Part shown: positions 1 through 64,000 of the stretch, piece after piece | Layout: every line of letters begins with the position of its first letter | How positions within the stretch are numbered: the first letter of the stretch is position 1 | NCBI GenBank assembly: GCA_018714385.1 | Contig: DVNL01000007.1 | Span: 6,037-70,036 of the forward strand | Reading direction: 5' to 3' | Origin: Candidatus Enterosoma merdigallinarum | GTDB lineage: Bacteria > Bacillota_I > Bacilli_A > RFN20 > CAG-288 | DNA: 64,000 nucleotides | Program-made: the position numbers and the translations under genes | Notes under the pieces: model-generated | Database searches by the model: none | What the model was told of the DNA's origin: nothing | What the model saw: only the letters and a program-made list of their open reading frames with translations

Positions 1-993
1 ATGGACGAGAAGGTTCTCACCCTCGCCAAAGAGTTCGATGAAAGCCCGACGGACGCTGCTCTTGAAAAGAGCGATGCCTTCTTTGAAGAAAGCATACCCG
101 GGCTTGGCATTGAAAAAGGCATTGTCGAAACAAAGTATTCTTATTGCTTTACAATCGACGATGTCGATCTTTTCTTTGTTTCGGAAGATTTCTCCCTTCT
201 CTCCCTTGGTCTTGTTCCCTTTGATGTCGTCACGGCCCCGAAAGCGAAGACGGCCTATGCCATCGGGACGGAAAGCGTCTCTCTTTCCGGCCTTGCAGAC
301 CTTTTGGGTGTCGATATCCTGTGGAGCAAGGATCCCGCCGAAGACAACGGACAGATCGTCTTTCCGTCGTATTGTGCCCTTATTCTCAATATAGCCGACA
401 TGGATCTGGCGAAGGTGAAGGCAGACAGCTTCCTGACGTATTGTACTTTGAGCCTGGAAGGGACACTCACGGATCAGGAGATCTATCGTCTTTATATGAT
501 GTCCAAGGCGGAGAACCTTTTCCCGTTGGCATTTGACGACTTCATCTATCCGGCCCGCAACTATTCCCTTTTCTATCCGGTGATCCATTCCATTTCCGCC
601 CTTGGCATCGTCCTTTCCCTGATCGTGCTTTGCTGTGCCGTTCTTTCTCAGGCCATCGTCGACTATCTCAGGGAAAAGGATGATCTTGGGGAGACGGCCT
701 TGCTTCGGCTTTTCGGCCTGGATAGGCGAGGCTATGTTCTCATGAAGACCTCTTCCTCCCTTCTTCCAATTCTCTCGGGAAGCCTTTTGGCCTTGATTCT
801 CTATGCCTTGTTTATGGCGGCATTCAAGGCGGCAAAGGGGTTCACGTTCTTCTTTGCCCCGCTTCTTTACTTTGCCTATTTCCTGCCTTCCGTCCTTCTT
901 GGACTTCTGAGTGCGCTTTATGCTTTCCTTCTCTACCGAAAGACGGATGGCAGGGCCTATTCGATATTGGAAGGAAACGAAAAGAAGGAATAG
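1..993 (+). CDS. ABC transporter permease (FtsX/MacB-like), C-terminal part; 5' end probably outside window
   Basis: Soluble region followed by FtsX-type TM helices and 'ETALLRLFG' motif, as in the other fused permeases in the window. Confidence 0.6.
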   Translation: MDEKVLTLAKEFDESPTDAALEKSDAFFEESIPGLGIEKGIVETKYSYCFTIDDVDLFFVSEDFSLLSLGLVPFDVVTAPKAKTAYAIGTESVSLSGLADLLGVDILWSKDPAEDNGQIVFPSYCALILNIADMDLAKVKADSFLTYCTLSLEGTLTDQEIYRLYMMSKAENLFPLAFDDFIYPARNYSLFYPVIHSISALGIVLSLIVLCCAVLSQAIVDYLREKDDLGETALLRLFGLDRRGYVLMKTSSSLLPILSGSLLALILYALFMAAFKAAKGFTFFFAPLLYFAYFLPSVLLGLLSALYAFLLYRKTDGRAYSILEGNEKKE

Positions 994-1054
994 CGTTCAA
1001 CAAGCCCTTATGCCATCTTCCGAAATGGAGGGAATCGGAAAGAATCGCGACTTT

Positions 1055-1106
1055 CGGGGAAAGTCTTTTATTAGCAGGGATAGCTAATAAAAGACTGCCT
1101 TCCCCG
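1055..1106. repeat. Long inverted repeat / hairpin
   Basis: agtcttttattagc (1062-1075) / gctaataaaagact (1083-1096) perfect 14-bp arms, extended by cggggaa / ttccccg. Confidence 0.85.
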
Positions 1107-1128
1107 TCATTGCCTGCAGGAATTGCGA

Positions 1129-1149
1129 CAAGGAAATGTCATTTCCTTG
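1129..1149. repeat. Perfect 10-1-10 palindrome (operator- or recombinase-site-like)
   Basis: caaggaaatg-t-catttccttg. Confidence 0.8.
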
Positions 1150-1224
1150 GGACCTGTATCAAATCTGTATCACGAGGGCGGCCCGAGGGGCTTCTGGTGT
1201 GTGTGAGGCATGAGGTGTCGGACG

Positions 1225-1246
1225 AAAAAAGGGGGATTGACCCCCT
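1225..1246 (-). terminator. Intrinsic terminator after small peptide gene
   Basis: Minus strand ggggg-tcaat-ccccc followed by T6, about 12 nt after the stop at 1259. Confidence 0.7.
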
Positions 1247-1247
1247 C

Positions 1248-1345
1248 TTGCAAAGATTTTAGAGAAACGATAAGATGATAGTGACCAGTTGTAAGACTGC
1301 CACTATCAGTTTGAGCACTAGAGGTGCGATCTCTAGTGCTTTTTT
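1248..1345 (+). ncRNA. Candidate cis-antisense antitoxin sRNA (~1283-1345) with its promoter
   Basis: TTGCAA(1248)-17 nt-TAAGAT(1271) promoter; 10-bp hairpin agcactagag/ctctagtgct (1314-1340) plus T-run; lies antisense inside the peptide CDS. Confidence 0.55.
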
Positions 1346-1360
1346 CGTTCGCCTTTTCAT
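1259..1360 (-). CDS. 33-aa hydrophobic peptide, candidate type I toxin (MKRRTKKALEIAPLVLKLIVAVLQLVTIILSFL)
   Basis: SD AAGGAGG 8 nt before ATG (1360); basic N-terminus plus one TM helix; own terminator. Confidence 0.7.
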   Translation of the reverse strand: MKRRTKKALEIAPLVLKLIVAVLQLVTIILSFL

Positions 1361-1647
1361 GCGCGAGCCCTCCTTTCGAGAATCGAGAAGGAGGGGCAAT
1401 TTTGCTTTGTGCAATCTATCGCTTGCCGCTCCCATGCCAAGGCATAGTTCTATTTTCAAGTCACTTGTGTTTGTAACATTTTGTCCCGGAAAAAGCGCTT
1501 TCATCCCAGGTTCTTGAAAACGATATCTTGTCTTTTTATCGTAAAGAAAAAGGGAGGAGGGAGATGCTTGCGTCAGGATTTATAACTGCTGTTGGTTTGG
1601 ACTTCACATACGTCAACTTTCACTATTTCACATTGAGAGGTTGATTC

Positions 1648-2409
1648 ATGAAAAGGAAAAACGCCCTGCCGGTCTTGGCTTGCCTTCTGATGGGAAGTGC
1701 TGTCTCTTGCTCCACTTCCTCCTCGTTGACGGAAGATAAGGTGTATTTGAAATTCCAATCGACCATCATGAACCGTAATGTCGATCAAGACTGCGATGTC
1801 ATCTGTACCCTTTTCGATGACCATGAGGCGACGTTCAGCATCCTGGAAGATTCTTTCCGATGGAAGGAAAACGATGGCTATGGATTGACGATATCTTCCG
1901 AAGAACACGACATTTTCGTTGATTTCGACCGATATTCGGCCACGCATTATTTCTTCTGCGAAATCGAGGGGACGACCTATCGCTTTGAGGCAAAGGATAC
2001 TTCCTATGTCCAGAATTTGAGCTCGGACTATTCGCCGGCCTATCAGCGCCTTGGGGCATACGAATTCAGCGGCCATGGAACGACAAGCGGAGTGGAGACC
2101 ACCGGGAAGGTTTTCCTGCTGGATGACGAAAGTCGGACCGTGTACGTGTTTCCTCAAGGTCCTGACGGTCGATCGACGAACGTTGTTTTTGTCTCATATG
2201 GCTGGACCTTTTCAAACGGCGTCTATTCCGTTCCCTTTGGCGGAGAGAATATCCTGTCGTCTCATTGCGACATACCGGGTAAGAGAGGCTATCGACTTCA
2301 GATCCCGGGCGTGGGCATTTCCTATAGCAACTACTACTTGGTCGAGGACGAGGGATTTGACTGGCGGGACTATCAGGATTCCGACTTCCAGATTGAAACC
2401 GGAAAGTAA
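1648..2409 (+). CDS. Uncharacterised lipoprotein (253 aa), paralog of 14858..16120
   Basis: Signal peptide ending AVSC; SD gaggt; shared motifs with the 14858 protein. Confidence 0.75.
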   Translation: MKRKNALPVLACLLMGSAVSCSTSSSLTEDKVYLKFQSTIMNRNVDQDCDVICTLFDDHEATFSILEDSFRWKENDGYGLTISSEEHDIFVDFDRYSATHYFFCEIEGTTYRFEAKDTSYVQNLSSDYSPAYQRLGAYEFSGHGTTSGVETTGKVFLLDDESRTVYVFPQGPDGRSTNVVFVSYGWTFSNGVYSVPFGGENILSSHCDIPGKRGYRLQIPGVGISYSNYYLVEDEGFDWRDYQDSDFQIETGK

Positions 2410-2608
2410 GACGAATTGAAAAAGAGAAGCTGTCAACGCTTTCTCTGCTTCCGTTCTATTGGGAGGCGTGGGTTGTCGAAAAAGGGCGGAGAGAGACAGC
2501 TGGAGGGATGGCGTTAAAAGAGATTTATATAAAGAATTTATTTTTTATCTGAATATTATCATATAAAAAGTGCTTATATAATGATATTTTATGTCTTGAG
2601 CAATTTAT

Positions 2609-3919
2609 TTATTCTTTGATAGCTTTTATCTGCATGGCAAGGGGTTTGCGAGAAAAGCGGATTTTGCCATAGGCAAAGAGGAAGGGAAGCAAAAGGGCGA
2701 AAAGGATCGGCACGAGAAGCCAAGGTGTCGAGGGAAGATAGGCATAGAGGCTTGAGGAAAAGATGGTGGCGATGCTGTTTTCCAAACTGCCTTTGAGGCA
2801 AAAATAGAGGATTAGGCTGATGCCGCTTTCCAAGACGGCCACGACAAAAAGGGGAAGAGAAGATAGAAAAGCGAACGTGTTTCTGGAAAAGCCGATCGTT
2901 TGAAGAAGAAGCCGTCTCTTCCCTTCTTCTTTTGCGTATGCGAAAGAGAGAAGGAAAAGCGTCGCGGCAAAGAAGAGAAGGCAGGCCACAAGGAGAAGAA
3001 AGACAAGATACCATTGCTTGTCGAGGAAATTCATGGCGTTGGCATCGTTGGGCAAAAGAATCATGTCCTGTGCCAAGATGGCATCGGCATCAAAGGAGAG
3101 AAGGGAAGTGAAGACAAGTGCAAAGAAAGAGAAAAGGGCGAGCAGCAAAAAGCCTAGAAGGGTACGAAAGAGACAGTGTCGGATCGTCAGAAGGGGAAGG
3201 GCAAAGAAGGCTCTCTTGGGAAGGAGCAAAAACGGGCTTGCCGTCGATTCCTCTTTTGACTCGGATGCCGGCGCAGGCTCAAGGAACTTTCCTTGATGAA
3301 GATGAAGGAGAATGATATCTGGCGGAAGAGCCTCTTCTTTGAAGTCATGGGCAACGACGATGACGGTTTTTCTTTTTGCGAGTTCCTCCAAAATCCCATG
3401 GACAATCTTGGCGTTCCTCTCGTCGAGATTTCCTGTCGGCTCGTCCAAAAGAAGGATACTTTTGTCTTCCAGGAGGATTCTGGCCAGGGCCACGCGCATT
3501 CTTTCTCCCATGGATAGGCTTTCGACTTTCTGCGCCTTTTTGTCCAAGATGCCAAGACCTGAGAGAGACTTCTCTATTCTTTCGTTGTTTTGGCAGACGA
3601 GTCTCAAGTTATCTAAGACGCTCCACTCCGGAATGACGTTTTCGTCCTGGGACAGAAAGGAAATGTTTCTTCGGCGAAAATCCTCCCGCTCTTTCTCCGT
3701 CATTGCCCCGGTGTCGTTGCCGTCGATGAAGACGGATCCTGACGTCGGCTTGTCCAAAAGGCCTATCAAATTCAGGAGAGTACTCTTTCCACAGCCGCTC
3801 CTTCCTTTGATGACATACAGTCGGCCTGGGACAAAGGAGTAGTCGATCCCTTTCAAGACAGCCTGTTCTTTTCCGCTTTCCAGGAACGCTTTTCGAAGCT
3901 TCTCAATGCGAATGGTCAT
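2609..3919 (-). CDS. ABC transporter ATP-binding/permease fusion (MacB/LolD-like)
   Basis: GRSGCGKST, LSMGERMRVALAR, LLLDEPTGNLD, then TM helices; start taken at MTIRIEK (SD ggag). Confidence 0.85.
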   Translation of the reverse strand: MTIRIEKLRKAFLESGKEQAVLKGIDYSFVPGRLYVIKGRSGCGKSTLLNLIGLLDKPTSGSVFIDGNDTGAMTEKEREDFRRRNISFLSQDENVIPEWSVLDNLRLVCQNNERIEKSLSGLGILDKKAQKVESLSMGERMRVALARILLEDKSILLLDEPTGNLDERNAKIVHGILEELAKRKTVIVVAHDFKEEALPPDIILLHLHQGKFLEPAPASESKEESTASPFLLLPKRAFFALPLLTIRHCLFRTLLGFLLLALFSFFALVFTSLLSFDADAILAQDMILLPNDANAMNFLDKQWYLVFLLLVACLLFFAATLFLLSFAYAKEEGKRRLLLQTIGFSRNTFAFLSSLPLFVVAVLESGISLILYFCLKGSLENSIATIFSSSLYAYLPSTPWLLVPILFALLLPFLFAYGKIRFSRKPLAMQIKAIKE

Positions 3920-6098
3920 GTTTCTTTCTCCGTGGCAGAAGAAGGGGAAGCAAGAAGACAAGGACGACAAAAAGGAAAGACAGGAAAAGGGCCAGGAAGC
4001 CGTAAAGATAGGAGAAGAGAAGCGATCCGGGGAAGAAGGAGTAGATGGCCTTCACGACCGGCTGGAATAGGGAGGGCGATAGGATGGCGGAAAGAAGGAA
4101 GGACGGGAAAGCGATCGTCAAGATGGAACAGAGATAGAGGAGAAGGCGGTCTTTCTTCCGGAATCCCCAGAGGATGAGAAGAGTCTCCTCTCGCCGAAGG
4201 TCCTTTTCGATCGTGATGAGATAAAGCAGTGCGATCAAGATGGCGATGCCGAAGAAAGACAGGGAGAGAACGATCCACATGGTTCTAGCCTGCCCCTGTA
4301 TGAAGGGGAAGATATTTTGGACATAGAAACCGTCGATGTCGATCTTGCCGTCGAGAACCTCTTTTTCGTTATCGAGCAAGTAGCTTAAGGGATAGCTCGT
4401 TTCCGAAAAACCGACGCGCAAGGAGAAAAGCTCTGAGGAAATCTTCTCTAAGACAACTTTCTGGACAAGGGAGGGGAGAGTCCATGCCGCTTCGTCATCG
4501 ATGACGCCATAGCAACCGACGATCGTCAAAGAATAAGTTTCCGTTTTTTGGAAGGCGTTTGTCGGCGTGACAAGGTCCAGGACGAGAGAGAGGCCCTCTT
4601 CCTTTAGGAAGGCATTTCCTATGGCATTATCCGCACCGAAGAAGTATTGCTCGAGGCAGGAGTTGTCCACGACGATCTCGTTTTCGTTCTTTGGCAAGCG
4701 TCCGAGAAGATAGTAGCTTTTTTCGCCGGTGGCATAGAAATTCTCTTCCGCCTCACTTCTGCTCGGGAAGAAAGTGTAATTCCGACAATCTTTGAGGTCG
4801 GACGAAAAATAGGTATCCCTTTTGTTCTCTTCGACTCCGATCGAGTCGTAGAAGTCATCGATCGTATCGGAAAGATTCCCTCCTTGGAAGAGCGACACGT
4901 TTTGCCTGAGATATTCCCGATAGGCCGATGATGAGGCGATTGCTGTCGGGTAGGAGGAGAAGTCTCCGGAGTCGAAATAGCCTGCGATGACAAACTCGTA
5001 GTCATTCCGCCCGAGAGGGAAAGAAGAGCCGACATCGGAAGAGAGACCTTTGTCATGGATCTGATCGCGGATGGCAGAATCAATCAGGATAGGGATGCTA
5101 TCCCCATTGTCTTCGGTATCGGAAAAAGAGGGAAGGGCACCATAAAGATCACGGATATCCTCATCGAGATAGATGGCATATTTCCCGTCTTGGTCGTTGT
5201 TTGCCGCAAGACAGGGGATCATGTCCTCATCGATCAAAGAATTTGTATGACAAACGTATGTCTTTTTGTCTTCCAATGCCGAAGCGAGACTGCCTTTGGC
5301 ATCAAAGCCAAAGTAGTTGAAGCCGAAGAATCCAAAGAAAAAAGCGACAAAGAGGAGAACAGCAGTGGAAAAATAGGCGGCCTTGTTTGACAGCGCTTTG
5401 TGAACACTCAAAGAGAGAAGGGGCTTTTTGATTCTATTGACCTCTATCTGCTTCTCATTCTTGGCTTTGCCATCCTCTTTTTTGATATTGTTCTCGACGA
5501 TTTTTCCATGCTTGAGAACGATCTTTCCATCGGCACAATTCTCGAAAAGCTCCAAGTCATGGCTGGCGACAAGGACAAGGTGGTCCTTTGAGAATTCTTT
5601 CAACTTCTGAATCACAATCTGGGCATTATCATCGTCGAGGTTGGCCGTCGGTTCGTCGGATAGGAGAATGGGCGTGTTTTTCAGAATGCCACAAGCCAAA
5701 GCCAGGCGCTCGCTTTCCCCTTTTGAAAGCTTGGAGGCCTTTTCGGATTCTTCCAATGTGAAAGCGTCAGCCATCTTTAATGCTTCTTGCCGATTGGATG
5801 TGGCAAGAAGCAGATTGTCCATAACGGTCAATCCGTTGAAGACATTGTTCTCGACACGAACATATGTCAAAGAATTGCGATAGAAATTTTCATCGCAGCA
5901 CACCTTCTTTCCGTCAAAAAGAATTGTTCCGGAATCCGGTTCTTTCAACCCGGCTATCAAATCCAGCAGGGTCGTTTTCCCGCAGCCGGAAGCCCCCGTG
6001 ACAAGAAAGAGGCCAGAGTCTGGAAAAGACAAATCATGGATTTCCAAAGAGAAGTCCGTATCACCATATTGTTTAGTGAGGGAGATTATTGCAATCAT
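3903..6098 (-). CDS. ABC transporter ATP-binding/permease fusion with large extracellular domain (MacB-like)
   Basis: GASGCGKT, LSKGESERLALA, LLSDEPTANLD; TM1, large loop, three further TMs. Confidence 0.85.
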   Translation of the reverse strand: MIAIISLTKQYGDTDFSLEIHDLSFPDSGLFLVTGASGCGKTTLLDLIAGLKEPDSGTILFDGKKVCCDENFYRNSLTYVRVENNVFNGLTVMDNLLLATSNRQEALKMADAFTLEESEKASKLSKGESERLALACGILKNTPILLSDEPTANLDDDNAQIVIQKLKEFSKDHLVLVASHDLELFENCADGKIVLKHGKIVENNIKKEDGKAKNEKQIEVNRIKKPLLSLSVHKALSNKAAYFSTAVLLFVAFFFGFFGFNYFGFDAKGSLASALEDKKTYVCHTNSLIDEDMIPCLAANNDQDGKYAIYLDEDIRDLYGALPSFSDTEDNGDSIPILIDSAIRDQIHDKGLSSDVGSSFPLGRNDYEFVIAGYFDSGDFSSYPTAIASSSAYREYLRQNVSLFQGGNLSDTIDDFYDSIGVEENKRDTYFSSDLKDCRNYTFFPSRSEAEENFYATGEKSYYLLGRLPKNENEIVVDNSCLEQYFFGADNAIGNAFLKEEGLSLVLDLVTPTNAFQKTETYSLTIVGCYGVIDDEAAWTLPSLVQKVVLEKISSELFSLRVGFSETSYPLSYLLDNEKEVLDGKIDIDGFYVQNIFPFIQGQARTMWIVLSLSFFGIAILIALLYLITIEKDLRREETLLILWGFRKKDRLLLYLCSILTIAFPSFLLSAILSPSLFQPVVKAIYSFFPGSLLFSYLYGFLALFLSFLFVVLVFLLPLLLPRRKKHDHSH

Positions 6099-6152
6099 TC
6101 GGCTCTTTTCCTTTTTTGTTTTTTAAAAAATAGTTGTTGATTACTTGTAAAA

Positions 6153-6182
6153 ATTATAGTGGGGGGGGAGTGATGTTTTCTA
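6153..6182 (-). promoter_or_regulatory. Candidate sigma-A promoter of ABC operon with C8 tract in the spacer
   Basis: Minus strand TAGAAA-18 nt-TATAAT; G8 at 6161-6168 on plus strand. Confidence 0.5.
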
Positions 6183-6234
6183 CCATGCCCATACAAAAAT
6201 TGCGAATCTGTATGGTTCGCATTAGAATGTTTTC

Positions 6235-6774
6235 ATGAACAAAAATGCCAAAGAATGTTTCTACACGACTTTCTTGCAAATGATTTCGACGACAGGAGTC
6301 GAAAAACTTTCTGTAAAGCGGATCTGTGGCAATGCCGGTTTTCCAAGGGAGACTTTCTACTATCATTTTCAGAATCTGGAAGACTTCCTCGAAAAATGCA
6401 CGGCCCATTTTTTCCTCGGCCTATTGTCTTTCCTGTCTGAAGCGTTGATGTCCGGGGACAAATGGCGGCGAAATATGTTGTCTATCGCCCAAAAAAGCTC
6501 TGAAATCCGTCCGTTTTTTGAGCAAGAGCCTTTGATTTATCTGTTTGAGAAACGGGTAGAGTCAAAATTCTTGAAGCGTATCGAAGATTTCGAGGCAAAA
6601 GAGAGAACGACCATTCTCTTGGATTACTTTGTCCTGATGGGGACTGTCCAATTTATCGCAAGGAATCCGGACAAAGCGCTTGATGGAAGGGTTCTGCAAT
6701 CCTATCTTTCCAGGCGTTCGATCAAAGAGTTTCTGGCGCTCCTTGCAGAAATACTTCAAGAAAAAAAGCCCTAG
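6235..6774 (+). CDS. TetR/AcrR family transcriptional regulator (probably leaderless)
   Basis: HTH 'LSVKRICGNAGFPRETFYYHFQNLEDFL'; TTGCGA-17-TAGAAT-6-ATG with no SD. Confidence 0.85.
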   Translation: MNKNAKECFYTTFLQMISTTGVEKLSVKRICGNAGFPRETFYYHFQNLEDFLEKCTAHFFLGLLSFLSEALMSGDKWRRNMLSIAQKSSEIRPFFEQEPLIYLFEKRVESKFLKRIEDFEAKERTTILLDYFVLMGTVQFIARNPDKALDGRVLQSYLSRRSIKEFLALLAEILQEKKP

Positions 6775-6820
6775 ATCTCACGTCAAAGCTTCCAAAAAAG
6801 AGCAAGAGGGCATCGGCAAA

Positions 6821-6838
6821 TAAGAAAGCGCTTACTTA
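6821..6838. promoter_or_regulatory. LacI/CcpA(cre)-like palindromic operator
   Basis: taagaaagcgcttactta, 8 of 9 symmetric pairs, AAGCGCTT core, upstream of the lipoprotein operon. Confidence 0.45.
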
Positions 6839-6929
6839 CGGTGTTTTCCTGTATCAATGGATTTCTGTCCATAACTTTTAGAATCTCTGTATTTATAATT
6901 AATCCATATTGTAAGAAAGGAGACAACGA

Positions 6930-9152
6930 ATGCGATCTCGTGTCATTGTACGTTGTGCCGTTCTGTCTCTTTCATCTCTTGCTCTTCTAGCCGCCTGTTC
7001 CAATTTGCCGGGCGCGTCTTCTACCCTTCCTTCTGTTTCCACCAGCGACAGCGTTTCTTCATTGCCGACTAGCCCTTCTACTTCTACCCCCCCCGCTTCA
7101 TCTGACAGCTCTACGACCGGCAAGCCTTCTTCGAGTTCCTCTTCCTCCTCGAGTTCTTCTTCCGACTCTTCAAGTAGCGGATCCTCTTCAAGCTCGTCCT
7201 CCTCCTCCTCTAATTCTTCTTCTTCTTCAAATTCCTCTTCTTCCGATTCCTCCACTTCTAGTTCTTCTGCCATCGTTCTTCCGGATCCGACGGAAAAGAC
7301 GTGGGAAGAGATTCTCGAAGACATTGATGCTGTCTCGACGCAGGAGAACAAATCCATGAGTTTCCAGGACAGTTTCACGTCCTCTCATGGAACGGTCTCT
7401 TTTTATGAAAACGAGATTCTGGAGCAGACCTATCCCGATGGAAGCCAGGATTACGATATCCTCTATCGGGCAAGGGAAGATGGCTATTATTACGAAATCG
7501 ACACGGAGTCCCAGTCGAGTTCCAAACTCAAGATCGAAGAAGGGGAAACGGATATCTTCTCCAAGACAACGATCACGCCTGAGGAGGTCGATGAGAATCT
7601 TCTCGGAATCGAGCATAGCCTTTCTTCCTTCCTGGAAAAGGCGACCTCGACCTATCTTGCCTATAATGTCGTCGAGGAAAGTGTCAGTCACTATATCACC
7701 AACAATGGCGAGGACTATGATGTTTTGATCCAGTCCGGAACGACGTCCCGCCACACTTATGAAACGACTTTGACTTTCGATCTTGAAGGAACGCTTCTTC
7801 GCGGAGAATTCTTCGACAGGACTTGGAGCGAAGAGAATTACGACGTCGAGGAAGGCGCTCCGATCGACGAGACGAAGGAACCGGAGTCCGAAGATTCCCT
7901 TGTCGTCGCTTTCACGGCTGGTGACAGGCCATCGGGGGCACCGAAATTTGATCGTTCCCCCTATTTTGTCGAAAGCCTTGGGGATATTCGTGTCTACACA
8001 GAAGGCTATGGCGACAAGGAGGTCGTCGAGGCGGGGCAATATCTCAATGTCGAGATCGAGAGCTATGCGCCGGAAACGGCCTTGGACATCGATGATTTCG
8101 ACATCATCGCCGTCGAGGACGAGACGATCATCGGCAAAGTTTCGGAATACTCTTCCTCTTACAAAGCACTTAAGCCTGGCACGACCACAGTCACTATCGG
8201 CGATCCTTTGGGTCTTGTCACCAAGGACGTTGAAGTGACCGTCGTTCAGCCGATGCCGACTTCCGTTTATATTGATTACAATGCCAAAAAAGAACTGGAA
8301 GTCGATGAAATCCTAGATATTTCCTATGAAGTCATGCCCGAAGAAGCTTTGCAGGATGTTACTGCGACTTCAAGCGACGAAAGCGTCTTGAAGGTTCTGG
8401 AAGTTGATCTCGAAAACAATGTCGTGAAAGTCCAGGGCGTGAAAGAGGGCACGGCGACATTGACCGTCGAGTCGAAAGCCGATCCCACGAAGACAGCCAC
8501 GCTTGATATGGTCGTCACGCCGAAGAAGGTCCATGGCGATGCCAGCTTCCTCATCGGGACATGGACGGGAACGACGGACATCTTCGAGACTACCTTCACC
8601 TTTCACGATGATTTCACGGGCAGTGTCGAGCAGAAAGTCGAATCCATCGCCGTTCCCAATTCCGCCACTTTCACATACGAGTATGTCGACGGGAAGATCA
8701 ATTTCACGACATGGGAAAGCGAAGACGACACGATTCGTGAACCTACGTCTGTCACTTACGATTCCGAAAGCGGTGTTTTGTCCATCACTGCCCGCTGCCT
8801 TGATGATTTTGGGGATTTCACCACAGTCAATATGAAGCTGACAAAGGCAACCAGTCCGCTGGACTTCCTGCTTGGAAAATGGACGGGTTACGACGAATAT
8901 GATTCCAATCCCATCAATCTCTATTTTGAAGATGGCGGGCAAGGCAGGGTTGAGGCCGGATACAATTTCAACAGCAAGGGTACTTTCATCTACACCTACT
9001 CTGACGGTGTGCTCGCCTTCCAAGAATGGGATTACGATTATTATTACAACCCTGACGAGATTGTTGTCAGCGAAGACAAGACGACGATCACCATGGAATT
9101 GGAAGATTACGATGGCTTCTGGGACTATACTTTCACGAAAGCCGAAGAATAA
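6930..9152 (+). CDS. Surface lipoprotein with Ser-rich linker and bacterial Ig-like (Big_2-like) domains
   Basis: Lipobox LAAC; ~90-aa Ser/Thr/Pro tract; 'SSDESVLKV...VQGVKEGTATLTVES' Ig-like motif; C-terminal 'FLIGTW/FLLGKW' modules. Confidence 0.8.
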   Translation: MRSRVIVRCAVLSLSSLALLAACSNLPGASSTLPSVSTSDSVSSLPTSPSTSTPPASSDSSTTGKPSSSSSSSSSSSSDSSSSGSSSSSSSSSSNSSSSSNSSSSDSSTSSSSAIVLPDPTEKTWEEILEDIDAVSTQENKSMSFQDSFTSSHGTVSFYENEILEQTYPDGSQDYDILYRAREDGYYYEIDTESQSSSKLKIEEGETDIFSKTTITPEEVDENLLGIEHSLSSFLEKATSTYLAYNVVEESVSHYITNNGEDYDVLIQSGTTSRHTYETTLTFDLEGTLLRGEFFDRTWSEENYDVEEGAPIDETKEPESEDSLVVAFTAGDRPSGAPKFDRSPYFVESLGDIRVYTEGYGDKEVVEAGQYLNVEIESYAPETALDIDDFDIIAVEDETIIGKVSEYSSSYKALKPGTTTVTIGDPLGLVTKDVEVTVVQPMPTSVYIDYNAKKELEVDEILDISYEVMPEEALQDVTATSSDESVLKVLEVDLENNVVKVQGVKEGTATLTVESKADPTKTATLDMVVTPKKVHGDASFLIGTWTGTTDIFETTFTFHDDFTGSVEQKVESIAVPNSATFTYEYVDGKINFTTWESEDDTIREPTSVTYDSESGVLSITARCLDDFGDFTTVNMKLTKATSPLDFLLGKWTGYDEYDSNPINLYFEDGGQGRVEAGYNFNSKGTFIYTYSDGVLAFQEWDYDYYYNPDEIVVSEDKTTITMELEDYDGFWDYTFTKAEE

Positions 9153-9166
9153 CGAAAGGACAGACA

Positions 9167-10594
9167 ATGAATATGCGAATTCAGAAAGGTTTTTTCCTTT
9201 TCCTTCCCCTTCTTTTGACAGGATGCACTGGTCAATCGACCTCAAGCGCTGCGCTATCCAGCACGACCTCGGCGGACACTTCTTCGACACCCTCTCCCTC
9301 TTCTCCGAGCAGCTCTTCCTCCGCAAGCTCGTCCCAGAGCAGCGAGGATCCCGTCCTCCAAAATATCGCCTCTGCCCTTGAGGCCGTCTCTCCTTCCGCG
9401 ACGCTGACGGGCGATTATCTTTCGATGTATCCTTCGGATGGATCGACTTATGACGAAGGCAGCTATGAGGTCTCCATCGGTGCCGACTTCTATTATGTCG
9501 AAAGGGAGTATGCCGATGTCTACGGCAATGCGACATCGGAGGAACATACCTTCAAGGTCGGAGAGGAAGGCCAGATCCAGGAGCAGACCATATCTCTTCT
9601 CAATGTGCCGTCCTATGTGGACTATGTCAATCCGTTCACGGACGAGACGATGAAGGCGGGAAAACTTCTGTCCAATCCCTTTGCTACCCTTGAGGCCGAG
9701 GACTTCACTTCCGTCGGCAGCGGTCTTTATGAGCTCTCCCAGGAGAAGCTCTCGGCTTTTGCCGGCTTCGCCACCTTCGAGAACATCCGCTCCGACCGTT
9801 CCTATGAATGCGAGATCGAGTCTGCCGTCTTCGAGATTCTCGACGGCAGCTTCACCACCGGTGTGGTGACCACCAAGGCCCAAAGCGACGGTATGCTCAT
9901 TCCGGATGATTTCATTTTCGAATTCACTTTCGAGATTGCCCCCTGTGAATTCACAGAGGCACCGGTGATTTCGGCTTACGAGCATCGGGAAGAACACGGC
10001 AAGCTCAAGAAGGCTTTCGACAGCCTTGATGCCAAAATCCAGGAAGGCAACTACACGGTTGTGGCGGACGATGAGGAGACAGGCGGCGAGTTTTCCATGC
10101 AATATGAAACCTACTACACGAAAGACGTCATCTATTCGACCTTCCGTCCTCTGATCTACACCTATACCGAAGGCTATGTCTTAAGCGAAGGAAGCACCTT
10201 CCAGCATTTCTATTACTATACCGCCGGGGAGAATGCCGGCACGGCGAAACTCTCCACGACGGGAAGCCGGGCCTATAAGGATAGACAATGGCTGGATGTC
10301 GACGTTTCCAGCTTCGCCGTGGAGTTCTTCCATGAAGACAGGGAGAATGTCTTCGTCACTAGCGATCCCCATGTCGTCGCGGAGATCGGGGCTTTCCTCT
10401 GCCCCTTCATCGACAAGCTCGACCCCTATTACATCGCTAACAAAGTCGAGATCACGCTGGATAGCAATGGAGAGATCTCGACGATCGCTAGGACGGCCTA
10501 CGACTGGGCCGCCGGCTACACGGATGTCTTCACTTATACGATAACGGATGTCGGGACGACGACGATTCCGGAAGAGGTCCTTGCCGCATTATGA
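9167..10594 (+). CDS. Uncharacterised lipoprotein with Ser-rich linker
   Basis: Lipobox LTGC; Ser tract; paralogous to next gene. Confidence 0.8.
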   Translation: MNMRIQKGFFLFLPLLLTGCTGQSTSSAALSSTTSADTSSTPSPSSPSSSSSASSSQSSEDPVLQNIASALEAVSPSATLTGDYLSMYPSDGSTYDEGSYEVSIGADFYYVEREYADVYGNATSEEHTFKVGEEGQIQEQTISLLNVPSYVDYVNPFTDETMKAGKLLSNPFATLEAEDFTSVGSGLYELSQEKLSAFAGFATFENIRSDRSYECEIESAVFEILDGSFTTGVVTTKAQSDGMLIPDDFIFEFTFEIAPCEFTEAPVISAYEHREEHGKLKKAFDSLDAKIQEGNYTVVADDEETGGEFSMQYETYYTKDVIYSTFRPLIYTYTEGYVLSEGSTFQHFYYYTAGENAGTAKLSTTGSRAYKDRQWLDVDVSSFAVEFFHEDRENVFVTSDPHVVAEIGAFLCPFIDKLDPYYIANKVEITLDSNGEISTIARTAYDWAAGYTDVFTYTITDVGTTTIPEEVLAAL

Positions 10595-11889
10595 GGAAAG
10601 GACTTCTTCTCCTTCCTCTTCTCTTCCTTGCCTCTTGCGGAACTGTGGACAGTTCCTCTTCTTTCTCGTCTCCCTCCTCGGAAAGTTCGACGTCTTCTCC
10701 AACTAGCCCCTCCTCGACGACAGGAACATCGTCTTCCTCAACTTTGTCCGGGAGCGTCAGCGACGCACTTAACTATGCTAAGGAAAGGGCATTGACTTTG
10801 GAAGGGGACTGCACCCTTCTTGTCAACGATAGCGAGACTCCCTATGCCCACTATGTCCTCGGTTTCGACGAACAGGCCATTTCCGTTCGTGAGGATCTGG
10901 TCTCGACCGATGGGACGATGGTGGAAGGGACGGAGACAATCTATTTTGCGAAGGAAAACGGCAAGACATACAGCCGCCAAATCAATCTCGATAATGAAGT
11001 CGAGGACGTTCCCCTTCTGTCGGGTGGGGAAAGCGTGGCTTTCGCGGAAAATTTCCCCAACCCGTTCTCGGTGCTCAAGTTTTCCGACATCCTCAGCTAC
11101 GAGAACACCTATCTTCTCAAGCCGAATGCCATTTCGACCTTCTCCCTGTATGCCCTCCATCAGTCTGTCTCGCCTACGAAGATCGAACTGAGCATGGAAG
11201 AAGGACGATTCACGCACATTCGGATCAAGACGTCGACCTATGGCGGCCTTGGCGGGGTCGGCCTTTCCTATCGCTACGACCTAGCCATCCGTTACGATAC
11301 GCCGATCTCTGCACCGGAGCTTACGCCGTATCCTACGGAAGAAGAGCATGCCACCCTTGAGGCGGCTTTGGCCCGACTCGATGAAAAGGTCGCAGGACAC
11401 AACTACACCATCGAAATGAAACTGGATGCCGGAAGCGGAGCTGTGCCGTTTGCGTACTACGTCACCGAAGAAGGACATCTCGACACGAGCATCGATTCTT
11501 CCGGTGCCATTCAAGGCCTGATCCGTCAGCACGACGGATATCACTATTTCACCTATGCTTCCGGCACGGCGACGATCGATGACAGCGAAGCCTATGACTT
11601 GGATGAGATTGAATTGGATTTCCTTTCCTTCGCTCCCGAACTCTTTGTCTCGCAGGGAAAATCCTTCCACTCCCGAAGCGGCTACGCCGCAAGCCTTTCG
11701 ACGATGGTCGCCCCGATGCTCTACCGGGACTATCTTGCAAGCTGCGCGACGGATGTCGAAATCGCTGTCGAGGGGGAAGACGTCCGCTCGCTGGAAATCT
11801 TTTTCGTCGATTTGAACAACATGATTTCCGGCAGTCTTTCCATGTCTTTCACAGACTTCCAAAAGACGACTTGGCCGATTGAGATCTGA
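10591..11889 (+). CDS. Uncharacterised lipoprotein with Ser-rich linker
   Basis: Lipobox LASC; ATGA overlap with previous gene. Confidence 0.8.
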   Translation: MRKGLLLLPLLFLASCGTVDSSSSFSSPSSESSTSSPTSPSSTTGTSSSSTLSGSVSDALNYAKERALTLEGDCTLLVNDSETPYAHYVLGFDEQAISVREDLVSTDGTMVEGTETIYFAKENGKTYSRQINLDNEVEDVPLLSGGESVAFAENFPNPFSVLKFSDILSYENTYLLKPNAISTFSLYALHQSVSPTKIELSMEEGRFTHIRIKTSTYGGLGGVGLSYRYDLAIRYDTPISAPELTPYPTEEEHATLEAALARLDEKVAGHNYTIEMKLDAGSGAVPFAYYVTEEGHLDTSIDSSGAIQGLIRQHDGYHYFTYASGTATIDDSEAYDLDEIELDFLSFAPELFVSQGKSFHSRSGYAASLSTMVAPMLYRDYLASCATDVEIAVEGEDVRSLEIFFVDLNNMISGSLSMSFTDFQKTTWPIEI

Positions 11890-11905
11890 AGCTCTGTTCC
11901 AAGAG

Positions 11906-11946
11906 AAGCCTCGGCTCGTCCTTGTTGGGCCGAGGCTTTTTGTTTT
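11906..11946 (+). terminator. Intrinsic terminator
   Basis: aagcctcggc / gccgaggctt stem followed by T-rich tail. Confidence 0.8.
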
Positions 11947-12637
11947 GCCTGGGAGAAGGGATAAAACGGAACTCGATGCGAAAGAATATGATTTTGAATG
12001 CTGAGAAGAGAGTCGAAACGAAGTGTGACAAAGACAAGGCGAATTGGGTTTTTAGAGTGGAAAAGAAGCGAGGTGAGAGAAATTTCGGTATACTGAAAAG
12101 ATATTTTACGTTGATATTAGGTAATGAATTTAACAAATAATAATATTGAATTTATTCATTAAACTCATGTATTAAGAAAAAGCCAATCTTTTTCAGAGAA
12201 AAAATAGCACAAGGGATACGAAAAAGAAAAGGAGGATTGAATCACTTGCACATGTTTTTGCTATGAGCATAAAACAAAGCTTTTTAATATTATAAAGATT
12301 GGTATACAGAAATATCTTTAAAAATTAAGAAAAAAATTTAATTAATTTTGCGATGAAATTTTTATCATATAAAAAAGATACCACTTTTTATTAAGTGTGA
12401 AAAAAGCCAGGCACCATAGAGAAAGACATCTGAGAATCTTGGGAAACGATAAATCTTTTCGAGGGATGCTTTTTTGTTTCGATAAGAGAAGACAGGCTTT
12501 TCCGAGATGCCAGCTCTTGCGAAGAAAGACGCTCGGCTTCAGCCCGTTGTCAAAACAAAGCAGGAGGATTTTGAAAGCGTTGACCGGTTTCTTGTCGCCT
12601 GTTGTCTTTTGCCGATGAATCTCCTATAACTATAAAT

Positions 12638-13986
12638 ATGAATTTTGTGGAATCGCTTTCTTTTTATTTCACGATGGTCTGTGATGCGACGCAATATATC
12701 ACCATTTTCATCTTTTCTCTTTCCCTTCTTGCCCTGTCCTTGCCGAAGACCTTCGATAAGAAAAGCATTCTTTTCCTTGTTTTGCGTTTTCTTATCTTTT
12801 ATGCCTCCTTCCTGTTGATAGGCGCCCTTTTCTTCTCCTTGGATCGTATGATTCCGCATTCGTTCGGCATTCTTTTCAATCTCTCCTATCTTTTCCTTCC
12901 TCTTATCTATATTTTTATCTTCCTCAAGGATGATTTCTGGCATCGCTATGTGAAATTCTCCTTTCTGGCAGCCTCCTTCTTTGTTGCCTTGGAGGTGTCA
13001 AGAAACATGGGCCTGATCCTCGGTGAAGTGACGGGCGACAACTTTGGCTGGGTGGTCTTCGGGCGAACATGCCCGTTCCTTTTCTGTCTCCCTGTTTCCT
13101 ACCTCATGTGGCGCTACGATATTTCAAAGTACAAGAACCTCAGCAAGCCGCTTTTGGCCATTGTCAGTATCATCGCCTATTCCCTTATTGCCGTTGCGAT
13201 CTTTGAAAACCAGTCCTCTCCGGGAAGGGAGGATTCCATTTCGGTGTTGGCATCGTTCTCCTGCCTTTACCTCGTTCTTCTGATCATCCTGTGCCTGACA
13301 TACTATTGCTTCTACTATTTCACGAAGTCAAGGCACGAGGCTCTTTTGGCCGACATCCGCCTTTCCTTGGGAGAAGCCCAGATGGACCAGCTTCAGTCGG
13401 ATATCTTCAATCGTGAGGAACTCTCCAAGATGCGCCACGATCTGAAAAATCAGCTCTCCTACATTCGGACGCTTCTCAAAGAAGGAAAGATAGAGGAAGC
13501 CACCGGCTTCATTGAGGAATTGACGCATCAACACGACGACGTCCTCAACAGTTTCTCATGCTCAAACAGCGTCATCGCCGGCATCATCAACATGGAGACC
13601 GCCAAGGCCAAGAGACGCGGAATCAAGCTTGTCGCCCATGCCGTCGTCCCCCCCACCTTCCCATCGAACAGACCGACTTGTGCTCCTTGATTTCGAATCT
13701 TCTGGACAATGCTTTCTTCTATTCCGACGGGCGCATTCCGCCGAAGATCGATATCTTTACTTATAAGGATTATCTGAGGATCATCGTCGTCAATTCCGTT
13801 CCCGAAGGCTCGGAGAAGGAAGCCGTGGCCTTGAAGACGTCAAAATCGCGGAAGAGGCACGGATACGGCACGAAGATCATCCGCTCGATCGCCAGCTCCT
13901 ATGACGGCTATGCCCGCTTCGAGGCCGACAAGGGAAGGTTCACCGCAGATGTCGTCTTGATGCTCAAGGAGAAAAAGGATGCTTGA
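12638..13986 (+). pseudogene. AgrC-like membrane sensor histidine kinase (GHKL), frameshifted at C7 tract 13648-13654
   Basis: Multi-TM N-terminus and H-box 'RHDLKNQL' in frame 12638..13690; N-box 'DLCSLISNLLDNA' and G-box 'HGYGTK' in frame 13558..13986; adding one C joins them (VVPPHLPIEQTDL). Confidence 0.85.
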
Positions 13987-14713
13987 TATATGTCTGTGCG
14001 ATGACGATTCCATGGCGCTCAGCATCGCCCAGACGGGATGCCAGAGCTTCTTTTCGGACAAAGGGATCGACGTCAACATCGAGTGCTTCTCTTCCGGGAA
14101 AGAGCTTCTTGAAGAGAGTCAATCTGGGCACTTCAAGCTGGCCATTCTGGATATCGACATGCCCGATATCAACGGCATCGAGCTTGCGGACAAGCTGACG
14201 AAGCAGAATTTCAATATCACCGTGATGTTCCTCTCCCAAAGGGAAGACCTCGTTTTCGAGTGTCTCTCCGTTCATCCTTTCGCCTTCATTCGGAAGGGGC
14301 GCTTCGTCGAGGATCTTAGAAAGGCCATGACGCTTTATGTCGAGACGGTCTATAACCGCGAAGACGACCAGGAGACGCTGACGATCAAGAAGAAAACGGG
14401 GATGCTGACCTTGGCCATCAGCGAGATCCTATATATAGAAGGAAAGAGGAACTATCAGGTGTTCCACCTCCGCAACGGCGAAAAGGTCGAATCCCGAGTC
14501 TTGATGCGGGATCTGGAAAACGCCCTGCTCGACAAAGGGTTCCTGCGCATCCAGAAAGGCTTCCTTGCCAATGCCCGATATATTCGGAGGCTGAACAAGA
14601 AAACGGTCCTGCTGGCAAACGGTGTCGAACTGCCCCTGTCCACAAGCAAGAGCGAGGAAATCATGCAACGCTTCCTGGACATCACTCGGGATACGAACCT
14701 GACTCTTGAGTAG
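13979..14713 (+). CDS. LytTR-family response regulator (AgrA-like)
   Basis: Receiver 'ICLCDDD...LDIDMPDINGI'; LytTR 'EILYIEG...FLRIQKGFLAN'. Confidence 0.92.
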   Translation: MLDICLCDDDSMALSIAQTGCQSFFSDKGIDVNIECFSSGKELLEESQSGHFKLAILDIDMPDINGIELADKLTKQNFNITVMFLSQREDLVFECLSVHPFAFIRKGRFVEDLRKAMTLYVETVYNREDDQETLTIKKKTGMLTLAISEILYIEGKRNYQVFHLRNGEKVESRVLMRDLENALLDKGFLRIQKGFLANARYIRRLNKKTVLLANGVELPLSTSKSEEIMQRFLDITRDTNLTLE

Positions 14714-14717
14714 CAGA

Positions 14718-14820
14718 TTCGTCCCAGAAATCTCGATTTCGTCCCATTCGGTTCAATTCTAATCCCATAAAAGGGCTTTCCGTCCCAGATGGAAGCCCTT
14801 TCTTTTTGAGTTTCTATAAT
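14718..14820 (+). promoter_or_regulatory. Four phased direct repeats (LytTR boxes) plus -10 box
   Basis: TCCCA-ending repeats (ttcgtccca x2, ctaatccca, tccgtccca) ending at 14726, 14746, 14767, 14787; TATAAT at 14815 with no good -35. Confidence 0.7.
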
Positions 14821-14857
14821 TGTCCTCAAGCGAACCAAAACGATTGAGGAGGTAAAA

Positions 14858-16120
14858 ATGAAACGGCTTAATCACAAGGTTCTTCTGCCCCTGTTCGCCC
14901 TGACAGCTTCTGGTCTTCTGGGCTCTTGCGGGACAGACACAAGCTCGCCTGTCGGCGAGGACGGAGTCGTGCTGGACTTTGTCGCCTGCACGGATTCTTC
15001 GTGGGACGCGGAAGTCACTCTCGGCTCCTTCGTCTATCAGTTCGACGTCAAGCTCAAGGATGACAACAGCGTCAGCCTCGAAGCCGACTGCCTCGAGGAA
15101 GCCCAGCAGGGCGGCCAAGGCGGTGGTCCCGGTGGCCCGGGTGGAGGCTTCCCTGGCGGTCCCGGTGGCCCGGGTGGAGGCTTCCCTGGCGGTCCTGGAG
15201 GCGGAGGTCAGCAAGAAGCGACTTCTTCCAAGGAACCCATGAGCGAGGCGGAACTCGAGAAGCAGGACTTCACCATCGGCGGAACCTGGGAGCTCGAAGA
15301 AGGCTATGGCTATATTCTCAACCTCTCCGACGCGACAAAGTCTGTCATCCACGTCGACTACAACCTGACGCAGGGAAGACACGAATTCTACTATCAGGTC
15401 CCGCATGGCGATGACAAGGCCACGGTCCTGTTCCAGGCCAAGGATTCCGGCTTCCGCAACAGTCTTGCGGCCGATTACAAGACGTGGGACGAGCGCGACA
15501 GCAAGCACATCTTCATCGGCGAGACGACCGGAAACAACGGCTCCGTCGCCCATGCCTATCTCTATTGCCATTCCGATGGCTCCGCCAAGTTCGACACGGC
15601 TAGCCGCAGCTCCAGAGTCATCACTCTCGGTCTGACGTGGACTGAGACCAACGGCAAGTTCGTCCTGAAGGATGAGGCCGGCACGGAATACACTGCGGAA
15701 AACTCCATCAACACGTCTCACCCCGGCTATCGTCTCAGCTATGACGACACCGCCCTCTTCTGCTCGACGGGAAGCATCGACTCCCTGGATATGACCAACG
15801 AAGACTTCGACGGAAAGACCCTGTACCAGTTCACCGGCGAATATACGACCACCGGCCCGGACGGAAAGACCAACGAAGTCGAGCTGAATCTGACCGAAAA
15901 CGAGAACAAGATGTTCCTCTATGTCTCCGGAAAGCTCAACACCAAAGGAACCTATTCCTTCGCCAATGAGGTCTTCACCCTCAACTTCGACGGAAAAGAG
16001 CCTGCCGAGGTCAGCAAGAATGCCGATGGCAAGTATGTCTACACCTTCAAGATTACCGTCCAGTCTTTCTTCGGAACGCAGGAAATCGACTGCGAGCTCA
16101 CCTACACTCCCGGAGCCTAA
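14858..16120 (+). CDS. Uncharacterised lipoprotein with Gly/Pro repeat
   Basis: SD gaggagg; lipobox LGSC; GGPGGPGGGFP repeats. Confidence 0.85.
   Translation: MKRLNHKVLLPLFALTASGLLGSCGTDTSSPVGEDGVVLDFVACTDSSWDAEVTLGSFVYQFDVKLKDDNSVSLEADCLEEAQQGGQGGGPGGPGGGFPGGPGGPGGGFPGGPGGGGQQEATSSKEPMSEAELEKQDFTIGGTWELEEGYGYILNLSDATKSVIHVDYNLTQGRHEFYYQVPHGDDKATVLFQAKDSGFRNSLAADYKTWDERDSKHIFIGETTGNNGSVAHAYLYCHSDGSAKFDTASRSSRVITLGLTWTETNGKFVLKDEAGTEYTAENSINTSHPGYRLSYDDTALFCSTGSIDSLDMTNEDFDGKTLYQFTGEYTTTGPDGKTNEVELNLTENENKMFLYVSGKLNTKGTYSFANEVFTLNFDGKEPAEVSKNADGKYVYTFKITVQSFFGTQEIDCELTYTPGA
15125..15195 (+). repeat. 33-bp in-frame tandem repeat (2 perfect copies plus partial)
   Basis: ggtcccggtggcccgggtggaggcttccctggc at 15125 and 15158. 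Confidence 0.9.
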
Positions 16121-16123
16121 CCC

Positions 16124-16768
16124 ATGGAACTCAAGGAAATCGACGAAAGCGGCAAGATGGAGCTGATCAAGAAGCTCGTCAACATCTTCTTCATCGTCTC
16201 GATGGTGCTCGGCCTTGCGATGTTCGTCCTTCTCATCTGCTTCAACTTTGCCGGTGTCTTCACCATCCAGACCCTTCCCGGAACGAAATACGAGAATCCG
16301 TTCACCTATCCGGGATGGCAGGCCATCTACTACGGCGTCGGCGAAATGATCATTCAGGGCTATACCGAATTCACCTTCAATATCTTCACCTTCCTGGGCT
16401 TCATCCTTCCGTTCCTCGCCATTCTCGTCTGCTCCATCATCTATCTCAAGAACAGAAAGCGGAGAGGAACCAACCAGAAGAAGGCCATCCTGGAATTCGT
16501 CATGGCCGGAACGATCCTCGTCGGCTCCTTCCTTCTCTTCTTCTGCGACCAGCTGTCTATCTGGAACGCTTCCCACGTCACCGATTCCTACCAGAACTAC
16601 TATGAGGAATATCTTCTCAAGGCCCTTAATGGTGAGGTGTCCTTCACGAAAACGGCCTATCCTCTTGTCGTTCTGCTCATCGGTATCGTCACGTGTCTTG
16701 TGAAGACCTTCAACGGACTTCTGCTCCTCTATCAGAAGAAAGTCGGCAATGCCTTAAAGAAAGGATAA
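16124..16768 (+). CDS. Uncharacterised ~4-TM membrane protein
   Basis: Four hydrophobic segments; 3-4 nt gaps to both neighbours. Confidence 0.8.
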   Translation: MELKEIDESGKMELIKKLVNIFFIVSMVLGLAMFVLLICFNFAGVFTIQTLPGTKYENPFTYPGWQAIYYGVGEMIIQGYTEFTFNIFTFLGFILPFLAILVCSIIYLKNRKRRGTNQKKAILEFVMAGTILVGSFLLFFCDQLSIWNASHVTDSYQNYYEEYLLKALNGEVSFTKTAYPLVVLLIGIVTCLVKTFNGLLLLYQKKVGNALKKG

Positions 16769-16772
16769 AAAA

Positions 16773-19700
16773 ATGACCACGAAAAAGAAAAGAATCATCA
16801 CTTTGGGTTCTGTCGGTGCTGGCCTCCTTGTCATCATGTCCGCCGTCCAGATCGCAGCCGGCATGCAGGCCAAGAACCTGGATCTTCTCTTCCCTGGAGA
16901 CATCATCGTCAACGATGACGGATCCGGCCTGAGCGGAGATTACATCGACTTCGAATACGATTCGCAGGAAGACGCCCTCAAGAACGCCCAGCAGAAGACT
17001 CAGCTGACCGCTGAAGAGGGCATGACCCTTCTGAAGAACGAAAACAACGCCCTTCCTCTCGCCAAGACGCAGAAGGTCACCATCCTCGGCTATTATTCCT
17101 GGCACAACAACATGTCCGGCGGCGAAGACCCTGCCACGACCAATGGAGCCATCTCCATCGGAAAAGGACTCGAAGCTGCCTTTGACACGAACAAATCCGT
17201 CAACGAAATCTATGCTTCGGCTTCCGGAGACTTTGCCAATCCTGAAGAAACATTCAAGGACGTCAGAAACACCTTCGGCGAATACGACACGGCCATCATC
17301 ACCATAAAGAGAAACTCCGGCGAAGGAAACGACCAGTCCATGGATGCCGGCGCCAGCGAGTACCACAGAACTGGCTTGACGCTCAACAATGCCGAATATG
17401 CCCTCATCGACTACGCCAGCAAGAACTTCAAGAAGGTCGTCCTTGTCATCAATGCCGCCAATACCATGGAACTTGGCTTCCTTGACGAGAACGATCCCAA
17501 CATGTCCGCCGATGGCATGTATACCGATCCCTACAGCAAGAAGCAGTATGACTTCTCCAAGGTTCAGGCTGCCGTCTGGGCCGGCTGCTGCGGCTCCCAG
17601 GGCGGAACGGCTCTGGCCAACATCCTCAACGGCACCGTCAATCCTTCCGGCCACCTTCCCGACACCTACATCCGCGACCTGACGAAGGATCCTTCCTACA
17701 AGAACTTCGGCTCCTACAAGTATTCCAACTCCGTCGATCTCAACTCCTATCAGGAAGAGACCTTCTTCGTCGAATACGAGGAAGGCATCTACATCGGCTA
17801 TCGTTATTACGAGACCGCTGCCTACGAAGCCAGCAAGGGCAACTACAGCGGATTCGACTATGAGCAGGAAGTTGTCTTCCCCTTCGGCTACGGCTTGAGC
17901 TACACCAACTTCGAGATGGAGTATGCCGGAACGCCGACCTATGATGAGGAGACGGGCGTCTATCACTTCGACGTCAAGATCACCAACGTCGGCACTGTCG
18001 CCGGAAAGGGCGTCGCCCAGATCTTCGTCAACGTCCCCTATCAGAAGGGACAGGTCGAGAAGGCCCATGTCGTCCTTGGCGGATTCGCCAAGACCGAGAA
18101 GGCCCTCGAACCCAACCAGTCCGAGACGGTCTCCATCGACATCAACCAGGACTACTTCACCAGCTACGACTATAAGAACGAGAAGAGCTACGTCCTCGAT
18201 GCCGGCACCTACAACTTCTACCTCTCCGAGAACGCCCACTCCTGGGCCGAGATCGACAAGGAAGCCTCTGCCGAAAAGAGCAAGCATCTCTGGAGCACGA
18301 CGCTTTCGGACAAGGTCGTCTTCCGCGATGATGCCGACGGCAAGAGAAAGACCGACAAGACCGAAGCTGTGAACAAGGAAGACAACGAGCTCAACTACAA
18401 GTTCAAGGCCTACAACGAAGGCAGCACCGGCGACGGTTTCGTCCATGACTTCACCAGAGCCGACTTCAAGGCCTCCTTCCCGACCTCTCCGACCGGCAAG
18501 GACTTCGAACTGACCGACGAGAGAGCTCTCGAGCAGGTCGGAATCTACGATGTCTGGGACGAGAAGAACAACCCCATCGAGGAGATGCCTGAAGTCAACG
18601 TGGATAGGACATCCTACAACCTCGCCCAGATGCGCGGCGTCGACTTCGACGATCCGATGTGGGACGACTACATCAACCAGTTCACCGTCGACAAGATGGT
18701 CGAGATGTTCTCCAACGGCGGATGGCAGGAAGTCGCCGACGAAGAGAACGGCGTCCCCATCTCCTATGATGCCGACTCTCCTTACGGCTACTATGCCCAC
18801 GCCTTGACGATCGGAAACATCAACAAGTGGTACTGCGGTGCCCCGATGGTCGCCGCCACCTTCAATGTCGATCTCGCCTATGAACTCGGCCATGCCTTCG
18901 GCGAGGAAGCCCATGCCAACACCTACTACAACGACGGCAAGGGAACCCTCATCACGGGTCTCTACGGCTATGGCGCCAACACCCATCGTTCCGCTTTCGG
19001 CGGCCGTAACTACGAGTACTATTCCGAAGATCCTCTCCTCTCCGGCAAGATGGCTGCCCATGAGGCCAGCGGCGCTTCCGAGAAGGGTCTGATCACCTTC
19101 ATGAAGCACTACACCCTCAACGATCAGGAGACCAACAGACAGAAGAACGGCTATTGCGCCTGGGTCAACGAGCAGGCCTTCCGTGAAATCTACGTCAAGC
19201 CTTGGGAAATCTACATCAAGGAAGCCAAGATGGAGATCAAGTACTACGCCACCGATGAAAACGGCGAGTACATCAAGGAACTGCAGACCAAGACCATGCC
19301 CGCCGCGACTGGCATGATGACCGCCTACAACCGTATCGGCGCGACCTATGCCGGTGCCTCCGATTCCCTTGTCGGCATCCTGAGAAACGAGTTCGGCTAT
19401 ACCGGATCGACCATCACCGATGCCGGCGGACAGCCCAACACCTACATGACCACCGACTTCATGATCCGTAAGGGCGGAAACCTCACCCTCGCCAACAACG
19501 GAACCAACGGTCTCTACGACACCGAATCCGCCACCGCCATCTACTGGCTCAAGGACGCCACCAAGCACACCCTCTACAACAAGGCCAACTCCAATGCCGT
19601 CCTCGGCCTTGCCCCCGGTGCCTCCATCACCATGACCACGGCGCCTTGGCGCATCGGTCTCTACACCGCCTGGGGTGTCGTCGGTGCCTTGGCTGTCGCT

Positions 19701-19793
19701 GACATCGTCGTCATCTCCTTGATCGCCACCGACAAGATCAAGATCGCCGAAAAGGCTCCCAAGAAGGAAGAAGAGACAGGTTCAGAATTCTAG
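16773..19793 (+). CDS. GH3 beta-glucosidase, permuted domain order, N- and C-terminal membrane anchors
   Basis: 'EEGMTLLKNEN', 'YEEGIYIGYRYY', 'PFGYGLSYT', Fn3, then 'GGRNYEYYSEDP', 'KHY', 'GSTITD'; TM at both ends. Confidence 0.92.
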   Translation: MTTKKKRIITLGSVGAGLLVIMSAVQIAAGMQAKNLDLLFPGDIIVNDDGSGLSGDYIDFEYDSQEDALKNAQQKTQLTAEEGMTLLKNENNALPLAKTQKVTILGYYSWHNNMSGGEDPATTNGAISIGKGLEAAFDTNKSVNEIYASASGDFANPEETFKDVRNTFGEYDTAIITIKRNSGEGNDQSMDAGASEYHRTGLTLNNAEYALIDYASKNFKKVVLVINAANTMELGFLDENDPNMSADGMYTDPYSKKQYDFSKVQAAVWAGCCGSQGGTALANILNGTVNPSGHLPDTYIRDLTKDPSYKNFGSYKYSNSVDLNSYQEETFFVEYEEGIYIGYRYYETAAYEASKGNYSGFDYEQEVVFPFGYGLSYTNFEMEYAGTPTYDEETGVYHFDVKITNVGTVAGKGVAQIFVNVPYQKGQVEKAHVVLGGFAKTEKALEPNQSETVSIDINQDYFTSYDYKNEKSYVLDAGTYNFYLSENAHSWAEIDKEASAEKSKHLWSTTLSDKVVFRDDADGKRKTDKTEAVNKEDNELNYKFKAYNEGSTGDGFVHDFTRADFKASFPTSPTGKDFELTDERALEQVGIYDVWDEKNNPIEEMPEVNVDRTSYNLAQMRGVDFDDPMWDDYINQFTVDKMVEMFSNGGWQEVADEENGVPISYDADSPYGYYAHALTIGNINKWYCGAPMVAATFNVDLAYELGHAFGEEAHANTYYNDGKGTLITGLYGYGANTHRSAFGGRNYEYYSEDPLLSGKMAAHEASGASEKGLITFMKHYTLNDQETNRQKNGYCAWVNEQAFREIYVKPWEIYIKEAKMEIKYYATDENGEYIKELQTKTMPAATGMMTAYNRIGATYAGASDSLVGILRNEFGYTGSTITDAGGQPNTYMTTDFMIRKGGNLTLANNGTNGLYDTESATAIYWLKDATKHTLYNKANSNAVLGLAPGASITMTTAPWRIGLYTAWGVVGALAVADIVVISLIATDKIKIAEKAPKKEEETGSEF

Positions 19794-19816
19794 ACGATTC
19801 TTTCCCTCCTTGTGAT

Positions 19817-19850
19817 CCGCCCGGCCGAAAGGCTGGGCGGTTTTTGTTTT
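19817..19850 (+). terminator. Intrinsic terminator
   Basis: ccgcccggcc-gaaa-ggctgggcgg-tttttgtttt. Confidence 0.9.
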
Positions 19851-20039
19851 CTCTTTTCTCCATTTCTGGAAAAAGATTTTCTTCTATCGGGAAGATAGAC
19901 AAAGGAAAACATTAAGATCGTAGGAAATAAATTTGAGTTTTTGATTGCTGGAGTCTTTTGGAGGCGATCTTAAAAGCATCTGAGGAGACGGCTTCATATT
20001 CCGATTCTTGCGAGAGAAAAAGGACTCTTGATCCGAAGA

Positions 20040-20822
20040 TCAAGGCTTTAGGATGTAGTAGTTTTTCTCCATGTCGGCGTAGAGGTATTTTTCGAGAGTG
20101 AATTCATAGAGAGAAAGCACGACCGGGCGGATATCTTTTCTGAATTCATAGAAGTGGTCGAGGAGATAGAAATCTCGTTTTCCATGGGAAAGGAAGTCCT
20201 TCAGCGTTTCCATCAGAAGGGAGTATTCCGTCTTTCCAGTTTGCATTATGCTTTCAACGAAGAAACGGTCGTTTGCGACTTGGTAATCCAGCTGTCTCCG
20301 TATGCTCGCCCTTCTTTCGTCGTTTGTCATCGCCTTCTCCGGCGGGGTGGACCAGGCCATGGGGTCATAGGGCCGTATTTCAAGAAATTCCGGATGCTCT
20401 TTGCAAAAATGATTATATTTTTGGACATCGGGATTGCCTAATCGCCAATGCTTGTAGCTCTTCATCTTGTGCCAAAGGGCCCAGTACTCTTTTGCCAAGG
20501 CAGGGATCGTATCCAGAAGGGCATCTTGGGATAGTTTTTCATAGAGCGCATCCCATTCCTTCTTCCTTTCGGAGACATAGAGGTCCGAGATCTCTTCGTA
20601 TCGCGGGTTTCTTTCCGCAAAGCCAGGCAAACAGCCTAGTTCGCAGTCAAAATCGTCCAACCCTGTCCAATAGCAACAGGAGAAAAGTCCGGGCTCCGGA
20701 AAGCCATCCAGCGACTTTCCTTTTTCGTCCTTGAAGAAGACGCCGACGAAGATGTCCGTATCGGAGGTGTCGATCCGAGGGATTTCCCATCCTTTTTCCA
20801 TTGTCGTGTTTTCTTTCCCCAT
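20040..20822 (-). CDS. Hypothetical soluble protein (260 aa)
   Basis: Fills gap between genes, protein-like composition, TAAAAT 6 nt before ATG; no recognised motif. Confidence 0.65.
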   Translation of the reverse strand: MGKENTTMEKGWEIPRIDTSDTDIFVGVFFKDEKGKSLDGFPEPGLFSCCYWTGLDDFDCELGCLPGFAERNPRYEEISDLYVSERKKEWDALYEKLSQDALLDTIPALAKEYWALWHKMKSYKHWRLGNPDVQKYNHFCKEHPEFLEIRPYDPMAWSTPPEKAMTNDERRASIRRQLDYQVANDRFFVESIMQTGKTEYSLLMETLKDFLSHGKRDFYLLDHFYEFRKDIRPVVLSLYEFTLEKYLYADMEKNYYILKP

Positions 20823-20893
20823 GTCTCTATTTTATATCTTTTGGCGAGAAGGAATTCTCTTTTCTTGGTACAATCACTCTCGAGGTGATAGTC

Positions 20894-22063
20894 ATGGAAA
20901 GTAAGATGGGATATGTGCATGCGGAAGGGACGTCTCTCCATGATGGCGACGGGAAAAAGCTGGTTTTGAAAGGGGTGAATCTCGGCGATTGGTTCGTCCA
21001 GGAGTTCTGGATGGCATCTTCATGCGTGGACGGCTTTCAGACCGGGATCTATACCCAGTCGAGAGGCATCGCCGCCATGCGGGACAACCCGAACCTGCAA
21101 GAGGGGCAGATCCGGGAACTGGAGGCTTTCTATATCGATACTTTCATACAGGAAGCGGACTTCAAGAGGATCCGGGATCTCGGTCTCAACGTCGTCCGGA
21201 TCAACTTTTCCGTCTACAATCTGACGGATAATGGCGAGAACGTGCGCGAAAAGGGCTTCGAAAAGCTCGATTGGGCCGTGGACATGGCTAAGAAGCATGG
21301 TCTCTATGTCATTCTCGATCTTCATGGCGCAATCGGTTCTCAGAATATGGACCACCATTCCGGGGACGATGCCCATTTCAATCTCTTCGGCTCCCCAGAG
21401 AACCGCCGCAAGACCGTTCATCTCTGGGAACAGATCGCCGAGCACTTCAAAGAGAGCAGGACCGTTGCCGGCTATGACCTTCTCAACGAATCGAGGAGGA
21501 AAAAACATCGCTACGGTGGGAAAGTCTGCTTCGATTTCTACGATGAGCTTTATCGCGCCGTCAGGAAAATCGATCCGAACCATATGATCATCGTCGAATG
21601 CTTCTCCTTCCCCAACCATGGCGCCGACAGCAGGGGCTATGGATGGAAAAACGTCTGCTACGAGTACCATATCTACAATCTGACACCTCTTTCCCAAATG
21701 ACGTGTTTGCGATTCTATCGTTTCCTTCATGAAAAGATGGGATATGAGGCACCGGTCTATATCGGAGAATGGAATGCCTGGGGCAGAGACAAGGATTGGC
21801 AAAGGACATTCGACTTCTTTGACAGATTGGGGTGGTCTTATACCTCCTGGACATACAAGGTCAATCGCTATCCGGCGGATCATGGCGTTCGTGCCGGGAG
21901 GGGATCATGGGGCCTTCTGGAAATCGATGTGAAACCTGTCAATTTGCACACGGCGACGTATGAGGAGATCAAGAAGACATATCTTTCCGTGGGAAGCGAA
22001 AACGCAAAAGAAACACATGTCTATGATTCTTATAAAAAACGGTTTTTGAATAAAATCAATTGA
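20894..22063 (+). CDS. GH5 glycoside hydrolase (exo-glucanase-like), no signal peptide
   Basis: 'GVNLGDW', 'ILDLHGA', 'YDLLNE' (acid/base), 'YIGEW' (nucleophile), 'WTYK'; SD gaggt before ATG 20894. Confidence 0.88.
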   Translation: MESKMGYVHAEGTSLHDGDGKKLVLKGVNLGDWFVQEFWMASSCVDGFQTGIYTQSRGIAAMRDNPNLQEGQIRELEAFYIDTFIQEADFKRIRDLGLNVVRINFSVYNLTDNGENVREKGFEKLDWAVDMAKKHGLYVILDLHGAIGSQNMDHHSGDDAHFNLFGSPENRRKTVHLWEQIAEHFKESRTVAGYDLLNESRRKKHRYGGKVCFDFYDELYRAVRKIDPNHMIIVECFSFPNHGADSRGYGWKNVCYEYHIYNLTPLSQMTCLRFYRFLHEKMGYEAPVYIGEWNAWGRDKDWQRTFDFFDRLGWSYTSWTYKVNRYPADHGVRAGRGSWGLLEIDVKPVNLHTATYEEIKKTYLSVGSENAKETHVYDSYKKRFLNKIN

Positions 22064-22296
22064 AAATATAGAATTTCAAGCGTTTAATTCATGGCAAAGA
22101 ATTGAAGTCATTGCGTCGATGATTGCTAGGCATCTCGGATGGATCCTCTTTTCTCGGCTCTTGCCTTTTTTCGGAACACTTCCCTTTGGGCGGAAGCTTC
22201 GTCAAGAAGTCGGGATTGTTGTTGTTTGCGTAAAGGAAAATCAGTCGAAACCTCTCCTGCTCCTGCCGTATAATTTAAGCAGGAAGGATTTCTAGC

Positions 22297-25200
22297 ATGA
22301 ACAATACCAAGGAAAAGGTCTCCCTTAGACAATGGCTCGTCTTCATTTTCGTCGGCCTTGCCGGACAATTCGCCTGGTCGATAGAGAATATGTATCTCAA
22401 TTCCTATCTTTACTATTTGAACATGAACGCACAAGCCGGGCAGGGCTTCAACTCCTCTCTCATGGTCGCCTTGACGACAGCCCTTAGCGCCATCACGGCG
22501 ACAGTGACGACCATCTTCATGGGATCGTTGACGGACAAGGTGCGGAAGAGAAAGATTTTTATCTCGCTCGGATACATCCTTTGGGGCATCGCGACGGCTT
22601 CCTTTGGCTTGCTCGATGTCGGAAACGCTCAAAGCATCGTTCCCATCAGCATGGCGGCGAGCACGGCGGCCATCCTTGTCATCGTCATCGACTGCGTGAT
22701 GACTTTCCTGGGATCGACGGCCAACGATGCAGCGTTCAATTCCTACGTCACGAAGAACGTCCGGGACGAAAACCGCGGAAAGGTCGAAGGCGTCCTTTCG
22801 ATCCTTCCTCTTGTGGCAATGCTGATCATTTTCGTTGCCCTGAACGGTCTGACTGCCAATGGGCAATGGGATCTGTTTTTCTATGTCGTCGGTGCCATCG
22901 TCATTCTCGTCGGCATCGTCTCCTTCTTCCTCATCCCGAAGGAAAAGCCGGAAAAGCCGAGCGACGAGAAGTTTCTTCCGATTCTCGCGGAAGGCTTCCG
23001 TCCTTCCACCGTCAAGGCGAACAAGAGTCTCTATCTGGTGCTTCTTTGCTATTTCGTCTATGGTGTCGCCATCCAGGTCTTTTTCCCCTATCTTATGGTC
23101 TATGTCGAAAGGACCGTCTCCGTCCCGAATTCCGGCTCGTCCTTCCTGACGCCTTTTGCCATCGTCATGGCTGTCGCCTTGCTCCTTGGATCGGCTGGAA
23201 GCGTCCTCATCGGCTTTCTTTCTGATAAGAAGGGAAAGATCAAAATGATCCTTCCGACCTGTGCCATCCTCGGCTTGGGCCTTCTGATGCTATTCTTTGC
23301 TCCGGACATCCCCTCCGATACGGGACGCTATGCCTATACGGCAATCGCCGGTCTCGTCATGATCCTTGGCTATGTCGCCGTGCCGACGATCCTCAACTCC
23401 TTGGTGCGAGACTACATTCCGAAAGGGAAAGAGGGCTCCTTCATGGGCGTCCGCATGCTCTTTGTCGTCGCTCTCCCCATGTGCATCGGCCCCTTTATCG
23501 GCGATGCCTTGAACCAGGCCACAGGACAGACTTACATCAACGAGTACGACATCGTTTCCGCGTTGCCGTCGAAGTTCGGCTATATCGCAGGGTTGGTTTT
23601 GCTCCTTCTCATCGTCGTCCCTTATTTCTTCCTTGCTCGTTCGACGCGATATGAAAAGAACAATGGCTATCTTGTCGCTAGCCTTCTCAAGAATGGTGAG
23701 GAACTTCCTGCGATAAAGCGTGGGAAGAAACATCCGCGTCCATCCTTCAGAAGAAAGTCGTTTGTTTCCCTTGAAGGGGAGTGGGATTATTGCATCACAA
23801 AGGACGACGCGCTTCCGGAAGCATATGACGGAAAGATTCAGGTTCCCTTTGCCATCGAGTCCCCTCTCAGTGGGGTCAATCATCTTCTCTTGCCGGAAGA
23901 GAGGCTATTCTATCGCCGGAAAATCGTGCTCGATTCCGCCTTCTATCAAGAACACGTCTTCCTCTGTTTCGAGGGTGTCGATCAGTTTGCCGATGTCTTT
24001 GTCGACGGGAAGCACGTCTGTTCCCACGAAGGCGGTTATACGCGTTTCCGAGTCGACGTCCGTCCCTATCTCTCCTCGCCCTCCTTCGAGCTTGTCGTCC
24101 GAGTGCGGGATCGGACCGATTCGTCCTACTTGATGACGGGCAAGCAGCGGTTGACGCCGAACGGATGGTTCTATTCTTCCTCAAGCGGAATCGTCAAGAG
24201 CGTGTATCTTGAATCCGCCGGAAAGGCGGCGATAGATGGTCTCGTTCTTGTCCCCGACTTTGAGAACAAATGCGTCCACGTCACCGTCCGATCGGAAGTC
24301 GAAGGCTCCTGGATGGTGGAAGTCGGCGAGGAGTCCGTCGAGGTCCAAACCGGAAAGACGGTCGCCGTCCCTCTGATCCCTTTCCGCCCGTGGTCTATCG
24401 AGGATCCCTACCTCTATGATGTTCATGTCTTCGGGCAGGACGACGAAGTCTTTTCTTATTTCGGGGTCCGTGCCATCGAGGTCGGCGGCGGCAAGGACGG
24501 CAAGAGGCATATCTATCTCAACGGGAGAAAGATTTTCCTCAACGGGCTTCTCGACCAGGGCTATTATCAGGGCGGCGGATTGACCGCTCCCGACGAATCG
24601 CTTTTCTTGAAGGATATCCAGAACGCCAAGGCTCTCGGTTTCAACTGCCTTCGCATGCACGTGAAGGTCGAAGAGGACCGATTCTATTATCTCGCCGCCA
24701 AAGAAGGGATCTTTTTGATCCAGGACATTCCAAACGGCGGAGAACACATCCCCTTCTTCAACGTCGTCTACCCCCGTGCGAGCGTCTTCCTGTTCAATCG
24801 TCCCTTCTATCTGACGAGGAAAGGATACGGAAGAAGGAACGCCGAGGGCTGCAAGAAGTTCATCGACGAGAGCTTTGCCATCCTCAAGGACCTTGCCTTC
24901 AATCCCGCGATCGTCGTGGTGACGATATTCAACGAGGCGTGGGGTCAGTTCGATCCCGAGAAGCTCTATTCGATTCTCAAGAGGGAGTATCCACAGTTCC
25001 TCTTCGATACGGCTTCGGGATGGCTGGACACGCCGAAATCCGATCTCTTCTCCATCCACAGCTATACGGTTCCCCATTTGCGGCGGAAGAGAGGGGAAAG
25101 GCCCTATGTCCTGACGGAGATAGGGGGAGCCTCTTTGAAAGTGGCCGGCCACTATCTCTATCCCAAAGTCTACGGACATCATGTCTGTCGCTCCGAGGAG

Positions 25201-25407
25201 GCCTTCCAGAAACGGTATCGGAAACTCTACGAAGGCTTCTATCGGCAAATCGAGGACGGGTCCCTCAACGGACTTGTCTATACGCAGCTCAACGATTGCG
25301 AGACGGAGGCTAACGGCATCTACACCCTGGACAGAGCCGTCCTCAAGCTTCCTTGCGAGATGGTCAAGACCATCAACGGCACCATCGCCCGCCTCGCAAA
25401 AGAATGA
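22297..25407 (+). CDS. MFS sugar transporter fused to GH2 glycoside hydrolase
   Basis: ~450-aa MFS ('GSLTDKVRKRK', 'GFLSDKKGK') then GH2 ('HPRP..R...SLEGEWDY', 'LDQGYY', 'FNEAWGQF', 'TEIGG', 'YTQLND.E.EANG'). Confidence 0.88.
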   Translation: MNNTKEKVSLRQWLVFIFVGLAGQFAWSIENMYLNSYLYYLNMNAQAGQGFNSSLMVALTTALSAITATVTTIFMGSLTDKVRKRKIFISLGYILWGIATASFGLLDVGNAQSIVPISMAASTAAILVIVIDCVMTFLGSTANDAAFNSYVTKNVRDENRGKVEGVLSILPLVAMLIIFVALNGLTANGQWDLFFYVVGAIVILVGIVSFFLIPKEKPEKPSDEKFLPILAEGFRPSTVKANKSLYLVLLCYFVYGVAIQVFFPYLMVYVERTVSVPNSGSSFLTPFAIVMAVALLLGSAGSVLIGFLSDKKGKIKMILPTCAILGLGLLMLFFAPDIPSDTGRYAYTAIAGLVMILGYVAVPTILNSLVRDYIPKGKEGSFMGVRMLFVVALPMCIGPFIGDALNQATGQTYINEYDIVSALPSKFGYIAGLVLLLLIVVPYFFLARSTRYEKNNGYLVASLLKNGEELPAIKRGKKHPRPSFRRKSFVSLEGEWDYCITKDDALPEAYDGKIQVPFAIESPLSGVNHLLLPEERLFYRRKIVLDSAFYQEHVFLCFEGVDQFADVFVDGKHVCSHEGGYTRFRVDVRPYLSSPSFELVVRVRDRTDSSYLMTGKQRLTPNGWFYSSSSGIVKSVYLESAGKAAIDGLVLVPDFENKCVHVTVRSEVEGSWMVEVGEESVEVQTGKTVAVPLIPFRPWSIEDPYLYDVHVFGQDDEVFSYFGVRAIEVGGGKDGKRHIYLNGRKIFLNGLLDQGYYQGGGLTAPDESLFLKDIQNAKALGFNCLRMHVKVEEDRFYYLAAKEGIFLIQDIPNGGEHIPFFNVVYPRASVFLFNRPFYLTRKGYGRRNAEGCKKFIDESFAILKDLAFNPAIVVVTIFNEAWGQFDPEKLYSILKREYPQFLFDTASGWLDTPKSDLFSIHSYTVPHLRRKRGERPYVLTEIGGASLKVAGHYLYPKVYGHHVCRSEEAFQKRYRKLYEGFYRQIEDGSLNGLVYTQLNDCETEANGIYTLDRAVLKLPCEMVKTINGTIARLAKE

Positions 25408-25483
25408 CGACCATCGCCTCCTTGGCTTTATAGGCCAACATTCGATCACGACACCTATGGCATGCCGGTTTCCGCAAGCCGGG

Positions 25484-25948
25484 CTAGGCGACCATATCGA
25501 GGACCTTCATGAGGTCCTCTTTTTCCATCTCGGGAAGCTCGTCCTTTCCGACCATGTGGAAATGCTCGTAGGTGAAGGAGGGAGAGACCATGCAACCGAC
25601 GAGGGTGTAGGTCTTGCCATGGATGCGGGAGCCGAAGATGGTGCCTTTCTTGACCAGGTGTTGGAAGACCCCGGAGTCTCTTCCGATGGCCGTCACCGTC
25701 AGCTTGCCCTGGCTATCGATCTCATAGATCTGGCAATCTTCGCCGTCCTGGTAATACCAAAGCTCGTCCTCTTTCAGGATGTGGAGATGGGAAATGTCCC
25801 CTTCCCCGAGCAGGAAGAGGATGGAGGAATAGAGACGCTGTTCTTGGTAGGGGACATCCGAAAGGAAGGTCTCCTTGAAGTAGCCGCCTTCCGGATGAGG
25901 AATCAGACCAAGCTTCTTCACGAACGCCGTTTTATCCATTGTCGACAT
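25484..25948 (-). CDS. Cupin_5 (DUF985) family protein
   Basis: 'LGLIPHPEGGYFKET', 'SHLH....DELWYY', 'LVGCMVSPSF'; true start may be the second Met. Confidence 0.88.
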   Translation of the reverse strand: MSTMDKTAFVKKLGLIPHPEGGYFKETFLSDVPYQEQRLYSSILFLLGEGDISHLHILKEDELWYYQDGEDCQIYEIDSQGKLTVTAIGRDSGVFQHLVKKGTIFGSRIHGKTYTLVGCMVSPSFTYEHFHMVGKDELPEMEKEDLMKVLDMVA

Positions 25949-26050
25949 CCTCCGGTTTGTTCTAGTCTAGCATAGGGGAAGACGGCTCTCTTTGCCTTTT
26001 CAGAGATAGCCATAGTCGGCATCAAGGAAAAACAAAAACGATTCTTTATG

Positions 26051-26845
26051 TCAACAATAAATTTTTATTGTCGTAGCAATACGGTTTTTTCTTGTTTCCT
26101 TTTCATCTCCGATATAAATGAATTTGCCTTTTCCTCTCACGGAAATGCGTTGGCCGGCCTTTACTCGATAGCTGTTGTCCTTGATCGTCCTTCCATCGAC
26201 GAAGACTTCTTCCTTGCCGATTTTCTCCTGGCTGTCCCTTCTGGAGAGGTCGAAGGCTTCCTTGATGATGGCATCGATCCGGTTGTGGGCAAGGGTAATC
26301 CTTTTCTCTTGGAAACGAAAGACGAAGGGACAGGAACCGGGAGGAAGAAGAGAAGCCGATATCGGCGTGTGCTTGACACGGACTAGGCTTTCCTTGACAT
26401 CCTCCGCGATCGGTTTCGCAAGGAAGAGATAGCCTAGGGTCCCGTCGGTCAGGATGTCGCCAAATTCCTTTCTCTCGTAGCCGAGGTTCATCAGGGCGCC
26501 GAGATAATCGCGGTGCGTGAGCCTGTCTGCGTATTTGATGCTTTTCGGCGTCAGCAGAAGGCAGGCAATCGCTTCTTTTTCGATCTCCGCCTTCCTTGCG
26601 CTATCGAGCGGTTCGGGAGAGAAGAGCAGAATCTTTCTGTCGCTTTCCTCGTGACCGCCGAGAAAGGCGAAGAAGGAGCCGCGGCATTTGCCGGTTTCTG
26701 CTTCGATTCCTTCCTTCTTCAGCCAATCGAAAAAGACGTTCTGCTCCGAGAGGGAGAGAAAGCCGGTCATCGTTTCGTGGCCTCTTTTGTAGGCCCGGTC
26801 GGAAAGCTCGCGGAAACGCGCGATGAGAAGGGAAGTCTCGTCCAT
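26051..26845 (-). CDS. ylmH: YlmH/Sll1252-family S4 RNA-binding protein
   Basis: 'GFLSLSEQ', 'LTHRDYLGALMNLG', 'RIDAII', 'ISVRGKGK'; TATAAT 7 nt before ATG. Confidence 0.85.
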   Translation of the reverse strand: MDETSLLIARFRELSDRAYKRGHETMTGFLSLSEQNVFFDWLKKEGIEAETGKCRGSFFAFLGGHEESDRKILLFSPEPLDSARKAEIEKEAIACLLLTPKSIKYADRLTHRDYLGALMNLGYERKEFGDILTDGTLGYLFLAKPIAEDVKESLVRVKHTPISASLLPPGSCPFVFRFQEKRITLAHNRIDAIIKEAFDLSRRDSQEKIGKEEVFVDGRTIKDNSYRVKAGQRISVRGKGKFIYIGDEKETRKNRIATTIKIYC

Positions 26846-26963
26846 ACACGAAATTATAGCCGAGGCGAGAGAGGCTTTCATCCTCATCCGGCGATGGCGT
26901 TTCTCTGACACGGACCGCTGTGGCTTTGCTATCATCTATTCTGGAAACGGCGGAGGTTTGTCC

Positions 26964-27518
26964 ATGCGCTTGAAGTCCGCTCTTCGAAAAATGACTTTGT
27001 CGGCGATGTTCCTTGCCCTCGGCCTGGTTCTTCCTTTCCTGACGGGACAGATCCCGCAGATCGGGAGCATGCTCTTGCCGATGCATGTCCCGGTTTTTCT
27101 CTGCGGATTGATATGCGGCTTTCCTTACGGGGCTTTGATCGGTTTTGTGATGCCTCTTCTTCGCTCCGCCCTTTTCTCCGTGCCCGTCTTCTTTCCGACC
27201 GCGACAGCAATGGCCTTTGAATTGACGGCCTATGGCTTCTTCTCAGGCCTTTTCTATGGGCTTTGGCGGAAGCAGGGGCTTCTTGCCGTCTATCTGTCCT
27301 TGATCTCCAGCATGCTTCTCGGCCGGGGCATCTGGGGGCTTGTCCAGTATGTCCAGCTTTCCGCGACAGGGGATGTTTTTACTCTCGAGGCCTTCCTTGC
27401 TGGGTCTTTCTTCCAGGCGTTTCCCGGAATCCTTCTGCAGCTTGTCCTCATCCCGGCGATCCTTCTTGCCCTCGACAAGGCGGGTCTCGTCCGTTTCCGA
27501 AGGGAGGAGAAGGCATGA
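26964..27518 (+). CDS. ECF transporter S component
   Basis: 'LLPMHVPV..CGLICG', 'AMAFEL', 'PGILLQLVLIP'; SD ggaggt. Confidence 0.85.
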   Translation: MRLKSALRKMTLSAMFLALGLVLPFLTGQIPQIGSMLLPMHVPVFLCGLICGFPYGALIGFVMPLLRSALFSVPVFFPTATAMAFELTAYGFFSGLFYGLWRKQGLLAVYLSLISSMLLGRGIWGLVQYVQLSATGDVFTLEAFLAGSFFQAFPGILLQLVLIPAILLALDKAGLVRFRREEKA

Positions 27519-28081
27519 GGGCGGCAGACGTGTTGCTGGATAGGATTCAAGAGAGGCGGGAAGGAAAAGACGTCTTTCTTGTCGGCATCGATGGCCGCTG
27601 CGGCTCGGGAAAGACGACTCTCTGCCGTGAGATTCGAAAAAGAACGGGCTGGAGCGTCATCCCGATGGACGACTTCTTCCTTCGTGCGTCGCAAAGAACG
27701 TCGGAGAGGCTTTCTCTCCCCGGAGGGAACGTGGATCACGAACGATTCCGAAGCGAGGTTCTTGAGCCTTTGAAGAGAGGAGGAGACATTTTCTACCGTC
27801 CCTATTCCTGTCGGGAGAAAAGGCTTCTCGACCCCTGTTTTGTGCCACGGACTTCCGTCATTCTCGTCGAAGGATCGTATTGCCTCCACCCCGATCTTTG
27901 GGACGGGTATGGCCTTCGTGTCTTCGTCGACGTGCTGCCGGAAGAACAGAGGAGAAGGCTCCTCTTGAGGAATCCGGAAAAGTTCGAGGATTTCTCTTCC
28001 CTGTGGATTCCGCTCGAGGAGAAGTATTTCTCGGCCTTCGACCTGAAGAATCGATGCGACCTTGTCCTAAAAGTCCCTTGA
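27515..28081 (+). CDS. Uridine kinase/phosphoribulokinase-like P-loop kinase
   Basis: 'GIDGRCGSGKTT', 'MDDFF', 'VEGSY', 'WIPLEEKYF'; ATGA overlap. Confidence 0.85.
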   Translation: MRAADVLLDRIQERREGKDVFLVGIDGRCGSGKTTLCREIRKRTGWSVIPMDDFFLRASQRTSERLSLPGGNVDHERFRSEVLEPLKRGGDIFYRPYSCREKRLLDPCFVPRTSVILVEGSYCLHPDLWDGYGLRVFVDVLPEEQRRRLLLRNPEKFEDFSSLWIPLEEKYFSAFDLKNRCDLVLKVP

Positions 28082-28146
28082 AAGAAACGGAACTTCAAAG
28101 GGATTTATGGTAATCTAGATAATGAAGTATCGTGGGGGCAAAAGGA

Positions 28147-30129
28147 ATGAAGAAGGAAAATGTCGAATATCTCATTCTCGTCGGTCTTTTCCCCGTCTAT
28201 CTCGCTTTGATGTCGCTATCCCTCCTCTCCGGATCCGCTTTTTTGATGTTCATTCTCATCGGTGTCAGCGGCGGCTATCTCTTCGTCGTCCTCGTCGCGA
28301 ACCTGGTCTTTCTCTTCCTTCGCCGCGATCGGTACGAGGAATCGAAAGCCGTTCTGGACAAGTTCCGCCAAACGGAAAAGGGAGAGGGGCCGAAGCCGAA
28401 GCTGTTGCTGAGGAAGCCTTTCCTGTTTCTCGTCTTTTCCTATCTTTACATCCTTCTCCTTCTTTTGAGCCTCTTCTTCCTCGGCTTTGCGACGATGTTC
28501 TTTTTGAGGACGAACGTCTGCTACGTCATCCCTGCTCTTGTCCTTTCCCTTCTTCTTTCCACCTTGACGACGACAATCATCGGCCTTTTCCTTCCGGAGA
28601 GAAGGCGTTCCGTCACAATGGACTCCGACAGCCAGGTCCATAGGCTGTTCCATGCGCTTTTCCCGAAGAAAAAAGTCCGTGTCATCGTCGACAGGGGAAA
28701 TGGCTTTTCGATCGCCAGGACGCCCGCCTGGACCACTCTGCGTCTTGGCGTCAACCTTCTTCTTTTCCTCGATCCCGAGGAATTGGACGGCCTTCTTCGC
28801 TATGAGACGTCTGTCTATCGCGATCCGCTCTTGAAGAAGGGGCATCGACTCTCCAGAAGGATCGAGACGATGGAACGGTTGACCGAGAGGATGACGTTTT
28901 TGAACTTCCTGAACGTCCTCTTCTTCCGCTTCCTTCTCTTCGTCAAGAAAAAGACGTGCGTGGATTTCCTCGACGTCAAGGACAGGATGGAAGAGCGTCT
29001 TCGCGATGACATTCTCCTTTCCGAAGGCCGGGAAAAGGCGTATCTTTTTGCCCTCGGAAAGAGGATGAGTCTCGATATCTTTGATGGCCTGGAACTCCCG
29101 AATCCTTTCTATAAAGCATGGGAAGACTATCCTGAGGACAGCTTTATTAGGACATTTGGACAAAAATACGAATACATTCAAAAGAACGAAGATAGATTTA
29201 AAAATTATCTGAACAATTCTCCAATATTCAAAAAGAAGATGGAGCATTATTCCATCGCCGAAATCGATCTTCGAAAGAAAGACACCACGGGCGAATACTA
29301 TCGCCAGGCCAAGAGTGTTGCGATGAAGCTTGGGAGAAAGCACCTCAAAAGGTGGAGGGAGGAGTACGAGATCGCAAGATACCGGAACTATCAGGCTTTC
29401 AAGGATATTCTCTCCCTCCGCTTCGAATCGGACGAAAGCCTTGAGATCGCCCTCAGGGGACTGGTTGCCGAAAAAGACGGCGAGGGCGAAAGAGCCTCTT
29501 CGCTCTATGAGGAAGCCTTATTGAAAGATGAGGAGAACGTCTTGGCCCTTTACCATTCCGGTCTCCTTCTTTTGCGGAAGGACGACGGAAGAGGGGTAGA
29601 GAGGGTCAAGAGGGCAAGCGACATCGATGCCAACTATCTCGAGTCCGGACTTCTTGCCATCGATGCCTTCTATCGGCGAAACGGCCTTCTGGAGGAGAAA
29701 GACTGGACGGACGACTGCAATATCCGACTTATCGAACAGAGGCTGGATGAGAAAGAGAAGGCAGAGCTGACATCCAATAGTCTCATGCGTGAAGACGGCC
29801 TTTCAAAGGAAGGTATCGAAAGGATCGTCTCCTTGGCCGTGCAGCTTCCTTGCGTGGAAAGAATCAAGATGGTCGAGCAAGAGACCCGGGAGGGGGTCGT
29901 CAAGCATCATGTCGGTTTGCTTTTCCGGGAAAAGACTTCCTGGCAGGAGAGATATCGCGCCTTCCTCGCCTTCTATGTTCTTCTGGACGACTTCCGTCTC
30001 GGTCAGGAACCGATCCGCTTTTTCCTGACTCCCTTGACGGGAGAAAAGAAATACGATGTCTATTCCTCTTTCCTCAACGGAAAGCACTCGAAGGTCGTCT
30101 ATGAGACGGAGGACAGGAAAAATGGTTGA
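28147..30129 (+). CDS. Membrane protein with degenerate M48-peptidase-like segment and TPR-like helices
   Basis: Four N-terminal TMs; 'LRLGVNLLLFLDPEELDGLLRYETS'; 'ASSLYEEALLKDEENVLALYHSGLLLL'. Confidence 0.55.
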   Translation: MKKENVEYLILVGLFPVYLALMSLSLLSGSAFLMFILIGVSGGYLFVVLVANLVFLFLRRDRYEESKAVLDKFRQTEKGEGPKPKLLLRKPFLFLVFSYLYILLLLLSLFFLGFATMFFLRTNVCYVIPALVLSLLLSTLTTTIIGLFLPERRRSVTMDSDSQVHRLFHALFPKKKVRVIVDRGNGFSIARTPAWTTLRLGVNLLLFLDPEELDGLLRYETSVYRDPLLKKGHRLSRRIETMERLTERMTFLNFLNVLFFRFLLFVKKKTCVDFLDVKDRMEERLRDDILLSEGREKAYLFALGKRMSLDIFDGLELPNPFYKAWEDYPEDSFIRTFGQKYEYIQKNEDRFKNYLNNSPIFKKKMEHYSIAEIDLRKKDTTGEYYRQAKSVAMKLGRKHLKRWREEYEIARYRNYQAFKDILSLRFESDESLEIALRGLVAEKDGEGERASSLYEEALLKDEENVLALYHSGLLLLRKDDGRGVERVKRASDIDANYLESGLLAIDAFYRRNGLLEEKDWTDDCNIRLIEQRLDEKEKAELTSNSLMREDGLSKEGIERIVSLAVQLPCVERIKMVEQETREGVVKHHVGLLFREKTSWQERYRAFLAFYVLLDDFRLGQEPIRFFLTPLTGEKKYDVYSSFLNGKHSKVVYETEDRKNG

Positions 30130-30835
30130 GATCGCACGCAGGTCGCCCCGCTCCAAAGACATGCTCATTCTCTCCGTCCTTCTCAAGTCCGTGATCCTTC
30201 TTTTCTCCTTGGGCGCCTTCATCGTCACCGTGGTCGAGGCCATCGAGGATCGTTCGGCCCTCATCTTCTCCTATTTCACCATCATTTCCAACTTCTTCAT
30301 CCTTGTCACGACGATCGTCTTTCTCGTCGCGGACATCGGACGTTATTTCGACAAGGCGTGGTATGGCGGGCGCCTTGTGTTCATGCTTCGTTTCTTCGCC
30401 ATTATCGCCATCACGATGACGGGCCTTCTTTTCGACTTCGTCCTCGTTCCGGTCGGCGGCATCGAACTCCTGAATTCCTTCACGTCCGTGAGTTTCCACG
30501 TCGTGATCCCCTTCCTTTCGATGGCGGACTTCATTTTGACCAATACCGTCTATAAAATCCGCATCGCGGACATCTTCCTCTCCCTTGTCTACCCCATTGT
30601 CTATCTTGGCATGATCATGGCCATGTCCTATTCCGGCGTCCGTTGGGATGGCGGGACGACAGCGGCGCCATACCCCTTCTTGGACTATCTGGCCAACACG
30701 TGGTTTGGAAAAGGCGACTATATCGGTGTCTTCTATTGGATCTGGATCCTCCTTGCCGTCTTCCTTCTTCTGGGATTCCTCTACCGTTTTCTGCAATACA
30801 TTGCAAAAAGAAGGCATTTCCATCTTTTCCGATAG
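30122..30835 (+). CDS. Pr6Pr-family membrane protein
   Basis: 'YFTIISN', 'HVVIP', 'YPIVYL', 'PYPFLD'; about six TMs. Confidence 0.75.
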   Translation: MVEIARRSPRSKDMLILSVLLKSVILLFSLGAFIVTVVEAIEDRSALIFSYFTIISNFFILVTTIVFLVADIGRYFDKAWYGGRLVFMLRFFAIIAITMTGLLFDFVLVPVGGIELLNSFTSVSFHVVIPFLSMADFILTNTVYKIRIADIFLSLVYPIVYLGMIMAMSYSGVRWDGGTTAAPYPFLDYLANTWFGKGDYIGVFYWIWILLAVFLLLGFLYRFLQYIAKRRHFHLFR

Positions 30836-30926
30836 AGAACAAGAAAAAGGCGATTGTCCTCATAGGGTCGGATATTCTTTGGCTTTAAAGTGCAAAGGAA
30901 AGAAATCTCGATCGGGCAGTTCTATG

Positions 30927-30966
30927 AAAAAGGGCCAAGCCGATCGATGGACTTGGCCCTCTCTTT
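30927..30966. terminator. Probable bidirectional terminator
   Basis: agggccaag / cttggccct stem flanked by A and T runs between convergent genes. Confidence 0.6.
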
Positions 30967-31030
30967 ATAAGACGCCTTTCGGCCCATGGAACGTCCCGGC
31001 CGGAAAAGGTTTCAAAAGCCTTTCAGCAGG

Positions 31031-31450
31031 TCAATCTTCGTGGCAGCAGTCGTCCCCCTCGTGGCATCCGCAATGGCAGTGGCAGCCTTCCTCTTCGTGA
31101 TGGTGGTGGCAGCAGTGCCCGCCGAGGAGATGCTCGAGCGGAACCTTGGGGAGAGAACCGTCGAGGTATTCGTAGACGGCCTCGTTGACGTCTCCCATGA
31201 GGGCGGGATAGAGATCGACCTTTCTCTCGAGAAGGCCGTCGATTGCCGGTTTTCCGAGATTGCCGCAGATGAGAACTCCGGCCTTCTTCTCGGAAAGAAG
31301 GGCGAGCATGTATTCGTGTCCTTGCCCGGTGCACGGGACGATCTCGTCCTTGAGGATCTTGCCGTCTTCAATCTCGAAGAAGTGGATCGTCTTTGCCTTG
31401 CCGAGGTGCTCGGCGATTTCGCCTTCTTCTTCCGGTATCGCTATGATCAT
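31031..31450 (-). CDS. NifB/NifX-family protein with His/Cys-rich tail
   Basis: 'IAIP...IAEHLGKA', 'LICGNLG'; SD aaaggag; tail HCCHHHHEEEGCHCHCGCHEGDDCCHED. Confidence 0.85.
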   Translation of the reverse strand: MIIAIPEEEGEIAEHLGKAKTIHFFEIEDGKILKDEIVPCTGQGHEYMLALLSEKKAGVLICGNLGKPAIDGLLERKVDLYPALMGDVNEAVYEYLDGSLPKVPLEHLLGGHCCHHHHEEEGCHCHCGCHEGDDCCHED

Positions 31451-31515
31451 GTTCTTTCTCCTTTCCGGTGTTCTTTCAGTATCCGCGATGGTCATCCCGA
31501 TTGCAATCGTTTTGC

Positions 31516-31713
31516 TTAGACGTCCTTTTTCAGAAGGAGTTGATGTGGCGTCTTGGAAAGAAGGAGGAGAAGAGGAACGAGGACGGCGCCGATCTCGACG
31601 ATCCTCTCCTTGGCCGGGCTTAAACCGGTGGTTTCGAAATCCAGGGCGATGAAGCGCCGGAAGGCCTCGTCGGGAGTCTCCTTGACGATGCGAATATATT
31701 GGATTCTTTCCAC
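31516..31713 (-). pseudogene. Truncated DnaQ-like 3'-5' exonuclease (ExoI motif only)
   Basis: 'FIALDFETTGLSPAKERIVEIGAV' then unrelated residues and stop; SD ggagg and TATGAT upstream. Confidence 0.75.
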
Positions 31714-31782
31714 CTTGAGTCCTCCGGTATTTTGAAACTACGATATCATAGCCGAGGCGAGAGGTGAAGATTCCATATGCGG

Positions 31783-34350
31783 TCAGGCTTTCTTCCAAAC
31801 CAGGGCGTTTTCGCCGGACTCGAGTTTGCAGGATGTCCCGTCCGGATAGAAGAACGAGGCTTTGACGTTCGGAGGAATCGAGACTATGAAGCGATAGGTG
31901 CTGCCCTCCTGTCTTTGCCAGGCGCTTTCGACTCTGCCGTATATGCTCTCGTAGGTTCCCTTGGCGAAAGTTTCCTTTCCGCCGACGATCGGACGGATTT
32001 CTATTCTCCTGTCGGGAAGGATGTTGATGCCGAGCATTCCGTGGAAGAGCCATTCGACCATCGCCCCTTTGGAGTAGTGGTTGAGGGAGGCGATCCCTTG
32101 TTGTGCCATCGTGCCTTCCCAGCTCTCCCAGATCGTTCCCGTGTCGTTCTTGGCCATGAAAAGCCAGCCGGGCATCTCTTCGTTTTCCAAGAGACGATAG
32201 GCATATTCCGGGTCGATGGAGGCCAGGACGTCGAGGATCAAGGGGGTCGAGAGGAAACCTGTCCCGAGACGCCAATGATAATGCTCCATGGCGAGAATGA
32301 GCCTTTTCTTGGCGAAGTTCTCCTGCTCCGGGGTCAAAAGCCCTAGGGCGATGGGACGGACGAGCTTTGCCTGCCTGTCGGTGTCCAAAGTGTAGCCTTT
32401 TTTCGTCACGAGTTCTCGATAGGCTCGCTTGCAGCCTTCTGAATACTCTTTGAAAACGGCATAGTCTTCATCGCCATCTCTTCCAAGTATTGTCATAATG
32501 GCACACATTGTTTTCAAGACAAAAGAGGTATAGGCCGTCGATTCCTCTGGGTGCGGCGTTGCAAAGTCATACCAGGCGAAGGCACAGACGTCCGTCGGTT
32601 CTGCCCATTCTCCGTAGGATTGCCCCCTGTTGACGAAATACTTTTTGTTTTCCCGGGACATCGGGACGTGATGGCTGTAGGGCCCTCCCCAACGGTTGCA
32701 GCGGCGGATCATGAAATGGCAGTACTTTTTCATGCCATCGTAGTATTCTTCCAGGATGCGCCTGTCGTTGTATTTCTGATAGAACCAGTAGGGCATCAAT
32801 ATCCCGACGTCCGCCCAGCCGACCGATCCATTCATCACCCACATGAACCAATCTTCGTTGGAGAAGGGGGCGATTTGGGGGAGGCGGCCGCTTTTCCATT
32901 GCCGGTCATAGACATCCCTAAGATGCTTCTTGGCGAAGCTTTCGAAATCGGTGAGATAGCTTGCGGTCTTGAAGAAGACCTGGCTGTCTCCCGTCCACCC
33001 CATCCTTTCTCTTGTCGGGCAATCCGTCGGGATGTCGATGGTATTGCTTTTCAGTGACCAAAGGGTGTTTCGGTAGAATCGCGTGATCAGGGGGTTGGAG
33101 CATTCGAAGGAGGATGTCTCCTCGAAATCGGAGTAGAGGGCGATCTGTTCGAAATCCTCTTTTCGGAGGCCTTCGACATCGGTCGTGATTTCGACGTAGC
33201 GATAGCCGAAGAAGGCAAAGCGGGTCTCGTAGACGTTCTCTCCCTCCTTGCAGAGATAGTCGACCTCCTGGAGAGGACTTTTCTTTCCTTTGTAGGTGCA
33301 TTGGATGTTTTTGAGGGAGACGTGGCCTTTTTCGTCCAAGAGCTCGCCGAAGACCAGATGGATTCTCTGTTCTTTCCTGGCATGGATGCGGAAGGCGAGG
33401 ATGCCGGCGAGGTTCTGACGGAAGGCGAGGACATAGTTTCCCTTTCCGAGCGTTGCCATCGTCTCGGGCAGGAAACGTTCCTTTTTCCTTATGGGGACAT
33501 TGTCCGGGAAGGAAAGGTGACGTCTCTCCTCGACGACACGTGCCTTTTTGGAGTAGGAATAGGACTTGTTGGCATCAACCTTTTCTCCGTCTTTGAGATC
33601 GGCGAAACGGATCGGGCCGTCATCCGACCAGTTGAAAGATCCGTCCGAAAGGATTGTCTCCGTCTTTCCGTCCTCATAGGACAGCTCGAGCTGAAGGAAG
33701 AGAGCCGTCCTCTTGCCGAAGGTGTTCCTTCTTCCCTTGGCGCCGATGCTGCCGCGGAACCAGCCGTCGGCCAGTTCCACCTCCAGCCTGTTGCGCCCGA
33801 CGAGAAGGTCGCCTTTGACGTCGTAGCATTGGACCTGCACCCTTTTTCCGTAGTCGGTCGATCCCGGTGCGAGCAGGAATTCGTCGTTTCTCTTTCCGTT
33901 CAGGGAGAAGGAATAGAGACCGAGGGCGGTGATGTAGAGCCTTGCCTTTTTGGGCAATTTGTCCAGATCGAATTCCTTGAGGAAGCCGTCGACGGGATAG
34001 CGCCTTTTCTTGCAAGGACGATAATCGCCGCTGATCCATTTTGCGGCGAGATCGCCTTCTTCTGGGGCGATCTCGAAACGTCTTTCCTCGCTTTTCGCTC
34101 CCCAGATGCCGTTTTCGTCCTGGACCCGGACGGTGAAGTGGACGGATTGCCTGCCCTTGAGCCCGTCGAAGTCATGGAACATGTCCGCCGTCTTCCTCTC
34201 CAAAAGGAAGGGGGTGTCGTCTATCGTTCCTTCGATCCGATAGGCCTGCTGTCTTTTCCCGCCTTGCAGAGCCCATGTCGCCCGAGGCGTCCGGTTTCCC
34301 AACGCCAGGACATCTTTCAGGCCGTCGATGCGGACGCGGACGGGTTTCAT
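31783..34350 (-). CDS. GH78 alpha-L-rhamnosidase
   Basis: '[11 protein letters not shown]', '[16 protein letters not shown]', 'TGFLSTP', 'TIWESW', 'SLNHY'. Confidence 0.93.
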
Positions 34351-36302
34351 CTTTTTTCCTCCTTCTTTTCAAGAAGCCGGCGGAAGTCTTCGAGGAGCCA
34401 AAGATCCTGGAGATTCTCCTGGTAATGGCGATAGACCTTCTCGCCCTTTTCCTCTTCTTTCCGCCAATAGGCATCGAGCCTTTCCTCATGCCTTTCTTGC
34501 TTGAGGCGGCGATTTGCCTTCTGCTCTTCTGTCAGGCGCCTTGCCTTTTCTTCCGCCTTGAGGCGTCTCTTCTTTTCTTTCTTGGCTTCTTTTTCCTTTT
34601 GCTTCTGCTCTTTCTCGAGTCCTTGAGCCTTCTTCAGACGCATCGCCTCCTTGTGCTTCTTAAGCTCGTCGATGAAGTCGAGTCCTTTCCTCTTGCAGCG
34701 TTCCTCAAGCTCGAGGACATAGTTTTTCTCCGCCTCTTCTTCCTGGCGAAGGATGTCTTCGGCATTTCTTTCCGCGGCGGGCTTCCATTCCTTTCCCTCA
34801 GCCAGGTATTGTGCCTTCTCTCTTTCGACGAGGACGTTCTGCTTTCGTTCAATCGTCTTCTCGACATTGATGAAGAGAAGAATGATGGCACAAAGGATAC
34901 CGGTGATGATTTCAATTCCGAGGAATGACCAGACGAAGAGATTCTCGACTCCGGCGTTCTGGTTGAAGATGTAGGTCGTCTCGTCGACGATTTTCTGAAT
35001 CGTGGCGCCTTCCACCACCGTGTCGGAGGGGGCGAGATATCCTGTCATCGAAAGCAGGAGATTGAAGATGCCCGTTGCAATGCCGACGGTGCTGGTGGCG
35101 ATGATGTTGTAGGCGGACATGGAGACGCCGTCGCTTCGAAATCCCGTCTTCCACTCGAGGTGGTCGAGATCGTCGGCGAAAAGGGCCATGAAGACGTAGG
35201 CGCTAGGAAGTCCGCCCATGTTCTTGATGAACTGCCCGGTCAGAACGACGCCCATGTTGGTCGGCGCCATGAAGCAGATCGCCGAGCCGAGGGCATAGAG
35301 AAGGAAACCGATGACGGTGACGTTCCTCTTCCCGAAGCGCTTTGCCAAGGGCCAAACCATAAAGATGCCGATGCCCATCGGGATGCCGCCGATGACGGAG
35401 ACAAGCGTCTGCGTGACGCCGTCGTTGTATTCGCCCAGGATGTAGTTGCAATAGTAGACGAGGCCGAGGTTCTTGAATGTCGTCCCTGCCGTGTAGACGA
35501 GGAAGTAGAGCAGCAGGAGAAGATAGTACTTGTCCGTGAAGAGGGCCTTCAATTGGAGGAGGAAGGGCGTTTTCTTCTCATTTTCCACGCCGGCCTTCTC
35601 CTCGGTGATTCTCTCTTTGGTGAAGTAGTATTCCAACAGGGTGAGCGGAAGGGCAAGAATGGAAATGATGGACATGAGGACGATCCAGCTTTCCTTGTCG
35701 ACACCGACGATCGGCATGATGACCATCGGGAAGACGAGGGCGACGATGATGCCGGTGATCATGATCGTCGAAACCTGCTTGAAGACGGAGAGGCTTCCTC
35801 TCTGCGTCGTGTTTCGCGTGGAAAGGGTGACCATCATGTTGTCGGCCATCGAATAGATGGAATAGGCCAGGGAATAGAACAGGTTGTAGCTGAACATGAC
35901 CCAGATGACCTTCACCGTCTGATTTGCCTCCGGGACGATGAAAAGCAGGATGCCGGTGATGGTCAAAAGGGGGGCGGCGATAAGTAGCCAGGGACGCGCT
36001 TTCCCTTGCTTCGTCCGGGTTCTGTCTATCAGGTAGCCATAGAGGATGTCCACCACGGCGTCGATGACTTTCGAGAGAATCGGGAAGACCGTCAGGAAGA
36101 GGCCTCCCCAGAGGCTCGTCAAGTTCAGGACGTCGGTATAGTAGATGTTGAGATAGGTGCTAAGGACTGCATTGAGAAGCAGGGCACCTGCCGGACCGAT
36201 GAGATAGCCGAACCATTTCTCGGAATTGGTGACATTGCGGCTTTTGACCTGCGAGTTGAAGAGGGGAGCGTCCAAGCGTCTAACTCTTTCGATTGCCTTC
36301 AT
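34347..36302 (-). CDS. GPH-family (MelB-like) MFS glycoside:cation symporter with charged C-terminal extension
   Basis: '[19 protein letters not shown]', 'KRFGKRN', '[10 protein letters not shown]'; ~170-aa K/E/R-rich tail. Confidence 0.88.
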
Positions 36303-38715
36303 GGTATGTCTCCTTTCTCAGAAGCTTTTTGATGCCTTTTATGAAGTGGCCGTTGACGAAGTCCAATATCGCGCGGGCGATCTTCGGATCGAACTTTCCG
36401 CTTGAGGAATAGGCCATGGAGCGTAGGCAGTTGTATGGCATCATCCTGTAGACGAAGAGGCCGGCCTTCTTTTCCCGCTCTTTTTCCGGTCCGTCCTCCA
36501 TTTTCAAGGCCTTGCGGTATTGGCCTTTCCCGACGTTGGCTGTCGCCTTGCAGAAGATCTTTCCGAACAAAGATTCGAATTCCTCGATCGGAGTTTCCAT
36601 CGTATAGGGTCTTTTTCCGCGGACATAGTCTGGAATCCTCCGCCCAAGCACCTTTTCGAAGTCTTCCTTTTTCAAGGACGTGAGCTTCTGGATATCGCCA
36701 TAGCTTTCCTCGAACAGGATGTCTTGCGATGGGGACTCGCCATCGATTTCGACAGTGCCTTCCAATAGGTTTTCATGGACATTTTTCCCGATTTGGACAA
36801 GATAGTTTCCTTTTTCGATGACGAACCGCTTTTCGATCCTGTCATAGACTTGGATATCTTCTTTTGGAATGATTATTCGGACTGTCTTTTCTTCTTGCGG
36901 TTCGAGAGAAACTTTTTCGAATCCCTTAAGTTCTTTTTGGGGACGGACAAGACGGCTTCCTTGAAGGGAAAGATAGACCTGGACGACTTCCTTTGCCGCC
37001 ATCGGCCCGATGTTTCTGACATCGACACAGACTTCCAAACCATCGTCCGTTGTCTCAATAGCGAGATTGCGATAACGGAATCGGGAATAGGAGAGACCAT
37101 GGCCGAAGGGGAAGAGGACATCTTTCTTCGCCGTCTCGCTGTATCGATAGCCCACGAAGATAGACTCTCTGTAGAGCTCTTGCGGGCAGGAGACGAAATC
37201 TTTCTGGAATGGCGTGTCGGAGAGTTTCCTCCGCCACGTTTCGGCAAGCCTTCCCGATGGGGAGACCTTGCCGAAAAGAAGCCGGTAGGTTGCCTCGCCG
37301 CCCCCTTCTCCAGGAAGGGAAAAAAGAAGGAGGCCGGCGATGCTTTGGATATCTTCCATCTCGATGCTGCTACCACCGAAGAGAAGAAACACGATTTTCT
37401 TGCCTTTCTCGATGAGTTTCTTGAGAAGGCGGGACTGGTTCTCCGGGATTTGCATGGTTTCCCGATCGAAACCTTCCGATTCGACGTAGTCGTTCTGTCC
37501 GCCAAAGAAGAGGATAGTATCATAGCCCTCCGACAAATGGAGGGCCTCTTCTTCCAAGGCCGGATCCGGATTGAGTTCCGACTCGTTGTAGCCTCTGGCA
37601 AACCGGAAACGGATGTTGTGGTTCTCAAAGGCTGCCTTTGGGGAGACGAGACGATAGGGGTTGAGAAGAGAGGAGCCGGAGCCTTGGTATCGCATCTTGT
37701 CGAAGAAGTCGCCGACAACGCAGTATTCTTCCTCTTCGGACAGGGGAAGGACGTCTTCGTTCTTGAGAAGGACTGCCGATTCCTCGGCGACCCGGACGGC
37801 GAGGGCGTAGTCCTCTTTCAGGATTTCTTCGCCGTATTTCTTTTTGTGCCCGGTTTTTTCGATCGTCCTGAAGAGGCGGCGGAGGGAGGCATCGACCTTT
37901 TCCTCCGGAATATGTCCGGAAAGAACGCCGTCGACGATCTTGTTGACGTTTTCCTTGTTCATGCCCGGCATTTCCAGGTCCTGGCCTGCCAGGATCGCTT
38001 TCTCTCTATCGACGATGCCACCCCAATCCGTCATGGCAAGTCCGTCAAAGCCCCATTCTTTTCTCAGGATGTCATCGAGGAGCCATCTGTTCTCGGAGCA
38101 ATGCACGCCATTGATCTTGTTGTAGGCGGACATGACGGAAAGGGGATGGGCCTTCCGGATTATTCTTTCGAAAGGCCGGAGGTAGATTTCAAAAAGAGCC
38201 CTTTCGTCGAGGATGGAATCGCCGACGAAGCGATATTTCTCGTTGTTGTTGCAGGCAAAGTGCTTTACTGAGCAGCCGACGCCCTCCTCTTGGACGCCCA
38301 GGACATAGGAAGCCGCCAATTCGCCGGCGAGAAGCGGGTCTTCGCTGAGATACTCGAAGTTCCTGCCGCAGAGCGGATTCCTCTTGATGTTGACGGCCGG
38401 ACCAAGCAGGATGTCGACATTGTGATAGCCGCATTCCTTGCCGAGGGCCTTTCCCATCTCGTGGATCAGGTCACGGTCGAAACTGCATGCCCATGTCGAG
38501 GCGGAGGGGAAACAGGTCGAGGGCAGGCTCTCGCTGATGCCGGAGAGGGAATCACCCGTTTCATCGAGCTTCCTGACGCCGTTGGGGCCGTCGGAAAGCT
38601 CCATGGCGCGTATTCCCTTCTCGGCGATGGCATGCGTCTTGTTGGCTTTGTCGCCAGACAACAGCCGGGCTTTTTCCAAGAGCGTCAGCTCTTTCAATGT
38701 CTGTTCCACATCCAT
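36280..38715 (-). CDS. GH3 beta-glucosidase (cytoplasmic, canonical domain order)
   Basis: 'SDGPNGVR', '[11 protein letters not shown]', 'KHFACN', 'MTDWG', 'PFGHGLSY'; SD ggagg before ATG 38715. Confidence 0.93.
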
Positions 38716-38728
38716 GGTCTCTCCTCCA

Positions 38729-38742
38729 TGTAAACGCTTTAC
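38729..38742. promoter_or_regulatory. cre-like operator
   Basis: tgtaaacgctttac, 12/14 to TGWAARCGYTWWCA, next to the GH3 SD. Confidence 0.45.
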
Positions 38743-38812
38743 TTTAAGTCTAAAGCCTGGCAAAAATCGTTCTTGTCTTTTTCTGCAAAAATTTTGTATA
38801 TTTGTGCTAGCC

Positions 38813-40018
38813 ATGGATATTGAGAAATTGTCCTATTTCGCAAAAAGCATCGCCGATATGGCCGGCGTCCCTGTCAGGATCGTCGACAAAAAAGGGACGA
38901 TTGCCTTTTTTTCGAATGTTTTTCTGAAAAAAGATCCCTATATTCTGTTTTCGGATGAAATTCAAAAACAGGCGAAAGATGCCGGCATTTATTTCACGAA
39001 AGATTTTTATTATTTTGCCTTCCTGCGCCTTGCGGAAGGGATCGTTGTCATCGGACCGGCGAGACACTACCCGGAAAGTCCCTCCGAGCTGAGAAGGAAG
39101 GGCTTTCTTCTCGGCCTCGAAAAAGAGGATGCCGATGTCTTCGCCTCGTCGATGAAGTCGATCGTCAGCATGCCGGCGGAGACACTCCTTCAAATCCTGC
39201 TCATGGTCGACTATGCCTTGACGGGAAGGAAAAGGTCTCTCAAGGACATCTTGGTCTCGGAGGACCGGGAAAAGCTTTCCGCTACCCGGATCCCGGAAGG
39301 TCCGCCCATCGAAAATCCGCTTCCCCACAATACCTTCCTTGTCGAGAAGACGCTTGTTCGTATCGTCAAGGAAGGGGATGTCGCCGCTTTTCGAAGCCTG
39401 GTCGAAACCCTTCCTCCCATACGGCCTGGGTTCCTGTCGGAAGACTATCTCAGGCAGAACCAGAACACCTTCATCGTCACGGCGACTCTGATAAGCCGTG
39501 CCGCCGTCGAGGGCGGGTTGGACATCAACGTTTCGCTTCAGTTGAGCGATCTCTATATCCAGAGGGCGGAAAGGACGAAGGATCCTTCCTCCATCCTTTC
39601 CCTTCAGGTGCAGATGATCCAGGACTATGTCTCCAGGGTCCATGCCTTGTCCCTTGACGGCAGGGCGACAAAGCTGACGGCGGAGGTTTCCCGATACCTG
39701 GAAGACCATCTCGGGGAGGAGGTGTCCGTCAAGACCATCGCCAAGGCTCTTTTCATGAGCGAGAGCACCCTGTCCCATCGCTTTCGCAAGGAAAGAGGCA
39801 TCCCATTGAAGACGTTCCTTCAGGAAAGGAAGACGAAAGAGGCGAAACGCCTTTTGAAGGAGACCGATCGGAGTCTCATGGAGATATCGACCTATCTCAG
39901 CTTCCGTTCCCAGAGCCATTTTTCCAAATCGTTCCGGGCACAGACGGGAATGTCACCGAAAGCCTATCGCGACAAAGCTCGCATTCAGGAAGGAAAGGAA
40001 GAGGAGGAAGGACGATGA
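38813..40018 (+). CDS. AraC-family transcriptional regulator
   Basis: C-terminal 'IAKALFMSESTLSHRFRKE...FRSQSHFSKSFRAQTGMSPKAYR'; start taken at MDIEKL. Confidence 0.9.
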   Translation: MDIEKLSYFAKSIADMAGVPVRIVDKKGTIAFFSNVFLKKDPYILFSDEIQKQAKDAGIYFTKDFYYFAFLRLAEGIVVIGPARHYPESPSELRRKGFLLGLEKEDADVFASSMKSIVSMPAETLLQILLMVDYALTGRKRSLKDILVSEDREKLSATRIPEGPPIENPLPHNTFLVEKTLVRIVKEGDVAAFRSLVETLPPIRPGFLSEDYLRQNQNTFIVTATLISRAAVEGGLDINVSLQLSDLYIQRAERTKDPSSILSLQVQMIQDYVSRVHALSLDGRATKLTAEVSRYLEDHLGEEVSVKTIAKALFMSESTLSHRFRKERGIPLKTFLQERKTKEAKRLLKETDRSLMEISTYLSFRSQSHFSKSFRAQTGMSPKAYRDKARIQEGKEEEEGR

Positions 40019-41529
40019 AAGTCACGATATTGGGGGCGACCGGAAACATGGGCAGAGCGACGATAAAAGCCCTCCTGCCCTTGCCCTTTGTCGAGACGTT
40101 GTCCGTCTTGATCCGCAGCCGAAGAAAAGAGGAGGCCTTCCGCAAGACATTTGCCAGAGACATCGATCGGTTCGACATCGTCCTTGGCGACACGACGGAC
40201 GAAGAGGCTCTTTCCCGGCTTGTCGACGGCAGCGATGTCGTCATCGATCTTGCAGCTTCTATCCCGCCCCACTCCGACCATGACCCTAAAGGCGCCGTCG
40301 CGGCGAACGAGGAAGGCCCGAAAAGAGTGGTCCGCATCCTGAAAAGAGAGAATCCGACGGCTTTTTTCATCCATGTCTCGACCGTCGCCCTCTATGGCGA
40401 CAGGACTCTCGCCCATCCTATCGGCAAGGTCGGCGACCCCGTCCTGCCCTCGCCGCTTGATATGTATTCGACCACCAAGGCGAGAGGAGAGCTTGCCGTG
40501 TTGGAGTCCGGGCTTCCGCGATGGATCGTCTTGAGGCAGACGGCGATGTTCTCCGACGATCTTCTCAAAAACAACATGAACGACGGACTGATGTTCCACA
40601 CGCGTCTTGACAGTCCCTTGGAATGGGTTTCCGACAAAGACAGCGCCACGCTTCTTTCACGCATTGTGACGGCAAAGGAGGAGGGAAGGCTTCCGGAAGA
40701 TTTTTATCGACGAGTCTATGATGTCGCAGGTGGAAAAAGATCTCGGGTCTATGGGTACCAGGTCTTCTCCCTCGGCCTTTCTTTGGCCGGCCTTTCCTTC
40801 CGAAAGGTCTTCCGTCCCAAGGATTTCGTGACTAGGAACTTCCACGGCGTCTGGTATGAGGATGTCAATCCATTGCAGGAAATGTTCTCATATCAAAACG
40901 ATTCGATCTATGACTATTTTGAGTTGCAGCGTAAAAAACATCCGTTATGGAAGATGGCAAGGTGTCTTCCGCAATCCTTCATCCGCCATATTTTATGCGA
41001 CGTCCTTCTTGGCAAGAACGACAACACACCATCCCTTTGGTATAAAAGGAAGGATGAAGCCCGAATAACGGCTTTCTTCGGTGGATTTCAGGCCTATGAG
41101 TCCTTGCCCTCGACGTGGAAGGATTTCCCTCTCCCGGAAAAGATTCCAGACGACTTGAAAGGTCTTGATCCTCTCTACGACAGAGACAAGCCGGAGGAGG
41201 AAATCGATTTCGAGGACCTGAAGAATCTTGCCAGGCTCCATGGCGGCGAGTTTTTGGAGTCGTCCTTCCAGAAAGGGGATGTCCATACGCCCTTGGCCTT
41301 TAAGGATCAGGACGGGAACGACTTTCGCATGAGCGCCTATTCTGTCTACAAGGCGGGACACTGGAACAATCCGAGCCTTTCGAGGTTGGTTTGGGATTTC
41401 GACAGAATATCCAAACGCGATAGGATCTATGCCCAAGTCTGGCTGGAGTCGCATTCCATAGGGGAGGACGTTCTCTACGGGATGGACGAAAACTTCCTCC
41501 CCTATGTCCGGAAAGGAGGCAAAGCATGA
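40015..41529 (+). CDS. Extended SDR (NAD-dependent epimerase/dehydrogenase)
   Basis: GATGNMG Rossmann motif, 'HVSTVALYG', catalytic YSTTK. Confidence 0.85.
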   Translation: MKVTILGATGNMGRATIKALLPLPFVETLSVLIRSRRKEEAFRKTFARDIDRFDIVLGDTTDEEALSRLVDGSDVVIDLAASIPPHSDHDPKGAVAANEEGPKRVVRILKRENPTAFFIHVSTVALYGDRTLAHPIGKVGDPVLPSPLDMYSTTKARGELAVLESGLPRWIVLRQTAMFSDDLLKNNMNDGLMFHTRLDSPLEWVSDKDSATLLSRIVTAKEEGRLPEDFYRRVYDVAGGKRSRVYGYQVFSLGLSLAGLSFRKVFRPKDFVTRNFHGVWYEDVNPLQEMFSYQNDSIYDYFELQRKKHPLWKMARCLPQSFIRHILCDVLLGKNDNTPSLWYKRKDEARITAFFGGFQAYESLPSTWKDFPLPEKIPDDLKGLDPLYDRDKPEEEIDFEDLKNLARLHGGEFLESSFQKGDVHTPLAFKDQDGNDFRMSAYSVYKAGHWNNPSLSRLVWDFDRISKRDRIYAQVWLESHSIGEDVLYGMDENFLPYVRKGGKA

Positions 41530-42386
41530 GAATCGCCATCGCCTATTTTTCCGGCACGGGAAATACCGCCATGTGTGTGACGAAGATGAAAGAGGTGTTC
41601 GACGAAAGGGGGCAGGAATGTTTTCTCTTGCCGTTGGAGAGGGGAATGCCGGAGGATCTTTCCGACTTTGACGTCTTGATTCTCGGATATCCGGTTCATG
41701 CCTTCAATGCGCCGGAAATCGTCTTGTCTTTCGCAGAAAGTCTTTCCACCTTTCCCAAGGACAAAAACATCTATGTGGTGAAGACTTCCGGGGAAGGACT
41801 CTCCCTGAATGAGCACTCCTCCGCCCGTCTTTCCAAGATTCTCCGGAAAAGAGGCTATGCAATCGAAGGAGAGTTCCACTACCTTATGCCTTACGATATG
41901 GTCTTCCGCCACACCGAGGACATGGCCTATCGGATGTGGGAGACGGCAAAGGCCCTTATCCCATTGGATTGCAAGGTCGTCCTGGAGGGAAGAGGAACGA
42001 CAGTGAAGACAGGGCCCTTCCTGCGTTTCCTCCTTTGTCTTTTCCGTGTCGAGCAGAAGGCGAGCGGCCTTCTTTGCAGGACCTTCCGCGTTTCCAAGAA
42101 ATGCACCCGCTGCGGCCTTTGCGTCCGGGATTGTCCGACGAAGAACATCGCAATGACCGAGAAAGGAGTCCGTTTCTCCAACCGTTGCCTTCTTTGCATG
42201 CGCTGTGCCTTCCGCTGTCCCGCGAACGCCATCCATATCGGAATCCTGGACTTCATGAAAGTCAACGGGCCGTATCGCTTCAGGAAGACGGGAGACATCG
42301 CCAAAGAAAAGAAGTATTGCCGGAAGTCTTACGATCGATATTTCAGGAAAGCCGAAGAGAGGATCCGCAAAGCAGAGGAAAATTAG
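41526..42386 (+). CDS. Flavodoxin-ferredoxin fusion (EFR1-type)
   Basis: 'YFSGTGNT' flavodoxin motif; two CxxCxxCxxxCP motifs. Confidence 0.9.
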   Translation: MRIAIAYFSGTGNTAMCVTKMKEVFDERGQECFLLPLERGMPEDLSDFDVLILGYPVHAFNAPEIVLSFAESLSTFPKDKNIYVVKTSGEGLSLNEHSSARLSKILRKRGYAIEGEFHYLMPYDMVFRHTEDMAYRMWETAKALIPLDCKVVLEGRGTTVKTGPFLRFLLCLFRVEQKASGLLCRTFRVSKKCTRCGLCVRDCPTKNIAMTEKGVRFSNRCLLCMRCAFRCPANAIHIGILDFMKVNGPYRFRKTGDIAKEKKYCRKSYDRYFRKAEERIRKAEEN

Positions 42387-42432
42387 AAAAGACCCGGAAA
42401 AAACAGGAAAGAAAAGGGGCTAAAGGAAATTC

Positions 42433-44919
42433 CTATTTTCGCTGAAGGAATTTCCCGGTCAGGCTTTTCGGATTGGAGCGAATCCTTTCGATAGGTCCCG
42501 CTTCGACGATTCGGCCTCCCTCCTTTCCTCCACCGGGTCCCATGTCGATGATATAGTCGGCATTTCTAATGACGTCGAGATCGTGCTCGATGACGACGAC
42601 CGTCGCTCCGGAATCGATGAGCGTCTGGAAGACGGAAAGCAGTGTTCGGACATCGAGGGGATGCAGGCCGATCGTCGGTTCGTCAAAGACGAACAGCGCA
42701 TCTTCCTGTCCCTTTCCCATCTCGCTGGCGAGTTTGAGCCTTTGGGCTTCTCCGCCGGAAAGGCTGGGCGTTTCCTCGCCCAAGGTGAGATAGCCAAGCC
42801 CCAGTTTCGAGAGCACTTCCAGTCTTTGCCGAACGAGCTTCATGTCGCGACAGTCTTCCATGGCATCGTCGATGTCCTCGGCCATCAATTGCGGCAAGGT
42901 GAAGCTTCGTCCGTTCTTGGCTCGATAGCGGATCTGGTCTGCCTCTTTTCCATACCGGGTTCCACGGCAGTCGGGACATGGGATTTCGACGTCCGGGAGG
43001 AATTGGACATCCAGGCTGATCGTTCCCGTCCCGTCGCAGGTCGGACAGCGGAGTTTTCCCGTGTTGTAGGAGAAATCGCCTGCCTTGAAGCCGAGTGTCT
43101 TGGCTTCCGTTTGACGCGCGAATGTCTTTCTCAGTTCGTCGTGGACTTCGGCATAGGTGGCGACGGTGGAACGGACGTTTATGCCTATCGGCGTGGCATC
43201 GATGAGTTTGACATGGCGGATCCCGGAAGGGTCGACGGATTTGACGTGGGAAGGCAAAGCCTTATTCTCGATGCAGGCCTTCAAGCCGGGGACAAGACTT
43301 TCCAAGACCAACGTCGTCTTTCCGGAGCCGGAAACGCCGGTGACGACGGTGAGCCTTCCCTTTGGAATTTCGACGGATAGAGGCTTGACGGTATGAATTT
43401 CATTCGTAGAGAGACAAATCCTCCCTTTTTCAAAAAGATGGTCATTTCCGATGACATGGTGAATTCTTTCTGGATTCGGATTGAACAAAAATGGGCCAAT
43501 CTTTGAACTTTTGTTCTTTGCCAAATCGTCTGGCTTGCCTTGAGCGATGATTTCGCCGCCTTTGGATCCGGCTCCCGGTCCCATTTCGACTATCCAGTCT
43601 GCTTGGGAGAGGACTTGCGAGTCGTGATCGACGAGGATGACGGAGTTTCCGTCATCGACGAGATCCTTCATGACGCCGACAAGGCCGACGATGTTTGCCG
43701 GATGGAGTCCGATGGACGGCTCGTCCAGGACATAAAGAACGCCCGTCGTCCTGTTTCGGACGGCGCGGGCAAGCTGCATTCTTTGCCTTTCCCCGGTCGA
43801 GAGAGTCGAGGCGGCACGATCCAGCGAGAGATATCCAAGGCCCAGATCCAGCAGTCTTTTTGCCGTGGAGAGAAGGGACTCGCAGATGCTTTCGGCCATG
43901 GGGCGCATTTCCTCGGGAAGGCTTCCGGGCACGCCTTTCGTCCATTCGACGAGTTCGGAAAGGGGCATCTTGCACGCCTTGTCCAAAGAGATTCCCCGAA
44001 GCAGAGGGGAGCGGGCCTTGTCGGAAAGACGCGTCCCCATGCAATCCGGGCAGATATCCTGCCTCAGGAATTTCTCGACGCGTTTCATGCCGCTTTCGTC
44101 CTTGACTTTCGCCAAGGCGTTTTCCACGGTGTGGACGGCGCTGTAGTAGGTGAAGTCCAGTTCGGCCGCGTCGTTGGAGTTCTTGGCCTTGTAGAAGATA
44201 TGCTTCTTGACGGCCGGGCCGTTGTAGACGATTTCCTTTTCCTCCGGAGTCAGGTCCTTGAATGGGATGTCCGTCCTTACGCCCATGGCGCGGCAGACAT
44301 CGACCATGAGCGACCACATCAAAGAGTTCCACGGCGCGACGGCCCCTTGCTCGAGGGTGAGGTTTTCATCCGGCACGAGCGTGGCAAGGTCGACTTTCCG
44401 GACGATGCCTGTCCCTTGGCAGGTCGGGCAGGCGCCTTGGCTGTTGAAGGAGAGCTCTTCCGCCGACGGAGCATCGAACTGGGCATGGCAGACAGGGCAG
44501 ACCAGAGTCTTTCCGGCTGCGACATCGAGCGTCGGCTCCAGATAGTGGCCGTTCGGGCAACGATGTCTTGCCAAACGGGAATACATCAAGCGAAGGCTGT
44601 TGAGAAGCTCGGTCCCCGTCCCGAAGGTGCTGCGGATTCCCGGGACGCCCGGCCTTTGATGCAAGGCCAGAGCCGCCGGAACGTAGAGGATTTCGTCGAC
44701 CTGTGCCTTTCCGGCCTGCGTCATCCTTCTTCGGGTATAGGTCGAGAGAGCCTCCAGATAGCGTCTCGATCCTTCCGCATAGAGGACGCCGAGGGCAAGG
44801 GAGGACTTTCCGGAACCAGATACGCCGGCAATGCCGACGATCTTCCCCAAAGGGATGTCGATGTCGATGTTCTTGAGATTGTGGACTTTTGCACCACGAA
44901 TTTCGATATGGTCTCTCAT
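42433..44919 (-). CDS. UvrA-like ABC ATPase (class II UvrA2/DrrC-type)
   Basis: 'HNLKNID', two GVSGSGK Walker A motifs, Zn fingers, 'LSTGERQR' and 'LSGGEAQR'; 828 aa, shorter than canonical UvrA. Confidence 0.88.
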   Translation of the reverse strand: MRDHIEIRGAKVHNLKNIDIDIPLGKIVGIAGVSGSGKSSLALGVLYAEGSRRYLEALSTYTRRRMTQAGKAQVDEILYVPAALALHQRPGVPGIRSTFGTGTELLNSLRLMYSRLARHRCPNGHYLEPTLDVAAGKTLVCPVCHAQFDAPSAEELSFNSQGACPTCQGTGIVRKVDLATLVPDENLTLEQGAVAPWNSLMWSLMVDVCRAMGVRTDIPFKDLTPEEKEIVYNGPAVKKHIFYKAKNSNDAAELDFTYYSAVHTVENALAKVKDESGMKRVEKFLRQDICPDCMGTRLSDKARSPLLRGISLDKACKMPLSELVEWTKGVPGSLPEEMRPMAESICESLLSTAKRLLDLGLGYLSLDRAASTLSTGERQRMQLARAVRNRTTGVLYVLDEPSIGLHPANIVGLVGVMKDLVDDGNSVILVDHDSQVLSQADWIVEMGPGAGSKGGEIIAQGKPDDLAKNKSSKIGPFLFNPNPERIHHVIGNDHLFEKGRICLSTNEIHTVKPLSVEIPKGRLTVVTGVSGSGKTTLVLESLVPGLKACIENKALPSHVKSVDPSGIRHVKLIDATPIGINVRSTVATYAEVHDELRKTFARQTEAKTLGFKAGDFSYNTGKLRCPTCDGTGTISLDVQFLPDVEIPCPDCRGTRYGKEADQIRYRAKNGRSFTLPQLMAEDIDDAMEDCRDMKLVRQRLEVLSKLGLGYLTLGEETPSLSGGEAQRLKLASEMGKGQEDALFVFDEPTIGLHPLDVRTLLSVFQTLIDSGATVVVIEHDLDVIRNADYIIDMGPGGGKEGGRIVEAGPIERIRSNPKSLTGKFLQRK

Positions 44920-44931
44920 TTGTCGTTCTTC

Positions 44932-46812
44932 CTATTGAATCTCTTTTCCCGTCATGGCGGAGAGATATCGTGCAAGATCGTCGTCCTCACAATAGACGAA
45001 GCAGCCTTTTTGGCCTCGCGACAGGAGGACGCGATATGTGTTTCGGATGATTCTGTCCGCCAAGGCATAGTTGCGGGAGGTTTTGATTCCCAGGAGGGAC
45101 TTGTCCGTTTTTGCCCGCATCGTGCAATCGGTCTGAACATGGCCGTCTTGATAGATGAGGTCCCTTCCTATGATGACTCCGACATAGTCCAACTCCAGAC
45201 CCTGGCTGGTATGGATGCATCCGACCTGGTCGAAGGAGTCGGGATCTATCGCCCAGGTTTTCGTCTTGTTGAAATTCCATTGGGCCTTGAAGCCGTCCTT
45301 CAAAAGAATGTCGTATTGGGTGTCGTCTGTTTTGGAAACCCAATTGTAGCAGTATCCGGCGACTAACCGGGCCTTGTTGTTTCCGTTTTTCTCCCTCAGG
45401 ATTTCCCGCATCTTCGTCGGGCTCGAGTAGATACGGAAATCGTAGTCGAAGTCGAAAGCCGTGTTCGCCGTCTCGCGAATGCCAAGAAGGTTGTCCAAGA
45501 AGGCGAGATAACCGTCGGAGCCATTGCAGCGGAACTGGCTGACCAAGGTCAGGGAGGGATCGTCGATGACATGGCTGTTTTCCTCTCTGGCCATCTCTTT
45601 GATCATCCTGACGTTTCCGAAGTCGCTCGTCGTCACGATCTGGTCTTCGTCGATGAAGAAGACGGAGACCTTCGAGGCGTGGATGATTTCTTTCGCCTGA
45701 TTGGTTCCTTTGTTGTGGAACATGCCGCTTTTCTCATTGAGCCGGTGCGCCTCGTCGCAAATGAGACAATCGAAAACATCTCTTTTTTCATCGACGAAGC
45801 ATCCGCTCGACATGAAAAGATTCTTGACATATCCCTTCCTGTAGTTTTGTCCGATCAGGTTGGCGGAATAGACTTCTCTGGGGGCACTATTCTTGGTGAC
45901 GTAGGCGCAGCTAAGGCCTTTTTGCAATAATGTTGCAAGAAGCTGTATGGCGATGACGCTTTTTCCAGTTCCAGGGCCGCCACGGACGATGATGGTGTGC
46001 TTTGGAGTCGAGTCCGAAGTGGGGCTCTTTTCTGCCGTCGCCTTTTCGACACAGTCGAGAATGGTCTCATAGGCGACTTTCTGTTCGTCGATAAGATAGA
46101 ATTCCCGGTTTCCCTTTATCATGCTGACGATGGTGTCTTGAAGGGCCTTGCTCGGCCTTAGCCTTCCGTAATCAAAAGACATCAAGACATCCTTGCCATC
46201 TTTCTTATGAATAAATCTTTTTATGAAATTGCGAAGTTTTACCGTATCTCTTCCTAGAAATATTGGTGCAAGAGAGATGATTTCATGATAGAAATCGTTG
46301 TCGATGTGTTTTCTGTTCTGCTCTAGGTAATTGTGTAGATAGGCACAGGGGTGAAGCCGGATGTTCTTTCTGGCCACATCCTCGTTGTAGTTTTCAATCG
46401 TCTTGGCATAGGTGTAGGCTTGATAGGAGGGATGGCAGACGGCTCTGTTGGCATGCCCGGTGAAGGCGTAGACGATATCCGGCCGTCCGGTCTGCTGACT
46501 GTCCTCCCATTGCTTGAGTTCGACGACGATAACATGGCTTCTTTCGGCATCGTCCTTTCCCGAAATCATGAAATCCACTCGCTTGGAGGTGAGAGGGATT
46601 TGATATTCGATGGCGACTTGGCATTCGTCGTCTATCGCCGCGTCGTCCAAGGCGTTTCGCATGAATTGCATCGAATTCATCCAGGCGCGGTGTTCGCTTG
46701 GGTTGTTGTGGACAACGCCTCTTTCTCGGAATTTGTCTTCCAGGATGTCTGCGATGCTATTGTCGCGGACATCCATCATGAAATTCCTTTTCGTGTCTTG
46801 ATAGATGATCAT
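44932..46812 (-). CDS. DUF2075 (Schlafen group 3-like) helicase with N-terminal PD-(D/E)xK-like domain
   Basis: 'IEYQIP..KRVDF..VVELKQW', 'GGPGTGKS', 'DEAHRL', 'QFRCNG', 'HTSQGLELDYVGVI', 'NTYRVLLSRG'. Confidence 0.88.
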   Translation of the reverse strand: MIIYQDTKRNFMMDVRDNSIADILEDKFRERGVVHNNPSEHRAWMNSMQFMRNALDDAAIDDECQVAIEYQIPLTSKRVDFMISGKDDAERSHVIVVELKQWEDSQQTGRPDIVYAFTGHANRAVCHPSYQAYTYAKTIENYNEDVARKNIRLHPCAYLHNYLEQNRKHIDNDFYHEIISLAPIFLGRDTVKLRNFIKRFIHKKDGKDVLMSFDYGRLRPSKALQDTIVSMIKGNREFYLIDEQKVAYETILDCVEKATAEKSPTSDSTPKHTIIVRGGPGTGKSVIAIQLLATLLQKGLSCAYVTKNSAPREVYSANLIGQNYRKGYVKNLFMSSGCFVDEKRDVFDCLICDEAHRLNEKSGMFHNKGTNQAKEIIHASKVSVFFIDEDQIVTTSDFGNVRMIKEMAREENSHVIDDPSLTLVSQFRCNGSDGYLAFLDNLLGIRETANTAFDFDYDFRIYSSPTKMREILREKNGNNKARLVAGYCYNWVSKTDDTQYDILLKDGFKAQWNFNKTKTWAIDPDSFDQVGCIHTSQGLELDYVGVIIGRDLIYQDGHVQTDCTMRAKTDKSLLGIKTSRNYALADRIIRNTYRVLLSRGQKGCFVYCEDDDLARYLSAMTGKEIQ

Positions 46813-46813
46813 C

Positions 46814-47125
46814 CTAGTATTCTTTCGATGGGGAAGGATACTTGATGGCATTCCTCTTCATTTTCTCGAGGACGATATCGTCGAGATCCAGATGATATTT
46901 CTGGGCGATCTGGACGGCATATATCAGGACATCCGCCAGTTCTTCCTTGATTTTCTCGAGGCTTTGGTCGCAATCCAAATCCGTTCCACTCCATTGGTAT
47001 ATCTCCAGAAGTTCGGAAGCCTCTAAGGCAAGAGAGACGGCCAGATCTTTTCCGTTATGATATTTGTCCCAATCTCTTTCTTTGTTGAAGGCATCGATTT
47101 TGGCAATGGTTTTGTCGCTGAGCAT
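46814..47125 (-). CDS. MazG-like nucleotide pyrophosphohydrolase
   Basis: 'ERDWDKYH', 'EASELLE', 'EELADVLIY', 'NAIKYP'; SD aggagg. Confidence 0.92.
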   Translation of the reverse strand: MLSDKTIAKIDAFNKERDWDKYHNGKDLAVSLALEASELLEIYQWSGTDLDCDQSLEKIKEELADVLIYAVQIAQKYHLDLDDIVLEKMKRNAIKYPSPSKEY

Positions 47126-47330
47126 ATTTTCCTCCTGACACACTATTTTACACGAAAAAAGAAAGGGCATGTTTATGAAAACAAGGGGCAAAAGATAGTA
47201 TCTGTCCCTTTTTATAGAGCCCCTTTGCCAGAACGAAAGATGATAATCATAAGAAATGATCTGCTAATCCAATGAAGAACCTTTGATGATTCGCGTTGAA
47301 CCATCTTTTGTTTTGCACTAATATGATTAT

Positions 47331-50300
47331 ATGAGCCAAATTGGGAAAGTCATTTCGCAAGCCATCAAAGAAGGACACTGGCTTTTGATCGATTATCAAA
47401 GTAAAGATAGCGAAAAAACGACATATTGGATCTCTGTTTTAGATGTTTGCAATGACAAAAATGGTGCAGCAAGGCTAGAGGTCAATATGTTCAATACTTA
47501 TCGATCAATGGATGTTTTGAAAGGGAAAATCTTTTTCGATAGCATCCTTTCGGCTACGATATTGCCCTTTACGGATTATGAAGTTCCTGAAGCGTTGGAA
47601 GAGAAATTGAGGATATCGTCCAAGGAATATCCTTGGCTGGAATACGATTCCTATCGAAACAGTTTATTGAATTATTATTTGGATTGTCGACATTTGGACA
47701 ATGATCCTTCACAAAAAGAAGGAAATTTCTTGCCTGGTGTTGATGTCGAACGGCTTTTGAGCATTGGGCAGATTCCTTTGAATGAGGAACAGGAACAGAT
47801 TGTCGCAAAATCCATCGTAGAAAAATATGGGAAAGAAAGCGAAAAGGGAATGGCCGAATATCGCTTTGCCATTTCAGTCGTTTCTATCGAAAAACAGGGA
47901 AGGATTTATGTCGTTTGCTATCACAATCTCACATTCAATCCCCTGACGAAATATTTGTCGATCGACAAAGAGCTTTGCTTCAATATGAGCTTTCTCTGCC
48001 GTTTGTTTCCGGACAAGCCGGAAATTGTGGAAAGAGACAGATTTTCTTTGTCGAACTACGTCGATATGAACGTCAATGAATTTATCGAGATTTTCAAACG
48101 AGACAGGAAGGAAGGCCTGGATATCTTGCGGGGCGGATTGAAATATAGGGAATATCTCGTCGACTCCAGAAATGAACTCCTTATTCTTGAACGTCCTTTT
48201 ATGAGCAGTCTTGAAAAGACCTATCAGGAAATCGAGGACGAATATCAAGCTGGAACTCTCCCATATCCCCTTAGGGCTTTCTTCGGGAATGTTTCGAGGG
48301 CATTCTATAACCATGCCAGAAAAGAGCCTTATTTGGTGATTTATGATGAAAAAACGAACATCGATCAGGTCTTGGCGCTTTATAACGCCTTAAAGTATCC
48401 TGTCACCTATGTTCAAGGGCCTCCGGGAACGGGGAAAACACAGACTCTGATCAATGTTATTCTGAGCGCTTTTTTCAATAAAAGAACAGTCTTGATGTCT
48501 TCTGGAAACAACAGACCTGTTGATGCGATCATCGATAAGCTGAAATTTGTTTACAAAGATAAAATACCGATACCCTTTCCATGGCTTCGTTTGGGAAACA
48601 AAAATGAAATGCTAAAGGCTTTGGAACGAATCAAAGAGATATCTCGATATACCACCAATAGCAAACCGGATCCGACAAAGCTCGAAAAGATATTCTCAGA
48701 TCACAATTCCAAAATCGAAAAATTGCTTTCTCTTTTAAAAATATATGAACAAAAGCAGGATATTCGTGAAAAGGGGAGTAATTTGCGTAATTTTTTGGCT
48801 GTTGGTAAATTGCCAGAAGAATTCAACTCTTTTCTCGAAAAGCAATTGGAAAGATATATCACAGAATATAAGGCCCTTCCGACGATTCAGAATGAGGATG
48901 TCATTTCGCTTTGCAACCCTGTTTCCAATGATTTTAAGTTCTTACAATTTTTGTATTTTGAGTCTTTGAATTATATTCTCAAGCTTAAATTGCCAAGATA
49001 TCAGCCTCTTATCGAAATTTGCAATATAGACGAGGAAAAGAAAAAAGTCTCGGAGTTTAATCACTGGCTGTCGGACGATGACAATCTTGCTCTTCTGAAT
49101 GATGTCTTTCCCATTATTTTTTGCACCAACATGTCTTCTGCGCGCCTTGGGACGGGAAAATATAAATTTGACTTGACGATTATGGATGAAGCAGGACAGT
49201 GCTCTATTTCTGATGCTTTGCTGCCCATCGCTCGAGGCCGTTCCTTGCTTATCCTTGGAGACCAATCGCAATTGCACCCCATTGTCTTGCTAGATGATAC
49301 GACCGATGCCGCTCTTCGGGAAAAATATAGAATCGATCCAAGTTATGCTTATAGCAATAATTCTATTCTCACGGTCATGAAGCGACATGATAATATCTCC
49401 AAATTTGTCTTTCTTTCTTACCATTACCGTTGTGGAGAAAAAATCATTTCCTTTTCGAACCAGCGGTATTATGGAAAGAAAATCAAACCAAAATCCCCAA
49501 ATGGTCTGGGCAGCGTCGAACTTCATGAGGTCGAAAACAAAAATGCCGGGACCAGCGATAATTATCGAAATGCGTGCTACGAAGAAGCCAAGGCGATTGT
49601 GTCGTTTGTCAAGAAGGCAAATATGATGAACACGACTATACTTTGCCCCTTTGTCAACCAAGTCAATCTTATCAACAAATTTTTGGAGGAATCTGGCATT
49701 CATGAAGTCAAAGCCGGAACGATTCACACTATGCAGGGGGCAGAGAACGACACGGTGATTTTATCGACGGCCATTTCGCATAAAACGCAGCGACGAACTT
49801 ATGAATGGGTAAAAAACAATTCGGAATTGTTCAACGTTGCATCGACAAGAGCCAAAAAGAAGTTCATCATCTATGCCGACGTCAAGGCTATCAACGCCTT
49901 GTCTAAAGGACAGGATGATGATCTTTCCGAATTGGTTAAATTCGCCTTGAAGAATGGCAATGTCGTCGTTGAGCCGAACGAGAAATATACCATGGAAATC
50001 GGATATTCGAACAACAGCGCAAGCGAAGCCGAATTCTGGAAGACGATGAGTCATCTTTGTAGCGTCTACCCGAAATATACTGCCAGAAGAAATGTCCCGG
50101 AATCCGAAGTTTTTTCCGACAGGCCGGAAGCTTCCTCTTTTAAAGGGGAATTCGATCTTGTTTTATTCGAAAGAAAAAAGCCTGTTATGGCATTCGAAAT
50201 CAACGGAATGGAACATTCCGTCGATGCCAGGACCATTGAGAGAGATAGGAAAAAGCAGGCGCTTTGTCTAGAAATGGGATTCCAGTTGGTTTTTATCGGA

Positions 50301-50390
50301 AACAGAGACGTCAAAGACTATGAACTAATAAAGGATCTTATTCGCAGCTTCGTTCGGTCCCGGCACAAAGAATCTAATATGGAGGCGTAG
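47331..50390 (+). CDS. WYL-like / SF1 (Upf1/DNA2-like) helicase / DUF2726 nuclease-like fusion
   Basis: N-term 'ISQAIKEGHWLLIDYQSKD'; 'QGPPGTGKT', 'MDEAGQ', 'GDQSQL', 'HYRC', 'TIHTMQGAE', 'NVASTRAK'; C-term 'FDLVL...AFEINGMEH...RDRKK'. Confidence 0.85.
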   Translation: MSQIGKVISQAIKEGHWLLIDYQSKDSEKTTYWISVLDVCNDKNGAARLEVNMFNTYRSMDVLKGKIFFDSILSATILPFTDYEVPEALEEKLRISSKEYPWLEYDSYRNSLLNYYLDCRHLDNDPSQKEGNFLPGVDVERLLSIGQIPLNEEQEQIVAKSIVEKYGKESEKGMAEYRFAISVVSIEKQGRIYVVCYHNLTFNPLTKYLSIDKELCFNMSFLCRLFPDKPEIVERDRFSLSNYVDMNVNEFIEIFKRDRKEGLDILRGGLKYREYLVDSRNELLILERPFMSSLEKTYQEIEDEYQAGTLPYPLRAFFGNVSRAFYNHARKEPYLVIYDEKTNIDQVLALYNALKYPVTYVQGPPGTGKTQTLINVILSAFFNKRTVLMSSGNNRPVDAIIDKLKFVYKDKIPIPFPWLRLGNKNEMLKALERIKEISRYTTNSKPDPTKLEKIFSDHNSKIEKLLSLLKIYEQKQDIREKGSNLRNFLAVGKLPEEFNSFLEKQLERYITEYKALPTIQNEDVISLCNPVSNDFKFLQFLYFESLNYILKLKLPRYQPLIEICNIDEEKKKVSEFNHWLSDDDNLALLNDVFPIIFCTNMSSARLGTGKYKFDLTIMDEAGQCSISDALLPIARGRSLLILGDQSQLHPIVLLDDTTDAALREKYRIDPSYAYSNNSILTVMKRHDNISKFVFLSYHYRCGEKIISFSNQRYYGKKIKPKSPNGLGSVELHEVENKNAGTSDNYRNACYEEAKAIVSFVKKANMMNTTILCPFVNQVNLINKFLEESGIHEVKAGTIHTMQGAENDTVILSTAISHKTQRRTYEWVKNNSELFNVASTRAKKKFIIYADVKAINALSKGQDDDLSELVKFALKNGNVVVEPNEKYTMEIGYSNNSASEAEFWKTMSHLCSVYPKYTARRNVPESEVFSDRPEASSFKGEFDLVLFERKKPVMAFEINGMEHSVDARTIERDRKKQALCLEMGFQLVFIGNRDVKDYELIKDLIRSFVRSRHKESNMEA

Positions 50391-51624
50391 TAGCCATCGT
50401 GTCAGGTTTTTTATTTCCGCGATAACTGGCAAGGAATGTTATCGGATCGATCTCGAAATTGTCTTCGATTTCCCCGTTGACACGATAGAAAGAAACGTCG
50501 GTCGAATTGATGTTATAAAGCCGATAGACGAAATAAATGTCTTTGTCTCTTTTGGAGGCTTCCAGCTCGCCTTTTGATATCTGGAATTTCGTGTCGATTC
50601 GGCTTTTCGTCGATTTGACTTCGATATGGATCTCCCTCACTTCTCCATCGAAGAGGTCATAGGAACGGATGTCGTAGCCGAAATAGTCCGATTTCGATGC
50701 GACCCACTCGATCTTGTCGGCATAGTCGGCCAATTTCTCGTTTTTCAACAATCTCTCTTTTTCATAAGCGAGGACAAGCTTTTCGCCCAGCAGTCCGGTC
50801 TTGGCATCCTCTTCGGCTTTCTTGAGATAGTCGATCTTTTTGGGGATAGGGTTTGTAAGGCGGGCGAATCTTTCGCTTCTGTCGACTTTGGGCTGGACTT
50901 CTTTGAGACGGCGGTTGAAATCATAGGGCTCGAACCCGTCCTCGTCGATGCTATCTTTGATGATCTGCTCCGCCGTGTCTGAGTCGAGGGTCAAATCCTT
51001 CTGATTTTTCACTCTTTCGTATTCCAGGATATTTTCCACGATCGTCTCATAGCTGTTTGTCCCGGAGTGTTTGACGATGTCGTCGTAGATAGATATCATC
51101 GAAGACAAATCATCAACAAGTTCTTTTTCATTAAAAGAATTGGACTGATAGTATTTTGAAAGAATCGTTGTTTTTTCATATCCATATCCAAGGGATGACT
51201 TCTTTGCAGATAAATCTATTGGACCATTCGAGAACTTCGTTGGACCTATTTCATCTCGAAGGTAGTTCGATACGAGTTCCGCGACCCGATATTTTTCTCT
51301 TTTGTATTCTTTCTCAAAATAAGTGATGCCTTGCTGGAGGACGAGATAGAAGCCGATCATGTCCCGACGGAAAAGATAGCAGACATAGATGCCGTTCTGA
51401 GTGGAGATCGTCATGTTCTTGTTCAGTATCGACACCCAAGGATAGTCGGTCTTGTTCCCTTGGCCCATGGAGCCTTTGACGGAAAGTTCTTTCCGGTTTC
51501 CTAGCCTTGCGGCGATTTCTTTCGGCAGTTCCCGGACCAGTTCACGATAAAGCGGATCTGTGTTGTCCACCTTTGTTTTGAGGCCGAGATAGCCTTTTAA
51601 TATATCCTGAAACTGTTTTTGCAT
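50374..51624 (-). CDS. DUF3578 (McrB N-terminal-like) + DUF3883 endonuclease; putative modification-dependent restriction enzyme
   Basis: 'GSMGQGN..YPWVSI..STQNGIYVCYLF..LQQG'; 'GEKLV...GYDIRSYD...IEVKST'. Confidence 0.82.
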   Translation of the reverse strand: MQKQFQDILKGYLGLKTKVDNTDPLYRELVRELPKEIAARLGNRKELSVKGSMGQGNKTDYPWVSILNKNMTISTQNGIYVCYLFRRDMIGFYLVLQQGITYFEKEYKREKYRVAELVSNYLRDEIGPTKFSNGPIDLSAKKSSLGYGYEKTTILSKYYQSNSFNEKELVDDLSSMISIYDDIVKHSGTNSYETIVENILEYERVKNQKDLTLDSDTAEQIIKDSIDEDGFEPYDFNRRLKEVQPKVDRSERFARLTNPIPKKIDYLKKAEEDAKTGLLGEKLVLAYEKERLLKNEKLADYADKIEWVASKSDYFGYDIRSYDLFDGEVREIHIEVKSTKSRIDTKFQISKGELEASKRDKDIYFVYRLYNINSTDVSFYRVNGEIEDNFEIDPITFLASYRGNKKPDTMATTPPY

Positions 51625-51891
51625 AAGGACTTCCGCTTTCGTCGCCTAGTATACCAGATCGTACAATACAACTCATCCCTTTCGGAGGGCTTTCTGTATC
51701 GGAAAAAAGCTTTTCTTCCATTGAGCAAGATAATATTACCGAGGTCCGGATATGTTGTATCTAGACAAGAATATTTTTGGAAACAATGGGTGTCAAAACT
51801 TGAATCTGATAAAATTAGATTGTCGAAAGGCAAAAAGAGGTTGAGCATTCATTTTTGTAGACGCTAAAATTGATGGAGAGAAGGTAAAACC

Positions 51892-54800
51892 ATGAAACTG
51901 AAAAAAACGATCCTCGGAGTCTGGACGCTTTCTTTTTTGGCGATGCTGGTCGCCTGCAACACGGATCAGCCCATATCGTCTTTCCCTTCTTCTATTTTCG
52001 GAAGCAGTTCCTCTTCGTCCGATTCCTCATGGAGCTCGTCTTGGGGTTCCTCCTCCTCTTCTTCCGCGGAAGCCTTGTCGATCGAGATTCTCGAAGGGGA
52101 TTCTTTGACACTCGATGAGGGCGACGAAAAGAAACTTCACGCTCGGGTGAACCGCGAGGATGCCATTATCGAGTGGACGAGCGAAAACGTAGAGGTCGCC
52201 ACGGTTTCTTCCGACGGAATCGTCACGGCCCTCCAGGAGGGCGAGACGATGATCCATGTCACGGCAAGAGACGGCGAGGAGACGGCCTATGCCATGGTTC
52301 GCATCCTGGTCCTTTCTTCTTTCGTCCCTTTAGGCGGGGTGGAGCTCAATGTCAATGAATTGACACTGGATTTGGACGACGATCCCTATGCCTTGAGCGT
52401 TAATCTTTATCCCGAAGACACTTCCGTCACGCCCGATCAGCTGACGTGGCAGTCGAGCAACGAATTTGTCGCGACAGTCGACAAAAACGGCGTCGTCACG
52501 CCGAAGGGCTATGGCGAGGGATGCGAAATTCGGGTTCTTTACAACGGGGAGGTTCTTGCCGTCTGCACCGTGAAAGTCCAAGACAGCGAGGCCAAACTCC
52601 TTTTTGTCAAGCAAGAGGACGGGACCTATTTCGTTTTTTCCACCGAGAATCCCGACATCCAAGAGGTGACCGTCCCAAGCGCCTACAACGGGAAGCCTGT
52701 CACGGGCGTTTCCATGTATGCCTTCTCCGGTCTGAAATCTTTGACATCGATCCATCTTCCCGAGACGATCGCCCGAATCGATGATTCCGCCTTCAGCGGG
52801 TGCTCTTCCCTGAAGGAAATCACGCTTCCTTCTTCCGTGACTTCTATAGGGAGATTCCTTTTCAGCGACTGTACGGCTCTTGAAAACGTCGCCCTTCCTT
52901 CCCGAATCGATGCCATTCCGGATTATTGCTTCTCAGATTGCACTTCTCTCCGCCGAATCAGCATTCCGTCTTCCGTGAAGTCCATCGGTTCCTATGCCTT
53001 TTCCGGCTGCACGAATATTCAAGAAGCCGTTCTTCCCCCGCAGCTCGAGACGATCGGGGAATACGCCTTCCAGATGTGCGAAAGTCTTCCTCAGATCGCC
53101 ATTCCTTCCTCTGTCACGTATGTAGGCACAAGCGCGTTTTTGTTGTGTGGGAATCTGGTCATCTATCTCCTCGGAACCGACGAAAGCTGGAGCAACCTAT
53201 GGAATGCAAGCCTTTGCCCGACGGTACGGTATGACGATGTCGCCGGATCTCTTGACATTGACGGCATCCGCTATCTCCTTTCCGAGGAAGAGGGTGTTTT
53301 GACCGCAACGGTTTTCCGCTATCTTGGGTCGCAGACAGAAGTCGCGATCCCCGACACCATCACAAGCGAAGGACGGGAGATTCCGGTCGTTCAAGTAGGC
53401 GATTATGCCTTCTATGGATGCGACACTTTGCAATCTGTTTCCTTCGGATCCAACCTTTCCCATATCGGCGTCGGCGCTTTCCTGGGCTGCTCGGGATTGC
53501 GCGACGTTTCGTTCTCCGAGGGATTGAGAACCATAGGCAATGATGCCTTTTCCGGCTGCACGTCTTTGGAGCTGCTGTCTCTTCCCGAAGGTCTTGAGGA
53601 AATCGGTCAGATGGCCTTCGACGGGTGTTCCGCCCTTCGCTATGTCTATATTCCCTCCTCCACGGAAATCATCGGATGGCACGCTTTCCGGGATTGCCCG
53701 GCTTTGACGATCTACACGGCTTTCAATTACGCTCCGACCGGGTGGGACAGCTCGGTAAGAGGTTTGACAGTCGTCTGGTCCTATGACACGGGAAACTTTT
53801 TCCGGGTCGACGATTTTGTCTACTTCCTTTTGGACGGACAAAACGGAAGCGCCGAGGTCGTCTCCTATGTTGGGGAGGAAGCGAATGTCACCATTCCGGA
53901 GACTCTTCTATATGATGGCAAGACCTTCCGGGTGACAAGCATCGGCAACAGCGTCTTCGAGAATGCAAGCATCACCCATGTCATCCTTCCCCAAGGCCTT
54001 GAGAAAATTGGCGACTATGCCTTCAGGGGATGCTCGAATCTTCAGTCCGTCAATCTGCCCGACTCGCTTGTCTCTATCGGAGGGGCGGCTTTCTCCGGCT
54101 GCACGAGCCTTGCCAGTGTCATCATTCCTTCCGCTATCGAATTCCTTGGAAATATCCTTTTCGAATACGACAGCAACACGATTCTCTATTGCGAGGCGAA
54201 GGAGTCTTCCGAAAATTGGGCAGACCAATGGTTTGGCAATGCCAAGGTCGTCTATGACTACAAGAATGTTCAAGTCTATGAGCAAGATAACATTCTCTAT
54301 AGCATCCCGAATGATATGAACGGAAATGCCGGTGTGATCTGCATCGGTCCTCGTCCGTCTGTTTCCGGGATGGTCATCCTTCCTGGCACTATTGCCTATG
54401 GCGGAAGGGATTTGCCGATCGTCAAGATCGAAGACGGCGCTTTCTGTGGTGACGACATCGAGGGAATTCTCCTTCCGGATTCTGTCGGGGAAATCGGCCG
54501 CTATGCTTTTGCCTATTGCAAAAATCTGAAGGTTGTCGAACTTCCGGAAAGCCTCCTTTCTATCGGATCCGTCGCGTTCTATGGCTGCCCCCTTCTTGAG
54601 ACTGTCAGCATACCGGGGAGCGTTGAATATGTCGGAAGCATCGCTTTCGATACCGATTCCTATATTTATTTTCCTTTTGACGAGATCCCTCCGGGTTGGG
54701 ATGAAAACTGGCATAGTCAAAGTGCACAGTCCGAGGTGGGAGAATTCAAGGCCATCCTCCGATATCAAGACTATCGTGTCGGCATCCATGAGGATAGCGA

Positions 54801-57543
54801 TGAGGGACTTTCGGCGGAGCTTGTCTCCTATTCCGGCCCTGATGGCGACATCAAGATCCCGGCGGAGATTCCCTATTTTGGAAAGAGTGTCCCTGTGACG
54901 ATCCTGGGAAGACAACTTTTTAGCGAACGACAGATCACTTCCGTCGAGATACCGGACACGGTAGAGATCCTGGAGGCCAATGCTTTCTGCTACACAGGAT
55001 TGACGGCTGTGGATCTACCTTCCTCCTTGACGAGCATCGGGGCGGGGTGCTTTTCTAACACGGCATTGAAGAAGATCGTCCTGCCCGATGGAATCAAGAC
55101 AATAGAGAATAGTACCTTTAGCCAATGCACAGACTTGCAAGAAGTCGTCTTTTCGAAGAGCTTGGAGACGATCGAAGGATACGCCTTCTATGGGTGTTCA
55201 AGCTTGGGCCACGTCATTCTTCCCGATGGGCTTTTGACGATCGGCGAGTCTGCCTTTAGTGGATGCTATTTATCCTATATCTATGTCCCGAAGACGGTCT
55301 TGACCATCGGTGTGTGCGCTTTTGACGATGCGCAGCTTGTCCTTCTGGAAGGTGAACGTAGCCGGTACTTCTCGGGAAATCCCCTAAACTATGCCGAGAA
55401 TGTCGTCCGCGGCGACTTTGTCGTCGTCGGAGATTTCCTATACAACGTCTACGAGAGGGACGGCATCCTGGTCGCCGATATTCTGGACTATTACGGTGCG
55501 GAAAGCGACCTCGTGCTCTCAGAGACAATTCGATATGGTGAGAAAGAAGCCAAGATCATTTCCATCGGGGAATGGGTGTTCTACGATAACCAGGACCTGA
55601 AATCGATAACGATGCCGGATACCATAGAAAAGATTTCCGCCTTTGCCTTCTCCTTCTCGAGCGTCGAGAGGATACGATTCTCTAGGACCCTTCTTGAGAT
55701 AGGGGACAAAGCCTTTGCCGAGTGCCGGAACATTGTCTCTCTCTATCTCCCGGACGGCTTGGAGAGGATCGGCGATTCGGCTTTCCACAACTGTGTCTCC
55801 CTCCAGCTTATTTTCCTTCCTGAAAGCGTCACGTCCCTGGGAAGCGACAATTTTAACAGCATGTATCCTTGTCGTCTGTATACGGACGGCTCCATTTCTC
55901 TTGTCGATGTGACTTTGCTCACGACTGGCGTTCAAGTCATCGACTTCGTCGAGGTCGGCGGCCTGTTCTATGCCATCATTCAAGGCGAGGATGGACAGCT
56001 TTATGCCGAGACGGCTTTGTATATGGGGCAAGAAATCCAAGTGACGATTCCCGAGAGCGTCATCTATGGCGGCGAGGCGATTTCCGTCAAGGGAATCGGG
56101 AAGGGGGCTTTTATACGCACGAATATCGATCGTGTCGACATGGCCGATTCGATCGAATACATCCGAGACCATGCCTTTGAATCCTGCGAATCCCTTTATA
56201 CCGTAATCTTTTCAGCAAGCCTCAAGACGATCGGCACCTATGCTTTCGCCTATTGTTACGCTCTCACAAGCGTCTACTTCCCCGACTCCCTCAGGGAAAT
56301 CGGCCGTCGGGCTTTCGATAGCTGCTATGATCTGAAAGAGGTCCGATTCAACGAGGGGCTGCTGTCCATCGGCGATACGGCTTTCTTCCTTTGTCCGATC
56401 GATTATGTTCTGCTTCCTCAAGGCATCGAGTTTATCGGACAATCTGCTTTCAATGAGGTCGGGTATGTTTACATTCGTGAAGAGAGCAAACCAGAAGGAT
56501 GGGAATGGAATCCACTTGGTAATGCCGTATGGAATCCTAATCTTGAAGAGATCGTCGTTGAAAACGGCTTCCACTTCGGGATTTATTACGAAGATGGAAA
56601 ACCATATGCCATTCTCTATCATTATGATGGAGACGCAGGTTATCTTTCCCTTCCGGGACTGGTCGCCTGCGATTCCGCTTTCGATGCCGTCACCTTCAAG
56701 CATCTGGAAGTAGAGGAACTCCAACTTTCTGCTTCCGTTCCCATCGACGATCGTCAGATCTATGCGACATTGGACACCAGCAAGGTGGGGCCGAACCAAT
56801 ACGAATACACCTTCGTCGACGATGACGGCACGCCCAAGACGCAGACCTATACCTATGAAGTCTTGCCTGCCGTCAAAGCCACCATCGGCTTTGAAATCTA
56901 TCTCGACCATCCTTATATGATCGACGGAAGGATATTTGTCCAGGGCACGGACGATTTCTTTGCCATGGATCAGGCCGTGGACAGCAATTCCTTCTCTCTT
57001 TGCAACGAGATCGACTTGGAGAGCGGAGAGCATATCTCCTTGCCTATCGATGCCGAATATGTCTGGAACGGACAGCCTGAGAACCTCACTCTGAATGATC
57101 TCGGTGTGAGCACGGAAAACGAGGGGCGCTTTGAAACGGCCCTCACGGGAATGGTCGACATCAAGACCTATGACGATTCCGGCGAGGCGACGGGCACTCA
57201 TACCGTGTCGGAGCTCTCCTTCTGCTACGAAGTCCTGGGCGAAGTCGAAATGCAAACAAATGTCTCTCCCGATCCCCTGTTTGTCCGGTTTGACTCCTAC
57301 GGAAAGGTCATCGATGGAAAAGATTATTCCTTGGAAATCGAATTCTATCGGTATGATGAGCAGATCGGGTATAGCCATTGCTACATTTCGCCTTGGGACT
57401 TTGATGCGGAGGCTCAGGCCGCTCTCTGGAACGCCCTTCCGACGCAGGATGTCGGAACCTATGATTTCGTCTGGCAGTATGTCGACTCCAGCCGATGCTT
57501 GATCCTCGATGTTCCGGTTATGTACGAGATTGTGGAGGCTTAG
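51892..57543 (+). CDS. BspA-like leucine-rich-repeat surface lipoprotein with Ig-like domains (1883 aa)
   Basis: Lipobox LVAC, Ser linker, two Big_2-like domains ('W.S.N..VATV...G.VT'), many 'IG..AF.GC..L..I.LP' repeats. Confidence 0.92.
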   Translation: MKLKKTILGVWTLSFLAMLVACNTDQPISSFPSSIFGSSSSSSDSSWSSSWGSSSSSSAEALSIEILEGDSLTLDEGDEKKLHARVNREDAIIEWTSENVEVATVSSDGIVTALQEGETMIHVTARDGEETAYAMVRILVLSSFVPLGGVELNVNELTLDLDDDPYALSVNLYPEDTSVTPDQLTWQSSNEFVATVDKNGVVTPKGYGEGCEIRVLYNGEVLAVCTVKVQDSEAKLLFVKQEDGTYFVFSTENPDIQEVTVPSAYNGKPVTGVSMYAFSGLKSLTSIHLPETIARIDDSAFSGCSSLKEITLPSSVTSIGRFLFSDCTALENVALPSRIDAIPDYCFSDCTSLRRISIPSSVKSIGSYAFSGCTNIQEAVLPPQLETIGEYAFQMCESLPQIAIPSSVTYVGTSAFLLCGNLVIYLLGTDESWSNLWNASLCPTVRYDDVAGSLDIDGIRYLLSEEEGVLTATVFRYLGSQTEVAIPDTITSEGREIPVVQVGDYAFYGCDTLQSVSFGSNLSHIGVGAFLGCSGLRDVSFSEGLRTIGNDAFSGCTSLELLSLPEGLEEIGQMAFDGCSALRYVYIPSSTEIIGWHAFRDCPALTIYTAFNYAPTGWDSSVRGLTVVWSYDTGNFFRVDDFVYFLLDGQNGSAEVVSYVGEEANVTIPETLLYDGKTFRVTSIGNSVFENASITHVILPQGLEKIGDYAFRGCSNLQSVNLPDSLVSIGGAAFSGCTSLASVIIPSAIEFLGNILFEYDSNTILYCEAKESSENWADQWFGNAKVVYDYKNVQVYEQDNILYSIPNDMNGNAGVICIGPRPSVSGMVILPGTIAYGGRDLPIVKIEDGAFCGDDIEGILLPDSVGEIGRYAFAYCKNLKVVELPESLLSIGSVAFYGCPLLETVSIPGSVEYVGSIAFDTDSYIYFPFDEIPPGWDENWHSQSAQSEVGEFKAILRYQDYRVGIHEDSDEGLSAELVSYSGPDGDIKIPAEIPYFGKSVPVTILGRQLFSERQITSVEIPDTVEILEANAFCYTGLTAVDLPSSLTSIGAGCFSNTALKKIVLPDGIKTIENSTFSQCTDLQEVVFSKSLETIEGYAFYGCSSLGHVILPDGLLTIGESAFSGCYLSYIYVPKTVLTIGVCAFDDAQLVLLEGERSRYFSGNPLNYAENVVRGDFVVVGDFLYNVYERDGILVADILDYYGAESDLVLSETIRYGEKEAKIISIGEWVFYDNQDLKSITMPDTIEKISAFAFSFSSVERIRFSRTLLEIGDKAFAECRNIVSLYLPDGLERIGDSAFHNCVSLQLIFLPESVTSLGSDNFNSMYPCRLYTDGSISLVDVTLLTTGVQVIDFVEVGGLFYAIIQGEDGQLYAETALYMGQEIQVTIPESVIYGGEAISVKGIGKGAFIRTNIDRVDMADSIEYIRDHAFESCESLYTVIFSASLKTIGTYAFAYCYALTSVYFPDSLREIGRRAFDSCYDLKEVRFNEGLLSIGDTAFFLCPIDYVLLPQGIEFIGQSAFNEVGYVYIREESKPEGWEWNPLGNAVWNPNLEEIVVENGFHFGIYYEDGKPYAILYHYDGDAGYLSLPGLVACDSAFDAVTFKHLEVEELQLSASVPIDDRQIYATLDTSKVGPNQYEYTFVDDDGTPKTQTYTYEVLPAVKATIGFEIYLDHPYMIDGRIFVQGTDDFFAMDQAVDSNSFSLCNEIDLESGEHISLPIDAEYVWNGQPENLTLNDLGVSTENEGRFETALTGMVDIKTYDDSGEATGTHTVSELSFCYEVLGEVEMQTNVSPDPLFVRFDSYGKVIDGKDYSLEIEFYRYDEQIGYSHCYISPWDFDAEAQAALWNALPTQDVGTYDFVWQYVDSSRCLILDVPVMYEIVEA

Positions 57544-57615
57544 TTCGTCCCCAGCTTTCCTAATAGGAATAGACACCGGGATTTTTCTTCTCAGTCGGTG
57601 CGATAAAATAAATGC

Positions 57616-60288
57616 ATGATCAAGCTTTCCCACGTTCGCAAGGCCTACCGTTTTTCCGGAAGAGAGAGTCTTGTCCTGAGGGACATCGATTTTCGTCTTC
57701 CGGAAAGAGGCCTTGTCGCCATCGTGGGCGATTCCGGAAGCGGAAAGACCACCCTTTTGAATGTTTTGGGCGGGCTGGACCGTGACTATGAAGGGGAGGT
57801 CCTTTTCGATGGCCGGGATTTGAAGAGCCTCGACGAGAAGGAGAGGAACGTCTATCGGAACCGGAACGTCGGATTTGTATTCCAGGATTTCGTCCTTGTC
57901 GACGAACTGACGGTGGAGGAGAACATCCTCCTTCCGTGCGGAAGCAAAAGGAAAGAGGCAAAGGCGGAGCTGCCGCAGCTTTTGATGAGCGTCGGCCTGG
58001 AGGGGTTCGAAAGGCGGCTTGCCAAGAATCTTTCCGGCGGGGAAAAGCAGCGTGTCGCCATTCTCAGGGCTCTCGTCAACAAGCCGAGGATGATCTTGGC
58101 CGATGAACCGACGGGAGCCTTGGACAAGAACAACAGCCGACAGATCGCCTTGATACTGAAAGATGTCTCGAAAACACGTCTCGTCGTCATGGTGACGCAC
58201 AATGATGCCTTGGCAAAAGAATTTTCCGATTTAATCATTAAGATCGAGGATGGCGTTGCCGTTCAAGATGGTGCAATCTTGAAAGATTCGGTAGCAACAA
58301 GTGTTTTTAGCAAAGCTCCTTTGCATGTCGGCCTTCTTCAACTGCTCAAGATTGCCGCCACTTTCCTTTTCTCTCATCGCTTGAAGACGCTCCTGGCTTC
58401 TCTGGGGACGGCCTTTTCTATCTTCGGCCTCTCTTTGATCATGGCCGTCTACTCCGGTTTCGGGACGTACATCGGGGATCTGGAAGGACAGCTTCTCAAG
58501 CAGATTCCACTGGTCATCGAGGACTTTGCCTTGCCGTCCATCGGCCTTGCCAATTTCGGAGGCGATGAGAACTATGTCGAAAATGACGGCTTCGTTTCCG
58601 TCGATGACAGCCTCAACAATCTCTATGTTGCAAACGATATCGACGACGCCCTCATCGAGCATCTCGAAAACATGGATCCTTCGCTCTATGACGATCTCAA
58701 GATGCGTAACGGCATCTCTTTCCATTTGGTCGGGGAAAGCCAGAAGACCGGTTCCCTTTTGACCTTTTCCCAAAGCAGGGAGAGCTTCTTGGATGCGACC
58801 TTCTCCCATACGTCCACCCTTCGTGAGCTGCCGTCCTTCACCGATGAAATCGAAGAGCAATACGATCTTCTGGAAGGAGAATATCCTACAGGCGAAAACG
58901 ATCTTGTCCTCGTTTTGGGAAAGGACAATTCGGCAAGTTCGATTTTCCTGACTTCCTTGGGACTGGACGACTTTGCCATCAGGGATGGGAAGACCGTCCT
59001 GGATTTCGACAAGATCCTGTCGCAGGAATGGACCCTCATTCCCAATGCAGATTTTTACAAGGACATCACCGATCCTTATAACCCCATCGAGAAGACGGGC
59101 GTGTTCTTGAAGAGGCAGTACGATCTTGTCAATGAGTCATTGCGCCTTGGCGACTTTTTGTCGATAGGCCTTCCCGACGACGTGGATGACATCACGAAGG
59201 AAGAGGCGGAGAAGCTTTTGGAGTTCGTCGAGATTCCCGAAACGGCCATCGACATCGACACGGTCGACTTTTCCGACGAGGATTCCATCGAGGATTTCTT
59301 CCTGTCCCTCTTCCAGACGAAGAGGCTTTCCCTGTTTAGGGAGATGAACGAGGCGGAAAAGAGAAGCTATCGCAATGAGGGAAGGGGAAGGACGATCCGG
59401 ATTTCCGGCATCCTCAAAGCGAAGGAGGATTCCTTCCTCCCGTCCTTGCGGGGCGGCCTTTACTATACTTCGGCCTTTGCCGATGCCGTGGAGAGGGAAA
59501 ACTCTCCGTTCTTCGTCGATGAGAACGGGGATGGAAAAATCGCAGCTGACGAAGACCATCGGACACCGATAGCCAAGGCCTTCGAGGATCATTTCTACGT
59601 CTCTTATGACGGCCTCTTCCATCCGACGTATTGTTCGATTCTCGATTCGCCGACGGAGACGGAAGACGTCCAGGATTACTTTTCGGAAAGGGAACTCTAT
59701 GGAACGGAGAATCGCGTCTCTTCCATATCCATCTATCCGAAGAGCTTCCAGGACAAGGAAAGAATCCTTTCCTACATCGGCGAGTTCAACGCCGAAAGGC
59801 GGAAGCAGGGGAAGAGCGACATCGTCGTCACCGACCTTCCCGAGACGATTTTCTCGAACCTGGAGATGGTCCTGGACATCGTCTTCCTCGTCCTTGTCCT
59901 GTTCACGGGAATCTCGCTTCTGGTGGCCGTCATCCTCGTCTCGACCATCCTCTACTCCCATGTGACGGAAAGGACCAGGGAAATCGGCCTCTTCCGTGCC
60001 GTCGGTTTTTCCAAGATGAGCGTGTTTGGTCTCTTTGCCATCGCGAGTCTGCTCATCGGCCTTCTTGGCGGCTTTCTCGGCCTCGTTCTTTGCTATATCG
60101 TTTCCGCCTTCGTGAACATAGGTGCGAACAGTCTTTTCCCGACCTATGGCCTGGGATCCTTGGCATCTCTTCCCTTCCCCATCGCCCTATTGGTCTTGGC
60201 CTTCGCCCTTCTTCTTTCTTTCCTCTCCGCCATTGCGCCGAGCCTTTTTGCCGCCAGAAAGGATCCGGCGCGGTCTTTGAGGGATTGA
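57616..60288 (+). CDS. ABC transporter ATP-binding/permease fusion (MacB-like)
   Basis: GDSGSGKT, LSGGEKQR, ADEPTGALD; 'ERTREIGLFRAVG', 'AARKDP'. Confidence 0.92.
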   Translation: MIKLSHVRKAYRFSGRESLVLRDIDFRLPERGLVAIVGDSGSGKTTLLNVLGGLDRDYEGEVLFDGRDLKSLDEKERNVYRNRNVGFVFQDFVLVDELTVEENILLPCGSKRKEAKAELPQLLMSVGLEGFERRLAKNLSGGEKQRVAILRALVNKPRMILADEPTGALDKNNSRQIALILKDVSKTRLVVMVTHNDALAKEFSDLIIKIEDGVAVQDGAILKDSVATSVFSKAPLHVGLLQLLKIAATFLFSHRLKTLLASLGTAFSIFGLSLIMAVYSGFGTYIGDLEGQLLKQIPLVIEDFALPSIGLANFGGDENYVENDGFVSVDDSLNNLYVANDIDDALIEHLENMDPSLYDDLKMRNGISFHLVGESQKTGSLLTFSQSRESFLDATFSHTSTLRELPSFTDEIEEQYDLLEGEYPTGENDLVLVLGKDNSASSIFLTSLGLDDFAIRDGKTVLDFDKILSQEWTLIPNADFYKDITDPYNPIEKTGVFLKRQYDLVNESLRLGDFLSIGLPDDVDDITKEEAEKLLEFVEIPETAIDIDTVDFSDEDSIEDFFLSLFQTKRLSLFREMNEAEKRSYRNEGRGRTIRISGILKAKEDSFLPSLRGGLYYTSAFADAVERENSPFFVDENGDGKIAADEDHRTPIAKAFEDHFYVSYDGLFHPTYCSILDSPTETEDVQDYFSERELYGTENRVSSISIYPKSFQDKERILSYIGEFNAERRKQGKSDIVVTDLPETIFSNLEMVLDIVFLVLVLFTGISLLVAVILVSTILYSHVTERTREIGLFRAVGFSKMSVFGLFAIASLLIGLLGGFLGLVLCYIVSAFVNIGANSLFPTYGLGSLASLPFPIALLVLAFALLLSFLSAIAPSLFAARKDPARSLRD

Positions 60289-60380
60289 CGATCTGCTTCT
60301 GTTTCGAGGCAATTTACATGACAAAAAGCGCTAGAAAGGAAAGCTTTCAGGATGATTTTCTTCCGGAAAATCGGAAGATG

Positions 60381-60989
60381 TCATTCGTCCGGCTTCTGGC
60401 CGTCATGGGCCTGCCATAGACAGTCTCCGAAGTCAAAATCGGAGAAGATGGCTTCGAAAGAGGAATCTTCCGGAGAACAGGCATAGACTCCGAAGCGGAT
60501 CGGGCCTTTCGCTTTTTTCATGTGGCAGATCCGCATCTGTTTGAAGGTCTTTCCGTCGAAGGAACACTCGATCCGGAAATCATCCTCCCTGCGGCTGAGC
60601 CGATACCAGAGGACATCGACGGAAACAGGGATCTCCATCGTCGCCCAATCCGAGAATCCGTCGTTTGTCACGACGCTTCCGAGATGTCGGAAAGTCTCGT
60701 TTTCATACTCTGCCGAGGCCTTCAGCCAGTTTTCGCTATCGAGATACAAGACGATGCCGCACTGATCGAAGCGATGGCAGGCTGCCTTGAAGGACGTTTT
60801 CACAGTGAAGCTGAAAAAGTCTTTTTCCGTCTTCATCTGGAAGCATGGGGCATTGTCGTTTCGGAAGTGATAATAAGTTCTTTGCCAAAGATCGGTATGG
60901 GGAATGGTCGCCATCGTCAGCATGTTTCCGTTCTTTTTCCATGTTTTCGGCTCACGGATCCATTCGAATTCGTCGAGGTTGTTCATCAT
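60381..60989 (-). CDS. DUF1349 family protein
   Basis: 'TDLWQRTYYHFRNDNAP', 'FDQCG', 'GVYACSP'. Confidence 0.85.
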   Translation of the reverse strand: MMNNLDEFEWIREPKTWKKNGNMLTMATIPHTDLWQRTYYHFRNDNAPCFQMKTEKDFFSFTVKTSFKAACHRFDQCGIVLYLDSENWLKASAEYENETFRHLGSVVTNDGFSDWATMEIPVSVDVLWYRLSRREDDFRIECSFDGKTFKQMRICHMKKAKGPIRFGVYACSPEDSSFEAIFSDFDFGDCLWQAHDGQKPDE

Positions 60990-61172
60990 GGTTCTGGTTC
61001 TCTCCCTCTATATTTTAATTATATTCCACAGATTCAATTTTTGGATAAATAAGGATGACAACAATTGACACCTATTAATTAAATTGAAAGTTGGCAAATC
61101 GAAATATAATTAAAAACATCAATAAATAAACGGAAATAATGATATAATTTCATCGAACGAAAGGAGAATTCT

Positions 61173-61763
61173 ATGTTTGTGTCAGAGAAAGTAGAAGAAA
61201 CCGGAAGATATGTTCCGTGGCTTTTTGCCATTCTGTTTATTATCGCCATCAACATTCCGGTGTTTTCTTATTCCGCAGGAGAAAAAGAGGTTCTGTTCTT
61301 CCTTGCGTCCCTGGATGCGACTTCCGTGAGTTTTACAAGCGGGATTTCCGTCCTTCTTTTGTCTTTTGCCGCCATCTTCTCGCCGTTTTTCTCCTACTAT
61401 TCCTACTATTCCGACAACAAGGTCGGGAAGGTTCTAGGCATAAGTCTTTCTTTGGTGACTCTCTGCTTTTCCATCGCCATTCTTCGGGCTTATGCCGTCT
61501 ATGCCGGCAATCTCAAACTTGAAGAGACCTCCTTCACTGGGGCGATCATGCTTCTTCTTCTTCTTCTTCTTGCTATTGCCAACCTCTTTTATTGCTTTTG
61601 CTTTTCCTTGGTTTCGACGCGCCAAAAACCGAAATGGCATAGGGTTTCCCCAATCAAGACGCCTCATTCCCATCCCCATGGAGTCCCGACCATGACGGCT
61701 GATTCCAAGCAGGACACGTCGGACTTTGAACCCGAGAAAAGAGCAGAAGATTTCTTCGACTGA
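61173..61763 (+). CDS. Hypothetical ~4-TM membrane protein
   Basis: SD aaggag; four hydrophobic segments; AT-rich promoter region upstream. Confidence 0.7.
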   Translation: MFVSEKVEETGRYVPWLFAILFIIAINIPVFSYSAGEKEVLFFLASLDATSVSFTSGISVLLLSFAAIFSPFFSYYSYYSDNKVGKVLGISLSLVTLCFSIAILRAYAVYAGNLKLEETSFTGAIMLLLLLLLAIANLFYCFCFSLVSTRQKPKWHRVSPIKTPHSHPHGVPTMTADSKQDTSDFEPEKRAEDFFD

Positions 61764-61846
61764 ATCGGAGTTGCGGGAGGAGACGTATTCTTTCAAGGCG
61801 CCTCATCAAACTTGTATCTGTCTGTTCAATGATCAAGATGCGATCG

Positions 61847-62401
61847 TCATCCAGCCTTGCTTTGATATCGGAAGCACCCCTTTTCATGGGAGTCGATGAT
61901 TCCGATGGCCTGAAGATAGGCATAGATGATCGTGCTTCCGACAAAGCGCATGCCTTTCTCATAAAGATCGTTTGAGACGGCATCGGAAAGATCGTTTCTG
62001 CTTTTTCCTGTCTCGTGTCGTATCTTGCCGCGACTGAAGTGGAGAAGATAGTCTCTGAAGCTTCCGAATTCTTTTTGGATGGCAAGGAAGACTTCGGCGT
62101 TGCGGACGGCAGCCCTGATTTTGAGCCTGTTCCGGATGATCTTTGAATCAGCAAGGAGTGTTGCCGTCTTTTTCTCGTCGTATCCGGCGATGACCCTCGG
62201 GTTGAAATCGTCGAATGCCTTTCGGAAATCTTCTCTCTTGTTCAGGACACACTCCCAGGACAAGCCGGCCTGGAACGTTTCCAAAAGGAGCATTTCGAAA
62301 AGATAGGAGTCCCTCAAGTCCAGGACGCCCCATTCCTCATCGTGGTATTTCACGTAGAGGGGGTTTTTCAGGTTGCACCAGGAACATCTTTTCTTGTCCA
62401 T
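61847..62401 (-). CDS. tag: DNA-3-methyladenine glycosylase I
   Basis: 'RCSW', 'YHDEEWG', 'FQAGLSW', 'IIRNRLKI', 'FVGSTI', 'HEKGC'. Confidence 0.95.
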   Translation of the reverse strand: MDKKRCSWCNLKNPLYVKYHDEEWGVLDLRDSYLFEMLLLETFQAGLSWECVLNKREDFRKAFDDFNPRVIAGYDEKKTATLLADSKIIRNRLKIRAAVRNAEVFLAIQKEFGSFRDYLLHFSRGKIRHETGKSRNDLSDAVSNDLYEKGMRFVGSTIIYAYLQAIGIIDSHEKGCFRYQSKAG

Positions 62402-62447
62402 TTCTCAAAAGGCCTTTCTTCCTTTACGATACCATCGTCATGGACTA

Positions 62448-62473
62448 AGAAAAAGGCCGCATTTCTGCGGCCT
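62448..62473 (-). terminator. Intrinsic terminator
   Basis: aggccgca / tgcggcct stem with T-run on minus strand, just after the stop at 62491. Confidence 0.75.
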
Positions 62474-62490
62474 GAAGATTCTGTCTTTGC

Positions 62491-64000
62491 TCAGCTCAAG
62501 GAGAGGGTGACCATGTAGTTCTTGTACCACTGCAGGTCGTTCTTCTGGAGGCCGATGAGGAGAGTCTTCTCAGCACCATTGACGGTGATCTTTTCCTCCG
62601 CCTGGTAGACGGCATCGTAATAGTCTTTGTATTGGGTCATCTGGGCATCGGTCCACTTGGTGAAGCCGGAGTCCTGGGCGGAGAGCTTTTCCTGATAGTG
62701 CGAATCGAGATCCTGGAGCTCCTTGGACGTGGAGAAGTCCCAGCATTCCAAAGTCATCTGATTCTCGTCATAGATATAGCTGATCTTCCAGACCGGGAAG
62801 AGTCCTCCGGGAGCGGGGAGGGACTTGAGGTTTTCCTCTCCGCCGATGAAGGAGAGGAGGACCGGATAGCCGGGATCGGACGAGAGCATGTCGACGAAGG
62901 AGAGGTTGTCGCAATTTTCGCGGATGTCGGCATCGCCGATGATCGTTTCGCTGGTGATGTCGCCGATTTCCGTATAGGTGAAGGTCTGGAAGTTCTCTCG
63001 CTGGTCGGCGCCAGTGCCGAGAAGCTCGAAGTTGTGGATGTAGAACTCGGCCTCGTCTTCGCCGATCTCGACGGTGAAGTCTTCCACGGCCTCGAGGTTG
63101 GTGATCGCCTCGAAAGTGCCGTTGAAGCCGTCGACGAGGAAGTCGGAGGATCCATACTGGACATAGCGAGGATAGGATGCGGCATCGTTGAGATGGTAAA
63201 CGCCCTCCGCATCCTTGGTGAAGAAGACGGAGGAAAGGGCAAAGCTCGCATAGGTCACGGCGCTTTCGTCCTTGGCCTCGCCGACAGGATAGTAGGCATC
63301 CCCGATGCGGGTCAGGGTCTGGTAGGTCTCGCTCGTCTCATCGTATTCGATGAGTCTTTCTTCCTTGATGGCGTTGGGGTCGTTATCCTCCATCGTCGTC
63401 AGGGAGAAGTACTTGCCGTCGGTGACGACGTCCGCCGCCCTGTAGTTCATGTCCTCCGGATAGGTGGAGTTGACAAGGAAGTTCCAGGAGCCTTCGCCCC
63501 TGTAGTTGTTTCCTTGGAGGCGGGCCATCATGTCATCGAAGGCCTTGTCCGCCGTCCCCTCGACCGGGGCGACCTTCTCGATGGCATCCGAACCGACCTT
63601 GGTGAAACTTCCCAAGACGAGTGTCGAATCGACGATGCCCAACGCAGAGGCATAGGCGGGGAAGGTGACCTGATAGCCGATGATGGCGTTGTTCTCGAAG
63701 ATCAAGGTGAAGGAATCCGCAAGAAGCTCGGGGAATCCGCCGTAGGCCTGAGGGGAGATGAAGCTGGCATATTCTTCGAGGACGTCTTCCTTCAGCTCGT
63801 AATTGCCTTCGTCATTCTCCGTGAAGTCGTCCGCCGAGAGGAAGCGGAAGAAGTTGCCTAGGCCATTGTCCTCCTCGAAGGTGGCATAGGTGAACTCCTC
63901 TTGCCCCATGTCGACGAAATAACTGTGATGGATCTTGTTGTCGAGGCCGATGCTGATGTTGTCCAAGGCCTTGATCTTCTTGCCCTCGTCCGCGCCGATG
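62491..64000 (-). CDS. Acidic surface protein, probably lipoprotein, 5' end outside window; related to the 9167/10591 proteins
   Basis: Frame is open to the window edge; 'AFDDMMARLQGNNY' and 'FALSSVFF' resemble motifs of the 9167/10591 proteins. Confidence 0.7.
   Translation of the reverse strand, partial: IGADEGKKIKALDNISIGLDNKIHHSYFVDMGQEEFTYATFEEDNGLGNFFRFLSADDFTENDEGNYELKEDVLEEYASFISPQAYGGFPELLADSFTLIFENNAIIGYQVTFPAYASALGIVDSTLVLGSFTKVGSDAIEKVAPVEGTADKAFDDMMARLQGNNYRGEGSWNFLVNSTYPEDMNYRAADVVTDGKYFSLTTMEDNDPNAIKEERLIEYDETSETYQTLTRIGDAYYPVGEAKDESAVTYASFALSSVFFTKDAEGVYHLNDAASYPRYVQYGSSDFLVDGFNGTFEAITNLEAVEDFTVEIGEDEAEFYIHNFELLGTGADQRENFQTFTYTEIGDITSETIIGDADIRENCDNLSFVDMLSSDPGYPVLLSFIGGEENLKSLPAPGGLFPVWKISYIYDENQMTLECWDFSTSKELQDLDSHYQEKLSAQDSGFTKWTDAQMTQYKDYYDAVYQAEEKITVNGAEKTLLIGLQKNDLQWYKNYMVTLSLS

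Follow-up and report, generated by a model that had tools for sequence, protein, structure and literature searches.

Annotation of type I toxins is poor and few lineages are known to have them; TisB is a model for antibiotic persistence. As set out in part of PMC8594479, type I toxin mRNAs span 150-400 nt, and the antitoxin RNA is placed differently among the families: TisB/IstR-1 of Gram-negatives has a non-overlapping sRNA on the 5' side, the Gram-positive families have an antisense RNA on the 3' side that partially overlaps the mRNA, and, among the systems covered in that part, an RNA that is nested in the mRNA and overlaps the ORF occurs only in AapA/IsoA and Ibs/Sib. According to a portion of PMC2887945, TisB/IstR-1-type loci are reported only from E. 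coli and close relatives. For TisB itself, K12 and Q19 matter most for function, D22L is partly functional, and at least one C-terminal Lys is mandatory (Leinberger and Berghoff 2024, PMC11449926, in part).

The locus described here lies in a 64-kb stretch of DNA, analysed over its whole length and called the window below. Two plus-strand genes (1-993 and 1648-2409) lie 655 bp apart, and the interval contains a complete minus-strand unit, which we read, with a probability of about 0.5, as a chromosomal type I toxin-antitoxin-like module of a new variant, in which a TisB-like toxin core is under cis-antisense control. On this most likely reading, the module belongs to a very small family, seen at four loci, with an inverted charge layout. 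Its features are as follows.

1413-1440, minus strand: toxin promoter-like site, TTGGCA (1440-1435), 16-nt spacer, TAGATT (1418-1413); 9/12 matches.
1226-1406, minus strand: predicted toxin mRNA of ~180 nt, its ends inferred from promoter and terminator.
1367-1397, minus strand: Shine-Dalgarno (SD) hairpin, in which an anti-SD (1397-1385) pairs with the SD AAGGAGG (1375-1369).
1259-1360, minus strand: toxin ORF of 33 codons plus stop, with ATG at 1360 and stop at 1261-1259.
About 1313-1341, both strands: shared hairpin with a 10-bp perfect stem and a 7-nt loop; plus-strand T6 at 1340-1345.
1275-1309, minus strand: third toxin-mRNA hairpin, 13 pairs over codons 18-29; -15.0 kcal/mol.
1224-1245, minus strand: intrinsic terminator of the toxin mRNA, with the stem at 1245-1232 (GGGGG-TCAA-CCCCC) and then a T-run.
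1248-1276, plus strand: candidate antisense promoter, TTGCAA (1248-1253), 17-nt spacer, TAAGAT (1271-1276); 8/12 matches.
1283-1345, plus strand: predicted antisense RNA of ~60 nt, its ends inferred from promoter and terminator.

Both this locus and TisB/IstR-1 of E. coli and related enterobacteria encode a single-helix toxin (33 aa here, 29 aa in TisB), and the SD is folded into a stem here as the tisB ribosome-binding site is (PMC5397157, in part). However, TisB carries a C-terminal Lys, whereas the peptide here is basic at its N-terminus, which predicts the opposite orientation; the first-pass annotation had singled out this position of the charge, and it is a real difference from TisB. The RNA side also differs, since IstR-1 is divergent, does not overlap the mRNA and targets the 5' UTR (PMC8594479, in part), while the RNA here is predicted to be cis-antisense within the CDS. 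IstR gave no Rfam match over 1-4000 even at E<=10. No LexA-type box was found within 1380-1480, and the pattern had 39 matches across the window against 43 expected; the pattern used is a Gram-positive one that may not be the host's. TisB/IstR-1 loci are reported only from E. coli and close relatives, and the gene content of the window does not look enterobacterial: Pfam searches of 32 window ORFs returned glycoside hydrolases, MFS sugar transporters, a BspA-type LRR protein, a LytTR regulator and a YlmH-type protein, suggesting a carbohydrate-degrading anaerobe rather than an enterobacterium.

In layout, the closest systems are Ibs/Sib and AapA/IsoA, which have a nested antisense RNA overlapping the ORF, a small hydrophobic toxin and control by mRNA folding, as predicted for this locus. 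Both are described from Gram-negative bacteria, and no Pfam, NCBIfam or Rfam similarity to them was found, so the likeness is one of gene arrangement alone; moreover, Sib covers an entire ORF, whereas the predicted antisense RNA here covers codons 6-26 only. The nesting had been taken earlier as a sign of novelty, but it is already described for AapA/IsoA and Ibs/Sib in the available part of PMC8594479, and the locus is thus better viewed as a TisB-like peptide in an Ibs/AapA-like layout. Fst/RNAII, TxpA/RatA, BsrG/SR4, SprA1 and SprG have convergent transcription, intrinsic terminators and small transmembrane toxins, as predicted here, and Fst is also 33 aa long (PMC11449926, in part). Their antisense RNAs are 3'-sided and only partly overlapping (PMC8594479, in part), in contrast to the nested one predicted here, and the peptide had no Pfam or NCBIfam match to the Fst, TxpA, BsrG, SprA1 or SprG families. 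DinQ of DinQ/AgrB is likewise a small single-helix peptide; a DinQ-like cluster appeared at rank 16 in the ESM Atlas (score 0.83, a lead only), with no Pfam match.

The minus-strand elements of the first-pass annotation, namely a 33-aa basic and hydrophobic peptide, its SD in a stem at 1367-1397 and a terminator, are all present. It had omitted a minus-strand promoter, and TTGGCA-16-TAGATT at 1440-1413 supplies one (9/12, a quality found at 0.38 sites per kb per strand across the window). This site puts the predicted 5' end of the toxin mRNA near 1406, leaving a predicted 5' UTR of only ~46 nt. The 900-1800 region has four terminator-like sites as compared to 1.2 expected. The predicted mRNA (1405-1226) has a folding energy of -70.5 kcal/mol, compared with -40.5 on average for shuffles (z -7.42; none of 200 shuffles was as stable), and its structure comprises four hairpins plus a short helix that closes the 5' and 3' ends. 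Its SD, 8 nt 5' of the ATG, is held in a hairpin (1397-1367) of 13 pairs with two one-base bulges (-16.5 kcal/mol), with pairing probabilities of 0.93-1.0 for the SD bases and only 0.07-0.09 for the AUG. The general anatomy of a type I toxin mRNA is therefore present, with a predicted length of ~180 nt, its own promoter (9/12), a terminator and a sequestered SD.

The product, MKRRTKKALEIAPLVLKLIVAVLQLVTIILSFL (33 aa; P0001 below), consists of a basic N-terminus, KRRTKK, with charges at residues 2-7, and one transmembrane helix, and it ends in an uncharged ...IILSFL. Its best 20-residue hydropathy is 2.63, inside the range of real transmembrane segments from the window, so that it is small (<60 aa) and hydrophobic with a single helix, as type I toxins are. 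E10, K17, Q24, T27 and S31 form a polar stripe within a 100-degree arc of the helix.

Although the peptide had been regarded as possibly a new family, it does resemble TisB, below threshold, and matched no other family. TisB_toxin was the only Pfam family returned (PF13939; E 9.1e-4, 19.9 bits against a cut-off of 25), and NCBIfam returned only two TisB models (TIGR04459 and NF011340; E 1.7e-4 and 3e-4), with scores under their curated cut-offs (21.3 versus 38 and 20.7 versus 53 bits). By BLASTP, 14 of 24 residues are identical to Enterobacter TisB without gaps (pairwise E 3e-7), including a 10-residue core, LKLIVAVLQL. The stripe residues E10, K17, Q24, T27 and S31 align with TisB D5, K12, Q19, D22 and K26; K17 and Q24, the equivalents of K12 and Q19, are thus present, and both are kept in the related protein P0002 described below, which scores lower against TisB (14.7 bits, E 0.043). 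The C-terminal charge that is mandatory in TisB is absent from the peptide. With a local TisB profile, built from loci that had been selected with a query-derived pattern, the peptide scored 24.4 bits, a value reached by 0 of 20,000 full shuffles (maximum 18.2) and 0 of 20,000 shuffles of the transmembrane part only (maximum 13.8). In the ESM Atlas, clusters of TisB rank first and second (0.87, with 175 shared features, and 0.86), and nucleotide identity to tisB over the core is 38-43/72. When 49 natural 33-aa transmembrane segments from window proteins were used as controls, none matched TisB, but one matched an unrelated short transmembrane family, TM_ErbB1, at E 2.5e-4, and E-values of this size are therefore not proof. 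Given the sub-threshold scores and the missing C-terminal charge, among other things, the peptide is called TisB-like here and is not filed as a member of the family. A narrow literature search returned no pertinent published work on 'TisB-like' loci. An extended minus-strand ORF of 81 aa, starting from 1504, was also considered and set aside; it lacks an SD, and its sole family match is the same TisB one, in the last 33 residues.

Inside the ORF, the plus-strand hairpin and T-run reported earlier are present (about 1313-1341, 10 perfect pairs, or 13 by the count of the tool used; T-run 1340-1345), and this is the only site on both strands of the 64 kb with a perfect stem of at least 9 bp and a T-run. 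On the minus strand, the same sequence gives the toxin mRNA a hairpin in codons 7-16. The plus-strand T-run doubles as the lysine codons K6-K7 and the stem also encodes conserved residues, so the RNA and protein constraints are inseparable. The promoter claimed for the plus strand, TTGCAA-17-TAAGAT, stands as to sequence and spacer but is the weakest element of the module: with 8/12 matches it falls under the threshold of the promoter scan, and sites of that quality occur at 1.42 per kb per strand in the window, which gives a chance of ~9% for one in the ~65-nt useful interval. It is nevertheless the only plus-strand candidate between the terminator of the upstream gene and the hairpin (1066 to 1310). 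It is weaker than the toxin promoter (9/12), and an antitoxin promoter weaker than that of its toxin is unusual. From these elements we infer an antitoxin RNA at 1283-1345, complementary to +16 to +78 of the toxin CDS (codons 6-26); a predicted 64-nt form folds at -21.8 kcal/mol (z -3.4; 1 of 200 shuffles was as stable). Rfam holds no known antitoxin RNA for it. Further along the plus strand, within 1365-1410, the complement of the SD hairpin is followed by AATTTTGCTTTG, and antisense transcripts reading through the first terminator could end there, covering the toxin SD and start codon.

Relatives were found at three further loci, represented by the database proteins P0002-P0004. A word-indexed search with the 33-aa peptide gave two candidates, one being the window's own protein and the other P0002, which is also 33 aa long and is 82% identical to P0001; P0002 was likewise the only match at E<=0.001 in a HMMER search of 1.84 billion representatives covering proteins of all lengths. 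The six replacements (K/R, R/K, I/V, P/T, A/T, F/L) can each be accounted for by one base change, either at an unpaired position or from G.U to A-U, and A21T would convert a G.U to an A-U pair in the third hairpin (1275-1309). The plus-strand 80-aa ORF overlapping the module (1275-1517), when used as a query, led to P0003 (115 aa; one match among two candidates), and P0003 in turn led to P0004 (200 aa; two matches among 15 candidates, one being P0003 itself). Both resemble the window only across the module, up to ~1466, and differ in their flanks, as expected for an autonomous module; we read them as probable antisense-frame ORF calls on two further module copies. Because the toxin and plus frames share wobble positions, most toxin residues at these loci can be worked back from the plus-frame proteins. 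Stops in the toxin frame are impossible at all 28 inferable codons at the P0003 locus and all 26 at the P0004 locus, and 23/28 and 20/26 positions, respectively, are compatible with P0001, while the P0004 locus is compatible with P0002 at 24/26. Toxin-frame changes obtained in this way are conservative (K/R, I/V, A/G, P/S, A/T), with the P0003 locus apparently having K or N where P0001 has Q24; at the P0004 locus, plus-frame replacements are radical (G/D, A/P, F/R) and toxin-frame ones conservative.

RNA structure at the P0002-P0004 loci was likewise deduced from the protein sequences. On that basis, all detectable changes in the 1313-1341 hairpin at the three loci (1324, 1326, 1330) fall in its 7-nt loop, P0003 and P0004 share an 11-residue (~33-nt) insertion that falls precisely within the SD-hairpin loop, and both arms of that hairpin, SD and anti-SD, stay compatible with GGNGG/CCNCC at these two loci. 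Beyond the module, P0003 (80-115) and P0004 (70-200) are alike (LVDDLV.D..GLDD.LVL) and unlike anything in the window; on their contigs, the neighbour of the module is probably a conserved minus-strand gene, which the window lacks. The first-pass claim of a type I toxin-antitoxin module is partly supported: the anatomy fits, and related loci, judged from proteins, keep ORF and hairpins, but the antisense promoter is poor and the nesting is not new.

Other searches for relatives gave less. A scan of a genome collection produced 63 pattern matches at 12 loci, ten of them enterobacterial tisB, and no full-length relative was among the 12 (the window's own genome is not one of them). Locus L006 was rejected as a 14-residue match within a long open frame, and L012 (2986-3060 in a Candidatus Stercoripulliclostridium merdipullorum MAG) as the start of a longer protein. 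This ORF, 403 aa in length, has MRRRTKKALKIVAIVLV at its N-terminus, similar to residues 1-17 of the peptide; a basic-plus-hydrophobic start also serves as an ordinary signal anchor. No paralogues turned up in the window, either by blastn-short, which returned the locus alone, or by the tblastn search that had been proposed; its runner-up, 30101-30205 (E 0.022), falls inside a 259-aa ORF. Plasmid and phage DNA gave no match to the module and plasmid proteins none to the peptide, phage proteins gave one insignificant match (E 3), and PHROGs and PADLOC gave none. Rfam had nothing above gathering in the whole window, with two chance-level matches elsewhere in 1-4000, and no tRNA was found.

The main rival, which we consider possible though doubtful, is a gene for a small membrane protein with no antitoxin RNA, in which the hairpin at 1313-1341 would be an mRNA element, its T-run a by-product of two Lys codons, and the structured mRNA would tune translation or stability with no dedicated antisense RNA. 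Promoter, SD, ORF and terminator are all there for such a gene, the antisense promoter is weak (8/12), the A-run is K6-K7, and ordinary signal anchors have the same shape, as in the L012 ORF, which starts MRRRTKKAL. Against this, the 128 kb of strand scanned contains no perfect-stem terminator other than the plus-strand hairpin and T-run, the promoter candidate 5' of that hairpin has the correct spacing and is the only one in 240 nt, and the tight sequestration of the SD together with the TisB-like core points to a product that needs to stay off. It is unlikely that the locus instead makes one or two structured non-coding RNAs with a 33-codon frame open by chance. The very strong fold (z -7.4) would suit them, a 33-codon open frame is not rare in itself, and no curated protein family is reached; however, a perfect AAGGAGG stands 8 nt 5' of the ATG, P0002 keeps frame, start and length, stops are impossible at the inferable codons of two more loci, the replacements are conservative, and Rfam gives no match.

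The remaining alternatives are all improbable. An exported bacteriocin- or pheromone-like hydrophobic peptide, serviced by the adjacent ABC transporters (2609-6098, minus strand), would fit the two ABC ATPase-permease genes within 1.3 kb and the LytTR response regulator at 13979-14710, but the plus-strand gene 1648-2409 intervenes, the window's flank on the transporter side does not recur at the P0003 or P0004 locus, neither a leader nor a double-glycine motif can be seen, and the peptide has a transmembrane helix rather than the amphipathic character of a secreted one. Marginally less probable again is a decayed remnant, once the N-terminal signal anchor of some larger membrane protein, or elements brought together by chance: the likeness to N-terminal anchors (L012, and the weak match at 30101-30205 inside a 259-aa ORF) speaks for it, while the locus has a promoter, SD and terminator to itself, P0002 is of exactly the same length, the module is kept at at least three other loci with different flanks, and the all-length search of 1.84 billion representatives, with P0002 as its only match, gave no longer intact homologues. 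The least probable of the alternatives takes the plus-strand 80-aa ORF (1275-1517) as the real gene, with P0003 and P0004 as its database 'relatives'. These three ORFs, of 80, 115 and 200 aa, are alike only over the module stretch and show an 11-residue indel and radical replacements; moreover, Pfam and NCBIfam gave no match, an SD is lacking, and a strong terminator sits at codons 13-23 of the 80-aa ORF. The frame of this ORF stays open passively because its wobble positions are shared with the toxin frame.

If the preferred type I toxin-antitoxin reading is right, an ~180-nt minus-strand mRNA (~1406 to ~1226) would encode the 33-aa membrane peptide, and a local hairpin would pair its SD with the adjacent anti-SD as soon as it is transcribed. 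With the SD paired in this way in the computed structure, the full-length mRNA would be poorly translated. A convergent plus-strand RNA of ~60 nt (~1283-1345), perfectly complementary to codons 6-26, would act against the mRNA, and pairing would probably nucleate where the two 7-nt loops of the shared hairpin (1313-1341) complement each other. The duplex would begin 16 nt beyond the first base of the start codon, at the border of the ribosome footprint, and so, by analogy with Ibs/Sib and AapA/IsoA, it may block initiation and expose the mRNA to double-strand-specific cleavage. Should RNA control fail, the peptide would insert with its KRRTKK end cytoplasmic, its helix spanning the membrane with the narrow polar stripe E10, K17, Q24, T27 and S31, and would self-associate and dissipate the membrane potential, presumably as TisB does. 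Such a module would widen the known range of the TisB toxin design and, as a natural variant, help to show which TisB features (K12, Q19, terminal charges, orientation) activity needs; being compact (~180 bp) and fully specified, it is easily tested.

A bolder form of this reading, which we put forward only tentatively, is that a TisB-type depolarising core, the LKLIVAVLQL helix with its essential Lys and Gln, exists outside enterobacteria, in a rare gut-anaerobe lineage. Its anchoring charges would have shifted from the C-terminus to the N-terminus, with the membrane orientation reversed, and a nested cis-antisense RNA and a locked SD would have replaced control by a divergent trans-acting sRNA and SOS induction, whether through ancient homology or convergence. 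If so, type I systems would have a toxin core and an RNA control layer that evolve as separable modules, and the locus would provide a natural 'swapped-charge' variant for testing competing TisB pore models.

Several observations on the surrounding DNA are recorded here in their own right. A 7-bp hairpin at 1049-1065, 3' of the gene ending at 993, is terminator-like on both strands, with a clear T-run on the plus side only. On the plus strand, a strong SD, AAGGGAGGAGGG (1551-1562), precedes the ATG at 1565 of a 26-codon ORF that closes at 1644, 4 nt short of the lipoprotein-like gene 1648-2409, and this may be a leader or coupled small ORF. Farther away, genes of nucleic-acid-surveillance type follow one another at 42433-51624 and may form a defence island; their products are a UvrA-like ABC ATPase, a Schlafen-group-3 helicase-domain protein, an AAA_11/AAA_12 SF1 helicase and an MrcB_N plus NOV_C protein. 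A plus-strand ORF of 1036 aa (22297-25404) fuses an MFS_1 domain (33-399) to glycosyl hydrolase family 2 N-terminal sugar-binding domains, an unusual combination if it is not a sequencing or ORF-calling artefact. Finally, the GH3 protein encoded at 16773-19790 (plus strand) has a permuted domain order, with Glyco_hydro_3_C (84-241) before the Glyco_hydro_3 N-terminal domain (692-885).
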